Assembly (NCBI GenBank): GCA_963843385.1
Contig: CAWJJY010000007.1
Coordinates: 132,244 to 196,243, forward strand
Reading direction: 5' to 3'
Source: an uncultured Acidobacteriota bacterium
GTDB taxonomy: Bacteria; Acidobacteriota; Vicinamibacteria; Vicinamibacterales; JAKQTR01
DNA: 64,000 bases
Shown here: piece by piece, positions 1 through 64,000 of the stretch
How positions within the stretch are numbered: position 1 is the stretch's first letter
Layout of the letters: each line of letters opens with the position of its first letter
Made by a program: the position numbers and the translations under genes
Notes under the pieces: model-generated
Seen by the model: the letters and a program-made list of their open reading frames with translations, nothing else
Databases searched by the model: none
What the model was told of the DNA's origin: nothing

Positions 1-1
1 C

Positions 2-265
2 ACGATCGTCAACAGCGGCGGTACAGTGCAATTCGCATGGACCGCGCCCAGCTTCGCCGCGAGCAGCAATGGGCCGACAACCTACGTGCTCGAGGCGGGG
101 TCGGCTCCGGGGCTCTCGGATCTTGCCGTCAGGGATCTTGGGGGGCCAGCCACGACGGTCACCATTGGCGGCATCGTCTCAGGCATCTACTCCGTGCGTG
201 TAAGAGCGAGAAACGACTGCGGCACCAGCTCGGCGTCGAACGAATTCCTGCTAATCGTGCTGTAG
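2..265 (+). CDS. Fibronectin type III domain protein, C-terminal part (5' end outside window)
   Basis: Frame open from base 2. FN3 pattern 'FAWTAP...TYVLEAGSAPG...GIYSVRVRARNDCGTSSASNE'. Confidence 0.8.
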   Translation, partial: TIVNSGGTVQFAWTAPSFAASSNGPTTYVLEAGSAPGLSDLAVRDLGGPATTVTIGGIVSGIYSVRVRARNDCGTSSASNEFLLIVL

Positions 266-487
266 GACGCCGAAGGTCCCATGGAAGCCCCTCGGGGAAG
301 TTGACGTGCGGACACGACTGGGATCAACAGCTCCCCGGCCCGAAATGTTCGGACGAATATCCGCACCGTTGCACACGTTTGCGGCTAGTATCGCGCTACC
401 TCGTTGGCAGACACACTGGCAACCTCGGACCACGCCGTCCCGACGTGGTCCGGGCGGACGCTCATTCCTGAGCGGAAAGGTCACCAC

Positions 488-1579
488 ATGAAACGCCCCT
501 ATGTGCCGTCTTCCTTTCTCGTGCTTGGCGTCATGATCGTCGCGGCCACACTCTCGATCCAGCGGGCCCAGGCCCAGGGCCTGGCGGGGAGCCCGGAGCA
601 GAAGGCCAAACAACTCGCCATCGAAAAGGCCGTGCCGGAGTTGCAGATCGTCGAGGACGTCCTCCACCTCTCGATCCCTGGCCAGACGATGGGTCAAACC
701 GAAGGGGTGTCCAGGAACTCGAAAGGGCACCTGTTCGTGTACTCACGCACGGGCCCGAGCGGAATTTCGCGCGGGGGGACGGCTGCGATGCTGTTCGAGT
801 TCGACGAGAACAACAAGTACGTCAAGACATGGGGCCCCAACAACTACGCGGCGTCCTTTGCGCACTCGGTCCGCGTCGACAAGTACGACAACGTGTGGAT
901 GGTCGACGAGGGATCCGGGATGATCGTCAAGTTCGACCCGGGTGCCATGCCCCAGATGCAGTTCGGCCGGACGCTGGAAGCGATCGACTACCTGGAGCGA
1001 TTCCTCGAACGCGGTGAGAAGATTCCCGAAGCCGAGCGCCATCCCGTCGGAAGGGTGGGCATCTTCAACCGGCCGACCGATGTCACGTGGGATTCGAAGG
1101 ACAACATCTACGTGTCAGACGGCTACGGCAACTCCCGAGTGGTCAAGATCGCGAAGGGCGGCCATTGGGTGAAGTGGGTGGGGACCTACGGGTCCGGCCC
1201 GGACCAGTTCGTCATCCCGCACAGCATCGCCTCGGACAGACAGGACAACATCTACGTGGCCGACCGCAACAACTGGCGCATCCAGGTCTACGACAGCGAT
1301 CTGAACCTGAAGAAGACCCTCGCCGGCATGGCCTCGCCGTGGGGCATCTGCGTCACCCCCGGTTCTCCCCAGTATCTGTTCAGCGGTGACGGCACCACGG
1401 GCAAGATCTACAAGATGGACCTGGATGGCAAGGTGCTCGGGTGGGCGCAGACCAGCCTGGGCCAGGGTGAGGACGACGCCGGCCGCCTGATCCACATGAT
1501 CCACTGCGACTCCAACAACGTCATCTACAAAGGTTCCGCCATCCTGTGGCAAGTCGAGAAGATCACCATCAAGCAGTGA
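488..1579 (+). CDS. Secreted NHL-repeat protein, peptidyl-alpha-hydroxyglycine alpha-amidating lyase (PAL)-like
   Basis: ATG488 after GGAAAGG; signal peptide. Motifs FAHSVRVD, FNRPTDV, SDGYGNSRV, PHSIA, ADRNNWRIQ. Confidence 0.85.
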   Translation: MKRPYVPSSFLVLGVMIVAATLSIQRAQAQGLAGSPEQKAKQLAIEKAVPELQIVEDVLHLSIPGQTMGQTEGVSRNSKGHLFVYSRTGPSGISRGGTAAMLFEFDENNKYVKTWGPNNYAASFAHSVRVDKYDNVWMVDEGSGMIVKFDPGAMPQMQFGRTLEAIDYLERFLERGEKIPEAERHPVGRVGIFNRPTDVTWDSKDNIYVSDGYGNSRVVKIAKGGHWVKWVGTYGSGPDQFVIPHSIASDRQDNIYVADRNNWRIQVYDSDLNLKKTLAGMASPWGICVTPGSPQYLFSGDGTTGKIYKMDLDGKVLGWAQTSLGQGEDDAGRLIHMIHCDSNNVIYKGSAILWQVEKITIKQ

Positions 1580-1592
1580 AAAGGTGACACCC

Positions 1593-2468
1593 ATGAGACT
1601 CGCGCTGGTCGTTGTGCTCGCGTCGGTTCTCGTGCCGCAGGCCCCTCCGCCCCCTGCGACCGAGGTGTACCTGGCGCCGCTCTCCGGCAGCGGCAGCGTG
1701 TTGACGATCGGGACGCCGATCAACGTCAGCAACAGCCCGGAGTACGACAACCAACCCAGCTTCCTGCCGGACGGCTCCGCAATTCTGTTCACGTCGCGCC
1801 GCGACGGCAAGCAGAACGACATCTACCGGTACGACATCACCTCGAAGCTGGTCACGCAGCTGACGCGCTCGGCCGAAAACGAGTACTCCGCCCTCGTGAC
1901 GCCGGACGGCAGGTCGTTCACGACCGTGCGTGGCGACAAACAGGAGCTTTGGCGCTTCGACCTCGACGGGTCGAATCCCCGGTTGGCCTACGCGCACAAA
2001 GGGCTCATTGGTTACTACGTCTGGATAGATGCCAATCGGGCCGCGGTGTTCGTGCTAGGCGCGAGTGGCAGCCCGGCCACGCTGCAGCTAGTCGACACGA
2101 CGGCCAACGCGGCCGAGGTGATCGAGCCCAACATCGGCCGGTCCCTCCTGATTCGTCCCGGGCGCAAGACCGTCAGCTTCATCGGGCTGCCGCCCGGCGC
2201 CCCGCCAATCGTCAAGGAGCTCGATCCAATGACGAAGAAGACGGCGGTCATCACGGAGGCGGTGCCGGGAAGCGAGTACCTGACGTGGCTGCCGGACGGC
2301 CGCATCCTGATGGCGTCCGGCACGAAAATCTGGGTCTGGCGCGAGGGCGCTGCAGGCTGGACCGAGACAGGCGATGTGGCATCGGCCGGCCTGACGAAGG
2401 TCACGCGTCTCGCCGCGAGTCCGGACGGCAAGTGGCTGGCGCTTGTCGCGGAGACCCTATCGAAGTGA
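1593..2468 (+). CDS. Secreted TolB-like/PD40 beta-propeller protein
   Basis: Signal peptide; 'YDNQPSFLPDG', 'ASPDGKWLALV'; 13 bp after the NHL gene. Confidence 0.8.
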   Translation: MRLALVVVLASVLVPQAPPPPATEVYLAPLSGSGSVLTIGTPINVSNSPEYDNQPSFLPDGSAILFTSRRDGKQNDIYRYDITSKLVTQLTRSAENEYSALVTPDGRSFTTVRGDKQELWRFDLDGSNPRLAYAHKGLIGYYVWIDANRAAVFVLGASGSPATLQLVDTTANAAEVIEPNIGRSLLIRPGRKTVSFIGLPPGAPPIVKELDPMTKKTAVITEAVPGSEYLTWLPDGRILMASGTKIWVWREGAAGWTETGDVASAGLTKVTRLAASPDGKWLALVAETLSK

Positions 2469-2515
2469 GGCGACCGTCCGAACGTGCCAGCTCCGAGCGA
2501 ACCTGAGGGGTGCTG

Positions 2516-5249
2516 CTATCGTTTCTGGCGGACGGCTGCCCGCCAGTTCTGGACGACGGTGATCGAACCCGTGCCGGTGCGCTCAGGCGTCAACGCCAGG
2601 AAACGCTGCCGGTCTGGCATGGCATCGATCCAGACGATGTTGGCCGGGAACGTCGCGAGTTGCTTTGGCGTGCCGACGCTCATCGTCGATCCAGGCACCA
2701 CATCGACGCGCCACAAACTCCGCAGATCATCGCCCACAAACAACAGTTGCCGTCCATCGCGGGTCCACCACGCGCCGATGGCGCCACCTTGCGACACCTG
2801 CACCTTGCGGCCCGGCACGGGAAACGACTGCACGTAGAGTTCGACCCGGCCGGTATCGTCTGACGTATAGGCCATCCAGTGTCCGTCGGGTGACGGCGGC
2901 CCGCCCTGATCACTCCTGGGTCCGAGGACGAAGGGCTTCAGCTCGCGGCCGTCCGGTACCGGCAGCAGCCAGATATTCTGAGCGGTGACCGGGTCAAGCT
3001 CCGTCATGACGATCCATCGTCCATCGGGCGACCACGCCCCCGGCCCTTTGAACGGCACGTCCGATCGAAACAGCGGCTGCTCGGGCGAGGCATCGGCCAT
3101 GGTCTTCACGAAGATGTCCTGCGCGCCGTCCCGATCGGCTGCAAAGACGATGCGGTTGCCGTCGGGCGACCAGACCGGGCTGTCATTTCGGCCTCTTCCC
3201 GCCGTCAGCGGCGACGCGCTGGCGCGAGCGAGGTCCACGAGCCACAGCGCGGACTCGGAGGGGGAGGTGGACCGCACGAGAACGGCGTGTGTGCCGTCGG
3301 GCGAGATCGTTGCGGTCTCGTAGTGGCCCGCCGGGATGTTCAGCGTGCCCGTCTTCCGGCCGCTTGCGTCGTACCACTCGGCAGTGGTGTTCGGCGACGG
3401 CGCCGAGAAATAGGCCAGGGCTCCCGACCGCGAAATCGAGGTCGACCGCCCTGCCGTCCACGAGGTCGCCGGATCGAGAATGCTGGACGGCTCATCGTCG
3501 AGCGACACCGGATCGCCCGTCAGCTTGAGGCGTTTGGCGTCGAACCCCTGGGCCGTCAGGACGCCTTGCCGCGCGAAGAGCAGCCAGCCCGGATCGGCGT
3601 ACACGGGTGCGGCGTCCATCGATCCGACAAACGTCCGCGAGTCGTCAAGGAGAGAGCCCGCGAAGACGTCGAACTGGCCGTTCTTCCCGGGCAGCGAGAC
3701 ATAGAGGAAATGCTGGCCGTCCGGAAGCAGCGCGGGGAAGCGGTGGCCGTATTCCTTTCGGACCGAATCGAGCTTCGTGACCGGCGTCGGCGTGCCACCG
3801 TTCGCCGAGATGCGGCAGATCGGGCCGCCGGCGTCCGGCGCGAAGAGAATCACGTTGGACGGCGTCCACACGGCACCCCTGCCATTCGGTGTGTCGGACA
3901 GGACTTCCGCGCGACCGCCAGAAACCGCGATGGTCTTCAACTTGCCGTTCGTAGTGAAGAACCCGATACGGCCTCCGTCGGGCGACCAGAACGGGCAGCG
4001 TGGCGCCGTCGCCGCCTTCGAGCCGCCGAGCCACCAGCGAGTCGAGTGAACGAACCCACAACTGGGATTCCGATCGCACGACGCTGCCGACGAGGAACGC
4101 GACCATCGTGCCGTCTGGAGAGATGGCGACGCCGGTGGAGTCGGGATAGAGGGATTCGCCAGAGGGCGCCAGAATCGACAGTCGAGTCATGCTGGCGGGA
4201 TCGGAGCCCGGTGACGCGATCCACAGAACCGCTGCGATGACGGCGGTGATCGCGACGCCGGCGATCGCAGGCCAGAGGCGTGAGAACCGCGACCGACGAG
4301 AGGAGGGAGGCGCCGGGACGGCGGGTCCGGCTTCGGCCAACTGGTCGTTCTCGTCCAGGTCGAGTCGCGCGTCACCGATCGCGCTCAGCCGCTTGCGGGG
4401 ATCCTTCTCGAGGCACCGGCGCAGCAGCCGCTGGACCGATGGCGGGGTGCCGGCCGGCACCGCCGCCCACGCGGGGTCGCTCTTCAGCACCGACGCCAGC
4501 ACATCCGACACGTCGTCGCCGGGAAACGCGCGGCGGCCGGTCAACATCTCAAACAGCACGACCCCGAACGCCCAGATGTCGGCCCGGCGGTCGACGGCCT
4601 TGGCGCGCGCCTGCTCGGGCGCCATGTAGGCGGCCGTGCCGAGGATCATGCCCAGCTGCGTGCCGACCTCGCCGCCCGGGCGGAGGCGAGTCGCGAAGTC
4701 GGTGAGCGTTGGCGAGTTCATCGCGCTTGTGCCGGCACCCGACGAGGGGTCGAGCGCCTTGGCGAGGCCGAAGTCGAGCACCTTGACCGTGCCGTCGGGC
4801 CGGACCTTGATGTTGGCGGGCTTCAGATCCCGATGGATGATTCCCTGCTCGTGCGCGGCCTCGAGCGCATCGGCAATCTGCTTCGCGACGGGCAGGGCGT
4901 CGGCGAGCGGCATCGGCCCGCGGCCGATGAGGGCGGCGAGATCCTCGCCCTCGACCAGCTCCATCACGAGGCCGTGGACGTGCGCGCCGCCGGGCTGCGC
5001 GTCCGCGGTCGTGGGCCCTTCGATGATGCCGTAGATTTGCGCGATGTTCGGATGATTGAGCGCGGCGAGCGTCTGTGCCTCGCGCGTGAATCGCTCCACG
5101 CGATCCGAATCGTGCGCAAACAGGTCAGGGAGGATCTTGATCGCGACGTCGCGATTCAGCTTCACATCGCGCGCGCGATAGACTTCACCCATTCCGCCTT
5201 CGCCCAGCTTGTCGATGACCCGATAGGAGCCGAGAGTCTGGCCGATCAC
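2516..5249 (-). CDS. Hanks-type Ser/Thr protein kinase with TM helix and TolB/PD40 propeller (frameshift near 3994)
   Basis: GEGGMGEVY, VAIK, HRDLKPAN, DFG and APE motifs. Removing one G of GGG at 3993-3995 restores 'ATLPFWSPDGGRIGFF' and joins ORFs 3645-5249 and 2516-3940. Confidence 0.9.
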
Positions 5250-5584
5250 ATCCCAGTCCTGTGCTGGCGTTCGGCGAAAGGTCGCCGGGATTGGTGCGCC
5301 AAAAGCGGAGGGCCTGCGGCGTCAGTGCCTCCTGCGCCAGGCAGAGACACGACTCGTTGGGCGCCGAGATGGCTGCCAAGCGCGTTCAGCACACACAAGT
5401 CCCAATAATAATCATAGCATCAGTTTGGTCGGAGTAAGAACGGACCGCCGAGTACCGCGGGCGGTCCCACTGCCAGGCCTGACCCCACCGGTTCGACCAG
5501 GGGCCAGATTCCTGTGCAGGTGTTGTTGCAGGGCGGGCGGCGGCGCGCGAATATCGGTCGCGTCGCACCAAGGAGAACTTGCAG

Positions 5585-6511
5585 ATGCCTACAGATGATC
5601 AGATCGTCGCCGCGGAACGGCAAGCCCTGATGGGCCTGCTCGCCATTGTGCCGCTTCGCTCGGTCGATGAGAACGTGCTCATCGCGTCGTGGAACATCGC
5701 CCAGTTCTCCGACAGGAAGAAGACGCGCGCGCTGCAGTACATCGCCGACATCTGCGAACGCTTCGATATCGTCGCAATCCAGGAGGTGAAGACCAATCTC
5801 CAGGGACTGTCGAAGCTGCAGAAGATGCTGCCCGGGCACTATCAGATCCTGGTGTCGGACCCGACCGGCAACAACGAACGGATGGCCTTCCTGTACGACA
5901 CCCGGACGGTGGTCAGCACGGGCCTGGTCTGTGAGATCGCCTTCAACGGGACGATCGCCAGCCCGAACGTGTTCCAGTTCCAGCGTTCGCCCTACTGCGC
6001 GTCGTTTCGCGCCGGGCGCTTCGACTTCACGCTGGTCTCCGTCCACATCGCCGAGGGGTCCAAGTACGGAACGGTCGGCACCAACCTGAGGGAGCTGGAA
6101 ATCCAGGAACTGGTGAGATTCATCAAGCACGAGGCCGGGCGGCCGAAGGGGTCGGTGTTCGACCCGGACTTCTTCCTGGTCGGCGATTTCAACATCCAGA
6201 CCGACGGCGACCGGTTCTTCAAGGCGCTCAGAGGCGGGGACACGCCGCGGTTCGAGATGCCGAAAGCCATGGACAAGCTGGGAACCAACTTCGACCAGAC
6301 CAGGACATTCGACAAGATCGCCTGGATCCCGAGTGAAGACTTCGAGTTCACCGGGAGGTTCGGGGCCGTCCCGTTCGGCGATGTCCTCTACAAGGAGGCA
6401 GGCCAGCCAGCCGACGCAGCCCGGCGGGAGGTGAGCGATCACCTGCCGATCTGGGCTGAGTTCCGCGTCAAGGAACTGGAACACGAGCTGGACCAGATCA
6501 TCAACCAGTAG
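5585..6511 (+). CDS. Endonuclease/exonuclease/phosphatase (DNase I-like) family protein
   Basis: IASWNI, DIVAIQEV, VGDFN, FDKI, VSDHLPIW motifs; AGGAG upstream. Confidence 0.88.
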   Translation: MPTDDQIVAAERQALMGLLAIVPLRSVDENVLIASWNIAQFSDRKKTRALQYIADICERFDIVAIQEVKTNLQGLSKLQKMLPGHYQILVSDPTGNNERMAFLYDTRTVVSTGLVCEIAFNGTIASPNVFQFQRSPYCASFRAGRFDFTLVSVHIAEGSKYGTVGTNLRELEIQELVRFIKHEAGRPKGSVFDPDFFLVGDFNIQTDGDRFFKALRGGDTPRFEMPKAMDKLGTNFDQTRTFDKIAWIPSEDFEFTGRFGAVPFGDVLYKEAGQPADAARREVSDHLPIWAEFRVKELEHELDQIINQ

Positions 6512-6650
6512 TTCTCACCCTCGCCTCTGCAGTAAGCTGACCGGTCGAGAGGACCGCTGGCGGCAGCCGCATGCCCTCCCAGTCGATCGCCATCTACCGG
6601 ACGGGCAGGTAAGATAGGTTGCCGGACGCCAAGTTCCCCGGGAGCACGCG

Positions 6651-7421
6651 ATGAGGCAGAACTTTCATATCGGCATCATGGGCAACCTGTTCTCAGGCAA
6701 GACCACCCTGATGCAGGCGCTTGCGCGCGATCCGTACAAGCGGGACCTCGAGGGAATACTGGATGGCGCTGAGCTGTATACGTTTTCGGAGCGCGTGGAC
6801 AAAGGATCGCTCATCGACGAGTGCCTGGCGCTCTTCTATCACGATCGCGTGGCGAACATCTTTGCCACGGAGCTGGCGTTCCTCAACATGCGCACCGCGC
6901 AACAGCGCGAGATCCGCCACCTCATGACGCGGGAGAGCACGCGCGGCGCGATCATCATCGAAGACCGTCCCTTCATCGACGGCCCCGAGGTGTTCGTCGC
7001 GCGCATGATCGACTCGGGCGAGATGCCGCCGGCGCACGCCAAGCTGTACCGCACGCTGTTCCACGAGACGCTGCGCAATGAGCACATCCGCCTGCCCGAC
7101 CTGACGGTGTACCTGCGGACCGAGCCCGAACTGCTCGAGCGACGGCGCGCGAAAAGGGCAGCCGAGGGCGACGCCTACGCCGGGACGATCAAGGAAGACT
7201 ACCTGCGGGAAATCCACAACAGCTACGAACGGATTGCCGCCAACTGGAAGCGCACGCTGCTCGGTTATCAGGAACACGCCATCGTCCCGCCCGACGCGGA
7301 CCTGCTCACGCTTCCAGCCGAGATCGACATGGGCCAGCACCCGGACTACGTCCACGTGGCGGCCGGGACCATCCGCGAAAAGGTCCGCCGCATGATCGTG
7401 TCCCGCCGGCAGAACCAGTAA
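6651..7421 (+). CDS. Deoxynucleoside kinase family protein
   Basis: P-loop GNLFSGKTT, 'IIEDR', 'PDLTVYLR', Arg-rich lid, 'YLREIHNSY'. Confidence 0.8.
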   Translation: MRQNFHIGIMGNLFSGKTTLMQALARDPYKRDLEGILDGAELYTFSERVDKGSLIDECLALFYHDRVANIFATELAFLNMRTAQQREIRHLMTRESTRGAIIIEDRPFIDGPEVFVARMIDSGEMPPAHAKLYRTLFHETLRNEHIRLPDLTVYLRTEPELLERRRAKRAAEGDAYAGTIKEDYLREIHNSYERIAANWKRTLLGYQEHAIVPPDADLLTLPAEIDMGQHPDYVHVAAGTIREKVRRMIVSRRQNQ

Positions 7422-7609
7422 GGCCTCGACCGCTCGGGCACCTCGGCCCGGCTCGGCAAGGCGGAGCCGCAGCCGGCGTCTGCCCTGAACTCGAACTTCC
7501 GGCCGCCCGGGCCCGCGGTTACAATGCACCCTTCAGCCCAAGAAGACGGTGGCAGCCCGGCCGGGCACCCGCGTCCGCGTCCGGCCACGATCAGCGAGGA
7601 GACGGAAAG

Positions 7610-8635
7610 ATGTTTCGAAGCATTGCGTTCTCGTGTTGCGTGCTGTTGTGCGCGGCCGGTGCAGCGTTCGGCCAGGCGACGCCTCTGCCCAAGTTCGTCC
7701 CGCCGGCGATGCCGATCACCGAGCCGTGGGAGGCCTTCATATTCTCGGAGCCCGTCCAGGGGTCCGACATCGCGGTGGACATCACGCTGCTCTCCACGGT
7801 CGATGGCCTGTTCACCCCGATCGGCATGCGCCACCCGAAGGGCAAGGGCCCGTTCCCGGTGGTGCTGTTCTTCACGGGCAACGGGGGCGCGGGGGTGAAG
7901 GCGGTTCGCGAGTACGTCAACCAGCACGGCTACACGCTCGAGCGGTTCCTGCAGCAGGGCTACGCGGTGGGCTGGCTGAACTACCGGGCCGAGACGTGGT
8001 TCGAGTACACGCGGGTGCCGCCCCTTCTCGTGTCGCACCATCAGGCCAACCAGCTGATGAACCGCCCGCCGCTCGAGTACAACGACCTGATGACGATTGT
8101 CGACTATGTCAAGCGGCTGCCCTACGTGGACGCGAACCGCGTGGGACTGGTCGGCAACAGCCACGCCGGCGGCATGATTCTGAAGGCCGGGGCCGAAGGG
8201 CTGAAGGTCGCGGCGGCCATCTGCTCGGAACCCGACACGAGCGAGTTCCTCCAGATCGACCCGAACGGGTTCGCCGGCGACGAGAACCAGCTTCCCACCG
8301 AGGAATCGGTTGCACCGTTCCTGAAGAACAAGGATGTCGCCCTGGCGCGCATCAACCGGGTCAGCTTTCCGATCTTCTTCGTCAACCGGGACCATGACTC
8401 GCTGCAGGGACTCTTCGAGACGACCTACAAGTGGATGAAGGAAGCCGGCAAGACGGTCGAGCACGTGTCTTACGATCATCCCGTGCACGGTTACATCGTC
8501 CGGATCCCGCGCGACGAGAAGGGTGTCTACAAGCCTGACGAGATTCAGCTGAAGGTGATCCAGCAGGCGTTCGACTTCTTCAAGAAATACATGCCGCCCT
8601 CCGCGGCGCCCGCCACCGCCACCAAGGCGCCGTAG
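7610..8635 (+). CDS. Secreted alpha/beta hydrolase (dienelactone hydrolase/S9-like)
   Basis: Signal peptide; 'GPFPVVLF', 'YVDANRVGLVGNSHAGG' nucleophile elbow; C-terminal 'VHGY'. Confidence 0.8.
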   Translation: MFRSIAFSCCVLLCAAGAAFGQATPLPKFVPPAMPITEPWEAFIFSEPVQGSDIAVDITLLSTVDGLFTPIGMRHPKGKGPFPVVLFFTGNGGAGVKAVREYVNQHGYTLERFLQQGYAVGWLNYRAETWFEYTRVPPLLVSHHQANQLMNRPPLEYNDLMTIVDYVKRLPYVDANRVGLVGNSHAGGMILKAGAEGLKVAAAICSEPDTSEFLQIDPNGFAGDENQLPTEESVAPFLKNKDVALARINRVSFPIFFVNRDHDSLQGLFETTYKWMKEAGKTVEHVSYDHPVHGYIVRIPRDEKGVYKPDEIQLKVIQQAFDFFKKYMPPSAAPATATKAP

Positions 8636-8648
8636 TCAGAGCGTCGTC

Positions 8649-8676
8649 GGCTTCGGGCTACGGGCTACCGGCTACC
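8649..8676. repeat. Heptamer tandem repeat (GGCTAC[C/G]-like x4)
   Basis: ggcttcg ggctacg ggctacc ggctacc directly after the hydrolase stop codon. Confidence 0.6.
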
Positions 8677-9099
8677 GGCCTGTCCCCTTGGATCAGACCA
8701 CGTGCTGCCGGTGTCGGACCTCAACCCGCGACGGGACGAGATGGGCCCGCGTGGAACGCAGAGAAGGCGTGGGTGGTCCGAAGCCACTAGCCGACTCCTG
8801 CAGCCCATGGCCGATTGCACACTGTTTTCACGAGTGTGCAATCGGCGAGGCAGGGGCCCGCCCGACCGGGCTATACTCCGGCCGGTTCGCGATCCCATGT
8901 GCCCCTCCTCTCCGCTGATCGCGGCGTTCAATCCCGGCCTTTCAGTCATCACAGGACTCCCGCCTTCATGCCGCCGCAATTGACGGGCGTGGAACGCGTC
9001 GTGATCCGTTCACACCCCGAGGAGGTGCAACAAGTCTCGCCTGAACCGCCACTCACCGGTCGGATTCGTTGACCCTCGTGCACGGAAGGAGTTGATCCC

Positions 9100-9909
9100 A
9101 TGGCGAAGAGGTCCCCGAATGTGAAGGCCACGCGACGCATCTGCAACCTCGTTCCGTCCCGGGCGACGGAAAACGACTGGAAGTTCGAGCACGCCGTCCA
9201 GTCGGGCGCGCTCAAGGCCGTATCGGCGCTGCCCACCGACAAGGACCTGCGGCAGGCGTGGTGGACGATCGGCGATCAGGGCGAGACCGGGTCGTGCGTG
9301 GGCTGGGCGTCTACCGACGGGGTCATGCGCTACCACCTCGTCACGGCCGGCCGCCTCCCCAAAGACGGGATGGTGTCGCCGCGTTTCACCTGGATGGCGT
9401 CGAAGGAGACCGACGAATTCGTCAGCCGGCCGGAAACTTTCATCGAGGAAGCCGGCACCAGCCTGAAGGCGGCTATGGACATCTGCCGCAAGTACGGAGC
9501 GGTCCTCGAAGCGGTGCTGCCGTTCCACGTGAACACGCTGATGTACCCGGGCGACGAGAACACGTTCTTCGCAACCGCCGCGCAGCGCAAGGCCGCAGCC
9601 TATTTCAACCTGGCCAGGAACCTGAACCAGTGGCGGACGTGGCTCGCCGCGGGTGGGCCCATCATGGCCGGCGTGCAAGTGGATGCCACCTGGGACGCCG
9701 CGACGGCGACACACGGCATCCTCGATGCCTTCCAGCCGAACACGGTCCGGGGCGGACACGCCGTCTGCATCGTCGGCTATCGGAAAGACGGCCGTTTCAT
9801 CATTCGAAACAGCTGGGGAACGTCGTGGGGCGATCAGGGGTTCGCATACGCGAGTGAGGCCTACATCAACGGCGCGTTCTTCCCCGAGAGCTACGGAATC
9901 AAGTTGTGA
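9100..9909 (+). CDS. Papain-like C1A cysteine peptidase
   Basis: DQGETGSCVGW (Gln/Cys), GGHAVCIVGY (His), IRNSWGTSWGDQG (Asn); AAGGAG RBS. Confidence 0.92.
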   Translation: MAKRSPNVKATRRICNLVPSRATENDWKFEHAVQSGALKAVSALPTDKDLRQAWWTIGDQGETGSCVGWASTDGVMRYHLVTAGRLPKDGMVSPRFTWMASKETDEFVSRPETFIEEAGTSLKAAMDICRKYGAVLEAVLPFHVNTLMYPGDENTFFATAAQRKAAAYFNLARNLNQWRTWLAAGGPIMAGVQVDATWDAATATHGILDAFQPNTVRGGHAVCIVGYRKDGRFIIRNSWGTSWGDQGFAYASEAYINGAFFPESYGIKL

Positions 9910-9931
9910 GGGGCGCCGCCGGCGTGAAATC

Positions 9932-10258
9932 ATGCCTGGCGACACCATGACGCTGACCGCAGCCGACAACGGCAGGACCGTCGACGTCCCCATCGGGGAG
10001 GCGATCGTGCTTCGCCTTCACGAGAACGCGACCACAGGATATCGCTGGGCGTTCGACGGCCTGGATCGAACGCTGGTCGACGCTCAGGAGGGCGCCTTCC
10101 TGCGCAGCTCCGACGCCCTGGGGAGCGGGGGGATGGCGCAGTGGACGCTCGTGCCCGCGAAAGCCTGCAGCGTCGAGGTCCGGCTGAAGCTCTTGCGGCA
10201 CTGGGAGGGAGACCGGTCCATCCGGGAACGCTTCGCGGTCACGCTGAGAATCGGGTGA
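9932..10258 (+). CDS. Chagasin-family (I42) cysteine protease inhibitor
   Basis: 'LHENATTGYRW', 'GSGG' and 'RHWE' match the three chagasin inhibitory loops; 22 bp after the peptidase. Confidence 0.88.
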   Translation: MPGDTMTLTAADNGRTVDVPIGEAIVLRLHENATTGYRWAFDGLDRTLVDAQEGAFLRSSDALGSGGMAQWTLVPAKACSVEVRLKLLRHWEGDRSIRERFAVTLRIG

Positions 10259-10297
10259 GGGGGGCACGCGGGAGCGCGTGCCCCACTGCTGCCTCCA

Positions 10298-11113
10298 CTA
10301 CCGCTTCTCGATCGACGCCGGCCCGTTGGTGGTCATCGCGCGCACAATTGCGCCGCCCGACCCGATGATGGCCTTGATCGAGCGGACCCGCCCGACCGGG
10401 ATGTCCCCCTGGAGCGTGATCGGGATGCCCAGCCGGAACGGCCCGTTCATGGTGCCCGCCTCGAGTTGCGCCGAGTAGCCGTCGGGCACTGAAATCGATA
10501 CCGGGCCGTTCGCCGTCTCGGCATCGAGCCCCCGGCCGTTCCAGAAGCTGCCGGTCAAGGAAACCTTCAGCGGGCCGTTGGTCGTGCGTGCGCGAACATC
10601 GCCCCCGAGGTCGTTCAGGGACATCGGTCCGTTTACCGTGGTCGCCCTGGTCTGGCCACTGACGCCCGTAATCGTGATCGGGCCGTTGACCGTCTCGATC
10701 TCCAGGTCCGTCTGACGAGGTGCCGACAGCACGAAGCCGACCGACCACGATCGGCCTTCGCTCGTGACCGGACCGTTGGACCGAAGAGTGCCGCCGCTGG
10801 TGTCGATGACGATACTGCCGGCTATTCCGAGGGCTTCGGCTTCGCTCCCCGCCTGGACCTGGATTCGGGCGCTTCCCTCAACAGCCCCCTGATCCCAGCC
10901 CGTCACCTGCACGCCGCCGTTGGGCCGGGCATCGACGTGAAGCGGGGCGCCTCCTGCCATCTTTACCGGCCGTACCTCACAGTGCCGGACCTGCCCCTCG
11001 CTCCGATCCTTGCACTGCGCGAGCCAGTCCGCGTCGGATTGCTGGGCAATGGCGGACCCCGCCAACCCCAGGCTTGCGACGATCGTTGTTGCCACCATCC
11101 ATCGAGTACGCAT
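10298..11113 (-). CDS. Secreted DUF4097-like beta-strand repeat protein
   Basis: Signal peptide; repeated T-x-N-G-P-[IMLV] units; AAGGAG RBS. Confidence 0.8.
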   Translation of the reverse strand: MRTRWMVATTIVASLGLAGSAIAQQSDADWLAQCKDRSEGQVRHCEVRPVKMAGGAPLHVDARPNGGVQVTGWDQGAVEGSARIQVQAGSEAEALGIAGSIVIDTSGGTLRSNGPVTSEGRSWSVGFVLSAPRQTDLEIETVNGPITITGVSGQTRATTVNGPMSLNDLGGDVRARTTNGPLKVSLTGSFWNGRGLDAETANGPVSISVPDGYSAQLEAGTMNGPFRLGIPITLQGDIPVGRVRSIKAIIGSGGAIVRAMTTNGPASIEKR

Positions 11114-12029
11114 CGAAGCTTCTCCTTCTTGCCGCGTGGCTAGGCGTCCTGACTACAGGGCACTGGAGATTTGACGAGATGCGATGGCCGGGGGTTGCCC
11201 GGGCCCGGCCGCACGTGCGCGCATCCGTCCGCCAGGCCTCCCAGATGTTGCCGACCAGCACGCCGGCCAGGAGGTAGTACGCGGCGCCGACCCACTCGAA
11301 AACCGCGAAGCTGGTCACGGCAACGATCGTCCCGCACACCAGCTGGTGCGGGATCTTCACGGGCGATGTCGGCGGGTCGGTCAGGATGAAGAACGCGAAG
11401 AAGATGACCGCCTGGAGGTCCGGCGCGCGGAAGATCTCGGCGACCCGCACGGGGTCGCTCACGAAGGCCGTCGTCGTGAACAACAGGTAGTACCCGCCAA
11501 GGAACGCGAGCACCATCGGCATCTTGTTGATCCGGTCCGTGATGTAGATGCCGGTCGCGAACAGGACGATCAGCCCATAGGGCGGCAGGTCGGGGAGCGC
11601 GCCCCACCAGCTCAGGCCTGTATCGAAGACAAGGAAGGTCACGACCAGCGCCAGCGCGGCAGGATTGAACGTGTTCGCCGTGCGTGTCCGGATGAGGTAC
11701 TTGCTGATCACAGCGACTGCGGCCGTGATGGCAACGATGTGCCACGGTTCCTGCGGACTGAGCACCATCGCGACGATCAGGCCGGTGAGGAGTGCGCCGC
11801 CGGGGAATTCCCACGCATGGCTCCTCAAGCGAAGAATTGGCGCGTCGATGAGCATCGCGGCGAGGGCGGCGGCCGTGAGGCCCGGCCACACCTGGCCGAT
11901 CCCCTCGGCCGGCGCGGCCAGCGCGGCCAGCAGGACGAGGACGATCGTCAGCAGGCCCTTAGGCGTCCGGAAGAACCGCTGCATCGCCGACGCCGGCCTC
12001 GGAGCGTCTTCGGCCCAGGCTGTAATCAC
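10977..12029 (-). CDS. RnfD/NqrB-like integral membrane protein (true stop probably 11153)
   Basis: 'GALLTGLIVAMVL', 'SKYL...FNPAAL', 'FFILTDPPTSP'. As read, the tail runs into the next gene; deleting base 11228 gives 'WRRMRAR...SAL*'. Start could be 11984. Confidence 0.8.
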   Translation of the reverse strand: MITAWAEDAPRPASAMQRFFRTPKGLLTIVLVLLAALAAPAEGIGQVWPGLTAAALAAMLIDAPILRLRSHAWEFPGGALLTGLIVAMVLSPQEPWHIVAITAAVAVISKYLIRTRTANTFNPAALALVVTFLVFDTGLSWWGALPDLPPYGLIVLFATGIYITDRINKMPMVLAFLGGYYLLFTTTAFVSDPVRVAEIFRAPDLQAVIFFAFFILTDPPTSPVKIPHQLVCGTIVAVTSFAVFEWVGAAYYLLAGVLVGNIWEAWRTDARTCGRARATPGHRISSNLQCPVVRTPSHAARRRSFDAYSMDGGNNDRRKPGVGGVRHCPAIRRGLARAVQGSERGAGPAL

Positions 12030-12918
12030 TTCGCATCCCTCGCGTTGCAATACGTTCGAGCGCGGGCGTCACGAGCAGACCATCCACTCCGTGGCGCTCC
12101 AGCAGACGGATTCCTTCGTCGGGCCCGAGGACGAACGCGGCGGTCGCCAGTGCGTCGGCGAGCATGGCCGACGGCGCGATAGCTGTCGCGCTCGCGACCC
12201 CCTCGGCGGACGTTCCGCGTCGCGGGTCGATGATGTGGTGGCCCGACGCCTCGTCCGGCGCGCGCCGCTCGTAGTCGCCCGAGGTGCATACCGCGGCGTT
12301 GGACACCCGGAGTACCTCGATCACCTCGCCGTCCCGCCGAGGGTGTCGAATCCCGACGGACCACGGCTCGCCGCCCGCGTTGCGCCCCGCGAGATATACA
12401 TCGCCGCCGGCGTCGATGGCGTAGTTCTCGAACCTCTCCAACTCTCGCGCAGCCATGTCGATCGCCAGGCCTTTGGCCACGGCGCCAAGATCCAGCACGA
12501 GCGGCCGCAGCAGCGTGACGGTTCGCCGTTCAGGATCGAGGCGGACGTCGCGGAAGCTGACGGGCCCGCCAGGTTCAAGGCCGGTGCTGACGACCTCGCC
12601 GGTGCGGTAGTCTCGATTGAAGCCGAGCGTTTCCATCTGCCGGCCGACCGTCGGATCGAATGCCCCTTCGGTTTCCTCCGCCACCGCGATCGCGAACTCG
12701 ACGGCGGCGTAGAGCATGTCGCTGGCCGGCCGGGAGGCGAGGGGGAGCGCCGCGAGCTGCCTCAGCTCGCTTTGCGGGTCGAACCGATTGCAGCGCCGCT
12801 CGGTTTCGCGGAACCACGACAGCGCCCGCTCGATGGCACGCTCTGAGGCTTCGCCCACGACCTCGATGGTGACGATGGTCCCCATCAGCGGGACGGAGCG
12901 GCGGCACACGCTGTTCAC
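11959..12918 (-). CDS. apbE: FAD:protein FMN transferase
   Basis: MGT, 'FDPTVG', 'LDLGAVAKG', 'DAGGD', 'TSGDYER', 'HIIDPR', 'ADALATA'; GTG overlaps the upstream TGA. Confidence 0.92.
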   Translation of the reverse strand: MNSVCRRSVPLMGTIVTIEVVGEASERAIERALSWFRETERRCNRFDPQSELRQLAALPLASRPASDMLYAAVEFAIAVAEETEGAFDPTVGRQMETLGFNRDYRTGEVVSTGLEPGGPVSFRDVRLDPERRTVTLLRPLVLDLGAVAKGLAIDMAARELERFENYAIDAGGDVYLAGRNAGGEPWSVGIRHPRRDGEVIEVLRVSNAAVCTSGDYERRAPDEASGHHIIDPRRGTSAEGVASATAIAPSAMLADALATAAFVLGPDEGIRLLERHGVDGLLVTPALERIATRGMRSDYSLGRRRSEAGVGDAAVLPDA

Positions 12919-13757
12919 TTCGCCTTGGAGAGGGCGTCGACCACCGCGTAGTAGAACGCGTTGGCGCTTTGCGTGGCACCCGACACGTAGTCGACATCCG
13001 GGCTCTGGCGTGCGACGACCTGGCCCGGGAGGTGTGCCACCCAGGAACACGAGTATCTCGTCCAGCATTTCGAGATCACCGCTGACGCGATGCGGCCGCT
13101 TTCGATCACGACGGTGGCCTCGATATCGCCGTGGCGGCACCAGCCCCATCCCGAAAACGTGCCGTCCTTGTACCGAGGCTCCGGCGGGGTTGGCGGGGCG
13201 GCGGGCGCGTCGACCGCAGGAGCAAGCGCCGCGGCAACCGGACCGACCGAAGGCGAGGCTGGCGTCTCAGTTGGTGCCGGCACGGGCGCGGCAGACTGGG
13301 AAGTCTTGGGCGCCGGTGAGGACAGGTGAGGCGTGCCTGCAGGCGCGGCTCCCTTCTGGTCAGCCACGAGCAGCGAAGCCTTGACTGCATCTGCGTGCTT
13401 GGGCACCGCGGGCTTCGATGCTGCGACAGATGGCGCCGCGGGCTGTGTCGCTCCGGCAGAGCTCGCCGCCGGTGCCGGGCTCGACACGGCGAGCGCCGGG
13501 TTCGGTGGCGATGTCCTGGCCGGCTCTGCGGAGGCCGCCGGGGCGCCGATCCGACCCGACGCGACACGTGCCTCCGGAATGACGACCCGCGTGCGCTCTG
13601 CCGCCTCGAGCCGCTGTGCTGCATCTCGCGTCCGCACGTACCCGGCGGCGTAGACTGTCAGCACCGCGGCCGAACTGAGGGCGACGAGCCGATTCGCAAT
13701 CTTGCCGCCGGGAGCAGACTTGTCCCGTGGCGCGGGGGATGGGGGCATCTTGTTCAC
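12915..13757 (-). CDS. Membrane-anchored FMN-binding domain protein
   Basis: N-terminal hydrophobic anchor, Ala/Pro linker, 'YKDGTFSG', flavinylation motif 'DYVSGATQS'. Start approximate. Confidence 0.85.
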   Translation of the reverse strand: MNKMPPSPAPRDKSAPGGKIANRLVALSSAAVLTVYAAGYVRTRDAAQRLEAAERTRVVIPEARVASGRIGAPAASAEPARTSPPNPALAVSSPAPAASSAGATQPAAPSVAASKPAVPKHADAVKASLLVADQKGAAPAGTPHLSSPAPKTSQSAAPVPAPTETPASPSVGPVAAALAPAVDAPAAPPTPPEPRYKDGTFSGWGWCRHGDIEATVVIESGRIASAVISKCWTRYSCSWVAHLPGQVVARQSPDVDYVSGATQSANAFYYAVVDALSKAK

Positions 13758-13790
13758 GGACTCGACCTCGCGTGGGCTGTTGTGGCCGCG

Positions 13791-13796
13791 ATTATA
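13791..13796 (-). promoter_or_regulatory. Putative -10 box (TATAAT) of the FMN-binding/apbE operon
   Basis: ATTATA on + strand, about 35 bp upstream of the start. Confidence 0.45.
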
Positions 13797-13954
13797 GCCC
13801 GCCGACGCCGCCACCGGCCAGATGGGGGCCATCACTGTCGGTAGCAGGTCGCCTTGACCGGAGTAATTAGTACGACATCTGTCCGGTCGACTCAGGTCTC
13901 AGGGGCCGGAGCGCCCGCCTCACCCCGCCAGGCGGGCCGGGCGCCGCGAGCCGA

Positions 13955-13960
13955 TATAAT
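13955..13960 (+). promoter_or_regulatory. -10 box of a probably leaderless MFS transcript
   Basis: TATAAT followed 7 nt later by ATG13968; no SD. Confidence 0.55.
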
Positions 13961-13967
13961 CCTTGCG

Positions 13968-15248
13968 ATGATCGGCGCCGTTTCGCTTCGCCGGACGTTC
14001 TTCTCGCTGGGTATCTGGAACTTCCGCCTTTACTTCGTCGGCCAGGCCATCTCACTGTCGGGCACCTGGATGCAGACCATCGGCCAGTCCTGGCTGGTGC
14101 TCCAGATCACCGGATCGGGCACCGCACTGGGCCTGGTCACCGCGCTGCAGTTCCTGCCAATCCTGATCCTCGGTCCGTGGGGCGGCGTGATCGCCGACCG
14201 GTTCCCGAAGCGCACGATTCTCTATGGCACCCAGTCTGCAGCCGGCGTGCTGGCGCTGGTGCTCGGCATCCTCGTGGCGACCGGATCGGTGCGCCTCTGG
14301 ATGGTGGCCGTGCTGGCCCTCTGCCTTGGCCTCGTCAACACCGTGGACAATCCCGCCCGGCAGACCTTCGTCTTCGAGATGGTCGGCAAGGAGCAGATCC
14401 AGAACGCCGTCTCGCTGAACTCGGTGCTGGTGAACATCGCGCGGGTCGTCGGCCCCGCGATGGCGGGCATCCTCATCGCCAGCGTCGGCATGGCGTCCTG
14501 CTTCCTGGTCAACGCGGCGTCCTACATCGCCGTCCTCATCGCGCTGCGCATGATGCGCGCCGGGCAGCTCCAGCCTGCGCCGCTCGTCGCCCGCGCCGGC
14601 GGTCAGCTGCGGGATGCGTTCCGCTACGTGCGGTCCACGCCCGTGCTGCGCAACGCGCTCCTGATGATGGCGATCATCGGGACGCTCTCCTACGAGTTCC
14701 AGGTGGTCCTGCCGCTCTTCGCGCAGTTCACGCTGGGCGGCGGCGCGGGCACGTATGCATCGCTCACGGTTGCGATGGGCCTCGGTTCCGTCATCGGCGG
14801 CCTGTACACGGCGAGCCGAAAGACGGTCGTGCCGGGCATGCTGGTCAACGCCGCGCTGCTGTTCGGCGTGGTCATTCTTGCCGCAGCCGTCGCGCCCAAT
14901 CTGATGTTCGCGATGGCCGCCTTGTTCCTCGTCGGCGTCTTCTCGATCAACTTCCTCTCGCTCGGCAACGCCACCTTGCAGCTCGAGAGCGTGCCCGAGA
15001 TGCGCGGACGCGTAATGGCGCTGTGGGCGGTCGCGTTTCTGGGGTCGACGCCGATTGGCGGCCCCATCGTCGGCTGGATCGGCGAGTATGCGGGACCCCG
15101 CTGGGGGTTGGTCGTCGGCGGACTCGCCGCGTTGACGGCGGGAGCGCTGGGCTTCAGGAATCTTGGCAGGAAGGGAGCGTCCCCCATTCCTGACGCCGTG
15201 AAGATGGACGCGCAACGGGCCACCGAGAAGGACACGCGGATGTTCTGA
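13968..15248 (+). CDS. MFS transporter (MFS_3/DHA3-like)
   Basis: About 12 TM; 'NFRLYFVGQAISLSGTWMQ', 'GGVIADRFPKR', 'MRGRVMAL'. Confidence 0.9.
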   Translation: MIGAVSLRRTFFSLGIWNFRLYFVGQAISLSGTWMQTIGQSWLVLQITGSGTALGLVTALQFLPILILGPWGGVIADRFPKRTILYGTQSAAGVLALVLGILVATGSVRLWMVAVLALCLGLVNTVDNPARQTFVFEMVGKEQIQNAVSLNSVLVNIARVVGPAMAGILIASVGMASCFLVNAASYIAVLIALRMMRAGQLQPAPLVARAGGQLRDAFRYVRSTPVLRNALLMMAIIGTLSYEFQVVLPLFAQFTLGGGAGTYASLTVAMGLGSVIGGLYTASRKTVVPGMLVNAALLFGVVILAAAVAPNLMFAMAALFLVGVFSINFLSLGNATLQLESVPEMRGRVMALWAVAFLGSTPIGGPIVGWIGEYAGPRWGLVVGGLAALTAGALGFRNLGRKGASPIPDAVKMDAQRATEKDTRMF

Positions 15249-15384
15249 AGTTCGCTACCGTCGTCGGTTGGGCTGGATGGGGCGCGCTGTTGACGCGACG
15301 GACGGAAAGATGCCATCTTCGTCACACGCCATCAATCGGTGACGCTGCGACTGCAGCCGCTGCCGTCTCGTTTCGGGGGACACC

Positions 15385-15915
15385 ATGACGTACTATGGCG
15401 CCAGGGAACTGGCAGAGAGTCTGCGGACCGTCCGGAAGAACACCATCCAGATTGCCGAAGACATCCCGGAAGCACAATACGGTTTCACAGTCACTCCGGG
15501 CTGGCGCACGGTCAGCCAGCTGCTGACGCACATCGCCCACGGCTACCGCTTTCAGCAGCAGATCCACGCAGTCGAGCGGCGAACGACGCTGACCGGGTTC
15601 GATTTTCCGGCCTGGTCCGAACGTCTCAGGGCAGAGGAAGTTCAGCCTCGCGACAAGGCCCAGATCGTCGACATGCTCAAGCGCGAGGGCGACGCATGGG
15701 CGTCCTGGATCGAGTCGCGGTCCGACGAATTTCTTGCCGAGCGCGTGCAGTCACTTGGCGAGCCGCCCTCGAGCAAGAGCCGATTCGAGATGCTGCTGTC
15801 GACCAAGGAACACGAGATGCACCATCGCGGCCAGCTGATGCTCATCGAGCGGCTGCTGGGCATCGTGCCCCATCTGACGCGGCAGCGTCAGGCGCGCCTT
15901 CACGGGGCACGCTGA
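15385..15915 (+). CDS. DinB family protein
   Basis: 'RTVSQLLTHI' and 'HEMHHRGQL' His motifs. Confidence 0.88.
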   Translation: MTYYGARELAESLRTVRKNTIQIAEDIPEAQYGFTVTPGWRTVSQLLTHIAHGYRFQQQIHAVERRTTLTGFDFPAWSERLRAEEVQPRDKAQIVDMLKREGDAWASWIESRSDEFLAERVQSLGEPPSSKSRFEMLLSTKEHEMHHRGQLMLIERLLGIVPHLTRQRQARLHGAR

Positions 15916-16155
15916 ACCCTGCCTCGACTACCCGCCGCACGCTGTATCCAGGACCGTCGCCAGCAGAAACTGGCTGGCCCGAGCCTGGTTCGCGCACGCC
16001 TCCGCGCCGGTCTCGAGGCGGAACGCGGCGGGGGAGCCGGTGGCAGGGGCAGCCGGGAGTGTGAATGCAGCGGAGGGGAGAAGGCGAGCCGCGGACTCGT
16101 GGGCGCCGTGACGTTCGGAATTCCCCGGCGCACACGAGCCCGTGGCTCAGATCGC

Positions 16156-16593
16156 TCAGGCGCCGGCCTGGGCCGACTTGCCCGGCAGCGTCACGACGCC
16201 CAGCTGCTGCAGCAACCCGAGGCTGTCCCAGTTGACGAAGGCCTCGTGAATGCGATCCCCCATGAAGTGGTAGATCGTCAGGCCGGTGCCGTTCACGCGG
16301 CGTCCCGTCGGCTGAATCCCCTCGAGCGGCCCATTCTGCGTCCCGCTGTACCGCCAGCGGGTGACGACCTTGTCGCCGGTGGAAATGATCTCGTCGATGT
16401 CGAGCCGGCAGTCCGGAAAGGCCGTGCGATATTTCCTGACAAGACCCTTGGTGGCCTCGATTCCGCGAACCGGGTTCATCGGGTCGTTGTTCATGATGTC
16501 GCTCGTGCAGAGCTCATCGACCACCTTCAGATTTCCCTTGTTCCATGCTTCGTCAATCAGCCTGCGGACGCTTGCTTCGTGTTTGTCGGACAT
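16156..16593 (-). CDS. SnoaL-like ester cyclase / NTF2-like protein
   Basis: 'AWNKGN', 'RTAFPD', 'GDKVVTRW', 'PTGRRV', 'LGLLQQLG'; AGGAGG RBS. Confidence 0.88.
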   Translation of the reverse strand: MSDKHEASVRRLIDEAWNKGNLKVVDELCTSDIMNNDPMNPVRGIEATKGLVRKYRTAFPDCRLDIDEIISTGDKVVTRWRYSGTQNGPLEGIQPTGRRVNGTGLTIYHFMGDRIHEAFVNWDSLGLLQQLGVVTLPGKSAQAGA

Positions 16594-16883
16594 CAGATCC
16601 TCCTGTCATCCAGAGTTGCCACGTCGATCGCGAGCCGTGTTCGCCTGACGTCATGACGGGGAATACGGCCGCCTCCCGACGCTCGCCGGAATGGCGAGCC
16701 TCCGGCCCAAGGAGTCGTGTTGGTGGGAGACAACCCTTATAACATAAGTCGGAGTTAATAGTCACGTGCTTCGACAAGGGGATCAGGCAGAGCGCCCGGG
16801 CGCGGACCGTCGCGTCAACTCAATGGCTGAAAGCGCAGACCAACGCACACGCGGCCTCGATCGCGGTTCCGCCCGTGAACCGG

Positions 16884-17107
16884 CGCCAGGCGATGAAGCG
16901 TGCGGCCTGATCCGCCGCGAGGCGAGGAAGCGTGCGGCCGGATCCGCCGCCGGGCGATGTAGCGTGCGGCCTGATCCGCCGCCAGGCGATGAAGCGTGCG
17001 GCCTAATCCCTCGCCAGGCGAGGAAGCGTGCGGCCTAATCCCTCGCCAGGCGAGGAAGCGTGCGGCCTGATCCGCCGCGAGGCGAGGAAGCGTGCGGCCT
17101 GATCCGC
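16884..17107. repeat. Tandem repeat, 7 x 32 bp
   Basis: Consensus CGCCAGGCGA[T/G]GAAGCGTGCGGCCTGATCCGC; units start at 16884, 16916, 16948, 16980, 17012, 17044, 17076; no spacers. Confidence 0.92.
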
Positions 17108-17110
17108 CGG

Positions 17111-17116
17111 TATAAT
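17111..17116 (+). promoter_or_regulatory. -10 box (TATAAT) for the Clp-like ATPase gene
   Basis: TATAAT 3 nt after the array; AAGGAG at 17123-17128; GTG at 17140. Confidence 0.55.
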
Positions 17117-17139
17117 GCAGGCAAGGAGCGAAGAACCAG

Positions 17140-18573
17140 GTGGACACGGGCGCGCGACAGGGCGAATGTCTGCCCGCGCAGGCTGGAAACCTGCTCGAAT
17201 TGCTGGCGCGGAAGGTGGTCGGGCAGCCGGCTGCGCTGCAGCGGATCGTCCCGTATGTCCAGATGTACCAGGCCCACCTCAATCCGCCCGACCGCCCGGC
17301 CGGCATCTTTCTCCTGCTCGGCCCGACCGGCACCGGGAAGACCCGCACCGTCGAGGCGCTGGCGGAAATCATCCACGGCAGTCCGAAGAACCTGCTGAAA
17401 ATCGACTGCGCCGAGTACCAATCCGATCATGAGGTGGCCAAGCTCATCGGCGCGCCTCCCGGCTACATCGGGCATCGCGAGTCGAAGCCCATCCTGACGC
17501 AGGAACGCCTGCTCGCCGCCATCAGCCCGCACTGCGATCTCGCGCTGGTGCTCTTCGACGAAATCGAAAAGGCCGCGCCGGCCTTCACCGCGCTCCTGCT
17601 GGGCATCTTCGACCGGGCCACGCTGCGCCTGGGCGACAACACGCCGGTGAGCTTCGAGAAGACGCTGATCTTTCTCACGAGCAATCTCGGCGCGCGCGAG
17701 ATGGTCAACGCGGTGGGCCACGACATCGGGTTCCGGGGCGCCAGGCGCCGCGAGCCCGAGCAGGTCACCGACCTGTTGCACTCGGTCGGCTTCAATGCCG
17801 TGAAGCGACGATTCTCGCCGGAGTTCGTCAACCGGATCGACGTCGTCATCACCTACGGGACGCTCGGCGCCGAGGCGCTGGGAGAGATCCTCGACCACCA
17901 CATCGCCGAGTTGCAGGAGCACGTGCACACCCGGCTCGGAAAGCGGTCCTTCGACGTGGCGGTCAGCCCGGCGGCCCGCCAGTTCCTGCTCGGCCACGGG
18001 ACCAGCGACGAATACGGCGCGCGCGAACTGAAGCGCACCGTTCACCGGATGCTGACGCAGCCGCTGGCCGCTCTGGTCGCCGACAGTGCGATCGCGCCGG
18101 GAAGCCTGGTCGACGTCGATGTGGCCGAGGACGGGCGGACGCTCAGCCTGCGTCCGGGCGCTGGTGGGATGCCCATCGAGGAGCCGGAGGCGCCGCGGCC
18201 GGTCGTGCTGGCGGTTGACGAGAACGCCCACCTGCTGATGAGACTCGAGGAATCGCTCGGCCGGGCGGGGGTGGCGGCGCTCGTCGCCACCACCGCGGAG
18301 GAAGCCCGCGAGATCGCGGCGCGGCAGCAGCCCGACCTGGCGATTGTCGATATGGTGCTCGCCGATGGCGAGGGCCTCTCGGTGGCGCTCGAACTGCAGC
18401 GCGCACACCCGCACATGCGAATCGCCGTGACGACCGGAACGGAGTTGTCGTCGGACGAATCGGCGGTGTGCGAACGCCAGGGGTTCTCGGTGCTGCGGAA
18501 GCCGTTCCTGCCCGAGGACGTGGTGACCCTGGTGAAGAGCCTCGGCCTCCGCTGGTCGGCCGCTGCCGGCTAG
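17140..18573 (+). CDS. ClpA/B-type NBD2 AAA+ ATPase fused to a C-terminal receiver domain
   Basis: GPTGTGKT, GAPPGYIG, LFDEIEKA, IGF, FSPEFVNRID, YGARELKR; then REC 'VLAVDE...AIVDMVLADGEG...LRKPF'. Confidence 0.88.
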   Translation: MDTGARQGECLPAQAGNLLELLARKVVGQPAALQRIVPYVQMYQAHLNPPDRPAGIFLLLGPTGTGKTRTVEALAEIIHGSPKNLLKIDCAEYQSDHEVAKLIGAPPGYIGHRESKPILTQERLLAAISPHCDLALVLFDEIEKAAPAFTALLLGIFDRATLRLGDNTPVSFEKTLIFLTSNLGAREMVNAVGHDIGFRGARRREPEQVTDLLHSVGFNAVKRRFSPEFVNRIDVVITYGTLGAEALGEILDHHIAELQEHVHTRLGKRSFDVAVSPAARQFLLGHGTSDEYGARELKRTVHRMLTQPLAALVADSAIAPGSLVDVDVAEDGRTLSLRPGAGGMPIEEPEAPRPVVLAVDENAHLLMRLEESLGRAGVAALVATTAEEAREIAARQQPDLAIVDMVLADGEGLSVALELQRAHPHMRIAVTTGTELSSDESAVCERQGFSVLRKPFLPEDVVTLVKSLGLRWSAAAG

Positions 18574-18667
18574 GCTCGCAGCGTCGGGGCTCCATGAGTC
18601 ACGCGGGTGACAACCTCCGGATGGAGGCCCGGTCTTCAGACTCGGCGCGTCAGCCGGACTCTCGAAG

Positions 18668-20380
18668 CTAGTACCTCCAGCTCAGATCTGCGCCCGCCGG
18701 CGCCGTCAACAGCATCCGCTCGATCATCGTCGGGATGTAGCGCTGCTCGGCGCGCTGACCCGGGAACTCGGCTGCTCCCGAATAGCAGTGCGGCTGGCGC
18801 TTGCCGATGTCGAAGCTGCCGGCGTAGTACGGGTCCTTCGTGCTCTCGAGGAACTCCTGCAGCTTGAAGGTGGCCTCTTCCAGCAGATACGTGTCCTGGT
18901 CACCGATGAAGATGTGGATCTTGCCGGCCAGCTTCGGACCGATCTTCTTCCAGTCGCGCGCGAGGATGTGCCGGAGGTCGTAGTTCTCGCGCCAGTATTC
19001 GACGACGGACTTGTCGATGACGCCGGTCCACTTGTCGTAGAGCAGCTTCGGGTAGCCGTCGGATCCGACCGGGCCGAAAACCGCCATGAAGATGTCCATC
19101 TGATCGCCCGAACGCCCCCTGGTGCCCAGTACCTCCTCGAGACGGCTGGCATCGAACTGCGACATGGAGATCTCGTCGTCCAGCCCGCGCTGCCATGCCC
19201 TGGCCGGCGTCTTCTTCCACTCGCTGTTCGAGTAGAACGCGTTGTCGTCCCTGTAGATGTCGACCATCTGGAAATAGCGGAAGTCCACCGGGTCGGGACA
19301 GAACGTCCACGTGCCGTTCAGATTGTCCGGGTAGAAGATCTGCCAAGCGAGCGATTCCCATCCGCCGGTGGATCCTCCGTAGGTCATTCGCGCCCACGCC
19401 TGAGGGATGCCGCGGAATTCCCGCTCCACCCGCGGGACCAGTTCCTGCCATAGCGCGTCGCCGTACGGGCCGTTGTTCGCCGAGTTCACGGCGTACGAGT
19501 CGTCGTAGAAGGGTGTCGGGTGCTGGATCAGCACGATCACCACGCGGCCCATCCTGCCGGCCACCCAGTCCTGGTAGAAACGATACGCGGCAGCCTGCTG
19601 CCTCTGCTGACCCTCGGTCGCGGCGGGATCGGGAGGCGTCTCGCGAAAGCCGCCGAAGGTGCGCGGGAAGTGGCCCTGGTTGTAGATGACGGGGTAATGC
19701 GCGTTCGGATGCTCGTTCCATCCATCCGGCAGCAGGACGACGGCGCCCAGGTCGATGTCGGTGCCCCACCACTTGCTGAGGATGTCGCTTCTGAACTTGA
19801 TGTGCTTGATGTACTTCGTGTCGTGCGGCGGTTCGATCGCCGGGTTCTTCCTCGCGAACGTCACCTTGATGACACCGCCCGCCCTGGGATCGATGCGAAC
19901 CTTCTCGACGCTAGAGACGAGATTGCCGGGCGACGTGCGGTAGTTCTGCCCCTCCCAATGGTCGAGGTGCACCTTGATGGTGTGTCCGTCCGCGCGCGTT
20001 ACCGTGGTGTAAACGTTCAGTGTGGCCTGCACGAAGTAGTCGCCGGGAGGGATGTCCCGAAGGCTCTCCACGGGCCAGCCGCGTGTGCCTGCGTCGATGA
20101 CTGCCGGCTGACCGGGCTTCAGGCCGTTCACGTCGACGCCGAACATCGGTTGCGCGTTGTTGCCGCGCATCTGCGCCATTCGCGGCTCCGGCGTATCGCG
20201 TCGCGAGATCGCCAGGATCACGCGGCCGTCGACGGGCTTCGCCTGGAGCGTCGCCGGGAAGGTGACCTCGATACGAAGGGGTCTGGTCGACTGGGACTCG
20301 AGCGCGACGCCGGCGGCGGCGAACGCGACGGCGAGCATCAGGCCTGCAGCGACGCGGGAACGGATCATAAGCGTCTCCAT
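18668..20380 (-). CDS. Secreted putative esterase (alpha/beta hydrolase)
   Basis: Signal peptide; 'AVVLLPDGW', 'SANNGPYG', GGSTGG elbow, 'QPHCY'. Confidence 0.8.
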   Translation of the reverse strand: METLMIRSRVAAGLMLAVAFAAAGVALESQSTRPLRIEVTFPATLQAKPVDGRVILAISRRDTPEPRMAQMRGNNAQPMFGVDVNGLKPGQPAVIDAGTRGWPVESLRDIPPGDYFVQATLNVYTTVTRADGHTIKVHLDHWEGQNYRTSPGNLVSSVEKVRIDPRAGGVIKVTFARKNPAIEPPHDTKYIKHIKFRSDILSKWWGTDIDLGAVVLLPDGWNEHPNAHYPVIYNQGHFPRTFGGFRETPPDPAATEGQQRQQAAAYRFYQDWVAGRMGRVVIVLIQHPTPFYDDSYAVNSANNGPYGDALWQELVPRVEREFRGIPQAWARMTYGGSTGGWESLAWQIFYPDNLNGTWTFCPDPVDFRYFQMVDIYRDDNAFYSNSEWKKTPARAWQRGLDDEISMSQFDASRLEEVLGTRGRSGDQMDIFMAVFGPVGSDGYPKLLYDKWTGVIDKSVVEYWRENYDLRHILARDWKKIGPKLAGKIHIFIGDQDTYLLEEATFKLQEFLESTKDPYYAGSFDIGKRQPHCYSGAAEFPGQRAEQRYIPTMIERMLLTAPAGADLSWRY

Positions 20381-20482
20381 GCGATGTGGCGCGAGGGTAT
20401 CACAGGGCTTCCCGGCGCGCGATGCCTATCGCCGGCCTGTCGCCGGGCTGGCATTCTCAGCCGCCAGGAGTATCATCCCCCG

Positions 20483-21739
20483 ATGATCAGCCCCGCCATT
20501 GCCTCGCTCCTCGCGCTCGTTGCGGCCATCGTGCTGAGCTGCACGTCCCAGCTGAACGTCGGCCTGATCGCGATGGCGCTTGCCTGGGTCATCGGTGTCT
20601 TCGTCGCCGGCTGGCCGGCCGACGCCATCGCCGGCGGATTTCCCACGCAGCTCTTCCTGACGCTCTCAGGTGTCACGCTTCTCTTCGCGGTGTCCGAGGT
20701 CAACGGGACGCTGGAAGCCGTCGGACGCCGCGCGATGAAGCTGACCAGGGGCAGCATCGGGCTCGTGCCGGTCGTGCTCTTCCTGATCGCGATGCTGGTG
20801 TCGACCATCGGTCCCGGATCGGTCGCCGCGACGGCGCTCATTGCGCCTCTCGCGATGGCGATCGGCGCGCGATCCGGCATCTCGCCGCTGTTGTCCGCGC
20901 TGATGGTCGCCAACGGCGCGAACGCGGGCAATCTGTCGGCGCTCAGCTCGGTTGGCGTCATCGCGAACTCCAAGATGGCCTCGGTGGGCCTGGGCGGCCA
21001 CGAGGTCAAGGTCTGGGCCGCCAACTTCCTGGCGTCCGCCCTGGTCGCGGCCGTTGCGCTGGTGCTGTTCGGCGGCCGGCGCTCGGCCAACGCGCCGTCG
21101 GGCGCGGAGGGCCTGTCGGCGGATCTCCCGCCGCTCCGCGCATCGCAGTGGCTGACCTCCGCGGTGATCGCAGCGTGGGTCGCCGGCGTGGTCATCCTGA
21201 AACTGCACATCGGATTCTCCGCCTTCGCGGCGGCTGTGATCCTGATCGTGTTGCGCGCGGCCGACGACACGGCGTCCGTGAAGCGGATGCCCTGGAGCGC
21301 GATCCTGATGATCTCGGGCGTCTCGCTGCTCATCGGCGTCCTCGAGAAGACCGGCGGCATGGACCTGTTCACCGGCGCCCTCGCGCGCTTCGCGACCCCG
21401 GGCTCGCTCAACGGCGTGATCGCGTTCGTGACGGGCGCGATCTCGACCTACAGCAGCACGTCGGGAGTGGTCCTCCCGACGTTCCTGCCGATGGTGCCCA
21501 CGCTGGTCTCCAAGGTCGGCGGCGGCGATCCGCTGGCCGTGGCACTCAGCATCAACGTGGGTGCGTCGCTGGTGGACGTGTCTCCGCTCTCGACGATCGG
21601 CGCCCTGTGTGTCGCCGCAGTGTCGGACGCAGCAGTCGCGCGCGACCTGTTTCGCAAGATGCTGATCTGGGGACTCGCGATGACCATTGTCGGCGCCCTG
21701 CTGTGCCAGTGGCTGGCGGGGCCGTTCGCCCGCTGGTAG
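20483..21739 (+). CDS. SLC13/ArsB-NhaD (IT superfamily) dicarboxylate-type permease
   Basis: Multi-TM; 'NGTLE', 'GANAGNLSAL', 'VDVSPLSTIGALC'; TATCAT 6 nt before the ATG. Confidence 0.82.
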   Translation: MISPAIASLLALVAAIVLSCTSQLNVGLIAMALAWVIGVFVAGWPADAIAGGFPTQLFLTLSGVTLLFAVSEVNGTLEAVGRRAMKLTRGSIGLVPVVLFLIAMLVSTIGPGSVAATALIAPLAMAIGARSGISPLLSALMVANGANAGNLSALSSVGVIANSKMASVGLGGHEVKVWAANFLASALVAAVALVLFGGRRSANAPSGAEGLSADLPPLRASQWLTSAVIAAWVAGVVILKLHIGFSAFAAAVILIVLRAADDTASVKRMPWSAILMISGVSLLIGVLEKTGGMDLFTGALARFATPGSLNGVIAFVTGAISTYSSTSGVVLPTFLPMVPTLVSKVGGGDPLAVALSINVGASLVDVSPLSTIGALCVAAVSDAAVARDLFRKMLIWGLAMTIVGALLCQWLAGPFARW

Positions 21740-21852
21740 GCCTCCGGCTGCGCCACTTTCCCGCCGGCGGTGTCTATCAAGGCAGGCGAAGGACTCTGGC
21801 CAGGGTCGACGCCTTGTTTCGTGAACCCACCACGACACGAGGAGGAGACACC

Positions 21853-22563
21853 ATGCCGCGCGACCTGTTTGGTGACGTCGTGCACCCGCCCGCTGGTATT
21901 GGCAATCGCAAGTGGTACAAGTTACCGGTTTCCCTGATCCTTCACACGGCAGTCCTTTCGGTTCTCGTCATCGCACCTCTGATGACCTCGGGCGAACTGC
22001 CGTCCACGATTACCCCGATCGACTCCGTGAACCTGACGCCTGTGGCCCCCAATCCCCCGCAGGCGCCACCCGCCCCGTCCGCGGCCAGACACGCAGTCCC
22101 GCAACCCAACCCGACTGCGGCGCCGACTGAGGCACCGACGGGCGTCGCCAAAGAGACGGGCCTCGTGACCGAGCCGGAGACCGCGGGCGCCGTGGAGGGT
22201 GGCGTCCCCGGCGGGATCGTCGGACCGGTTGTCAGCGGGCTGCCCGAGGCTCTGCCGGCGGCACCCACGCAAACGGTTCCGATCCGGGTGCATAGCGGTA
22301 TCAAGCCGCCGGCGAAAATCAGGGACGTGCGCCCGATCTATCCGATCGTCGCGCAGGCAGCACAGGTGCAGGGCACCGTGATCCTCGAGGCCGTCATCGG
22401 CCCGGACGGCGCGGTGCGAGAGGCGCGCGTGCTGCGGTCGATTCCGCTGCTCGATCAAGCGGCACTCGAGGCCGTGCGGCACTGGACCTTCACGCCGACG
22501 CTGTTGAACGGCGTGCCGGTCCCCATCGTCATGACGGTGACGGTGACCTTCGTGCTGAAGTAG
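21853..22563 (+). CDS. Energy transducer TonB family protein
   Basis: GGAGGAG RBS; TM 'SLILH', Pro-rich linker, TonB_C 'PIYP..AQAAQVQGTVILEAVIG...AVRHWTFTP'. Confidence 0.88.
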   Translation: MPRDLFGDVVHPPAGIGNRKWYKLPVSLILHTAVLSVLVIAPLMTSGELPSTITPIDSVNLTPVAPNPPQAPPAPSAARHAVPQPNPTAAPTEAPTGVAKETGLVTEPETAGAVEGGVPGGIVGPVVSGLPEALPAAPTQTVPIRVHSGIKPPAKIRDVRPIYPIVAQAAQVQGTVILEAVIGPDGAVREARVLRSIPLLDQAALEAVRHWTFTPTLLNGVPVPIVMTVTVTFVLK

Positions 22564-22615
22564 ATCCGCACGCGTGCTCGCCGGAACGCGCCCGACGATC
22601 ACTCGTTCTCGCGTG

Positions 22616-23986
22616 CTATCGCTGCCTTCCTCGTCCCTGAGGGTGACGGGCCGTGCCGGCTGATGCGCCGGGCGAGTGGCGCGTGTGCTGGGACTGGTGC
22701 GCTGGCTGGGGCTGGTGCCGCGGCCCACCCGGCCGGCCGTGCGCTGAGGGCCCGTGGCTGGTGCCGCCGCCGGCCCGGGATCGCGCCTGGCCCGCCTTTC
22801 GTCCGGCCCGCATCGTGGCGAGGCGCGTCGCCAGCGGAATCTCCAGACGCTCCTGCACGGGCGCGTTGTAGTCGAAGTCGGGAACCGTGACGCGCGGCAG
22901 GCGTTTGCCGATGGCGCGCTCGATCCGCGACAGGTCCGCCTCGTCTTCGCGCGAGACGAAGGTGAAGGCATCGCCGACCGCGTCGGCGCGTCCCGTCCGG
23001 CCGACCCGGTGGATGTAGTCGTCCGGTACCTTGGGCACGTCGAAGTTCACCACGTGCCCCAGCTCCTGGACGTCGATCCCGCGCGCCGCGATATCGGTCG
23101 CCACCAGCACGCGGTGTTTGCCGCTCTTGAACCCGGCGAGCGCCGCCGTCCGTTGTCCCTGCGAGCGGTTCCCGTGGATTCTCTCGGACTCCACACCGTG
23201 GCGGACCAGGTATTCCGAGAGCCGGTTCGCCCTGTGCTTGGTGCGCGTGAAGACCAGCGCGTCCCGAATGTCACCGCGCTGCAGCAGGGCCACCAGCAGT
23301 GCCGACTTCAGGTGCTGCGGCACAGGATAGACGGCGTGCGTGATGCCGATCGCTGGCGCCGGTTTTCGCTCGAGCTGGATGGTCGCCGGTGACCGCAACA
23401 ACTCCCGGGTCAGCGCCAGGATCGGCGCCGGCATCGTCGCGCTGAAGAACAGCGTCTGGCGGCGCGCAGGCAGGTGGCGGAGGATGCGGTGGATCTCGGG
23501 CAGGAACCCCATGTCGAGCATGCGGTCCGCTTCGTCGATGACGAGGTACTCCAGTCCGCCGAGCTTGGCGTAGGGGTAGCGGAAGTGATCGAGCAGGCGG
23601 CCGGGCGTGGCGATGATCACGTCGGCCCCGCTGCGGAACGCGTGCTCCTGCGGCCCCATGCCGACGCCGCCGATGACGGAGGCGCCCGTCACGGAGGTGT
23701 GGACCGCCAGCTCGCTGAGGTCCTCGAGAATCTGGGACGCCAGCTCGCGGGTCGGCGTGAGGATCAGCGCCCGCGTAGTCTTGCGGGGCCGCCCGATGAG
23801 GCCTTGAAGAATCGGGAGCAGAAACGCCGCCGTCTTGCCGCTGCCGGTCATGGCACAGGCGAGAACATCCTGGCCCGCGAGCGCCGGTGGAATCGCCTCG
23901 GCCTGGACGGGCGTCGGGCGGGCGAAGCCGAGTTCCTTGATCGCCTGGAGGAGGCTGGGGTCGAGCTTCAGGCTGTTGAACGGCAC
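22616..23986 (-). CDS. DEAD-box RNA helicase (RhlE-like)
   Basis: Q motif PTPVQ, TGSGKT, PTRELA, TPGR, DEAD, SAT, ARGID, HRVGRTGR. Confidence 0.95.
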   Translation of the reverse strand: MPFNSLKLDPSLLQAIKELGFARPTPVQAEAIPPALAGQDVLACAMTGSGKTAAFLLPILQGLIGRPRKTTRALILTPTRELASQILEDLSELAVHTSVTGASVIGGVGMGPQEHAFRSGADVIIATPGRLLDHFRYPYAKLGGLEYLVIDEADRMLDMGFLPEIHRILRHLPARRQTLFFSATMPAPILALTRELLRSPATIQLERKPAPAIGITHAVYPVPQHLKSALLVALLQRGDIRDALVFTRTKHRANRLSEYLVRHGVESERIHGNRSQGQRTAALAGFKSGKHRVLVATDIAARGIDVQELGHVVNFDVPKVPDDYIHRVGRTGRADAVGDAFTFVSREDEADLSRIERAIGKRLPRVTVPDFDYNAPVQERLEIPLATRLATMRAGRKAGQARSRAGGGTSHGPSAHGRPGGPRHQPQPAHQSQHTRHSPGASAGTARHPQGRGRQR

Positions 23987-24209
23987 GGGTGATTCCTTTG
24001 GCAATGGCGTTGACGCGGGGCTGGCTGCGCGGAAACGGGGTTGGGGGTGGCTCGGCGTGACTCGAGTCTCGATGAATGCATCGGAGTCGCCGCCCGAATG
24101 CTTCGCGGCTCAGCCGTTCGCATTCAAGCATGTCACAGGGCAGGGGCCATGGCCAGTTTCAGCCGCACGGAGGGGGCTCACTCGTCGCGAAATCACCGGG
24201 ATCCGCGCG

Positions 24210-24238
24210 TTGCCCACGTCAGCCCCATTTGCTATAGT
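24210..24238 (+). promoter_or_regulatory. Sigma70-type promoter with extended -10
   Basis: TTGCCC-17 bp-TATAGT with TG at 24230-24231. Confidence 0.6.
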
Positions 24239-24308
24239 CGGGCCCTGCACCAGAGACAACCCGATCAATGTGGCGATCCTCCTCGGAGAACGCCGCAGGA
24301 GGACTCCC

Positions 24309-25550
24309 ATGCCGACCTTCACGCCTCGCCCGTTGCCGAACCCGGATCGCCTCGGGTTTTCGTCAAAGGCCGTCCACGCCGGCGAGCGGCTGCCGGGCTT
24401 CGATACCAAGCCGGTCACGACGCCGATCTACAGCTCGGTCGCCTTCGAGGCGCCATCAGCAGAGATCCTCGATGTCGTGTTCGGCGGCACGCATCCCGGC
24501 TACTGTTACACCCGTCACGGCAACCCGACGCTCGAGGCGCTGGAGGAGACGATCAATCAACTCGAGGGCGGCGCCGGGGCGATCGCGTTCTCATCCGGCA
24601 TGGCGGCCCTGCACGCGGTGCTGCTGACCTCTGGCGTGCAGAGCGGTGACCGGCTGGTGTCGAGCCAGGATCTCTACGGTGCGACGCAGGCCCTGTTCCG
24701 AGACGTGATGACGCCGCTCGGCATCGAGACCCGCTACGCCTCCGCCACCGACCTGCCGGCGTTCGCCCAGGCGGTCGATGCCGCCCGTCCGCGCGCGGTG
24801 TTTGTCGAGACCATCTCGAACCCTCTTCTTCGCGTCGTCGATCTGGGCAAGGTCGTGGAGATCGCCCATCGGGCCGGTGCCATTGCCATCGTCGACTCGA
24901 CCTTCGCCACGCCGCGCCTGGTGACGCCGCTTGCGAGCGGCGCCGATTTCGTGGTTCACAGCACGACGAAGTACCTGAACGGCCACGGCGACGCCACCGG
25001 CGGGATCGTGGTCTGTTCGAAGGCCGAGTCGATGACCAAGCTCAGGCAGATCTCGAAGCTGGTGGGCGGGATTCTCGGGCCCTTCGAGGCGTACCTGACA
25101 TTGCGCGGCGTGAAGACGCTGGCGCTTCGGATGCCGCGGCAGTGCCAGAGCGCGCGGCAGATCGCGGACAGGCTGGCCTCGCATCCAGGCGTCGAACGCG
25201 TCCACTACCCTGGCCTGTCCACGCATCCCGACTTCGGCGTCGCCGCGCGGCAGTTGCGCGACGGTCTGGCCGGGGCGGTCGTCGCCTTTGCGATTCGGTC
25301 AGCCGCTCAGCCCGACGTGTTCCGCTTCATGAACGCGCTGCGCCTGTGCTGCGTCGGAACAACGGTGGGGGATATCTACAGCCAGCTGCTGTATCCCGCG
25401 ATCTCGTCGCACCGGGCCTTGAGCGCCGAGGAGCGCCACGCACTCGGCATCGGCGACAACCTCGTGCGCCTGTCGGTCGGCATCGAGGAGCCTGAGGACA
25501 TCCTGGCGGACGTCGAGCAGGCGATCGAGGCCTCGGCACGCAAGAGCTAG
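24309..25550 (+). CDS. Cys/Met metabolism PLP-dependent enzyme (cystathionine gamma-synthase / methionine gamma-lyase family)
   Basis: YTRHGNPT, SSGMAA, ETISNP, DSTFATP, HSTTKYLNGH (PLP Lys), RLSVGIE; AGGAGG RBS. Confidence 0.93.
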   Translation: MPTFTPRPLPNPDRLGFSSKAVHAGERLPGFDTKPVTTPIYSSVAFEAPSAEILDVVFGGTHPGYCYTRHGNPTLEALEETINQLEGGAGAIAFSSGMAALHAVLLTSGVQSGDRLVSSQDLYGATQALFRDVMTPLGIETRYASATDLPAFAQAVDAARPRAVFVETISNPLLRVVDLGKVVEIAHRAGAIAIVDSTFATPRLVTPLASGADFVVHSTTKYLNGHGDATGGIVVCSKAESMTKLRQISKLVGGILGPFEAYLTLRGVKTLALRMPRQCQSARQIADRLASHPGVERVHYPGLSTHPDFGVAARQLRDGLAGAVVAFAIRSAAQPDVFRFMNALRLCCVGTTVGDIYSQLLYPAISSHRALSAEERHALGIGDNLVRLSVGIEEPEDILADVEQAIEASARKS

Positions 25551-25686
25551 GGAGCAGACGGTCGGCGCGCGTTGGCTCTGGGACACCGCTGGCGCGCTCG
25601 CGTCATGCAGGGCGGCTCTTCTGAGCCGCCGGACTCGTCGGGGCTGCCGTCGACTCGGCTTAGGCCAGGGAAGGCCCAGCCCCGGA

Positions 25687-25723
25687 TGTAATCGTGTGTC
25701 TCCAAGTTGTAACGATGTGTCTC
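25687..25723. promoter_or_regulatory. Direct repeat operator candidate TGTAA-N3-TGTGTCTC x2
   Basis: tgtaatcgtgtgtctc (25687) and tgtaacgatgtgtctc (25708), 21 bp period, upstream of the NHL pair. Confidence 0.45.
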
Positions 25724-25817
25724 TGCGAGAGCCGCGCCTGAGGCGGAAGTGCTAGTCTTTGGCGGCAAGCTCACCATAGACAGTCAGGATTCCGAACGAC
25801 CCCTTTCGGAGGCACTC

Positions 25818-26903
25818 ATGAGGCGACGTCCACGATGTTCGTTTGCGTTAGGGTTGTTGCTGCTCGCCGCCCCGGCGCTCGCCCAACCCCAGACCCTGAC
25901 TCCGGCCCAGCAGCGTGCGAAAGCGAAAGCGCAGAACGTGCCGGAGATTCCGTTCGACTCGTTGCCGAACTTCCTGAAGATGCCGCCGAACCTCTACCTC
26001 GGTGAAGGCATCGGCGTGGCGACCAATTCGAAGGGGCACATCTTCATCTACACGCGCAGCCAGGACACGCGGCTCTTCGAGTTCGACAAGACCGGTGCGT
26101 TCATCCGTGAGATCGGCGAGGGGCTTTACGGCTTTTCGTTCGCGCACGCCGTTCGCGTCGATGCCCAGGACAACATCTGGGCGGTGGACGAAGGCGCGAA
26201 CATGCTCATCAAGTTCACCCCCGACGGCAAGGTGGCGATGCTCATCGGCCGGAAGCCCGAAGCGGTGGGCGGACTCGAGGAAACCCCGCCGCCAGGGACA
26301 CCGGCTCCCCCGGCGCAGCCGTATCTGCTGAGCCGCCCGACCGACGTGGCCTGGGACGCCGCCGGGAACATCTTCATCTCGGATGGCTACGGCAACTCGC
26401 GTGTCGTCAAGTACGACAAGAACGGCAGGTTCGTGAAGGACGTCGGGTCGAGAGGCCCGCTGCCAGGCCAGTTGAGCACCCCGCATGCGATCGCCACCGA
26501 TGCGCAGGGCAACGTGTATGTCGCGGACCGCGGCAACAACCGGATCCAGGTGTTCAGTAACGACCTGGTGCTCCGGGCCATCTACGACAATGTCGGCGCC
26601 CCGTGGGCGGTCTGCATCACCCCTGGGCCGCACCAGTATCTCTACAGCTCGAATTCGAACCCCGACAGCAACAATTCGGAAATCGCGGCCGTCACGGGCG
26701 AAATCTACAAGATGGAGCTCGACGGGACCATCCTCGGCAAGTTCGGCAAACCAGGCAAACAACTCGGGGAGTTCGGCACCGTCCATCAGATCGATTGCCG
26801 GAACGACAACGAACTCACGATCGTCGAGATCACGAACTGGCGGGCCCAGCGGCTCACCCTGCATCCGCCGGCCGCGGCGAGGGCGGGCACCAAGCAGCAG
26901 TAG
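25818..26903 (+). CDS. Secreted PAL-like NHL-repeat protein
   Basis: GGAGG RBS; signal peptide; FAHAVRVD, SDGYGNSRV, PHAIA, ADRGNNRIQ, VHQIDC. Confidence 0.87.
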   Translation: MRRRPRCSFALGLLLLAAPALAQPQTLTPAQQRAKAKAQNVPEIPFDSLPNFLKMPPNLYLGEGIGVATNSKGHIFIYTRSQDTRLFEFDKTGAFIREIGEGLYGFSFAHAVRVDAQDNIWAVDEGANMLIKFTPDGKVAMLIGRKPEAVGGLEETPPPGTPAPPAQPYLLSRPTDVAWDAAGNIFISDGYGNSRVVKYDKNGRFVKDVGSRGPLPGQLSTPHAIATDAQGNVYVADRGNNRIQVFSNDLVLRAIYDNVGAPWAVCITPGPHQYLYSSNSNPDSNNSEIAAVTGEIYKMELDGTILGKFGKPGKQLGEFGTVHQIDCRNDNELTIVEITNWRAQRLTLHPPAAARAGTKQQ

Positions 26904-26958
26904 CGTCGGTTTGCGGCGGGTCACCAGTTCGCGTTCATCATCATTTTCGGAGGCTTCA

Positions 26959-28080
26959 ATGAGGCGCTCTCTTCGACTCTTACTCGTAGCCGCGGCGCTG
27001 CTGTATCCCGGCCCACTCATGGCGCAGCTGGCCGTTCCCGAGATCCCGTACGACTCGACACCGAATTTCCTCAAGATGCCCGACCACATCTACATGGGTG
27101 AGGCCGTCGGCGTCGCGACCAATTCGAAGGGCGACGTCTTCGTCTACACCCGCACCGGTCACACCAACGTGGGCTTGGGCGCCTCGCGCGCATTCTCGAA
27201 AGGCGGCGCGCGGCTCTTCGAGTTCGACAAGACCGGCAAGTACCTCCGCGAGATCGGGGTCGGCGTGTACGGCTTCAATTTCGCGCACGCGGTCCGCGTC
27301 GACGCACAGGACAACATCTGGGTCGTCGACGAGGGGTCGAACAACATCATGAGGTTCAACCCCGAGGGTCAGCTCACCATGGTGATGGGACGGAAACCCG
27401 AGTCGCTTCGGGTCCCTGCCGCGCCGCCAGCGCCCGCTCCCGCTCCAGCGGCGACGACGGGGCGTGGGGGTGCCGCTGCGCCGGCCCCTGACTTGAGCGG
27501 CCGGGCTCCTGCCGGACCTCCCGGATCGGGCCTGCCGGGCGACCTGTTCAACCGCGAAACCGACGTGGCGTGGGACTCCGCCGGCAATATCTTCGTCGCC
27601 GACGGGTACGGCAACGCGAGGGTCGCGAAGTTCGACAAGACCGGGAAGTTCATCAAGTCCTGGGGATCGAAGGGCACCGCGCCGGGACAGTTCAATATCG
27701 CCCACTCGATCGCTGTCGATGCCAAGGGCAACGTGTATGTCGGCGATCGGGGCAACAACCGGATCCAGGTCTTCGACAACAACGGCGAGTTCAAGAAGCA
27801 GATTCAGAGCGTCGGCGCGCCATGGGCGATCTGCATCACGCCCGGGCCGCATCAATACCTGTACAGCTCGAACTCCAACGGGACCGCCAACATGGACAAC
27901 GGCGAAATCTACAAGCTGGAGCTCGACGGGACGATTCTCGGCAAGTTCGGCAAAGCCGGGAAGCAGCTGAAGGAGTTCGGCTCGGTCCACGAGATCGACT
28001 GCCGCTACGACAACGAGCTTCTCGTCGGGGAGATTACGAACTGGCGGGTGCAGAAACTTTCGCTGCACCCTCAGAAGTAG
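26959..28080 (+). CDS. Secreted PAL-like NHL-repeat protein (tandem paralog)
   Basis: GGAGG RBS; FAHAVRVD, ADGYGNARV, AHSIA, GDRGNNRIQ, VHEIDC; very similar to the upstream gene. Confidence 0.87.
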   Translation: MRRSLRLLLVAAALLYPGPLMAQLAVPEIPYDSTPNFLKMPDHIYMGEAVGVATNSKGDVFVYTRTGHTNVGLGASRAFSKGGARLFEFDKTGKYLREIGVGVYGFNFAHAVRVDAQDNIWVVDEGSNNIMRFNPEGQLTMVMGRKPESLRVPAAPPAPAPAPAATTGRGGAAAPAPDLSGRAPAGPPGSGLPGDLFNRETDVAWDSAGNIFVADGYGNARVAKFDKTGKFIKSWGSKGTAPGQFNIAHSIAVDAKGNVYVGDRGNNRIQVFDNNGEFKKQIQSVGAPWAICITPGPHQYLYSSNSNGTANMDNGEIYKLELDGTILGKFGKAGKQLKEFGSVHEIDCRYDNELLVGEITNWRVQKLSLHPQK

Positions 28081-28479
28081 GAAGTCCGGGCGCGCGAGGC
28101 CTCAATCCAGGACGGAACCGCCAGAGGGCCCTTCCGGGAACTCTGGCGGAGCGTCCACGGCGAACCGGAGCGGCTGCGCTCCGGCGCCTTCGCGACATCG
28201 GGCTCGGACCAGTTCCTGCGCGGCCTCACCGTCCGGATGACCCCTTCTGGCGGCGGCGCGCTGTCGTGTTCCAGTTGCCGTCGTGCGCGGGCCGGTCCGG
28301 CTGCCTCCTGGCGGCCTCCGAACTGCGGCAATCGCGGAAACGCACGCGACAACGCCCGCCGCCAGCCCGGCGGCCGAACAGGCCGGCTGCTGTCGCTTCA
28401 CAATCTCACGCCGAAGTCAGGGGAGGGCGAGGACTCTCGCCGGATGAAGCCGGATGTGTGTCCGAGCCTGGGGGCGTGC

Positions 28480-28620
28480 CTACTGGCTGGCCGTCGCTCC
28501 GGACATCATGACGATGGCCGCTGCAGCCGTCAGCGAGGGGGGATGCCGGAACACCACGCATGCGGCCACCAGGATCCTCTTCAAACGTTCACGCAGACGA
28601 CGTCTCCGCAGCCTTCGCAT
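28480..28620 (-). CDS. Possible small (46 aa) basic/hydrophobic membrane peptide
   Basis: GGAGGG RBS then MRRLRRRRLRERLKRILVAACVVF...; below the ORF-track cutoff; no family recognised. Confidence 0.3.
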   Translation of the reverse strand: MRRLRRRRLRERLKRILVAACVVFRHPPSLTAAAAIVMMSGATASQ

Positions 28621-28867
28621 GGAATCCCTCCACCGTGCGCGCCATGACCGTCAAGCTGACGGCCGAGACGTCCCGGACATACGCCGGGCGCCCGGCCACA
28701 AGATCGAAAGATCCCGGCGCCTGAATCTTCGCCGCCTGCGCCGATACCGCCTCGCCTGTCTCCTGCCTGGCCGCTCCGCCATTCGTCGCGGACGAATGTG
28801 CCGGCTGGCGCCCGGCGGGTGGGTCAGACCCGCCGGGGCGCCGATTTGCGGGGGAGGGGAGAGTCCG

Positions 28868-30134
28868 TTACCAGCGTGCGGGGTACCTGAGCTCCTGGCC
28901 CACCAGCTTCGAAGGATCGGCGTTCGGCTTCGGCCTGAATTTCTGCACCCGGCCGCCGAACACCTCGGCAAGGTATAGGTTGCCGTCCTGGTCGGTTGTA
29001 ATCGAGTGGGGGCCGTTGAACTGTCCCGTCAACGGACCGGGAGCGCCCCACCCGTACAAGGTACTTCCCGTTCAAGTCGTACTTGAGAATCCGGTTCGTG
29101 CCGCCGTCGGCCACCCAGATGAACTGATCCGTCGAAATCAGGTGCGCGTAGGGTGACGACCGGACGCCGGTCGACCACATCTCGAGGAACGTACCGTTCT
29201 CGTCGAAGACCTGCATCCGCCTGTGGCCCCGATCGACGACGAAGAGCCGGCGATCCTTGCTGATGGCGATGGAGTGGACCGTGTTCCACTCGTTCGGGCC
29301 CGGGCTCTTGGGGTCGACCGGGGGACGGCCCCAGTCCTTGATGAACTTGCCATCCTTGTCGAACTTCGCCACGCGGGTGCCCCCGTACCCGTCGCTGACG
29401 AAGAACGTCCCGTCCGGCAGCCAGGCGATGTCGGTCGGACGGTCGAAGAGTCTTCCTCCGTCACGACCCCGCTGGCCCTTCGTACCCAGGGTCATCACCA
29501 GCTTGCCGTCGTAGGTGAATTTGTAGATGACGTGCAGCTGATCGTCGAAGACCCACACGTGCTTCTCGGGATCGTACGGGTTCATCTTGATCTTGTGCGG
29601 CCCGCGGCCGCACCTCATCTCGAAGAGCTTGTCGTGCTGCGTCCATTCCTGGACCACCTTGCCGTTGCGATCCACGACGAAGATGACGTGGTGATACCGC
29701 CGCTCCCACCCGCGCAGCGGCACCGGCTCACAGGTCGCGCCCAGCCCATCGTCGTTGCCCGTCGCATTGCCGCGTGATGGCTTGAGCAGGGCGTATGGCG
29801 TCCAGGGCGCCGCGCCTTCGGGCAGCGGCAGCTCGCCGCGCTGGGCGATCCAGATCCTGTCGGGCGATTCGGCGTAGACGGCGCCGACCGATCCCCATGT
29901 CCACCCGGCGTGCTTCACGCCGTCGGGCCCATCCGGCAGGCCCTGCGGCCAGCCGGGCGAAGGTTCGTAGTAGGGCCCGAACTCCTCCTGCCCGCCCTTG
30001 TCCTGTGAGGGAACGGCAGGTCTCGCGGAGGCAGTCTGATGATTGTCGGCCGACAGGCTGGGACCGACCAAGGCCGCTGGCGCACCAAGGACCGCAGCCG
30101 CCAGGAACGCGAGTGCCACGTTTCGCGCACGCAT
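28868..30134 (-). CDS. Secreted PAL-like NHL-repeat protein (frameshift near 29060)
   Basis: Signal peptide; PHKIK, FDRPTDI, SDGYGGTRV, VHSIA, VDRGHRR. Removing one base gives 'KYLYGWGAPG...FNGPHSI' and joins ORF 28868-29059. Confidence 0.83.
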
Positions 30135-30181
30135 CGGGTATCTCCCTCGCGCCATCCGCCCGAGGAGCCGGCGATGACGCG

Positions 30182-31126
30182 TCAATCCTTCTTCAATGCC
30201 TTGACGAAGGCTTCCGCTTCGGTCGCGTCGGCCGTACCCGGCGCCGTCGCGATGACCTGCTGGAAGTACTGAAGGGCCTGGTCGGTATCACCCTTGCTGG
30301 CCGCGCACTTGCCGAGGCCGAGCTTTGCGGCGGAGGAGTCCGGCCTTGCCGCCAGGGCCGACGTGAACCGCGCCACGGACTCATCGACTTTCCCGGCGGC
30401 GAAGTACACGGCGCCCAGGGTGATGGTGGCCTCGAAGGCGAGGGGATCGGTCAATTCGGGCTTCAGCTTCAGGCCCGTCTCGAACGCGGTAATCGCCTTG
30501 GGGTACTGTTTGGCGTCGACATAGGCTCCCCCGAGCTGGAACAGGAACTTGGGCTGGTTGGGTGCCATCGCCGAGGCCTTCTCGAGTTCGGCGATCGCGT
30601 CATCCGGACGCTTCACACGCAAGTAGGCGAGGGCGAGGTTCACGTGAACCTCGGGGGCGTCCGGCGCCTTTCTGACTGCCTCTTCGAACGAGGCGACCGC
30701 CGCCTGGTTGTCGCCCGCGTTGAACGCGGCGATCCCTTTGGCGAATTCCTCCGCCCCGGGCGGCGCCGCTTTCACCAGCTTGAAGGTGAAGCGCTTGTCC
30801 ATGCCGGCGCTCAGCTTCAGCTTGTTGCGAATGGGCTGGTAGCCCGCTTTTTCGACGACGAATTCGTACTCGATGGCTTTGAGCCCGCGGCGATAGAACC
30901 TGCCGCTCTTGTCACTTTGAAAGATCGTCTCCGTGCCTCGTTCCAGATCTTTCAGCCGCAGCGACACGCCTTCGAGCGGGGCCCCGGCCTCATCGGTGAC
31001 CGTGCCCGTGATGACGGCCAGTTCCATCTGGCCGGAGGCCACGGTGGCGCCAAGCGAGAGCGCCACCGCGGCCATCACAACGACGACACCGAGCAGTATC
31101 GAACGACGTACGCAGAATCCGGCCAT
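30182..31126 (-). CDS. Secreted protein with carboxypeptidase-regulatory-like domain and TPR repeats
   Basis: Signal peptide; 'ITGTVTDEAGAPLEG'; TPR-like helices 'HVNLALAYL', 'FQLGGAYV'. Confidence 0.85.
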   Translation of the reverse strand: MAGFCVRRSILLGVVVVMAAVALSLGATVASGQMELAVITGTVTDEAGAPLEGVSLRLKDLERGTETIFQSDKSGRFYRRGLKAIEYEFVVEKAGYQPIRNKLKLSAGMDKRFTFKLVKAAPPGAEEFAKGIAAFNAGDNQAAVASFEEAVRKAPDAPEVHVNLALAYLRVKRPDDAIAELEKASAMAPNQPKFLFQLGGAYVDAKQYPKAITAFETGLKLKPELTDPLAFEATITLGAVYFAAGKVDESVARFTSALAARPDSSAAKLGLGKCAASKGDTDQALQYFQQVIATAPGTADATEAEAFVKALKKD

Positions 31127-31155
31127 AGACCCGTGGACCTCTCGTCAGTTGATCG

Positions 31156-34128
31156 TCAGAAGCGAACGCGAATGCCGAACTGCATCTGCCGCGGGAACTG
31201 GGCGGCGACGAACTTGTTGAACAGCGCCGATGACCGGTTCCCGGTCGGCGCCACGTAATTGACGTGGTTCAGGATGTTGAACACGTCGTAGAAGAGGTCC
31301 ACGCTCTTGAGCACGCGCTTGATCGGGAACTGATACCGGAACGACATGTCGATCAGGAACGAGCCCGGCCCCGGCATCCCGTTGATGACGGCCCGGCCCT
31401 GCGCATCGACCGCCGAGACGATCGGCAGGGTGAGATCGTTGACGCCCTTGATGGGCCGATCGGTGTTGTCGCCGTCCTTGTTGACGTCGGAGCCGACGGT
31501 TTCGTTGATCGGCGCGCCGGAGATCGCGCTGACGACGGTGGCGATGTTCAGCGTTCTCCACGGATTCACGCTCGCGCTCATGGCCAGCACGTGCGTGCGG
31601 TTGGAGGCGAAGGTGCCGTGGTCCACCAGCGGCTCGTTGTCGAGCCAGACGCGACGGGCGTCGGGGCTCCCGAGCCCGGTGAAGGTGCTCTTCTGCAGCG
31701 TGTAGGCGAGGCGCCCGCTCCAGCGGTGCGACATCCGCTTGATGAAGGACACCTGCAGCGACGAGTAGTCACCATTGAACGCCGGGTTCGACTGGTACTC
31801 GAGCACTCTTCCGAAGGCCGTGCCGCGGGCATCGGCCGGAATCAGGCTGCTGGTCGGATCGAAGGCCGCCACGCCAGGCCGCACGGTGTTGACGGGTTCG
31901 TTGATGTCGATCAGGCCGACCTGGTGGCGCGACCGGTTCCCGACGTAGTCGAGGGTCACGGCCGCCGAGTGACCAATCTCCTGGCTGACACCGATGCTCC
32001 AGGAGTCCTGGACCGGCATCCTGCGGCTCGAGCTGTCCAGGTACGGCTGCTTGCTGAAGGTCGCGCCCGACATGATGGACGCGCGCATCGCGGTGAGTTC
32101 CGCGATGCCGGCCGGGCTCAGGCTGGCCACTCCGGGGTTCCCGGCCGAGTCGGCGACCATGACCGGACGCAGCACGGCGCTGTTCGGGTCGGTGACGGTG
32201 ATGGTCGGCATCAGCGTTCGCACCGCATTCTGCAGGAGGTTGATGCCGACCGAAATCGGCATGTAGGCGTAGAAACGGCCCACGCCGCCGCGCACGACCG
32301 TCGTCCCGTTGCCCGTCACGTCCCAGGCGAAGCCGACGCGCGGCGCAATGTCGGCCTTGTCGTTGGGCGTCGCGCTCTGGTGGTCGTACCGGAGGCCGAG
32401 GTTGAACGTCAGCTTGTTGCTCACCCGCCACTTGTCCTCGACAAACGCGTTCATCCGATGGTCAGTCGTCGAGAGCTTCCACGCGTAGGTTTCGGCCGGG
32501 TTGCCGACGGTGATGTCGAATTGAGTCGGGTAGGTGGCCGGATTGTTGGGGTCGTACGGTGCGTCGGTCTTGAACGTGAAGAGGCCCGAGGCGGCCGTCG
32601 CGCGCCATGGCGATTTGTTGCTGCTGAATCCGCCGCCGAGCTTGAAGGTGTGCTCGCCGCCCAACAGGTTCGGCACGAAGTAGCTGAACGAGTCGTCGAA
32701 CGACCACGTCGTGATCCTGGTGTCCAGCGCGCCCTGACCGCCCTTTCCGGTGAGGTAGCTGGGGTGCGAGTTCTGCTGGCCCATGGTGAAGGGGTCCTTG
32801 CCGGCGAACCCCACCCATTTCAGCGAGCTCGCGCCAAGCGTCCAGATGCTGCTGTTGACCGGTTCGAAGAACGCCTGGAAGCCGGTGCCGAGATCCTCGG
32901 TGATCCGTTCGACGCGCAAGACGTTCGACGCGCGATCGCTGAGGACCGACGTGTAGGTCAACCCATGAAGATGGTCCCAGTCACTTTCCCAGGACCGGGC
33001 GTCGGGCGCCGCGTTGTTGATGTTGAAGTTCTCGCCCCGGGTCGGCGCGACCTCGAGGACCCAGCGGTAGCTGACGAAGTTCTTGTCGTTGATCCGCAGA
33101 TCGCCGCGGGCGAAGTAGTTGACGGCCAGCACCTCGAAGGTGCCGACGAAGTCCTTGGCCAACGGCGCGGCGGCAGCCGGGAACTTCTTCAGGCCCCCGG
33201 ACTGCTCGTTGTCGCGCTCGATGGTGGCGTAGAAGAACGCGCGATTCTTGACGATCGGGCCGCCGACGGCGATCCCGGTCTGGAAGGTCAGCTCGTGCGG
33301 CTTCGCCGCGCCGGCCTGTTTGATGAAGTAGTTGGGCGAGTTGAACTTGTCGTTGCGGTAGTAGTTGTACGCGCGGCCCGAGAGCACGTTGGATCCGCCA
33401 ACGGTCACCATGTTGATGATGGCGCCCGCGCCACCGCCGTACTCGGCACTGTACTGGTTCGACAGCACCTGGTATTCCTCGATGTTGTCGAGCACCACGC
33501 GAACCTGCGTCCCCTGGCTGCCGCCCAGGCGGTCGTCATTGTTGTACATGCCGTCGAGCAGGTAGAGATTCGAGATGGCCGGGGTGCCGTTGGCCACGAC
33601 CTGCCCGCCCTCGAAGGACGACTGTGCCGGGTTCGGCGTCATGCCCGGGATGAGCTGGGTCAGCGCCGTGAAGTTGCGGAAGTTCGACGGGATTTCGTCG
33701 ATGTCCTTTCCCGACAGGCTGCCGCCAATCTTGTTGCTGGTGCGCTCGACGAGGGGGACCTCGCCGGTGACGTTCACGACCTCCTTGACGCCGGCCAGCT
33801 GCAGCTTGACGTCGTACACGAGTTCCTTGCCGGCCGTCAGCACGAGATCGGTCTGCTTGACGGGCGCGAACCCGGGCATCTCGACAGCCAGCGTGTAGGT
33901 GCCGCGCTCGAGCGCGGTCAGCTGGAAGGCGCCGTTGCTGGCCGTGACGGCGGTGCGCGAGAAATTGGTGGCCTGCTCGGTCACGGTCACGATGGCGCCC
34001 GGCAGCGCCAGCGCGTCGGCGTCGAGCACCTTGCCGGAAATCGTACCCCGCTGCTGAGCCAGAGCCGGGGCGACCATCGCCGCCAGGCAGAGTAAGACGA
34101 CTAGACTGCGCCGCGAAAAAGCGAGCAT
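31156..34128 (-). CDS. TonB-dependent receptor (Oar-like)
   Basis: AGGAGG RBS; signal peptide; 'GTISGKVLD', plug 'YSAEYGG', 'LTFNLGLRYD'; C-terminal Phe ('FGIRVRF'). Confidence 0.9.
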   Translation of the reverse strand: MLAFSRRSLVVLLCLAAMVAPALAQQRGTISGKVLDADALALPGAIVTVTEQATNFSRTAVTASNGAFQLTALERGTYTLAVEMPGFAPVKQTDLVLTAGKELVYDVKLQLAGVKEVVNVTGEVPLVERTSNKIGGSLSGKDIDEIPSNFRNFTALTQLIPGMTPNPAQSSFEGGQVVANGTPAISNLYLLDGMYNNDDRLGGSQGTQVRVVLDNIEEYQVLSNQYSAEYGGGAGAIINMVTVGGSNVLSGRAYNYYRNDKFNSPNYFIKQAGAAKPHELTFQTGIAVGGPIVKNRAFFYATIERDNEQSGGLKKFPAAAAPLAKDFVGTFEVLAVNYFARGDLRINDKNFVSYRWVLEVAPTRGENFNINNAAPDARSWESDWDHLHGLTYTSVLSDRASNVLRVERITEDLGTGFQAFFEPVNSSIWTLGASSLKWVGFAGKDPFTMGQQNSHPSYLTGKGGQGALDTRITTWSFDDSFSYFVPNLLGGEHTFKLGGGFSSNKSPWRATAASGLFTFKTDAPYDPNNPATYPTQFDITVGNPAETYAWKLSTTDHRMNAFVEDKWRVSNKLTFNLGLRYDHQSATPNDKADIAPRVGFAWDVTGNGTTVVRGGVGRFYAYMPISVGINLLQNAVRTLMPTITVTDPNSAVLRPVMVADSAGNPGVASLSPAGIAELTAMRASIMSGATFSKQPYLDSSSRRMPVQDSWSIGVSQEIGHSAAVTLDYVGNRSRHQVGLIDINEPVNTVRPGVAAFDPTSSLIPADARGTAFGRVLEYQSNPAFNGDYSSLQVSFIKRMSHRWSGRLAYTLQKSTFTGLGSPDARRVWLDNEPLVDHGTFASNRTHVLAMSASVNPWRTLNIATVVSAISGAPINETVGSDVNKDGDNTDRPIKGVNDLTLPIVSAVDAQGRAVINGMPGPGSFLIDMSFRYQFPIKRVLKSVDLFYDVFNILNHVNYVAPTGNRSSALFNKFVAAQFPRQMQFGIRVRF

Positions 34129-34510
34129 CGGACGCCTCCTCAGAGAATTCACTGACCTTCGGGGGACTAATGCCTCATGCGAATCTGGACATGCGCGAAA
34201 AGGTGGCGTGAAGGGACCCCCTCCGCCACGCTGCCTCGCCAACAGCCCCTCGGGCCCCGGCCGGAGAGAACCCCGGCCACCCGATGCCAGGCGGACCCAC
34301 ATTCGGGGCGGCGTGGCAGTCGAGACGGTGCGCCCCGGCTACAGGCCCGCCAGGCGGGCCCACGGGCGCACACGAGTCCCGCCGGATCCAGTTCCACAGG
34401 GCGCTGCGACCACGTGAGGTCGTCAGTTCGTGCGGGCGATCTGCCGGGACCTTGGAGGACCTTGATTGACGAATGCAGCGTGAGGCTAACACGGAAGGCT
34501 CCGGCCGGAT

Positions 34511-34549
34511 TGTCAAACGATGTCTGTGGAATGTCTCCGAAATGTCTCC
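34511..34549. promoter_or_regulatory. TGTC direct repeats at 10-11 bp period (winged-helix regulator site candidate)
   Basis: TGTC at 34511, 34521, 34532 and 34543 in the divergent TBDR/NHL intergenic region. Confidence 0.4.
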
Positions 34550-34888
34550 CTGCGACGGACACGACCGCCGGGCGGCACCGGCACCATCGTCGCGGAACAG
34601 TCGGGGCCGAAGCGGGAGCTTCGTCCTGTTGGCGTCACGCGAGATCGGGCGCCGCACTTTTTACTTCTTGTTACATGACATCGTCGCTGCGGCGGCGATA
34701 ATCGGCCCGACAGTAGCCAGACAACGAAGCGCGCAGTGTCCGGGGCGGCCCGGGCGCCTGTTGAGTCGGGGCGCCCGAGGCCAGGTGTGCAAGCGTCGCG
34801 TGCGCGTCCACGTCGCAGGGCGCGCCGCGGCGGCCGGCCCCGCCGGTGACCGTCGAATAGTTCGGCCCGAATCTCGAAAGGACTGCCC

Positions 34889-35974
34889 ATGAAGCGTCTC
34901 GCAATCGTCCTGCTCCTTGTCGTCGTGGCCGCCGTGTACGCTCAGCAGGCTCCGCAGTCGGGGCCCCCTGCGCCAACTCCCGAGCAGCAGGCGCGGCTGG
35001 CCAAGCAAGTGGAAGTCGAGAAAACCACGCCGAAGCTCAAAATCAAGGAAGAGGTCCTGCCGCTGGTCGTTCCCGGCCACACGATCGGCGAGGCGACCGG
35101 CGTGGCCAAGGACTCCAAGGGCCACCTCTACATCTTCACGCGCAGCGGCAATGCCGGCCCGGCGCGCGGCGCCACCGCCTCGCAGCTGTTCGAATTCGAT
35201 CAGAACCTCAAGTTCATCAAGCAGTGGGGCGAGGACAATTACGCGGCCTCCTTCGCGCACACGGTCAAGATCGACAAGTACGACAACGTGTGGATGACCG
35301 ACGAGGGGTCGGGCATGATCGTCAAGTTCAATCCGCAGGCGATGGTGACGATGGTGCTCGGCCGGAAGCCGGAAGGCATCGACTACCTCGAGCGCTTCCT
35401 CGAGCGCGGCGAGAAGAACGAGGAACGGCACCCGGTCGGCCGGCCCGGCGTCTTCAACCGCCCGACCGACGTCACCTTCGACACGCAGGACAACGTCTTC
35501 ATCAGCGACGGCTACGGCAATTCGCGGGTGGCGAAGACGACGAAGACGGGCGACTGGGTGAAGGCCGTCGGCACGTGGGGCAGCGGGCCGAACCAGTTCA
35601 ACATCCCGCACGGCATCACCTCGGACGCGAAGGGAAATGTCTACGTGGCGGACCGGGGGAACTGGCGCATCCAGGTGTTCGATCCGGAACTGAATCCGGT
35701 GAGGATCATCGGCAACGTCCGTGCCCCGTGGTCCGTGTGCGTGACGCCCGGCCCGAAGCAGTATCTGTACAGCGGCGATGGCGGAGGGAACATCTACAAG
35801 ATGGACCTCGAGGGGAACATCGTCGGCTGGACCGAATCGGGCCTGCACCACGGCCAGTCCGGCTGCCTGGTTCACGAGCTGTACTGCGAATCGGAGAACG
35901 TGGTCTACAAGGGTGACTGCTCGACCTGGCAGGTCTACAAGATGACCTTCGGCGGCACGGCGGCTGCGAAGTAG
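34889..35974 (+). CDS. Secreted PAL-like NHL-repeat protein
   Basis: AAAGGA RBS; FAHTVKID, SDGYGNSRV, PHGIT, ADRGNWRIQ, VHELYC; close paralog of 488-1579. Confidence 0.87.
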   Translation: MKRLAIVLLLVVVAAVYAQQAPQSGPPAPTPEQQARLAKQVEVEKTTPKLKIKEEVLPLVVPGHTIGEATGVAKDSKGHLYIFTRSGNAGPARGATASQLFEFDQNLKFIKQWGEDNYAASFAHTVKIDKYDNVWMTDEGSGMIVKFNPQAMVTMVLGRKPEGIDYLERFLERGEKNEERHPVGRPGVFNRPTDVTFDTQDNVFISDGYGNSRVAKTTKTGDWVKAVGTWGSGPNQFNIPHGITSDAKGNVYVADRGNWRIQVFDPELNPVRIIGNVRAPWSVCVTPGPKQYLYSGDGGGNIYKMDLEGNIVGWTESGLHHGQSGCLVHELYCESENVVYKGDCSTWQVYKMTFGGTAAAK

Positions 35975-35995
35975 GCGGCGATCGATCTCCTACCG

Positions 35996-36040
35996 GGGGC
36001 GCTCGGCTGCGCTTGCAGCGTTGAGCGCCCCTACTTTTTC
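35996..36040 (+). terminator. Intrinsic terminator-like hairpin
   Basis: GGGGCGCTC...GAGCGCCCC stem followed by TACTTTTT, between convergent genes. Confidence 0.55.
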
Positions 36041-36462
36041 GGCGAGGCGAGGCGCCAGACCACCAATGCCGTCAGCACGCCGACGAGCGCGAGGACCTGT
36101 CGTTCAGTTCCCGGATCGAACGGGTCCGAGGCGACCTTGAGCACGAGCCGCATCCGCGTCCATCCGCCTTTCGCGTAGAGATCTTCGTACATCCTCGTCT
36201 GGAGATCGTGGGCGTTGACGGCTTCGAGGTCGTCCTCCTGGCCCACCGGGAGCGGGCCCGGCAGGACGGGCAGCGCGTTTCCCGGATCGACCGCCCGATT
36301 CACCAGCTTGAGGGCGAGACTCCTGTCGCCCTGGGGCGGCCAGGCCGCGACGATGAACAGCGCGACCGCGACCAGTCCCCACCATTGACCATTGCTTGGG
36401 TGCCACACGCTTCTGGAACCTCCAGGTCGGACGGCACCTATCGTAACGCCGAAACGATCCAC
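36031..36462 (-). CDS. Hypothetical membrane protein
   Basis: Two hydrophobic segments around a soluble loop; start uncertain. Confidence 0.55.
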   Translation of the reverse strand: MDRFGVTIGAVRPGGSRSVWHPSNGQWWGLVAVALFIVAAWPPQGDRSLALKLVNRAVDPGNALPVLPGPLPVGQEDDLEAVNAHDLQTRMYEDLYAKGGWTRMRLVLKVASDPFDPGTERQVLALVGVLTALVVWRLASPKK

Positions 36463-36628
36463 CTCGTCGTGCCGCTCAGGAACGATGCGTCACGGAAACC
36501 CGGGAAAGGCGTGAGGCGGATGGCCGGCGTCGCGCCGCGTGCCCCTCTGCCGGCATCGGGGCACTGGTATATAGAGCAAACGGCTCGGAGATCTCCAACG
36601 CCCCGATTGACGCCTGGCCGAACAGACC

Positions 36629-36657
36629 TTGACATCGCCCGCGGCGGCGGATAAGGT
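36629..36657 (+). promoter_or_regulatory. Sigma70-type promoter of the signalling operon
   Basis: TTGACA-17 bp-TAAGGT. Confidence 0.6.
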
Positions 36658-36663
36658 CGGCTC

Positions 36664-38452
36664 ATCTCACAACATCTTTGGCGCCCCCGTCGGCCTGGTC
36701 CGGTCGCGTATGTCATCGTGGCGCTGCTTGGCGCCGCCATACTCGTGCTGTACCTGGACAGCCAGTCGGTGGCATCGCACGAACATCAGAACAATCTGCT
36801 GCGCCACGAAATCTTCGATCACGTGGCGTCCAATGTCGTGGACGAGATCGACAGCACGTTCGAGGGGCCCGTTTTCGACACGCTGGCCGCCGTCAATCAC
36901 CCTGTCCTGAAAGCGGGCCGGATGGACGTGGTCGCCGGGACCTTCAGCGAGGGGCTGCGAAAATACCCCCAGGTGCAGAGTTTCTTCGTCTGGAACTCGC
37001 TGACCGAATCGCTCCGCCCTGGCGAGGCGCTGTTCTTCGACCGCCGTTCGGCGTCGATCCCGGTTCCGGCTCCGCCGACCGGGCGGGCACCCTCCGCGCT
37101 GAACTCGCGGGTGCTCACGCAGACCCTGGCCGCCTTTCATCGCGATCCGGCGCTGGCAGCCCTCATCAGGGAGGGCGCGGCGCGCCATGCGAGTTCGCAG
37201 CAGATCTACTTCGCGATGGAACGACCGGTCAACGGGACCTACTGCGACATCTTCGCCCGGCTGTTCTGGGTCGATGCGAACCGCAAGCAGTACTTTGCGA
37301 TTCTCGGCTTCGTCGTCGATCTGAAGGAAGTGCACACGACGCTGTTCCCCGAGCTCTACGGCAAGCGGCTCGCCGCGCTGCTTCGCCGCCAGAACGAGCT
37401 GCCCGGCCTCGAGCTGCGCGTGCTCGACGAGGCGGACCGCGTGGTGTTCGGCCCGCCCCTGCCCCTTCCCCCGTTTGCGGGTGAGGCCCGTTTCGCACTC
37501 CAGTTCTACCCGGCCGAAGCCATACGCACGCGGACCTCCACGGGCATCACGGAGCGGACCTGGCGCGTCACGATCAGCCAGCAGCGGGAACACGCGAAGC
37601 ATGCCGGATGGATGCGGCCTCCGCGCTTCCTGCTCTCGGGCCTCTCGGTGGTGCTGATGCTGGTCGCGCTGGCGTTCGTGGTGGTGGGGAACAGGCGGGC
37701 GGGGCAGCTGTCCCGGATGCAGTCGGACTTCGTGTCCCACGTGTCCCATCAGCTCAAGACGCCGCTGTCGGTGTTGAGCGCGGTGTGCGAAACGCTCGGC
37801 CTCGACCGCGCGCACTCGCCACAGAAGCTGAACGAGTACGTCGGGATCGTCCGGCTGGAAACCGACCGGCTGAAGACGCTGGTCGAACGCATCCTCGAAT
37901 TCTCGCGCGCCGACGGGGGCGGCCGCCGGTACGAGTTCGGGCCGGTCGACCTGGTGTCGCTCGTCCGGGAAACGGTCGACGCCTTCTCGCGGCCGCTGGG
38001 CGAGGACGCCGAGGTCCGCGTCGAAGAGACAGGCGGCCGTCCGATCGTGTCCGCCGACGAGGCCGCGCTCGAACAGGTGCTGGCCAACCTCCTCGACAAC
38101 GCGCTCAAGTACTCCGACACGCCGAAGAGGGTCGTGGTCCGCGTCGGGAGCGCGGGCGCCGACGCCACCATTGCCGTGATCGATCACGGCATCGGGATCG
38201 ACGCCCGGGACCGGCGCCGCGTCTTCGAGAAGTTCTACCGCGGGCAGGGCGCCGCGTATTCGCGCAACGGCTTCGGCCTCGGACTGGCGATCGTCAGCCA
38301 GCTCGTCAGGGCCCATCAGGGGACGGTCGAGGTCTCCAGCACCCCCGGCGCTGGCAGTACGTTCACCGTCAGGCTTCCCAGGCTGTCGGAGAGTGCCCGG
38401 GAGAGGAGCCTGGCAACGGCGCCAGCACGCCGGCGTCGAGAGGCTGGCGTGA
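36664..38452 (+). CDS. Membrane sensor histidine kinase (HisKA/HATPase_c); reads through into the regulator as sequenced
   Basis: Two TMs; H-box VSHQLKTPL, NLLDNALKY, DHGIGI, FEKFYR, GFGLGL. A GTGA junction at 38449-38452 suggests a separate gene. Start at ATC36664 or GTG36718. Confidence 0.85.
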
Positions 38453-39159
38453 AGCCCAACGGGGACCTCACCGACGCGCTGCCTCGGATCCTCATCATCG
38501 AGGACGAGCCGGGGATGCGCGTCCTGCTCGCCGACAACCTCGGCTTCGAGGGCTACCAGGTGAGCGCGGTCGCTTCCGCCGAAGAAGGCCTGGCGGAGCT
38601 GCAGGCGCGAATGCCGGCAGTCGTCATTCTCGACGTCAATCTGCCGCGCATGAGCGGATTCGAATTCTGCCGGCAGGTCCGCGCGCGAGGCATCTGGGTC
38701 CCCATCATCATGCTGACCGCGCGCAGCGAGGAATCCGATCGCGTGGTCGGGCTGGATCTCGGCGCCGACGACTACGTGACCAAGCCGTTTCAGGTACGGG
38801 AACTGCTCGCCCGGGTCCGCGCCCAGCTGCGGCGAGGCACCCACGACGCCAGCCCGGCGGGGACGTTCGTGTTCGGCGACGTCACCGTCAACCTGCGGCG
38901 GCGCCTGGTGACCCGACACGGACGGCGCGTGGATCTCTCGGCCCGGGAGTTCGAGCTGCTTCGGTATCTCATTGCGCACCGCGGCGAGGTCGTCGAGCGC
39001 GAGCAGCTGCTGCAGGAAGTGTGGGGGTACAACGGCCTGGTCGTGACGCGGACGGTCGACAACTTCGTCGCCAAGCTGCGGACGCAGCTGGAGCGCAAGC
39101 CTCACGAACCCCGCCACATCATCACCGTGCATGGCAAGGGCTACCAGCTCCTGGTCTGA
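38449..39159 (+). CDS. OmpR/PhoB-family response regulator
   Basis: GAGAGG RBS then GTG; ILIIEDE, ILDVNLP, MLTAR, DDYVTKPF; wHTH 'RTVDNFVAKLR...TVHGKGY'. Confidence 0.9.
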   Translation: MKPNGDLTDALPRILIIEDEPGMRVLLADNLGFEGYQVSAVASAEEGLAELQARMPAVVILDVNLPRMSGFEFCRQVRARGIWVPIIMLTARSEESDRVVGLDLGADDYVTKPFQVRELLARVRAQLRRGTHDASPAGTFVFGDVTVNLRRRLVTRHGRRVDLSAREFELLRYLIAHRGEVVEREQLLQEVWGYNGLVVTRTVDNFVAKLRTQLERKPHEPRHIITVHGKGYQLLV

Positions 39160-39192
39160 AAGAGCCCCCCGCGCGGAACCAGACGCCACCCG

Positions 39193-41589
39193 ATGCACAA
39201 GAGCCCCTACCCATCCGTCGAGATCCCGTCGATCTCCCTTCCGAGCTTTGTCCTCGATGGGGCAGACGACCGCCGCCACAAGACCGCCATCGTGGATGGC
39301 CTGTCCGGGCGCCTGCTCACCTACGGCGACGTGCTGGATGCCTCGGTGCAGACCGCTGCAGGCTTCGCCGCACGGGGGCTCTCCAAGGGCGACGTCGTGG
39401 CGATCCACAGTCCCAACACACCCGAGTACCCGGTCGCGGTGTACGGAGCCGTGCTGGCGGGCGGTGTGGTCACGACGATCAACGCGCTCCTCACGCCGAT
39501 CGACGTGGCGCACCAGCTGAAGGATTCTGGCGCGAAGATCCTGATCACCTCCGGAGAAACGCTCCCCACCGCCAGGACCGCGGCACGAACAGCCGGGGTG
39601 TCCGACCTTTACGTGTTCGGTGCCGAGGAGGGCGAAACGCCTTTCAGCGCGCTGCGGCAGCCCGGAGGCAGCGTTCCGAACATCACCGTCGATCCCCGCG
39701 AAGATGTCGCAGCGGTCCTGTACTCGAGCGCGACGACCGGCCTGTCCAAAGGCGTGATGCTCACGCACTACAACCTGGTCGCGAACATCCTGCAGACGGT
39801 GCCCCTCCGGCAGATGGACGGACGGGAAGTCGTGGTCGCGGTGCTGCCCTTTCATCACGTCTATGGGTTCAACACGGTGATGAACATGACGCTGCACGCC
39901 GGCGCGACGCTCGTCACCCTGCCGCGCTTCGAGCTGGAGGGCTTCCTGGACGTGCTGGAGCGCTACGCCGTGACGACGGCGTACCTCGTGCCGCCGATCG
40001 TGCGCGCGCTCGCAAGGCACCCGCTGGTCGGCCGCTACGACCTTTCGAAGCTCCGCCGCGTGGTGTCCGGCGCCGCGCCGATGCCGGAGAGCACCGCGAG
40101 AGCGTTTACGGATCGTATCGGTTGCGTTGTCGAGCAGGCGTACGGACTGACCGAGACCAGTCCGGTCACGCATTTCAGCCCGCCGGGTCACGTGAAGCCG
40201 GCTTCTGTCGGCGTCGCGATTCCCAACACGGAGTTTCGCGTGGTCGACGTCGCCACCCAGCAGGACGTTCCGTCGGGTGAACTGGGAGAGGTGTGGGTGC
40301 GGGGTCCCCAGGTCATGAAGGGGTACCTGAACAACCCTGAGATCACGTGCCGGATCATCGACGCCGAGGGCTGGCTCCACACCGGTGACATCGGGTACGC
40401 CGATCGAGACGGGTATCTGTACGTCCTGGACCGCGCGAAGGACCTCGTCAAGTTCAAGGGCCTCCAGTATCGCGACGATGAGTTGTTGCTGCAGATGGTG
40501 GAGGATCTGACCACCCGTCGTCGAGACGAGGAACGGTTGAGGTTCCAGGCCCTGCTGCTCGACAGCGTCACGGAATCCGTGGTCGGCGTCGGCACCGACC
40601 ACCGGGTCAGTTTCTGGAACAGGGGCGCGACGGAGCTGTTCGGTTATACCAGCGAAGAAGCCCTCGGCACGCCCGTGGCGTCGCTGATCATCCTCGATGC
40701 ACCGGGCGCGCGCCGGCAGTGGCAGGATGAGTTGAGCCAGGTGGCAGACCGCGGCCGGTGGCAGGGACAGGTGCGGCGGCGCCGGAAGGACGGCTCAGCC
40801 ATCTGGACGGATCTGGTCGTGTCGGTCGTGAAGACACCCGAGGGCCAGGTCTCCGGCATGATCGCGATTCATCGCGACATTACCGAACTGCGGACCAACC
40901 AGGAGATGCTGCGCGACTCGCACAGCCGGCTGCAGGACTTGACCAAGCGCCTCATGGACGTTCGCGAGCAGGAGCGCACCGCGATCGCGCGCGAGCTGCA
41001 CGACGAGCTCGGCCAGGCGCTGACTCGCCTGACGATGGACCTGACGTGGTTGACCGAACGGGTGCCGAAGCGGTTTCAGACCAGGAGGGTGGCATCCATG
41101 CTGCCGCTGGTCGACGGCATGCTGACGACGGTACAGCACCTGTCATCGCAGCTTCGGCCCGCGATTCTCGACGATCTGGGCCTCGAAGCGGCGATCGAGT
41201 GGCAGGCGCAGGAGTTCGAGCGGTGGAACCCGTGCCGCTGTATGCTGGACCTGCAGGTGGGCGCGCTGACGCCGGATCGGGATCGGGACACCGCGGTCTT
41301 CCGGATCCTGCAGGAATCCCTCACGAACGCGGCGCGGCACGCCAGGGCCACGACCATTCGGATTCGCGGCGCGCTCGATGCCGGTCAGCTCGTGCTCGAG
41401 ATCGAGGACGACGGCGTCGGTATCCCGACCAGCGAGATCAGGAGCCCTCACTCGCTGGGCCTGCTCGGCATGCGCGAGCGGGCACGCGGCATCGGGGGCG
41501 TCATTGAAATCGGGCGAAGCGCAGGACACGGAACGGCCATCAGCCTGCACGTGCCGCTCGCTTCCGTCCCTGTGAACAAACGACGATGA
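39193..41589 (+). CDS. 4-coumarate-CoA-ligase-like AMP-binding domain fused to a PAS and HisKA_3/HATPase histidine kinase
   Basis: YSSATTGLSKG, LPFHHVYG, QAYGLTE, GWLHTGD, DRAKDLVKFKG; then PAS ('WNRGATELFGY...RRKDG...RDIT'), ARELHDELGQ, QESLTNAARHA, DDGVG, GLLGMRERA. Confidence 0.88.
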   Translation: MHKSPYPSVEIPSISLPSFVLDGADDRRHKTAIVDGLSGRLLTYGDVLDASVQTAAGFAARGLSKGDVVAIHSPNTPEYPVAVYGAVLAGGVVTTINALLTPIDVAHQLKDSGAKILITSGETLPTARTAARTAGVSDLYVFGAEEGETPFSALRQPGGSVPNITVDPREDVAAVLYSSATTGLSKGVMLTHYNLVANILQTVPLRQMDGREVVVAVLPFHHVYGFNTVMNMTLHAGATLVTLPRFELEGFLDVLERYAVTTAYLVPPIVRALARHPLVGRYDLSKLRRVVSGAAPMPESTARAFTDRIGCVVEQAYGLTETSPVTHFSPPGHVKPASVGVAIPNTEFRVVDVATQQDVPSGELGEVWVRGPQVMKGYLNNPEITCRIIDAEGWLHTGDIGYADRDGYLYVLDRAKDLVKFKGLQYRDDELLLQMVEDLTTRRRDEERLRFQALLLDSVTESVVGVGTDHRVSFWNRGATELFGYTSEEALGTPVASLIILDAPGARRQWQDELSQVADRGRWQGQVRRRRKDGSAIWTDLVVSVVKTPEGQVSGMIAIHRDITELRTNQEMLRDSHSRLQDLTKRLMDVREQERTAIARELHDELGQALTRLTMDLTWLTERVPKRFQTRRVASMLPLVDGMLTTVQHLSSQLRPAILDDLGLEAAIEWQAQEFERWNPCRCMLDLQVGALTPDRDRDTAVFRILQESLTNAARHARATTIRIRGALDAGQLVLEIEDDGVGIPTSEIRSPHSLGLLGMRERARGIGGVIEIGRSAGHGTAISLHVPLASVPVNKRR

Positions 41590-42369
41590 TTCACCTCCTC
41601 CTCGCGGATGATCACCCCGTTGTGCGGGAAGGCCTCAAGTTCGTCGTGTCGCAGAGCCGCGACATCCAGGTCGTGGGAGAAGCCGAGGACGGAGACGGCA
41701 TCCTGGAGATGTGCCAGCGAACCGAGGCCGACGTGCTGTTGCTGGACGTCTCGATGCCGGGCCCCGGGGTCCTCGAGCTCATCCGCAGCCTCCGGACGAT
41801 CCGGCCAAAGCTGCGGATCCTCGTCTTGAGCGTTCATCCCGAGCAGCACTACGCGCGGCGCGTCCTCAAGGCAGGGGCCGACGGGTACCTCACGAAGAAT
41901 CAATCGTCGACGGCGCTCGCCGCGGCGATTCGGCAGGTCCACAGCGGTCGCAAGTATGTCAGTCCCTCGCTTGCCGAGGAGCTGGCGCTCGACCTCTCGG
42001 TTGGACGAACGAATTCAGCCCACGAAGGGCTGTCCAATCGCGAGTACAAGGGTACTCCTGCAGCTGGGCGCCGGCAGGCGGGTCGATGAGGTGGCGCGGC
42101 GGTTGCGGCTCAGCCCGAAGACCGTGCGGACCTACCGGTCGAGGATTCTCGAGAAGATGAGCTTCAAGAGCACCGCCGAGCTCATCTTCTACGCGGTCAG
42201 CCATGGGTTGGTTACCGAAATGGCCGCGGCGCAGGAACTCAACACGGGCCGCTCCAGTGAGTCGTCCGCGGACGCTCCGGCCCGGTCGAGCACCGGGATC
42301 GCCGCGCCCAAGCCCAAGAGCGTTTCGGTTCGACCCCGTACGCACGCAGCCCCTGAAAAGCGCCGGTAG
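41586..42369 (+). CDS. NarL/FixJ-family response regulator (frameshift near 42051)
   Basis: ATGA overlap with the kinase; ADDHPVVREG, LLDVSMP, GYLTK. Removing one G of GGG at 42050-42052 restores 'LSNREYKVL...LSPKTVRTYRSRILEK'. Confidence 0.9.
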
Positions 42370-42724
42370 TCACGCCGAGCCTCGTCCTGCCGCTCGCAAA
42401 TGACTCCCTGGGAAAATGACCGGTGAAACGACGGCCAGACAGGGGTAGTCCAAATGCCTACATCGCTCGCTGGGATCGGAGTTGCCCGTGGATGCCGGCT
42501 GGACGGTCGTACCCGGAGAGAGCCTGACCTCCATCTCCCGCACCCGCGTCATAGCCCGCGGTTGACCGGTGTTTTGACCGCGCTCGTCTTCTGCTGCGAC
42601 TCGCCCTCGCCGGTCTGACAAGCCATTTCCCGCCGCGGGCCACTCAGTTGAGGTCGCGACCCAGCCCCGGCTTGTGGTGCGCCCTCTCCCGTTCCTGCCG
42701 ATCCTGGTGTCGTTGTTCTGTCCA

Positions 42725-42752
42725 TTGACAGCCGCGCTGAGAAAACGATAAT
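42725..42752 (+). promoter_or_regulatory. Putative sigma70 promoter
   Basis: TTGACA-16 bp-GATAAT, about 240 bp upstream of ATG42990. Confidence 0.45.
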
Positions 42753-42989
42753 CGGCCGAACGCGACAATCCCGGGCGGAATGGCTGATGCAGGCTCCTGG
42801 TGCCGGAGACCGCGTCCGAGCACCGGCAACTTCGCCCGCGAGAGCCTGTCTGTCTGGTCTGCTCTTCGGATCGGTGAGCGCGTCGAACACGCTCCCACCA
42901 GGACGTCCGAACGGACCGGCCCTTTCCGTGCCGCGCTTGGGGAAACACTCCAGTCAGCGGCTTGCAGCGAACAGGACGAGGAGGATGAC

Positions 42990-44240
42990 ATGCACGATGA
43001 CGACACGACAGAGCCTATCGAACGCCCCCACAGGGAAAGAGTCGGCCGGCGCCAGTTCGTCCAAACCGTCGGGGTCGCCGGCGCGCTGAGCGCGATTGCC
43101 GGTGCCAAGGGAGGAAGGTTGTTCGCCGCGGAAGGGCCCGCCGAACCGGCCCCGGCGTCACCGCGCCAGACCGCGAAGCCGCGGGCCGCGGGCCCGGCAG
43201 ACTTCCCGAAACCCGCCAAGCTCCTCACGGGATCGCAGCTGGACTCCCGATTCCCCGTGAGTTTCGCGCCCACGCTCTCAGAGGGATTCAGACTGGTGAC
43301 GGACTACTTCACAGCCCTGAGCCAGCGCGATCTCGAGGGGATCGCGAAGACACTTCATTTCCCGTTTGCGATCTATGAGGACATCGAGCCGATCGTGATC
43401 AATTCGGCAGCGGACCTGATCTCGAATCCGCCGCCAACGCTCAACTGGATCGGGAAGGGCAAGTCGCGCGTCATGCCGGGGTCCTACGATCTGATCGAAA
43501 GCGTCAACGTCCACCTCTATTGCCCCATCGGTGGCGCGTTCTCGATGTCGTTCAACCGGTATACGCCCGACGGCCGCCTGCTGCTGGCCTGCGACGGCAT
43601 CTACTCGGTCACCAACAACGACGGCCGGTGGGCGATTCAGCTCGCCTCCACCATCTTCCACGAAGCCGAATTCCTGAATGTCACCTATCCTGACGCGGAA
43701 GAGGCGGCCACCCGGGCCGAGCAGAACTACCTGGCCGCGTTCGGATACGGCAATGAAACGATTCTCAATGACCTCAAGTCGGGCCGGGGCACGTACGAGC
43801 GGCCATTGCCGCCCGGGACGAAGACTGCCAGCGTCAATTTCGGATATGGCCCGCGTGAGCGCGCGAGGGACGCGAGGGAAAATCAGCCGATGGCCGGGTG
43901 GCGCGCGAAGGGCGTCAAGAGCCGCCTGAGTGTGTCGGTGCGCACCGAGGAGAGTCTCAACCGCGAGTACAAGACGAATCTCCCCGAATTCGTGGAATGG
44001 GCCGGCGGCGCGGTGGGCAAGTACGGCTACACCCGGGACCGTCCCATTCGGCCGATCACGATTCACGCGACGCACGACAAGGCACACCTGATCAGCGGGT
44101 ACCTCCGCTACACGGCGGATGGCCAGCTGATCACCGAGACTCGGGGCGTCAGCATTCGAATCTACAAGGAAGGACACTGGGGCAGTGCGGGAGGGCTCGG
44201 CCAGGTCACGCACCACGACCGCTCGAGCTCGAAGGTCTGA
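42990..44240 (+). CDS. Tat-exported hypothetical protein with two NTF2-like segments
   Basis: GAGGAGG RBS; twin-Arg 'GRRQFV'; two similar segments 'FNRYTPDGRLL..DGRW' and 'YLRYTADGQLI..EGHW'. Confidence 0.7.
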   Translation: MHDDDTTEPIERPHRERVGRRQFVQTVGVAGALSAIAGAKGGRLFAAEGPAEPAPASPRQTAKPRAAGPADFPKPAKLLTGSQLDSRFPVSFAPTLSEGFRLVTDYFTALSQRDLEGIAKTLHFPFAIYEDIEPIVINSAADLISNPPPTLNWIGKGKSRVMPGSYDLIESVNVHLYCPIGGAFSMSFNRYTPDGRLLLACDGIYSVTNNDGRWAIQLASTIFHEAEFLNVTYPDAEEAATRAEQNYLAAFGYGNETILNDLKSGRGTYERPLPPGTKTASVNFGYGPRERARDARENQPMAGWRAKGVKSRLSVSVRTEESLNREYKTNLPEFVEWAGGAVGKYGYTRDRPIRPITIHATHDKAHLISGYLRYTADGQLITETRGVSIRIYKEGHWGSAGGLGQVTHHDRSSSKV

Positions 44241-44333
44241 CGGCTCCGCGGCCCTCACGCGAAGGCCTGCCCGCGCGTGGGGGCCGCGGCTCGAACGCGG
44301 CGAGCATCGACCGCCGCGATGCCCGCAGCGCGG

Positions 44334-45515
44334 CTACTGCTCTCCCTTCAGCAACAGGCCGGCGATCACCAGGTGCTGAAGGTCGTTGGTCCCTTCGTAG
44401 ATGCGCAGCGCGCGGATCACCCGGTAGAGCCGCTCGACCTCGACGCCACGGACAACGCCCAGGCCGCCGTGAATCTGGACGGCCTGGTCGATGATGCGTT
44501 GAGCCGCCTCGGTGGCGAACAGCTTGGCCTGCGAGCTTTCGAGCGTAATCCGGGTCTTGAGCCCCCGGTCGCGTGTCAGCGCAGCCTTGTACACCAGGAG
44601 CCGCGCCGCCGCGAGCTCGGTCGCCATCGCGGCCAGCTTCAACTGGATGGCCTGGAACTCCGCGATGGCCTTGCCAAAGGCGTGGCGCCGCCTCGCGTAC
44701 GCGATCGCCTCGTCCAGCGCCCGCTGCGCCAGCCCTACCGCGCTTGCGGCCACGGTGGTCCTGAAAAAATCCAGCGTGACCATGGCGATCTTGAAACCGG
44801 CATTCTCATCGCCGATGCGGTTCGAGGCCGGCACGCGACACTCTGTGAACACCGGATTGGCGATCGCGTGCGGCGCCAGCAGATCGAGGCGCGTCCCCGG
44901 GTCGAATCCGGGTGTCCCATTCTCGACGATGAACGCCGAAATCCCCCGGCTGCCAGCCTGTTGATCGGTCCTCGCAAACACACTGTAGATGTCGGCGTCA
45001 GGCGCCATGCTGATGAACGCCTTCCGGCCGTTGAGCACGTAGTGGTCGCCGTCTCGCCGCGCGCTGAGCGCCAGAGACGCGACGTCCGACCCGCCTTCGG
45101 GCTCGGTCAGCGCAAAGGCAGCCACGAGTTCGCCCGCCGCGATGCGCGGCAGGTAACGACGCCGCTGCTCCTCCGATGCCGAGAACGAGATCGGGCCCGA
45201 GCCGAGGCCCTGGATCGTGAAGATCAACTCGGCGTTCGTGCAATACCGTGCGAGCGTTTCGCGGACGAGGCAGCACGACACGAGCGACATCGACGATGGC
45301 GCCTTGAGCCCGGCGCACCGGCCCGTGCCATACGCGCCCGGGACCGTCCAGTCGAGAAGGCCGGCACCCGCGAGACATTTCACGATGGCGCGGCTCGTGG
45401 TGTTCGTCTCGCCGACCTGACGTTCGAGCGCCCCGAGTTCGCCCTGACACAATGACTCGACACGTTGCTGCAACGCGCGCTGATCCTCGGACACGAGTGT
45501 TCGAATGAACTGCAT
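44334..45515 (-). CDS. Acyl-CoA dehydrogenase
   Basis: FALTEPEGGSD, LNGRKAFIS, FGKAIAEFQAIQ, QIHGG, RIYEGT. Confidence 0.93.
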   Translation of the reverse strand: MQFIRTLVSEDQRALQQRVESLCQGELGALERQVGETNTTSRAIVKCLAGAGLLDWTVPGAYGTGRCAGLKAPSSMSLVSCCLVRETLARYCTNAELIFTIQGLGSGPISFSASEEQRRRYLPRIAAGELVAAFALTEPEGGSDVASLALSARRDGDHYVLNGRKAFISMAPDADIYSVFARTDQQAGSRGISAFIVENGTPGFDPGTRLDLLAPHAIANPVFTECRVPASNRIGDENAGFKIAMVTLDFFRTTVAASAVGLAQRALDEAIAYARRRHAFGKAIAEFQAIQLKLAAMATELAAARLLVYKAALTRDRGLKTRITLESSQAKLFATEAAQRIIDQAVQIHGGLGVVRGVEVERLYRVIRALRIYEGTNDLQHLVIAGLLLKGEQ

Positions 45516-45618
45516 GGTGACACCCCGGCAACCATGTCCGGTCCGCCACAGGCAGGCCGCGACACCGCTGCGCCCGGCCGAGCACCGTCTTGTCCTGTCT
45601 AACCGGGAGACAGCGCTG

Positions 45619-45646
45619 ATTATCGCGGCTGCCAGGGCCAAGTCAA
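45619..45646 (-). promoter_or_regulatory. Putative sigma70 promoter for the acyl-CoA dehydrogenase
   Basis: TTGACT-16 bp-GATAAT on the minus strand. Confidence 0.45.
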
Positions 45647-45854
45647 CAGGAAACGGCGCGGAAAAAGGACGAAGATCGCCTTGTAGTCACAACCACCCTG
45701 CCAATGCGGTCCTGAACGCACCGGCATCCTTCCCATTCGGAGACTTGTGATCCGGCGCGTGGATCCATAAGCTCCGCAGGGGTGTTGCCGATGGGCCCGG
45801 GGGCTCGGGCCGCCAGGCACGCCCGCTCCGCGACAACCGTCCACTGAGGCGACC

Positions 45855-46727
45855 TTGAACCTCGTCAACTACGACGTGCGGGATCGTGTTGCGGTGGTCA
45901 CCATCGACAATCCTCCCGTCAATGCGCTCGGCCCTGGTGTGCGAGAGGCCCTCGAGGAAGCCGTGCGCCGTGCCACCGAGGATGCCGCCATCGACGCCAT
46001 CGTCGTGAACGGGGCCGGCCGCACGTTCGTCGCGGGCGCAGATATCAACGTGTTCAGGACGCTGACGACGCCTGCGCAGTCCGTCCGGCGGTCGGAGGGG
46101 ATCCACGCGTCGCTCACGCGCCTGGAAGACACCGGGAAGCCGCTGGTTGCGGCGATTCACGGTCACGCCCTCGGCGGAGGCCTGGAACTCGCCATGGCCT
46201 GCCACTACAGAATCGCTACGTCCGACGCGAGAGTCGGACAGCCGGAGATTCACCTCGGGATCATTCCTGGGGCAGGAGGCACACAGCGGCTGCCGCGCCT
46301 CTGCGGCGCCAGGCTGGCCCTCGAGCTGTGCACGCAGGGCAAGCCCATGCCAGCACCCCAGGCTCGCGATGCGGGAATCATCGACCTGGTCGTGGCTCAA
46401 GGACTTGTCGAGACGGCCATTGAATGGGCCCGCGCGAAAGCCGCCTCGGGCGAGCGGCGCAAGACGCGCGAGATTGCCGTGCCTCCCGCCGATCGAGCCG
46501 CGGGCCTGCTGACATGTGCCGAGGCGAGGCACGAGTTGACCGCGCCGCCGCAGAAAGCACGCGCGTTGGCCGCAGTGATAGACGCCATCGAGGCGGCGAT
46601 GAACCTGGATTTCGACGCGGGGTCCGCGCGCGAGCGGGAATTGTTCGCAGAGTGCGTCGTGTCGACCGAGTCTCGCGCGCTGATTGAGCAGTTCTTTGCC
46701 GAACGGGAGGCTGCCAGGCGTCGGTGA
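45855..46727 (+). CDS. Enoyl-CoA hydratase/isomerase (resembles the N-terminal half of FadB-type enzymes)
   Basis: NPPVNAL, FVAGADI, ALGGGLELAMACH, GQPEIHLGIIPGAGGTQRLPRL; ends 'FFAEREAARRR'. Confidence 0.88.
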   Translation: MNLVNYDVRDRVAVVTIDNPPVNALGPGVREALEEAVRRATEDAAIDAIVVNGAGRTFVAGADINVFRTLTTPAQSVRRSEGIHASLTRLEDTGKPLVAAIHGHALGGGLELAMACHYRIATSDARVGQPEIHLGIIPGAGGTQRLPRLCGARLALELCTQGKPMPAPQARDAGIIDLVVAQGLVETAIEWARAKAASGERRKTREIAVPPADRAAGLLTCAEARHELTAPPQKARALAAVIDAIEAAMNLDFDAGSARERELFAECVVSTESRALIEQFFAEREAARRR

Positions 46728-46817
46728 CTGGTCTGGTGGGTTGGGTGGCCATTGGTGGCCGGCGTCTCTCCCGCAACAACTGGCCGGAGAAGGTCCGGGC
46801 TTTCAGGGTGACGTGGC

Positions 46818-47282
46818 ATGATCGAAGTGTCCCCGCAGTCGCTGTCGGATCACCTGGGCGAGGAGATCGCCGTCAGCGATACCATTACCGTCACGCAGCA
46901 GCGAATCGATCAGTTCTCGGAAGCTATTGATGATCGACAATGGATCCACACTGACCCGGTACGCGCGGCGGCTGAGTCGCCCTATGGCGGCACAATCGCA
47001 CACGGGTTCCTCACGCTCTCTCTCGTGAGTGCGCTTTCCAGGCTGGCGATGACCGTCGTCGGGGTCCGCATGGCCGTCAACTACGGCCTCAACCGCGTTC
47101 GCTTCATATCTGCTGTGACGGCAGGAAGCCGCATCCGCGCCAGATTCGTGCCCACCTCCGTCGAGCCGATCGGCGATGGGCGAAAGACGACCTGGCGGGT
47201 CACCATCGAGCTCGCCGATACGGGGCAGGCGTGTTGTGTGGCGGAGTGGATCATCTGCTACTACCTCTTGCTTGATCCGTAG
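46818..47282 (+). CDS. MaoC-family (R)-hydratase
   Basis: 'DDRQWIHTDP', 'TIAHGFLTLS', 'NYGLNRVRF'. Confidence 0.9.
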   Translation: MIEVSPQSLSDHLGEEIAVSDTITVTQQRIDQFSEAIDDRQWIHTDPVRAAAESPYGGTIAHGFLTLSLVSALSRLAMTVVGVRMAVNYGLNRVRFISAVTAGSRIRARFVPTSVEPIGDGRKTTWRVTIELADTGQACCVAEWIICYYLLLDP

Positions 47283-47374
47283 CATGTATCACCTGGTCGC
47301 GTGTCGAATTCATCCTGCCGGTCAGCGATGTCTCCGCCTCGTGTGGAGATCGCCACGAGTGAAAAGGGGAAACG

Positions 47375-48906
47375 GTGGACATCCATAGCAGAGGCCTCGC
47401 GATCGGCATCGTAGGGGGCGGCGTGATGGGTCGCGGCATCGCCCAATTGGCCATCGTCAGCGGCATCGAGACTCGACTCTACGACGTCGCGCCCGGCGCG
47501 GCCGAAGCCGCTTGTGAGTTCGTGGCACGCATGCTGCGTCGAAGCGTGGACAAGGGCAAGATGAGCGCCGCCGACGCCGACGGAGCGATCGCCCGCATGA
47601 GCGCGGTCGAACGGCTGGAGGACCTGGCCGGGTCGCATGTCGTGATCGAAGCGATTGTCGAGAACCTCGACGCCAAGCGCAGCGTCTTCGTCGAACTCGA
47701 ACGCGTGGTGGGTGACGGCTGCATCCTGGCGACCAACACCTCGTCGCTCTCGGTGACCGCCATCGCGGCGGCCTGCCGGCTCCCGGAGCGCGTCGGCGGT
47801 TTCCACGTGTTCAACCCCGCGCCGCTGATGAAGCTTGTCGAGGTCGTCGGCGGGGCACGCACGCGCGCGGATGTCTGTGACGGGCTGTGTGCCCTCGCGA
47901 CACGATTTGGCCACCGGCCCGTGCGCGTGAAGGACATGCCGGGCTTCCTGGTCAACCACGCCGGCCGTGGGTACGGGCCTGAGGCGCTCCGGATTCTGGG
48001 TGAGGGCGTGGCGGACTGCGGCGACATCGATCGGGTGATGCGCGACGCGGCCGGGTTCAAGATGGGGCCGTTCGAGTTATACGATCTCACCGGGCTCGAC
48101 GTCTCTCATCCCGTCATGGAGTCGATTTACCACCAGTTCTACGAAGAGCCGCGGTTTCGTCCGTCTCCTGAAACCGCGCTTCGCGTGGCTGGCGGGCTGC
48201 TCGGGAGAAAAGCGGGGCAGGGGTTCTACCGCTATTCCGACGGGCAGCGCAAGAGGAGGCGGAACCAGTGCCGCCATCCGCCCGGCCGGATTCCGTATGG
48301 ACGAGTCGGGCCGTACCCGAGGGGTATCAGCGGCTCAGTGCGTTTCTTGCTGCCCTGCCGCGACCACCCGTGGTCGAAACGGCATCGCGGCCCTCCGATT
48401 CGGCGCTTTGCCTCGTCACACCGCTCGGAGACGACGCGAGTTCGGCGGCGTGTGACGAGGGGCTCGATCCCAGACGGACGGTTGCGGTCGACGTGCTCCT
48501 GGAACTGAGAGGGCGCATCACGCTCATGTCGACGCCGGTGACCGACTCGCGCGCCCGCAACGCGGCGCTCGGGCTGCTGAGCTCGGGGGGAGTGCCGGTC
48601 ACGATGATCGCCGACAGCCCGGGATTCGTCGCCCAGCGGATCCTCGCCTCGATCGTCAATGTCGGGTGCGAGATCGCCCAACAGCGCATTGCGACGCCCT
48701 CCGACATCGACGACGCAGTCTGCCTGGGCCTGGGATATCCCAAGGGGCCGCTGGCCCTCGGAGACTGGATCGGCCCGGCGCGCGTTCTGGGAATCCTTCA
48801 GCGGATGCAGGCCATGACCGGCGACGCACGCTTCCGGCCAAGCCTGTGGCTGCGGCGTCGCGCGATGCTCGGCGTCGGGCTGACCACACCCGATCTGGCG
48901 GATTGA
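47375..48906 (+). CDS. PaaH-like 3-hydroxyacyl-CoA dehydrogenase (frameshift near 48250)
   Basis: GGGVMGRGI, EAIVE, TNTSSL, HVFNP, MGPFEL. A second C-domain ('DSPGFVAQR', 'LGYPKGPL') lies in ORF 48268-48906; one base appears to be missing. Confidence 0.85.
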
Positions 48907-48915
48907 GAAGCGGTC

Positions 48916-49107
48916 ATGTTTGGCGCGCATATCTTGGATGGAATTCGGACCCCGTTCGGCGGCCCTGCTCGTCGGCTCGATGCAGGTCGCCGAGCGAACC
49001 GGCTCCCGGCCCCTGGCGAGGATCCTGGCGTCGGCGGCTGCCGGCGGGGAACCGCGTCGTGCATCGGCGTCGGCCAGGGACTCACGGGCGTGATCGAACG
49101 AGCGTAA
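48916..49107 (+). pseudogene. Collapsed thiolase remnant (PaaJ/PcaF-like)
   Basis: N-terminal 'ILDGIRTPFG', middle 'AALLVGS...PLARILASAAAGGEPR' (another frame), C-terminal 'CIGVGQG...IERA*'. Confidence 0.72.
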
Positions 49108-49191
49108 CGGGGTGACCCGGGACGCACGCAAGACACCAACGTCAGTATCTTCGGTGCGCTCAACTGCCTTCATTCTAAAAGGGACCTGTTC

Positions 49192-50400
49192 ATGGACTTT
49201 GCACTGACCGACGAACACCGCATGCTGGAAGAATCCGTGCGCGAGTGGGGGAGGCGCGAAATCGCGCCGCGGATCAAGGATCTCGATCGCGAACATCGGT
49301 TCGACCCGGCGATCTTCCCTCAACTGGCCGCGCTCGGCCTGCTCGGGATCTCAGTGCCCGCCGAATACGGCGGGGCCGGCATGGACTACATCAGCCTGGG
49401 CCTGGCGAGCGAGGAGCTCGAGTATGTCGATACCTCGCTGCGCGTCATCCTGTCGGTGCACGCGGGCCTGAATTGTCTAAGCCTCCTGACGTGGGGCAAC
49501 GAGGAGCAGAAACAGCGGTACCTGGTGCCGCAAGCCAAGGGCGAGAAGATCGCGACCTACGGGCTGACCGAGCCCTCGGCGGGAAGCGACGTGCGCGGCA
49601 TTCAGTCGATCGCCGTGAAACGGGGAGACCGCTACGTGCTGACCGGCGAGAAGATGTGGATCTCGCTGGCCGACGTGGCGGACCACTTCCTCGTCTTCGC
49701 CTGGAGCGATCTCGAGAAGAAGAAGCTGCGCGATCCCTCGGGACTGACGGCGTTCCTGGTCGAGCGGAGCTTCAAGGGGTTCTCGAGCGGCACGATCAAG
49801 GAGAAGTGGGGAATTCTTGCCGGCAACACGGGATACTTCAAGATGGACGAGATGGAGGTGCCCGCGGAAAACGTCTTGGGCCGGCCGGGTGAGGGGTTCA
49901 AGATCGCGATGTTCGCGCTCGACCAGGGGCGGTTCACCGTGGCGGCCGGCGCGACCGGTCTCATCCGCGCCTGCCGGGATGCCAGCGTCAAGTACGCCAG
50001 GGAACGGCGGGCGTTCGGCGTCGAGATCGCCCAGCATCAGCTCGTGAAAGAGATGATCGCCCAGATGGAATCCGACTATCAGGCCTCACGGCTGCTCTGG
50101 CAAAGAGCCGGCTGGCTGAAGAACACCGGGCGCCGCTGCACCCGGGAAACCGGCCTGGCCAAGTGGTTCGCCACCGTCGCCTCCGAACGTGCGGCCGGGA
50201 ATGCGGTGGAGGTTCACGGGGCCAATGGCTACTCGGACGACTATCCGGTGGGCCGCTTCTATCGCAACTGCAAGGGAGCGGTGATCTACGAGGGGACTCG
50301 GGAAGTGCACACGCTGATGCAGGCTGACTACGTGCTCGGCTATCGAATCGACCGGCCCACGCGCTGCGAACTGCCTGCGGCGGACCACTCGTCGTCGTAA
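49192..50400 (+). CDS. Acyl-CoA dehydrogenase
   Basis: YGLTEPSAGSD, GEKMWIS, FGVEIAQHQLV, VHGANGY, IYEGT. Confidence 0.93.
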   Translation: MDFALTDEHRMLEESVREWGRREIAPRIKDLDREHRFDPAIFPQLAALGLLGISVPAEYGGAGMDYISLGLASEELEYVDTSLRVILSVHAGLNCLSLLTWGNEEQKQRYLVPQAKGEKIATYGLTEPSAGSDVRGIQSIAVKRGDRYVLTGEKMWISLADVADHFLVFAWSDLEKKKLRDPSGLTAFLVERSFKGFSSGTIKEKWGILAGNTGYFKMDEMEVPAENVLGRPGEGFKIAMFALDQGRFTVAAGATGLIRACRDASVKYARERRAFGVEIAQHQLVKEMIAQMESDYQASRLLWQRAGWLKNTGRRCTRETGLAKWFATVASERAAGNAVEVHGANGYSDDYPVGRFYRNCKGAVIYEGTREVHTLMQADYVLGYRIDRPTRCELPAADHSSS

Positions 50401-50482
50401 TCCTGCCCGAGAGCGCGACGCGGGCCTTCACGCCAGAGCGGGAAGGTCCGCGCCGACAGACTGCACAAGGCCATTGGGGCGG

Positions 50483-50944
50483 CTACTTGACCTGCAGGGA
50501 ATCGATGTAGGTCACGAGGTTGACCAGGCGAAGCAGCGCGCCATCGTCGCCATAGACGCTCTTGAAGACCGGCCCCCACATGGGCATCTCCTCGGTGCCA
50601 TGCGCCGGAATCAGCCTGCCGCGGCCCGTGACGGCCGTCTCCACGTCTGCTCGCGAAAGCTTGCCCCTGGTGCTCTTCGCGAGCAGCGTCAGATCAGGCA
50701 GGCGGCTCCTGAGGGCGATGGCGGCCGGACCATCGCCTTTGCCGTCGGTCCCATGGCAGACCGCACAATACGCGTTGTAGAGGTCCGCACCGCCGACCGA
50801 ATGGATGCTTGGTGCCGGCCCGTTCTTGATGACAGGAGAAAAGTACGGCGACGGCTCCTGCGCCACCGCGGCGAGTGCGACCGACACCAGGACGATGATG
50901 AAGCTGAACAGGATTCCTACATAACGACGTCCATGAAGATGCAT
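50483..50944 (-). CDS. Monoheme cytochrome c
   Basis: GGAGG RBS; signal peptide; CAVCH; 'MPMWG' axial Met. Confidence 0.88.
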   Translation of the reverse strand: MHLHGRRYVGILFSFIIVLVSVALAAVAQEPSPYFSPVIKNGPAPSIHSVGGADLYNAYCAVCHGTDGKGDGPAAIALRSRLPDLTLLAKSTRGKLSRADVETAVTGRGRLIPAHGTEEMPMWGPVFKSVYGDDGALLRLVNLVTYIDSLQVK

Positions 50945-51307
50945 GATGACCTCCACCCTGGATGAGACACCTGGCCGGCTGGCAGCGCAGGTACGGAAAG
51001 CTCGGATCGTGACCGACCGCTCTTGCTGGGGTTTACTCGCCGTCTCAGGGGGGACTCGGGGCGATCGGCGGGTAGATCGAGAAAGGGCATCCGGGCCCTT
51101 GTTGCGAAGCCGCTACAGGATACACCCATTGCCGGGTTGGAACAAAGGCAGGTCAGGGCCGGGTCAGGGGCTTGCTTCGACCGCCAGATGTTCGGGCGAT
51201 GCCAACGGGAGGATGACTCCCGGCAGTGGCCGAGACCTCTTTGGCCCCCGATCGATCTGCGCGGGGTCGATCGACCGGGAAGGCGAGCGTTCCTGGCGGC
51301 GGTCGTC

Positions 51308-52603
51308 TCAGGCTTCCAACGACCGCCCTCGGGTTTCTGGTCCGAGCCACAGCAGCGCGATCAACAGCAGCCCGGATCCCGCGATGCAGGCGGCCATCGC
51401 CGCCGGGAGCGTCAGTCCGCGGTCTTGCAGCGATCCCACGAGGAACGGCGCGAACGAGGCGACACCCGCACCGACGTGGTAGGCGAAGCCGGTGCCGGCG
51501 GCCCGAGCGGCGGTCGGAAAGCGCTCGGTGAGATAGCTCGGCACGATGCCGAAACTGCCCGCACCGAAGAATCCCATCATCAGCGCTCCGACCCAGAGCA
51601 ACGACGGGCTCGCCGCGTAGAGATAGAGCGGGATCACGAGGATCCCTGCCAGCGCCGCCAGGCTCGACGCGCCGCGCCGCCCCAGCCGCGTCTCCGACAT
51701 TCGACCACAGAAGACGTTGCCCGTGAGATTGCCGATGTTGAGGGCGATCAGGTACGGGAGCGTCGCCCGCCCCATCAGGCCAAGGTAAGTCGGGTACCAG
51801 AAGCTGATCGCGTAATAGAAGAACAGGAACGCCGCCATGATGAGCGACGCGTGGATGGTCGTGGGAAGGATGCCCCTGTGGAACAGCCGCAGGAGTGACA
51901 TCGTGTCGTGCTCGCTGCGGTCCTTCAGGTCCTGCCGGCGCTGGAGCCACACCGGGCTCTCAGGCACCCTGGACATGATCCAGAGAACGAGGAATGCGGG
52001 CAGGATGCCGATCCACAACATCACCCGCCATCCCATGTCCGTGCCGCCGTTGACCAGCGGATAGCCGAACTGGTACACGATTGCCGACAGGATGAATCCG
52101 ACGGAGTAGCCGCCCTGCAGGAGCCCGGACATCACGCCGCGGCGATTCGGCGGCCAGTGTTCGAGCGTGAGCGGCATCCCCGCGGCCCAGACCCCGCCCA
52201 TGCCGATACCGAACAGCGCCCGGCAGGCAAACAGGACGCGGTACAAAGTCGAGAAGCCTCCGAGGAACGAAAACAACGAATACCAGAGGATGGAGAACAT
52301 CAGGGGCCCTTTGCGCCCCCATCGATCTGCCACGGTGCCGGCTCCAATCCCGCCGGCAATTCTGAAGAAGAGCGTGACCGTCCCGAGCGCCCCCGCCAGG
52401 GCCTTGCTGACCGTGAACGAGTGCTGGATGTCGACGAGGAGGAACGAGACGATGGTGAAGTCGAACCCGTCGAGCACCCAGCCGAGGAACGTCGCCCAGA
52501 ATGCCCTCCACTGAGCGGTTGTCACCCCTTGATACCAGCGCTGGCCGGCTTTCGGGGCGGTGGCGCTCCCTGTCGCCGCTATGCTGGTTGAAGGCACGTT
52601 CAC
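51308..52603 (-). CDS. MFS transporter, SHS (NanT/Jen1-like carboxylate) family
   Basis: 'LGWVLDGFDF', 'ADRWGRK', 'GIGMGGVW', 'SGLLQGGYSVG', 'ERFPT'. Confidence 0.88.
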   Translation of the reverse strand: MNVPSTSIAATGSATAPKAGQRWYQGVTTAQWRAFWATFLGWVLDGFDFTIVSFLLVDIQHSFTVSKALAGALGTVTLFFRIAGGIGAGTVADRWGRKGPLMFSILWYSLFSFLGGFSTLYRVLFACRALFGIGMGGVWAAGMPLTLEHWPPNRRGVMSGLLQGGYSVGFILSAIVYQFGYPLVNGGTDMGWRVMLWIGILPAFLVLWIMSRVPESPVWLQRRQDLKDRSEHDTMSLLRLFHRGILPTTIHASLIMAAFLFFYYAISFWYPTYLGLMGRATLPYLIALNIGNLTGNVFCGRMSETRLGRRGASSLAALAGILVIPLYLYAASPSLLWVGALMMGFFGAGSFGIVPSYLTERFPTAARAAGTGFAYHVGAGVASFAPFLVGSLQDRGLTLPAAMAACIAGSGLLLIALLWLGPETRGRSLEA

Positions 52604-52729
52604 GCAAGACCCCCTGTCGACTGCCCGTCAGACACGTCGTGCCGAATCGATCGTCGCCGATGGTGTCGTCTGCGGCCGGGCGCCTGCACCACTGCAGGCG
52701 CCCGGTCGAGGAAGGCGCGGCTCTGGCAA

Positions 52730-55648
52730 TCAGAACGCGAACTGGAGTCCCACGCGAGCGATGCGCGGCGGCGTGATCTCCGACTGGGCCCCGTAGGTCT
52801 GTCCGGAGAGGAAGCTGATGGTCGTCGGGACATTCGAGTTCAGGACGTTGAACACCTGTACGGACGCCGTGAGGCGCCTCGCCCCGCGGAGGCTGAACAC
52901 CCGGCTCAGTTTGAAGTTGAGGACGCGCTGATTGGGCAGGCGTTGCGATCCGGGCGGTCCCAGTGCCACGGTCAGCTGGCTGGCGTTGGCCAACGGCGTG
53001 CCCCCGAGCGGATCGGCGGTCCGGAAGATATAGGTGCGCGTCGCCGAGGCCCCGGACACGAGGTTGAACATCCCGGCCACCACGAAGTCGAACGGCAGGC
53101 GGTAGGTGCCGTACACCTTGCCGGCCCACGGTGACGTGTTGTCGACCGGGTAGATTTCTTCGTTGGGATTGTCCGGAATGGCGACGTTCCACACGTGCTG
53201 CTTGTACATCTGGAAGGACGCGGCCAGGTCCCAGGTCTTCGAGGGCCGCTTGGCGATCGCGATCTCGAAGCCTTTGTACGTATTCGGACGATTGGAGGGC
53301 CGGTTCATGGGTACCTCGACCACGAATTGGCTGCCGCGGTAATTGGACGTGAAATCCCAGAGCTGCACCGCCCCGCCATCGTCCGCCGTATTGATCACGC
53401 CGTCCGGCCCCGGATCGCGCCGTGTGACCGGAATCGTCCATGCGCTGTACGGCCGCCCGATATTGACGTTCTCATACAGGCGATTCTCGGTCTTGTAGAG
53501 CAACATCACGCGGAACGAGACCTCCGCCATGAGCTCGTGCTCCAGCGTGACGGACATTTCGCGAGTGTACGGCTGCTTCAGGTTCTTGTTCGCCTGCACA
53601 CCCTGGCCAAACGAGCCTCCCGCGCCCGCCACGCCGGCCCCGCCGATGCTGACAAAGTCTGGAGAGGTCGGGCTGAAGTCGACTTCTCCCGGGTCATAGA
53701 GCCTGTTCCCGTTCAGGTCGTGCCACTTCCATGTCGTGGTAACCAGACCGTTCGGGTTCAGGGTGTTCGACATCTCCTCGGAGATCTCGTGATTGAAATG
53801 GCCCCACTGCGCCTTCAGGAGGGTTGTCGCGTGCCCGGTGATGTCCCAGACCACGCCAATGCGCGGTGCCCACGCTGTCCAGTTGTACATGGGCTCGCCG
53901 GGGAAGAACCCTGCGGTCGAGAACTCGCCCGCGACCTTGGTCGAGTCCCACGTGTAGCCCTTGTAGTGCTCCCACCGAAGACCGAGGTTCACCGTCGCAC
54001 GACCGAAACGCCACGTGTCCCTGATATATGCCGCCGGATACAGCGACGTCGCCCCGACGTCGACCGGACGATTCTCGGTCCTGATCTGGATGGGAGTGCC
54101 GTTGTCGTACACGCGAATGTAGTTGCCGGAGGGCCGGTTCCATCGCTGGGAGTTGATGGTCCAGATGCCGTATTGGAACCCTGCCTTGAACTCGTGCTTC
54201 CCGCCGAGGAACCTGGAAGGGAAGTAACTCACGCTGGTGGAGAATTGAGGGCTGTTCTTGTCGGTGTAGAGCTGGAGAGCAGGACCGGTCCAGATCTTGG
54301 TGGCCTGGTCGTAGGTGGGCGGGTTCCCCGCGACGTCGACGCCGTCCTGCGGCCGCCACTTCGCGTCGTATCCCGCCCAGCCGTACTGCGCCGTGACCAT
54401 CAGCCTGTCGCTCAACATGCTCGAGAACTCGAACTTGTAGGGGTGAGGGTCGTATGGGTAGTCCCAGGTGTTCTCCCACGGCTGATACTGACTCGCGTTG
54501 CGTGCAAATTCGTGCTTGAGCGAACGAGAGTAGGTCGCGACGAACCGGTTCTTGGTCGAGATCTGCCACGAGAGCTTGGAGTTCAGGTTCGTGTTGTCCA
54601 TCTGGTTGTGGCCAAGCACATCGTCGGCAGTCCCGTACTTCCCGTCTGGGCCGGGAGACTTTGCAAAGCCGATGACATTCTCGTTACGCCGGATATGACG
54701 TTCGGAGACGAAGAACCACACCCTGTCCCGAATGATCCGGCCGCCCAGCTGGGCGCCCAGGTCCCACTGGTAGTTGAGCTTGTTCGACCCCGTCACGCCC
54801 TGGGCTCTCTGCGTCGCATCGATGTTGCTGGCCTGCAGCTGCGGGGCCTGGAACTCGCCCGACGCGAGCCCGTGGAACGTGTTGCCGCCCGATTGCAGCA
54901 CCGCTTTCCAGGCCACCCCGGGCGGCCCGACTTCCGCGTCGTTTCCGATCGCATTGACCTGCACTTCCTGCAGGGCAGAGGGGTCCATATACGCGCCGCT
55001 GCCACCCGTGCCGAGTCGGACGTTGACGCCCTCCATCATCGGCGCGCCCTGGGTCGACCCGAAATTGCTACCGCCGTCGGCCTGGCCCCCGGCCCGGCTG
55101 CCCCCGACGTCGAGCTGGCCCCCATAGCGCACTCCGGGCGCCATCGCGATGGCCTCGCCGAAATTCCTGCCTGTCGGAATGGCCGCAATGACGTCCTTGG
55201 TCACGTTGGTGGAAACCGTCGTCGACGCGATGTCCACCACCGGGGACTGGCCGGAGACCGTCACAGTTTCGTTGAACTGCCCGACCTTCATCGTCATGTC
55301 AACCCGGGCGTTGAAGCCTGCATTGATGGTCAGGCTGTCGCGCACCACGGCTTGAAATCCCTCGAGCTCGAATTTCACCTGATACATGCCGGGCTGCAGG
55401 TCTCGGAACTCGTACGCGCCGTCCGAGCCCGTGACTTTGGTGACCGCTCTCAGTTGGAGCGCCGGACTGCTGGCGGTGACGGTGACGCCGGGCACAGCGC
55501 CGCCCGTTTCGTCCACGGCTTTGCCAGAAATCGTCGACGACCCAACCGTCTGCGCAGCGGCGGCTCCAGTCCACAGACCCAGAAGCACGACGACCGCCGC
55601 AATACGCATCAAGATGTGCCCGCTTCGACTGTGTACTCGGCACTCCAT
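52730..55648 (-). CDS. TonB-dependent receptor (Oar-like)
   Basis: Signal peptide; 'ISGKAVDETGGAVPGVTV', 'VNLGLRWE'; C-terminal 'VGLQFAF'. Confidence 0.9.
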   Translation of the reverse strand: MECRVHSRSGHILMRIAAVVVLLGLWTGAAAAQTVGSSTISGKAVDETGGAVPGVTVTASSPALQLRAVTKVTGSDGAYEFRDLQPGMYQVKFELEGFQAVVRDSLTINAGFNARVDMTMKVGQFNETVTVSGQSPVVDIASTTVSTNVTKDVIAAIPTGRNFGEAIAMAPGVRYGGQLDVGGSRAGGQADGGSNFGSTQGAPMMEGVNVRLGTGGSGAYMDPSALQEVQVNAIGNDAEVGPPGVAWKAVLQSGGNTFHGLASGEFQAPQLQASNIDATQRAQGVTGSNKLNYQWDLGAQLGGRIIRDRVWFFVSERHIRRNENVIGFAKSPGPDGKYGTADDVLGHNQMDNTNLNSKLSWQISTKNRFVATYSRSLKHEFARNASQYQPWENTWDYPYDPHPYKFEFSSMLSDRLMVTAQYGWAGYDAKWRPQDGVDVAGNPPTYDQATKIWTGPALQLYTDKNSPQFSTSVSYFPSRFLGGKHEFKAGFQYGIWTINSQRWNRPSGNYIRVYDNGTPIQIRTENRPVDVGATSLYPAAYIRDTWRFGRATVNLGLRWEHYKGYTWDSTKVAGEFSTAGFFPGEPMYNWTAWAPRIGVVWDITGHATTLLKAQWGHFNHEISEEMSNTLNPNGLVTTTWKWHDLNGNRLYDPGEVDFSPTSPDFVSIGGAGVAGAGGSFGQGVQANKNLKQPYTREMSVTLEHELMAEVSFRVMLLYKTENRLYENVNIGRPYSAWTIPVTRRDPGPDGVINTADDGGAVQLWDFTSNYRGSQFVVEVPMNRPSNRPNTYKGFEIAIAKRPSKTWDLAASFQMYKQHVWNVAIPDNPNEEIYPVDNTSPWAGKVYGTYRLPFDFVVAGMFNLVSGASATRTYIFRTADPLGGTPLANASQLTVALGPPGSQRLPNQRVLNFKLSRVFSLRGARRLTASVQVFNVLNSNVPTTISFLSGQTYGAQSEITPPRIARVGLQFAF

Positions 55649-55790
55649 GATCTCTTCCCTCCTACCTTTCCTTCGAACCCGAATTTCTTCTCACCATCGA
55701 TATCAATCGCACTCTCACCACCTCGTACCCCGACGACGCGCCCGACAGGGCCGCGCGCCGGTGGCGCGGCCGCCACGAGTCATCCGACCG

Positions 55791-57299
55791 CTACCACACC
55801 CGGGTGCCCCAATCCACGTTCTCGCGGAGAGTCTTCTTCAGGATTTTTCCGCCCGGGTTCCTCGGCAGCAGGTCTCCGGTGATGACGACGTATTGAGGGA
55901 CCTTGTATTCGGCCAGCCGCCCTCTCACGCTGTCGAGAAGCTCGTCCACCTTCACCTGGCGGCCTGGCTTGAGGACGACCAGTGCCGCGACCCGTTCGCC
56001 CATCATGTCGTCCTTCACGCCCATCACCGCCGCCTCGAACACGGCCGGATGTGCGGAGAGCACGCCCTCGACCTCGACGCAGTACACGTGTTCGCCGCCG
56101 CGGTTCACCATGTCCTTCTTGCGGTCGCAGATCTGGACGAATCCTTCCTCGTCAATCCGCGCGAGGTCCCCGGTGTGCAGCCAGCCGTCGACGAAGGTCG
56201 CCGCAGTGGCTTCCGGTTTGTTCCAGTAGCCCTTGACGACATTGGGCCCGCGAACGAGCAGTTCGCCGACGCCGCCATTCGACGACGGGGGTTCCAGCTT
56301 CAGGTCGACGACCGGCGCGGAAAAGCCCACGGTCTCCGGCCGCACGCGCGCATAGTCGTGGGGCAGATACGTCGCCATTGCCGATGTCTCTGTCAGGCCG
56401 AAGCCATTGCCGACGCGCGCCCTGGGAAATGCCTCGAGGATTCGCTGGACCAGGTCCGGAGCAATCGGCGCTCCTCCGTAGGCGAGAGAGCGGATGCTCG
56501 ACGTGTCGAACTCGCGGAAGTTGGACTGGTTGATGGCAAGCCAGTAGATCGACGGCACGGCCAGCACCACGTTGATCCGTTCCGCCTCGATCGCGTTCAG
56601 GAACGCCTGAATCTGGAAGGCGGGCATGATCACGGTCGTACCCCTGGCCTCGCACGTCGGCAGCAGGAGACTGTTGCAGCCGGTGACATGGAACAGCGGC
56701 ACCGAGACAAGGGTGCGAGCGGTCCCGTCGAACGGCAGCAGGCCGATTCGCCGGCACGTCTCGATGTTTGAGAGGAATCCCTGGTGCGAGAGCATAGCGC
56801 CTTTGGGGAATCCTGTCGTTCCGCTCGTATAGAAGATCGCCGCGACATCCTCTTGCCCGAGATCCTCCTCGGCCATCCCGGCCCGGTCCGGCAGCGGTGC
56901 ATCAGGGTGGAACACGAACGCGCTGCCCGAGTCACCGACGACGTACTCGGCCTCGGCGTCGGTGAACCGCGTGTTCACCGGCACTGCGATGGCGCCGGCC
57001 ATCTGGGTGCCAAAGAACGCCAGGCACCAGTTGAGCCCGTTGCGAAGGCGGATCGCCACGCGGTCGCCGCGGGTGATTCCGCCCGCCCGCAGCCCGCCGG
57101 CCACGCGGCTCGCGCGATCCCACAGCTGTCGATACGTGACCCGCTGGCCATCCAGCTCGACGATCGCCTCGACATCCGGCGCCTCCTCGACCGTGCGGCG
57201 CAGCATCTCGACGAGCGACGAGGGTCGATGCTGATATCGCGCGATCCCGTCCGCGCCGCGCACGATCCCCGACTCATCAAACGGGTGGATTCGCCGCAT
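55791..57299 (-). CDS. Acyl-CoA synthetase (class I adenylate-forming, complete)
   Basis: YTSGTTGFPKG, GFGLTE, GWLHTGD, DRKKDMVNRGG, A10 'PRNPGGKILK'. Confidence 0.92.
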   Translation of the reverse strand: MRRIHPFDESGIVRGADGIARYQHRPSSLVEMLRRTVEEAPDVEAIVELDGQRVTYRQLWDRASRVAGGLRAGGITRGDRVAIRLRNGLNWCLAFFGTQMAGAIAVPVNTRFTDAEAEYVVGDSGSAFVFHPDAPLPDRAGMAEEDLGQEDVAAIFYTSGTTGFPKGAMLSHQGFLSNIETCRRIGLLPFDGTARTLVSVPLFHVTGCNSLLLPTCEARGTTVIMPAFQIQAFLNAIEAERINVVLAVPSIYWLAINQSNFREFDTSSIRSLAYGGAPIAPDLVQRILEAFPRARVGNGFGLTETSAMATYLPHDYARVRPETVGFSAPVVDLKLEPPSSNGGVGELLVRGPNVVKGYWNKPEATAATFVDGWLHTGDLARIDEEGFVQICDRKKDMVNRGGEHVYCVEVEGVLSAHPAVFEAAVMGVKDDMMGERVAALVVLKPGRQVKVDELLDSVRGRLAEYKVPQYVVITGDLLPRNPGGKILKKTLRENVDWGTRVW

Positions 57300-57879
57300 T
57301 ACCAGGCCCCTCGTCGCGTCCTACGGCCGCCACGGTCGTCATCGCGCGTCTCCGGTTGTTCGTCTGGCGTGGCCCAGACGAAGACGCGCAGCGGCTCCGC
57401 CTGAGGCCGCGGCAGCGCACCGGTCACCTCGCACCATCCGCCATCGGACTCGGACTCCATCCACCACCTCATCCGACTGAATTCGACCTGTCGCGAGGCA
57501 ACAGTGCACGAGTGGCCTGCGCGAGAGGCGGACGCACCGCGTCACTCCCCGACGAGCCCTGCCCTGAGCTGATCCGGATGCCCGCTCGGGAACACCCGCG
57601 CTCCGCGACCTCAATGTGCTTGGATTGCCTGCTTGGTGACAGAGAGTATGGAAGCCGCTTGCGAATTACAAGTCGCAAAAAGGGGAGAATTGAGGCGCTG
57701 GCGCGCCCACGGGCATGTAGTCCAAACGCTCACACCGAAATCCCGCGGCCTTCCGTGCCGGCTGGCGGCATATCACCGCACGACAGCGCCCGATCGTGTG
57801 ATCCTCGAAACCACGGGACCGGGCACCATGCGGCGATATCGTACTGATTCAGCCAGAGTTCGCAGGCTGTACCCGTCCG

Positions 57880-58110
57880 ACTACCAGCGAGTTCGTGCTG
57901 ACCTCCGACGGCCACGTGCAGTCGAGCGCGGTGTACCGTGCGGTCGTTCGCCACAAAGCGCCGCTCGCCTACAACTCGGTGGGGGCGTGGCTGGAAGGCC
58001 ACGGCAGAGCGCCCTCGAAGGGCGCAGTGCCTCCGGACCAGCAGTCGCAACTTCGTGTTCAGAACCAGGCCGCGCATAGCCCTCTCGGTCGAGACCGTCT
58101 CGCGCACCGC
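57880..58110 (+). pseudogene. Fragment resembling an RNB (RNase II/R) domain
   Basis: 'EFVLTSDGHVQSSAVYRAVVRHKAPLAYNSVGAWLEG' and off-frame 'ALSVETVS'; no intact ORF. Recognised from memory only. Confidence 0.45.
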
Positions 58111-58299
58111 CCGTCGCGTGCGGCCGGTCGCAGGTCCGTTGGCAGACCCATGTCCTCTATTGCACAGACGCGGCCGCCGGCCCTCACGTAGCATTCCAGG
58201 TGCAGTCCGACGTCGAGTTCGAGGCGCGATGGATACACGCGCGAGGCGCCTGGCTCGCGAACTCGAGGGCGTTTTGCCCGCCACACCGGAGGGTGCACT

Positions 58300-59085
58300 A
58301 TGACAGTCAAGATCTTCAATCGGATGGTCGTCGCCGTCGCCGTCAGCGCGGTTTCGCTGGTCGGAACCAGCGCGTTGACCTCTACGCTGCAGGACACTCG
58401 CCAGAATGAGAACGAGAAACAGGGTCAGAGGCAGAAGGAGAACCAGAAGCAGAACAACGGCCAGAACGCGAGGCAGCAGCGCCTGTCACAGCAGGAGCAG
58501 CAGGCACGGATCAGTCAGCAGCAGCAGCGCCTGACGCAATACCGTGATCACCTGGTCCAGCAGCGGCAGCCCGCCCAGCAGCGCGCGGCGCAGTTGCAGC
58601 AGCAGAAGCGCACCGCACAGTTCCGCTTTCAGCAGGGCTACACCTCGCGCCTGCGCCAGCAGGAATCGCGAGTTCAGAACACGCGCAACTACAACTATGG
58701 TCGCGATCCGTACTTCTACACGCCGTCGAGCCTCCGGTACTCTCGTGGCGGCCAGTTCTACGAGACGAACCAGTACGGTGCGACGTTGCTCCGGCAGGCC
58801 GTGAACTTCGGCTACGAAGAGGGCTTCCGGGCCGGACAGGCGGACCAGCAGGATCGGTGGGCCTCCGATTACCAGAGCTCCTATGCCTACCAGGATGCCA
58901 ACTACGGATACACCGGGTACTACGTGGAACGGGACGACTACAACTTCTACTTCCGCGAGGGCTTCCGTCGCGGTTATGAAGATGGCTACAGCCGCCACTA
59001 CCAGTACGGCACGTACACCGGGGGCAGACCCTCGTTGCTGGGCAGCGTGTTGTCGGTCATTCTCAGCTTCGACTCGATTCGCTAG
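58300..59085 (+). CDS. Secreted Gln-rich hypothetical protein with Tyr/Gly-rich C-terminus
   Basis: GGAGGG RBS; signal peptide; Q-rich coiled coil; 'GYEEGFRAG' and 'GFRRGYEDGY' motifs. Confidence 0.75.
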   Translation: MTVKIFNRMVVAVAVSAVSLVGTSALTSTLQDTRQNENEKQGQRQKENQKQNNGQNARQQRLSQQEQQARISQQQQRLTQYRDHLVQQRQPAQQRAAQLQQQKRTAQFRFQQGYTSRLRQQESRVQNTRNYNYGRDPYFYTPSSLRYSRGGQFYETNQYGATLLRQAVNFGYEEGFRAGQADQQDRWASDYQSSYAYQDANYGYTGYYVERDDYNFYFREGFRRGYEDGYSRHYQYGTYTGGRPSLLGSVLSVILSFDSIR

Positions 59086-59256
59086 ACGCCGCGAGTCTCT
59101 CGCCGGGAACATGCGCCCGGGACCCACCGCGGATAGCGAGTGCGCCCGGGCGCACGTGTTTCGGGACCGTACTGGCGCCGGACGAGGCAGGGAAAGACCA
59201 CGTGCGGGCCGGGACGCATCGCCCATGCCGGCCAGCCGCTGTGGGACGACGAACCG

Positions 59257-60294
59257 CTATGACTTCTTGAAGATGCTCTTCGGCAGCCGCACGTGGACGC
59301 CGAGGTTCGGCTTGTCGACCAGTTGAGTGATGGCGACGTTTCCCGCGATGCTCGTGAGCTGGTACGCCTGGTGAGCCGTGAGGCCCTTCGTTTCCGCGAG
59401 GAAATTCACCATTTCCTGGATCGCCGCCGTCGTCGCGACTTTCAGGTCCGGATCGGTGGCCATGGCGATGTAGTCGGTCGGCGTTTCGGCACGGGGCCAC
59501 GCCAGCTTCATCCCCTTCCGCACGGTGAGCTGCACCCTGCCGCGGAACGACGTCTCGATGGCCGTCTGGTCCACCTCACCGTCGCCCTGCGCCGCGTGGC
59601 CGTCTCCGAGCTCGAAGAGCGCGCCTGGAACGAACACCGGGATGTAAAGGGTCGACCCCACGCCGAGTTCCCGATTGTCGATGTTGCCGGCGTGCCTGCC
59701 CGGCGGAACGCTGCTGAGGCGGCCGATCTCGGGCGCCGGCGCTACGCCCATGCTCCCGTAGAACGGGCGCAGGGGAATGACGATCCCGGGCATGAATTCG
59801 GCGGTCATCGCCTTCTTGTCGAGCTTGATGATCTTCATGCCCGCGGCCTTGTCGCAGTTCTCGGGCACGAACCCGCTGCATCCGTTGTAGCCGTAGTCGA
59901 TCGCGAAATCGATCGAGAGGATCTTCACCTCGAGCGCGTCACCCGGCTCGGCCCCTTCGACATACACCGGTCCCGTCAGGATGTGGCCGCCTGGCCCGCG
60001 CCGGTCGCCGGTCACCTGCGTCGTGATGGCTTTCAGGGACTCCTGGATCTGATCGGGCGGAACGCCGGCGCGGCCGAGCGCGGCGGGTGTGCTCGCGAGC
60101 AGCGTATCGACGTCGATGATCTCGCCCGATGCGATGCGGAGGGCCGGCCTCGCGTCGGACCAGTAGTAGCCGTAGGCCACCGTGTCTGGCGTGGCCTCGA
60201 GGCGATGCGTTTTCGGCGTCTGCGGCCGGGCGGCGAGCGTTCCGGCGAGGGCGAGACCCGCGAAGGCGACGGCAAGAGCAGCGCGTTTCATCAT
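59257..60294 (-). CDS. Acetamidase/formamidase family protein with signal peptide
   Basis: 'GHILTGPVYVEGAEPGD', 'GNID', 'GDGHAAQGDGEV..TAIE'. Confidence 0.88.
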   Translation of the reverse strand: MMKRAALAVAFAGLALAGTLAARPQTPKTHRLEATPDTVAYGYYWSDARPALRIASGEIIDVDTLLASTPAALGRAGVPPDQIQESLKAITTQVTGDRRGPGGHILTGPVYVEGAEPGDALEVKILSIDFAIDYGYNGCSGFVPENCDKAAGMKIIKLDKKAMTAEFMPGIVIPLRPFYGSMGVAPAPEIGRLSSVPPGRHAGNIDNRELGVGSTLYIPVFVPGALFELGDGHAAQGDGEVDQTAIETSFRGRVQLTVRKGMKLAWPRAETPTDYIAMATDPDLKVATTAAIQEMVNFLAETKGLTAHQAYQLTSIAGNVAITQLVDKPNLGVHVRLPKSIFKKS

Positions 60295-60745
60295 GCGCAC
60301 GATTCTCGGCGATGAACGAGGCGCGGCGCAAGCCCACGCCCGCGCACGGTCTTCGCGCAGGGGCCAGGGGCACCGGGCGCCACCTTGCTCTTCAGTCCAC
60401 GAGGCGTGCCGGTCTTCTTTGGCCTGCGCGTCGCGTGATGCCGATCCGACTCGTCCCTAGCCCCATGCCGCAAGCCCCGAGCCCCCAGTGCCCGGCCTTT
60501 CGCCAACGGTCTCCCACACATCCCTGTTGCCTGCGGGCGCCGGACCGGTTACGATGTCGGTCCTCGGCATCCCAAAACAGCGCTCGTCACGGAATGGGCC
60601 CGCTCCATCGCCTGCAGGCCCGTCGATCCGGCGACGTCGGGCGCCTCACCCGCGAGGGTGGTCCGCTCGACCGCCTGACCCGTGCCCGAACGGGAACCGA
60701 GTGTCGGGCGAAGAGCGTGGTTCGACTTTCCTGGAGAGGTGAAGC

Positions 60746-61303
60746 ATGCGCAATTTTCTCGGTGGCGTGGCGGCGACGCTGCTCGTGGTCTTCGGCGCGA
60801 CGTTCCTCATCATCAATCGTGGCTGGATCCCGGTCGGTGCGGACAACCCTCCAGGCTCGATGGAGCGCAGGCTCGCACACATGGCGACCGACGCCTATGT
60901 CGCGAGAAACGCTCCCCACCAAGCGAATCCGGCCGAGCCGACCGCCGCCAATCTCATCGAGGGCGCGCGGCAGTACGAGCGGAACTGCGCGCTCTGCCAC
61001 GGAGGGGCCCTGCAGAAGATCAGCCCGTTGCGCACGAAGTTCAGCCCGCCTGCGCCCCAGATCGTCAACCGCGTGCCGCGCGATGAAGACGGAAACCTGT
61101 GGTGGATCACCAAGCACGGCGTCCGGCTGACCGGCATGCCGGCCTGGGACGGCATCCTGAGCGACGATCAGATCTGGAAGATCATCACGTTCCTCAAGCA
61201 CTCGAACAAGCTGCCGCCGGATGCGCAGGCCGCCTGGCTGCAGGCCGCCGCCGGCCCGAGCGCGATGGTGAGTGACCCCCCTCCGCAAAGTGCCAAGAAA
61301 TAG
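60746..61303 (+). CDS. Membrane-anchored monoheme cytochrome c
   Basis: GGAGAGG RBS; TM; CALCH; 'WITKHGVRLTGMPAW'. Confidence 0.88.
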   Translation: MRNFLGGVAATLLVVFGATFLIINRGWIPVGADNPPGSMERRLAHMATDAYVARNAPHQANPAEPTAANLIEGARQYERNCALCHGGALQKISPLRTKFSPPAPQIVNRVPRDEDGNLWWITKHGVRLTGMPAWDGILSDDQIWKIITFLKHSNKLPPDAQAAWLQAAAGPSAMVSDPPPQSAKK

Positions 61304-61330
61304 TGTACGGAACAGTTCGACCGGGCCGAT

Positions 61331-61359
61331 CGCCGGAAGCCGATAGCCGGCTTCCGGCG
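61331..61359. terminator. Hairpin between convergent genes
   Basis: CGCCGGAAGCCG-ATAGC-CGGCTTCCGGCG, perfect 12 bp stem; no U-tract. Confidence 0.5.
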
Positions 61360-61361
61360 GC

Positions 61362-62207
61362 TCAGTAGTCGTAGACGCCCTTGCCGACTTTTCGGCCGAG
61401 GCGGCCAGCCTGGACGTACTGAACGAGCAGCGGGCACGGGCGGTACTTCTCGCCGAGACTCCGGTGCAGGTGCTCGAGCACACTCAGTCTCGTGTCCAGG
61501 CCCACGAGATCGACCAGCTCGAAGGGCCCCATCGGGTGATTGAGGCCGAGCTTGAGCGCCTTGTCGATGTCACGGGCCGAGGCGACGCCTTCCTGGAGCA
61601 TGTAGAACGCTTCGTTGCCGATGAGCGCGTTCACGCGACTGGTGACGAATCCCGCCGAATCGCGCACCACCACGGTTTCTTTGCCCATCCTGCGGGCCAC
61701 GTACTCGATCGCATCGAGCGCCGCCTGATCCGTGTCGAGCGCCCTCACGATTTCCACCAGCTTCATCTTGTGGACGGGATTGAAGAAGTGCATGCCGGCC
61801 AGCCGTGCCGGCCTCGCCAGTGCGGTGGCAAGCTCGGTGAGACTCAGGGCCGAGGTGTTCGAGGCGATGACGCCGTCGGGCGCGATGAGCAGCTCGATCT
61901 CGCCGAGCAGCGAGAGCTTGACATCGATCCGTTCGGGCACGGCCTCGATCACGAGATCCACTCCATCCACCGCATCGTCGAGGGTGGTGGTCGGCGTGAG
62001 TCTGGCAAGCGTAGGTCCGATATCGCCCGGAGGCAGCCGGCCGAGTTCGACGCTTTTGTGGACGATCTGCTCGATGGCCCTCGTGCCTTTGTCGAGCTGG
62101 GCGTCCGACACGTCGAAGAGCCGCGTCGTGAAGCCGGCGGAGATGGCCGCATACGCGATGCCGTGCCCCATGGTCCCGGCGCCGAGGACTGCGATGGTTT
62201 CTATCAT
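61362..62207 (-). CDS. 3-hydroxyacyl-CoA (3-hydroxybutyryl/adipyl-CoA) dehydrogenase
   Basis: GAGTMGHGIA, EAVPE, SNTSAL, GMHFFNP, LNHPMGPFEL. Confidence 0.92.
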   Translation of the reverse strand: MIETIAVLGAGTMGHGIAYAAISAGFTTRLFDVSDAQLDKGTRAIEQIVHKSVELGRLPPGDIGPTLARLTPTTTLDDAVDGVDLVIEAVPERIDVKLSLLGEIELLIAPDGVIASNTSALSLTELATALARPARLAGMHFFNPVHKMKLVEIVRALDTDQAALDAIEYVARRMGKETVVVRDSAGFVTSRVNALIGNEAFYMLQEGVASARDIDKALKLGLNHPMGPFELVDLVGLDTRLSVLEHLHRSLGEKYRPCPLLVQYVQAGRLGRKVGKGVYDY

Positions 62208-62290
62208 GACGGGTACCCTCGGAGGCTTGCTGCCAGAGTCCCCGATCCATGTGCTGGATATTGCCCGGTCCGAGACGTGCCGCGGTCGAA

Positions 62291-63748
62291 TCAGCTCAAA
62301 TCCACCATCACCGTCTTGACCTGCATGTAGCTCTCGAGCGCGTGCTGACCCATTTCACGGCCGAAGCCCGATTGCTTGTAGCCGCCAAACGGCGCCGCCG
62401 TGTCGTAGACGTTGTAGGTGTTGATCCACACGGTGCCCGCCTGGAGCGCCCTCGCCACACGGTGGGCCCTCTTGATGTCGCGGGTCCACACGCCCGCCGC
62501 CAGCCCGTACTCGGACTGATTGGCCAGGGCCACGGCCTCCTCGGCGTCGGCGAACTCGATGGCGGCCAGGACCGGCCCGAATATTTCCTCGCGCGCGATG
62601 GTCATCCCGGGTGTGACCCCGGCGAACACCGTCGGTTCGATGAAGTAGCCCTTTCCCGTTCCGATGTCGGCCCGATGCCCCCCGGCAACCAGGGTTCCCC
62701 CTTCGCGCGAGCCCGTTTCGATGTAGCCCATGACCCGGTCGAGCTGGGCCCGTGACGAGATCGCCCCGAGCCGCGTCTTCGGATCCATCGGGTCTCCGGG
62801 CGCCAGTTTCTTCGCACGCGCGGCCAGCTTGTCGATGAACTCGTCCCGGATGCTCCGCTCGACGAGGAGGCGCGACCCTGCGGCGCACACCTCGCCCTTG
62901 CCGTAGAAGATCCCGATGGATGCGCCGCGCACCGCTGCGTCCAGGTCCGCGTCGGCGAAGACAATGTTGGGCGACTTGCCGCCAAGCTCGAGCGTGACGC
63001 GCTTGACCGTTTCGGCCGAACCGCGCGCGATCTCGCGCCCGGTCGACGTGTGGCCGGTGAACGCGATCTTGTCGATGCCAGGGTGCGCGACCAGCAGAGG
63101 ACCCACCACGCTGCCCGAGCCGGTGACCACGTTGAACACCCCGGGCGGCATGCCCACGTCGTGCGCGATCCTCGCCATCGCGATCGCGGTGAGCGGGGTC
63201 TGGCTCGCGGGCTTCAGGATGACCGTGTTGCCGCAGGCCAGCGCTGGCGCGATTTTCCAGACGGCGAGCAGCAGCGGGAAGTTCCAGGGCACGATGGCGG
63301 CCACCACGCCGACCGGTTCCCGCAGGGTGTAGGCGAGCATCGCGCCCTTCACGGGGATGGTCTCCCCGTGAATCTTGTCCGCCCAGCCCGCGAAGTACTC
63401 GAGGCACTCGGCGGAGGCGGGGATGTCGATCTGCCTGGACTCGAAGATCGGCTTGCCGTTGTGCACGGTCTCGAGGCGCGCGACCTCGTCGGCCCGCTTC
63501 AACAATTCCCTGCCGAGCTTCCACACGAACTGTCCCCGTTCGCGCGCGGACATCTGGCCCCACGGCCCCTTCAGTGCCCCTCGTGCCGCGGCCACCGCGC
63601 GGTCCACGTCGCTCGCCGACGCCGAGGGCACCGTGGCGACCACTTCTTCGGTGGCAGGGTTGACGACCGGCTGCGTCGTGCCGCTCGACGCATCGATCCA
63701 CTCGCCGCCGACATACATCTTGAGTGACTCGAGGCTGCTGACGGGCAT
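62291..63748 (-). CDS. Aldehyde dehydrogenase
   Basis: PWNFP, KPAS, FTGHT, LELGGKSP, GEVCAAG, EEIFGP, PFGGYKQSGFG. Confidence 0.93.
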   Translation of the reverse strand: MPVSSLESLKMYVGGEWIDASSGTTQPVVNPATEEVVATVPSASASDVDRAVAAARGALKGPWGQMSARERGQFVWKLGRELLKRADEVARLETVHNGKPIFESRQIDIPASAECLEYFAGWADKIHGETIPVKGAMLAYTLREPVGVVAAIVPWNFPLLLAVWKIAPALACGNTVILKPASQTPLTAIAMARIAHDVGMPPGVFNVVTGSGSVVGPLLVAHPGIDKIAFTGHTSTGREIARGSAETVKRVTLELGGKSPNIVFADADLDAAVRGASIGIFYGKGEVCAAGSRLLVERSIRDEFIDKLAARAKKLAPGDPMDPKTRLGAISSRAQLDRVMGYIETGSREGGTLVAGGHRADIGTGKGYFIEPTVFAGVTPGMTIAREEIFGPVLAAIEFADAEEAVALANQSEYGLAAGVWTRDIKRAHRVARALQAGTVWINTYNVYDTAAPFGGYKQSGFGREMGQHALESYMQVKTVMVDLS

Positions 63749-63757
63749 GGGCACCGC

Positions 63758-64000
63758 CTACATTTCGGTTCTGACGTATTCGAAATCGAGGGGCTGTTGA
63801 TTGATGCCCCGGGCCGGTGGCGCGATGTAGTTGGCGAAAATCCCTCGCTCGAAGACGGGCCTGTTCATGAGGCTCAACAGGAACGCCTTGTCGTCGTCAG
63901 TCGGCAGCCACTCATCGCGGCGCCGCTCCCATTCCTCGTCGGAAAGGTGCCTGCCGGCCGGGTCGAACTGGAACCCGGCGAACATGCCGATGCGCCTGTT
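63758..64000 (-). CDS. boxB: Benzoyl-CoA 2,3-epoxidase subunit B, C-terminal part
   Basis: 'NRRIGMFAG...EW...WLPT..DKAFLLSLM...IAPPARGINQQPLDFEYVR' matches the BoxB C-terminus; frame open to the window edge. Confidence 0.82.
   Translation of the reverse strand, partial: NRRIGMFAGFQFDPAGRHLSDEEWERRRDEWLPTDDDKAFLLSLMNRPVFERGIFANYIAPPARGINQQPLDFEYVRTEM

Follow-up and report, generated by a model that had tools for sequence, protein, structure and literature searches.

A histidine kinase headed by the body of a ligase

Can the body of a metabolic enzyme serve as the input of a signaling kinase? This question is raised by a gene in the window, the 64,000-nucleotide stretch of DNA from an uncultured soil bacterium of the Acidobacteriota analyzed here, in which a first-pass annotation saw an acyl-CoA-ligase (ANL) domain joined to PAS, HisKA_3, and HATPase modules in one frame of 798 codons. 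The inputs of cytoplasmic histidine kinases are poorly understood, and we found no described case of an ANL ligase body in this role. Family members are currently annotated only as 'PAS domain S-box-containing protein'. The locus, all on the forward strand, is laid out as follows.

39193..41589 (+): sensor histidine kinase gene, ANL large domain-PAS-HisKA_3-HATPase_c, 798 aa (ORF list, Pfam, 119 homologues of the same architecture)
39193..40428 (+): ANL (4CL/FadD-like) large N-terminal domain, residues 1-412, motifs A1-A7 (Pfam, PDB 3A9U, conserved columns)
39721..39756 (+): A3 phosphate loop, residues 177-188, YSSATTGLSKGV; canonical SSGTTGxPKG, with G180 = Ala and P185 = Ser (alignments)
40429..40473 (+): A8 hinge and beta-hairpin, residues 413-427, with D413, ribose-binding R414, K420, and Q425 (conservation, Pt4CL1 mapping)
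40474..40566 (+): linker, residues 428-458; begins as helix 1 of the missing C-terminal subdomain and extends to the PAS N-cap (constant length, 4CL homology)
40567..40893 (+): PAS domain, residues 459-567, C-terminal end HRDITE (Pfam PAS_9/PAS/PAS_3/PAS_4)
40894..41172 (+): post-PAS helix and HisKA_3 dimerization/phosphoacceptor domain, residues 568-660; H603 = 40999-41001 (Pfam, invariance, periodicity, DesK)
41173..41586 (+): HATPase_c catalytic domain, residues 661-798 (Pfam 700-790, invariant N712, D739, G741, G743, G756)
41586..42050 (+): response regulator, receiver (REC) part (Pfam Response_reg; 68% identity to the regulator of orthologous locus L001, 154 aa)
42050..42052 (+): GGG run, one base longer than in orthologues; shifts the frame between REC and helix-turn-helix (comparison with orthologues)
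42052..42369 (+): response regulator, GerE/LuxR helix-turn-helix part, +1 frame (Pfam GerE; 71% identity to the L001 regulator, 59 aa)

The kinase frame starts with ATG, and Pfam placed AMP-binding at residues 25-379 (E 6.7e-92), PAS at 454-567, HisKA_3 at 594-657, and HATPase_c at 700-790; neither AMP-binding_C (PF13193) nor any input domain beyond ANL and PAS was found in the protein. The nearest solved relative was poplar 4-coumarate:CoA ligase (3A9U/3NI2; E 6.9e-92), and this alignment spans residues 3-432, passing the A8 motif DRAKDLVKFKG and ending in the first helix of the C-terminal subdomain, within which the fusion point lies. None of the NCBIfam ligase models reached its cut-off (best, 296 bits versus 476). 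In a Kyte-Doolittle scan with 19-residue windows, the highest mean was 1.73, at residues 81-99; this segment corresponds to the A2 core, which is buried in soluble ligases, and thus no membrane helix is indicated. The kinase TGA stop and the regulator ATG overlap as ATGA at 41586-41589. The first-pass annotation had proposed the domain order, the end of ligase homology just past A8, the lack of a membrane helix, and the ATGA overlap, and each was borne out, as was its use of the ligase at 55791-57299 as an intact comparison: that protein is complete, with AMP-binding_C at 409-485.

The fusion recurs in a family of kinases

All of the best 120 database matches (the window protein and 119 others, 42-71% identical) combine PF00501, PF07730, and PF02518, and PAS is also listed for 118. 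When 55 members were scanned with hmmscan, AMP-binding, HisKA_3, and HATPase_c were each detected in 55/55 and PAS in 53/55, whereas AMP-binding_C was detected in 0/55. The 119 other clusters come from JGI, ENA, NCBI, and Logan assemblies, and the same architecture was found in four other genomes. Among the metagenome contigs in the matches listed, L111 and L112 were the only true members, at ~2 kb each. In PLSDB plasmids, 849 records matched the ligase part, and none covered 80% or more of the protein. Mean pairwise identity in the family was 0.55 for the ANL part versus 0.57-0.64 for PAS, DHp, and CA, and dN/dS in a single pair (loci L001 and L192) was 0.29 for the ANL part versus 0.09-0.18 for the kinase core. 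These values indicate purifying selection on the ANL part; its higher dN/dS is a point against the sensor model proposed below.

These results bear on the idea that the gene is an artifact, whether a chimeric assembly, separate ligase and kinase genes joined by an indel, or a decaying pseudogene. Two single-base anomalies nearby, a frameshift in the regulator at 42050-42052 and a probable kinase-regulator indel upstream, would fit such an origin. Against it stand the recurrence of the architecture in 119 clusters and four genomes, the selection on the ANL part, and the spacing at the junction: only 42 residues separate the A8 arginine from the PAS cap, leaving no room for a frame-shifted C-terminal subdomain. 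A single indel, the first-pass annotation had argued, cannot delete a whole subdomain. We consider an artifact extremely improbable, and the fusion, initially proposed from one locus, is genuine and conserved. Only two soil DNA runs, both from one study, matched the stretch, with small shares (0.09 and 0.07), and no RNA run was listed. The DNA runs gave assembled pieces of 135-230 nt; pieces with 0-1 differences cover 40319-40469 and 40486-40636, with the gap at 40469-40486 unbridged and position 42050 uncovered.

The closest relatives of the ANL part are complete ligases of ~515-530 residues from Acidobacteriota, Chloroflexota, Actinomycetota, and others, which are 47-57% identical to it over residues 1-431. 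These sister ligases form one clade, with 100% support, separate from the fused sequences. With distant outgroups in the tree, the root lands among the fused sequences, and the trees neither rejected nor established their monophyly. The sister-ligase genes neighbor those for a PLP decarboxylase, an ATP-grasp protein, and SnoaL. This is not a hydroxycinnamate pathway, and hydroxycinnamate was rejected as a candidate ligand.

Pocket residues are largely kept without the catalytic subdomain

We propose that the kinase probably works in the cytoplasm as a sensor that only binds its ligand, a carboxylic acid and/or an adenine nucleotide, and that it signals to the adjacent NarL-type regulator. In this protein, the A5 TE, A7 TGD, and A8 DRxK motifs are all present, and of the 140 alignment columns with 90% or higher conservation among sister ligases, the ANL part retains 118. 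Ribose hydroxyls in ANL enzymes are bound by the A7 Asp and A8 Arg, as described in PMC8388817, and among the best 120 matches the nucleotide/ribose residues are kept almost without exception (E321, 117/120; D399, 118/120; R414, 119/120). With respect to Pt4CL1 (Populus tomentosa, 3A9U/3NI2), the protein shares the equivalents of H234, Y236, G331, P337, V338, the Asp of TGD, and, in the A8 segment, R432, K438, and Q443. It differs in lacking the mobile C-terminal subdomain and with it the equivalent of K523 (the A10 lysine), in having valine, threonine, and alanine in place of K303, S240, and G306, and in a Gly-to-Ala change in the phosphate loop.

That loop reads SSATTGLSKG, as had been noted, rather than the canonical (T/S)SG(T/S)TGxPKG. 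All 33 sister ligases examined have SSGTTGxPKG, whereas the fused proteins fall into three groups: 35 with an intact loop, 54 (including the window protein) with G180 changed to Ala or Ser, and 31 with a remodeled loop, N-[AV]-x-[ST]-D-V-P-M-G. Changes to the loop have arisen at least twice among the fused proteins.

Is the ligase body still an enzyme? In an alternative model, a bifunctional protein or catalysis-coupled sensor, it would adenylate an acid slowly or with a basic linker residue replacing the A10 lysine, and formation of tightly bound acyl-AMP would be the kinase switch. Several observations favor such chemistry. The 35 members with a canonical loop (35/120) also keep the rest of the N-domain motif set, including H222, TGD, and the A8 residues; the window protein itself retains K186, T181/T182, E321, D399, R414, and the K438 and Q443 equivalents; and the basic linker residues R442, R443, and R448 are conserved in 100-106 of the 120. 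However, the A10 lysine is the key adenylation residue in ANL enzymes (PMC8388817), and it is missing with its entire subdomain in the window protein and in 55/55 scanned members. The phosphate loop has also drifted, and G180A in our protein alters the very glycine whose mutation lowered the activity of 4-chlorobenzoate:CoA ligase 1000-fold (PMC8388817, in Table 2). We therefore regard coupling to catalysis as unlikely. The earlier description of the domain as catalytically dead is supported in part, by the absent A10 subdomain and by G180A; because 35 of 120 members keep the canonical loop and motif set, total loss of chemistry is best taken as an inference.

The 4CL substrate-pocket residues Y236, G306, G331, P337, and V338 (PMC8430942) correspond to Y224, A294, G318, P324, and V325, and four of the five are the same. 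Sister ligases and all three fused groups alike conserve Y224 and G318. A294 and P324 are kept in sister ligases and two fused groups, but are T294 and A324 (30/31 each) in the remodeled group. Position 325 in the pocket wall varies across the fused family. In the remodeled group, the new pocket and phosphate-loop residues are themselves 90-97% conserved, which argues for a working pocket.

This pattern also addresses a simpler proposal, in which the domain reads energy charge by binding only ATP or AMP and no organic acid. Conservation is indeed strictest at the nucleotide/ribose contacts E321, D399, and R414. By contrast, the retention of Y224 and G318 throughout and the replacement of A294/P324 by T294/A324 in one group count against a pure nucleotide sensor; the four positions together suggest a second ligand whose identity differs between subgroups. 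Sensing of ATP/AMP alone seems to us highly improbable.

Fixed-length connections link the ligase body to the kinase

If the ligase body is a sensor, its state must reach the kinase. Conservation in the family peaks at the A8 hairpin (mean pairwise identity 0.69). Beyond it, 42 residues separate R414 from L456 at the PAS cap in 118/120 members and 35 do so in 2. PAS is followed by H603 at a distance of 41 residues in 112/120 members, with 34 residues in 6 others and 37 in the last 2; the family thus has a PAS fold with a helical connector of fixed register. The post-PAS stretch 564-612 has a 3.6-residue hydrophobic periodicity. Periodicity of 3.5-3.6 residues was not found in linker 428-458, and a canonical coiled-coil lever for this linker is therefore unsupported.

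PAS domains are common cytoplasmic sensors. Hence, the PAS domain might be the real sensor, and the ANL remnant a structural, dimerizing, or partner-docking module with no ligand role, as would suit the presence of PAS in 118/120 listed matches and the variability of pocket position 325. Two clusters speak against this division of labor: in P0095 and P0099 the PAS is missing, but the ANL part is still attached to the kinase. In P0095, the helix of the ligase hairpin runs straight into the DHp helix, and in members of ~920 aa the PAS is doubled. The near-invariance of Y224, G318, D399, and R414 and the conserved new residues of the remodeled group are likewise hard to reconcile with a merely structural remnant, and we judge this arrangement improbable. 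The PAS-less members indicate that direct coupling of the ANL part to the kinase helix is possible.

A working model for the binding-only sensor can be outlined from these comparisons. The input module would be an ANL large domain stripped of its mobile catalytic subdomain, and the former acid/nucleotide pocket would most likely bind its ligand without turnover, the candidates being carboxylic acids, adenine nucleotides, and compounds resembling acyl-adenylates. Occupancy would be read at the A8 hinge and hairpin as well as at the ribose site, which consists of the A7 Asp and the A8 Arg, and would pass through the fixed-length linker and the in-line PAS to the HisKA_3 helix bearing H603. The predicted output is the balance of kinase and phosphatase activity toward the co-transcribed NarL/LuxR-type regulator.

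In ANL enzymes, the C-terminal lid swings through ~140 degrees about a hinge. We tentatively suggest, as a more speculative extension, that this hinge has become a signaling lever: occupancy of the ribose site by a nucleotide or an acyl-adenylate might fix the A8 hairpin and so set the helix feeding the PAS and kinase. As a natural, modular device, the family could then translate ligase specificity into gene expression, with its three subgroups responding to different acids of the cytoplasm and one subgroup doing so through a rebuilt pocket that has no phosphate loop.

A NarL-type regulator is the conserved partner

H603 in the HisKA_3 H-box is invariant in both family alignments, as are N712, D739, G741, G743, and G756 in the N and G boxes of HATPase_c, and DesK is the best solved match to the kinase core (E 5e-10). 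A NarL-type regulator lies immediately downstream of the kinase in 4/4 readable other genomes (L001, G045, G320, and G261; the contig of a fifth locus, L002, ends before this region and is outside the count), in support of the earlier view that the ANL domain, at the N-terminus, serves as the input to a soluble HisKA_3 kinase with a NarL-type partner.

In the window, REC and GerE/LuxR helix-turn-helix parts do follow the kinase, as annotated, but they occupy separate frames (41586..42089 and 41956..42369) rather than the single ORF described. The GGG run at 42050-42052 has one G more than its counterpart in three orthologues that are intact (249-260 aa); the first frame matches these orthologues to K155 (42048-42050) and the second from V (42052-42054). 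The first-pass annotation missed this one-base frameshift. Given the break in this assembly, the two-component system in the window strain may be non-functional. Among NarL-type regulators of the same genome, three are whole and one, the window copy, is split, a sample too small to give an assembly indel rate. The second single-base anomaly nearby is a probable indel, in the region 38410-38452, that fuses an upstream kinase to a regulator.

The kinase had also been proposed to control adjacent acyl-/benzoyl-CoA genes. In that form the proposal found no support: apart from the regulator, the window and the other loci have no neighbor in common, and none of the window genes examined is specific to benzoyl-CoA metabolism. 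A weaker version of the regulon idea is still tenable, since every lineage examined has other acyl-CoA ligase or acyl-CoA genes within ~14 kb. The L001 group has a divergent acyl-CoA synthetase/TonB-receptor promoter, and a promoter-like site lies at 42725-42752 in the window. L001, L002, and L192 share an 18-mer in their divergent intergenic region. It is absent, at up to 3 mismatches, from the window and from the other loci, and no inverted repeats were found at 42360-43000.

Relation to known systems and implications

DesK/NarX/LiaS-type kinases sense through membrane or periplasmic modules. The window kinase shares their HisKA_3 H-box, HATPase_c domain, and adjacent REC-GerE regulator, but is soluble and has an enzyme-derived input; compared with Pt4CL1 and FadD-type ligases, it is distinguished by fusion to PAS and kinase domains. 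Two reported systems offer partial parallels. First, FadD1 of Pseudomonas aeruginosa, the receptor of cis-2-decenoic acid, is likewise a fatty-acid ligase of the ANL type that has evolved to receive a signal (PMC12754631); it is complete, enzymatically active, and able to bind DNA on its own, whereas our ligase is truncated and wired to a phosphorelay. Second, in an anammox bacterium, an Amt-like ammonium sensor is reported in fusion with a histidine kinase (PMC5764959), similarly placing a member of a transporter or enzyme family at the kinase input, but its membrane transporter domain is unrelated to ours in fold and ligand.

If the sensor model is correct, a well-studied conformational switch of enzymes would be reusable for signaling, and the family would provide a natural scaffold for carboxylic-acid biosensors, because few specificity pockets are as well understood or as open to re-engineering as those of ANL enzymes. 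More than 100 uncharacterized relatives have this ligase-body-on-kinase design. The Acidobacteriota abound in soil and are difficult to culture; for this phylum, the family would provide a testable metabolite-sensing system.

Architecture of the fused kinase

The first-pass annotation had described a 798-aa ORF in which an acyl-CoA ligase (ANL) large domain precedes PAS, HisKA_3, and HATPase modules, and Pfam bears out both the ORF and the order of its domains.

Fused kinase (window coordinates for the ORF, residue numbers for the Pfam domains)
39193-41589, plus strand: fused kinase ORF, 798 aa
Residues 25-379: AMP-binding (E 6.7e-92)
Residues 454-567: PAS
Residues 594-657: HisKA_3
Residues 700-790: HATPase_c

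Among solved structures, poplar 4-coumarate:CoA ligase (3A9U/3NI2, E 6.9e-92) comes closest, in an alignment that spans query residues 3-432 and thus extends beyond the A8 motif into helix 1 of the C-terminal subdomain. As had been proposed, the ANL part ends there: the 798-aa protein has no Pfam match to AMP-binding_C, and its P-loop reads SSATTGLSKG, confirming the reported alteration. Tests for the defining C-terminal subdomain and for the canonical P-loop were both negative, so the query does not qualify as a true ANL enzyme; the ligase at 55791-57299 in the window is intact, as previously stated, and has this subdomain. The most hydrophobic 19-mer (residues 81-99, mean 1.73) corresponds to the A2 core, which is buried in soluble ligases; nothing therefore points to a membrane helix, in agreement with the earlier reading, and the kinase stop does overlap the regulator's ATG in an ATGA sequence. 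No NCBIfam model attains its cut-off. In the kinase portion, H603, N712, D739, G741, G743, and G756 are invariant and DesK is the nearest solved kinase core; by sequence, we assign the protein to the HisKA_3 kinases.

The architecture recurs in other genomes. From a search of 5.8 billion proteins, 8000 candidates were scored, the best 120 of which comprise the window's own protein and 119 others (42-71% identical, 549-981 aa). PF00501, PF07730, and PF02518 are listed in all 120, PAS in 118, and PF13193 in none. A renewed domain scan of 55 of the best 120, picked to cover the subgroups, gave AMP-binding, HisKA_3, and HATPase_c in 55/55, PAS in 53/55, and AMP-binding_C in 0/55. Source annotation of the best 120 reads only 'PAS domain S-box-containing protein'. 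That the fused ORF is an artefact is extremely unlikely, as the same architecture appears across these proteins from JGI, ENA, NCBI, and Logan assemblies.

ANL motifs kept and lost

We aligned the best 120 fused proteins with sister ligases (complete ligases related to the query's ANL part) from 33 of 78 genome loci. The 78 loci are matches restricted to query residues 1-431 to 1-439; the 33 were hand-picked, with ~1025-aa cyanobacterial forms excluded (L045, L050, L053, and L060, whose N-terminal 4CL-like domain is 47-48% identical to the query ANL). One motif count also included the window's own ligase, and the 33/33 figures are without it. SSGTTGxPKG, H222, TGD, and the A8 lysines are invariant in the sister ligases (33/33). 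The fused proteins form three groups, with an intact P-loop (35), an altered G180 (54, including the query), or a remodelled P-loop (31). The second group carries G180A or G180S and P176L, with K416N in roughly half of its members; the third has the loop N-[AV]-x-[ST]-D-V-P-M-G together with H222Q and G398C, and its new residues are 77-97% conserved. E321, D399, and R414 are kept in 117, 118, and 119 of the best 120 proteins, respectively, and of the 140 columns with at least 90% conservation in sister ligases, the query retains 118.

One review states that in ANL enzymes the ribose hydroxyls are bound by the A7 Asp and the A8 Arg, that the A10 Lys is the key adenylation residue, and that 4-chlorobenzoate:CoA ligase loses activity 1000-fold when its first P-loop glycine is mutated (PMC8388817, Table 2). 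Another review names K438, Q443, and K523 as catalytic residues of the poplar enzyme Pt4CL1 and Y236, G306, G331, P337, and V338 as pocket residues (PMC8430942). In the 3A9U/3NI2 alignment the query has K420 and Q425 but no equivalent of K523, and its pocket reads Y224, A294, G318, P324, and V325. The first-pass term 'catalytically dead' is therefore only partly apt: the missing subdomain in all 55 rescanned members and the altered query P-loop support it, but 35 of the 120 fused proteins keep an intact P-loop. These 35 members keep alive the alternative that sensing is coupled to catalysis, which we consider unlikely.

Linker and proposed signal path

Conservation in the family peaks at the A8 hairpin, with a mean pairwise identity of 0.69 among 86 sequences (ANL 0.55, linker 0.62, PAS 0.57, DHp 0.64, CA 0.60). 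Spacing is nearly fixed in the best 120: R414 lies 42 residues from PAS cap residue L456 in 118 and 35 in 2, and the PAS HRD motif lies 41 residues from H603 in 112, 34 in 6, and 37 in 2, so that most deviations (to 35 and 34) amount to one heptad. Members of ~920 aa carry a second PAS, ~122 residues more. At its end the PAS carries a DIT-type motif, which would act as a PAS-to-helix coupler. Residues 564-612 have a 3.6-residue hydrophobic periodicity; this is absent from the first linker (428-458), which therefore cannot be called a coiled coil.

Could the PAS be the true sensor? Two clusters, P0095 (681 aa) and P0099 (682 aa), have no PAS, and in P0095 the post-hairpin helix continues directly into the DHp helix. 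These members speak against a sensing PAS, as does conservation of the ANL pocket, re-conserved in one subgroup, and we regard this alternative as quite unlikely.

Origin, constraint, and distribution

In a FastTree phylogeny of the ANL part (115 fused rows and 33 sister ligases; five rows under 350 residues omitted), a branch with full support (100%) set the sister ligases apart and the query's subgroup formed a clade (98%). The remodelled subgroup was nested among intact-motif rows, so the P-loop was altered at least twice. For IQ-TREE, six long-branch rows were removed and a subset of 34 fused rows and 18 sister ligases was then sampled, alongside 5 distant ligases from the window's genome; the sister clade reappeared (100%), but the root lay among the fused rows. 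Because an AU test did not reject the fused rows as a single clade (delta lnL 1.19, p 0.466), the trees are compatible with one fusion event, without proving it. For a single close pair, the fused kinases of loci L001 and L192 (81% identical), Nei-Gojobori dN/dS was 0.29 in the ANL part, 0.35 in hairpin plus linker, 0.23 in PAS, 0.18 in DHp, and 0.09 in CA; judged from this pair, the ANL part is constrained, more loosely than the kinase core.

The junction region occurs in 4 of 401 sampled genomes of the same class (G000, G045, G320, and G261; four genera, three families) and, at E <= 1e-30, in 1 of 401 in the phylum sample, the window's own genome. The class-sample tally of 157/401 contains G384, flagged as unpublished, and no claim depends on it. 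The fused kinase is also found in L001 and L002, MAGs labelled as Thermoanaerobaculia, and is absent from both congeners. In PLSDB, no plasmid reaches 80% coverage of the query protein. No close complete sister ligase is encoded in the window's genome, where the best remaining ANL protein is 34-36% identical. Positions 34000-46800 of the window (12.8 kb, with both two-component systems and the first acyl-CoA genes) have no DNA counterpart in the two congeners; by this comparison, the segment is an accessory region.

Around the sister ligases (L003-L080, 78 loci), neighbours include Orn/Arg/DAP-type PLP decarboxylase (20), ATP-grasp (19), SnoaL-like (15), TonB_C (14), DUF2071 (13), and DinB_2 (13) genes. 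Hydroxycinnamate was considered as the ligand and rejected, as this set of neighbours does not resemble a hydroxycinnamate pathway.

Response regulator and assembly quality

The NarL regulator described downstream has both its domains, but not as a single intact ORF.

Regulator frames (Pfam and orthologue comparison)
41586-42089: REC frame
41956-42369: GerE frame

Compared with intact orthologues (249-260 aa), one extra G in the run 42050-42052 splits the frames. L001, G045, G320, and G261 each have a REC-GerE regulator downstream of the kinase. The window's halves are 68% and 71% identical to those of L001 and otherwise undamaged, so the frameshift is either a very recent mutation or a consensus error. 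An 813-aa ORF 3.6 kb upstream (36718-39159; HisKA-HATPase-REC-Trans_reg_C) has close homologues (77-81% identical) that are plain kinases of 575-583 aa; its alternative frame resembles a homologue's tail and stops at the TGA within GTGA (38449-38452). Its kinase and OmpR-type regulator were probably fused by a single-base indel near 38410-38452, through error or recent mutation. Public sequencing reads extend over neither of these two sites. The two-PAS fused kinase of G261, another few-contig genome, is likewise broken into three reading frames (L194; G261:C3, 6848-9597). The window's genome is 5.6 Mb in 9 contigs, from which we infer a long-read assembly.

Neighbouring genes

The earlier interpretation is partly supported: the fusion stands and is conserved, but the proposed control of adjacent acyl-/benzoyl-CoA genes is not supported in that form. 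The window and the other lineages share no neighbour apart from the regulator, and comparison of these loci found no shared operator. L001, L002, and G045 (kinases 77-84% identical) have in common a divergent acyl-CoA synthetase and a TonB-dependent receptor.

PRK12582-type acyl-CoA synthetases (614-627 aa), divergent from the fused kinase, with a TonB-dependent receptor gene after them
L001, 5550-7433, minus strand
L002, 5861-7723, minus strand
L192, 4357-6201, minus strand

These three loci carry an identical 18-mer in their shared intergenic region, and an MFS transporter alongside was identified by Pfam in L001 only. In G320, an AraC gene lies upstream of the kinase, and M28 peptidases, a sodium:solute symporter, an outer-membrane barrel, and an acetyl-CoA-synthetase-like ligase lie downstream. 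Enoyl-CoA hydratase and acetyl-CoA hydrolase frames lie 3.5 kb downstream in G261, and the window encodes two acyl-CoA dehydrogenases, an enoyl-CoA hydratase, and a 3-hydroxyacyl-CoA dehydrogenase, with a ligase 14 kb off. This repetition is suggestive of a link, but is no test of a regulon, acyl-CoA genes being common in these genomes.

The 620-nt gap past the regulator contains a strong sigma-70-like site (42725-42752; TTGACA, 16 nt, GATAAT; 11/12 matches). Beyond it, a 416-aa protein (42990-44240; GGAGGA and ATG at 42990, twin-arginine-like signal RRQFVQ) has no Pfam or NCBIfam match and may be a first target of the regulator. Two large CarboxypepD_reg/TonB-type outer-membrane barrels lie on the minus strand (31156-34302 and 52730-55648), the latter directly downstream of the complete ligase and 28% identical to a barrel near the G320 fused kinase. 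Elsewhere in the window, 7.3 head-to-tail copies of a 32-bp unit (16876-17109, 90% matches) overlap the 5' end of a minus-strand ORF (17035-18414) and stop short of a TATAAT-like sequence near 17112.

A candidate cytoplasmic sensor

We found no description of an ANL-histidine-kinase fusion in the full-text literature; supplementary files and most subscription journals lay outside this search, so it may be mentioned elsewhere. The nearest precedents are FadD1 of P. aeruginosa, described as a fatty-acid signal receptor that differs in being a complete ligase and binding DNA itself (PMC12754631), and a reported Amt-like sensor fused to a kinase (PMC5764959). We somewhat favour a binding-only cytoplasmic sensor, in which the ANL pocket would bind an acid and/or adenine nucleotide, the ribose site and A8 hinge would report its occupancy, and the signal would pass via linker, PAS, and DHp. 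A sensor of energy state that responds to nucleotide only is very unlikely. The ANL large domain is a real, conserved, and uncharacterised type of input domain of two-component kinases.
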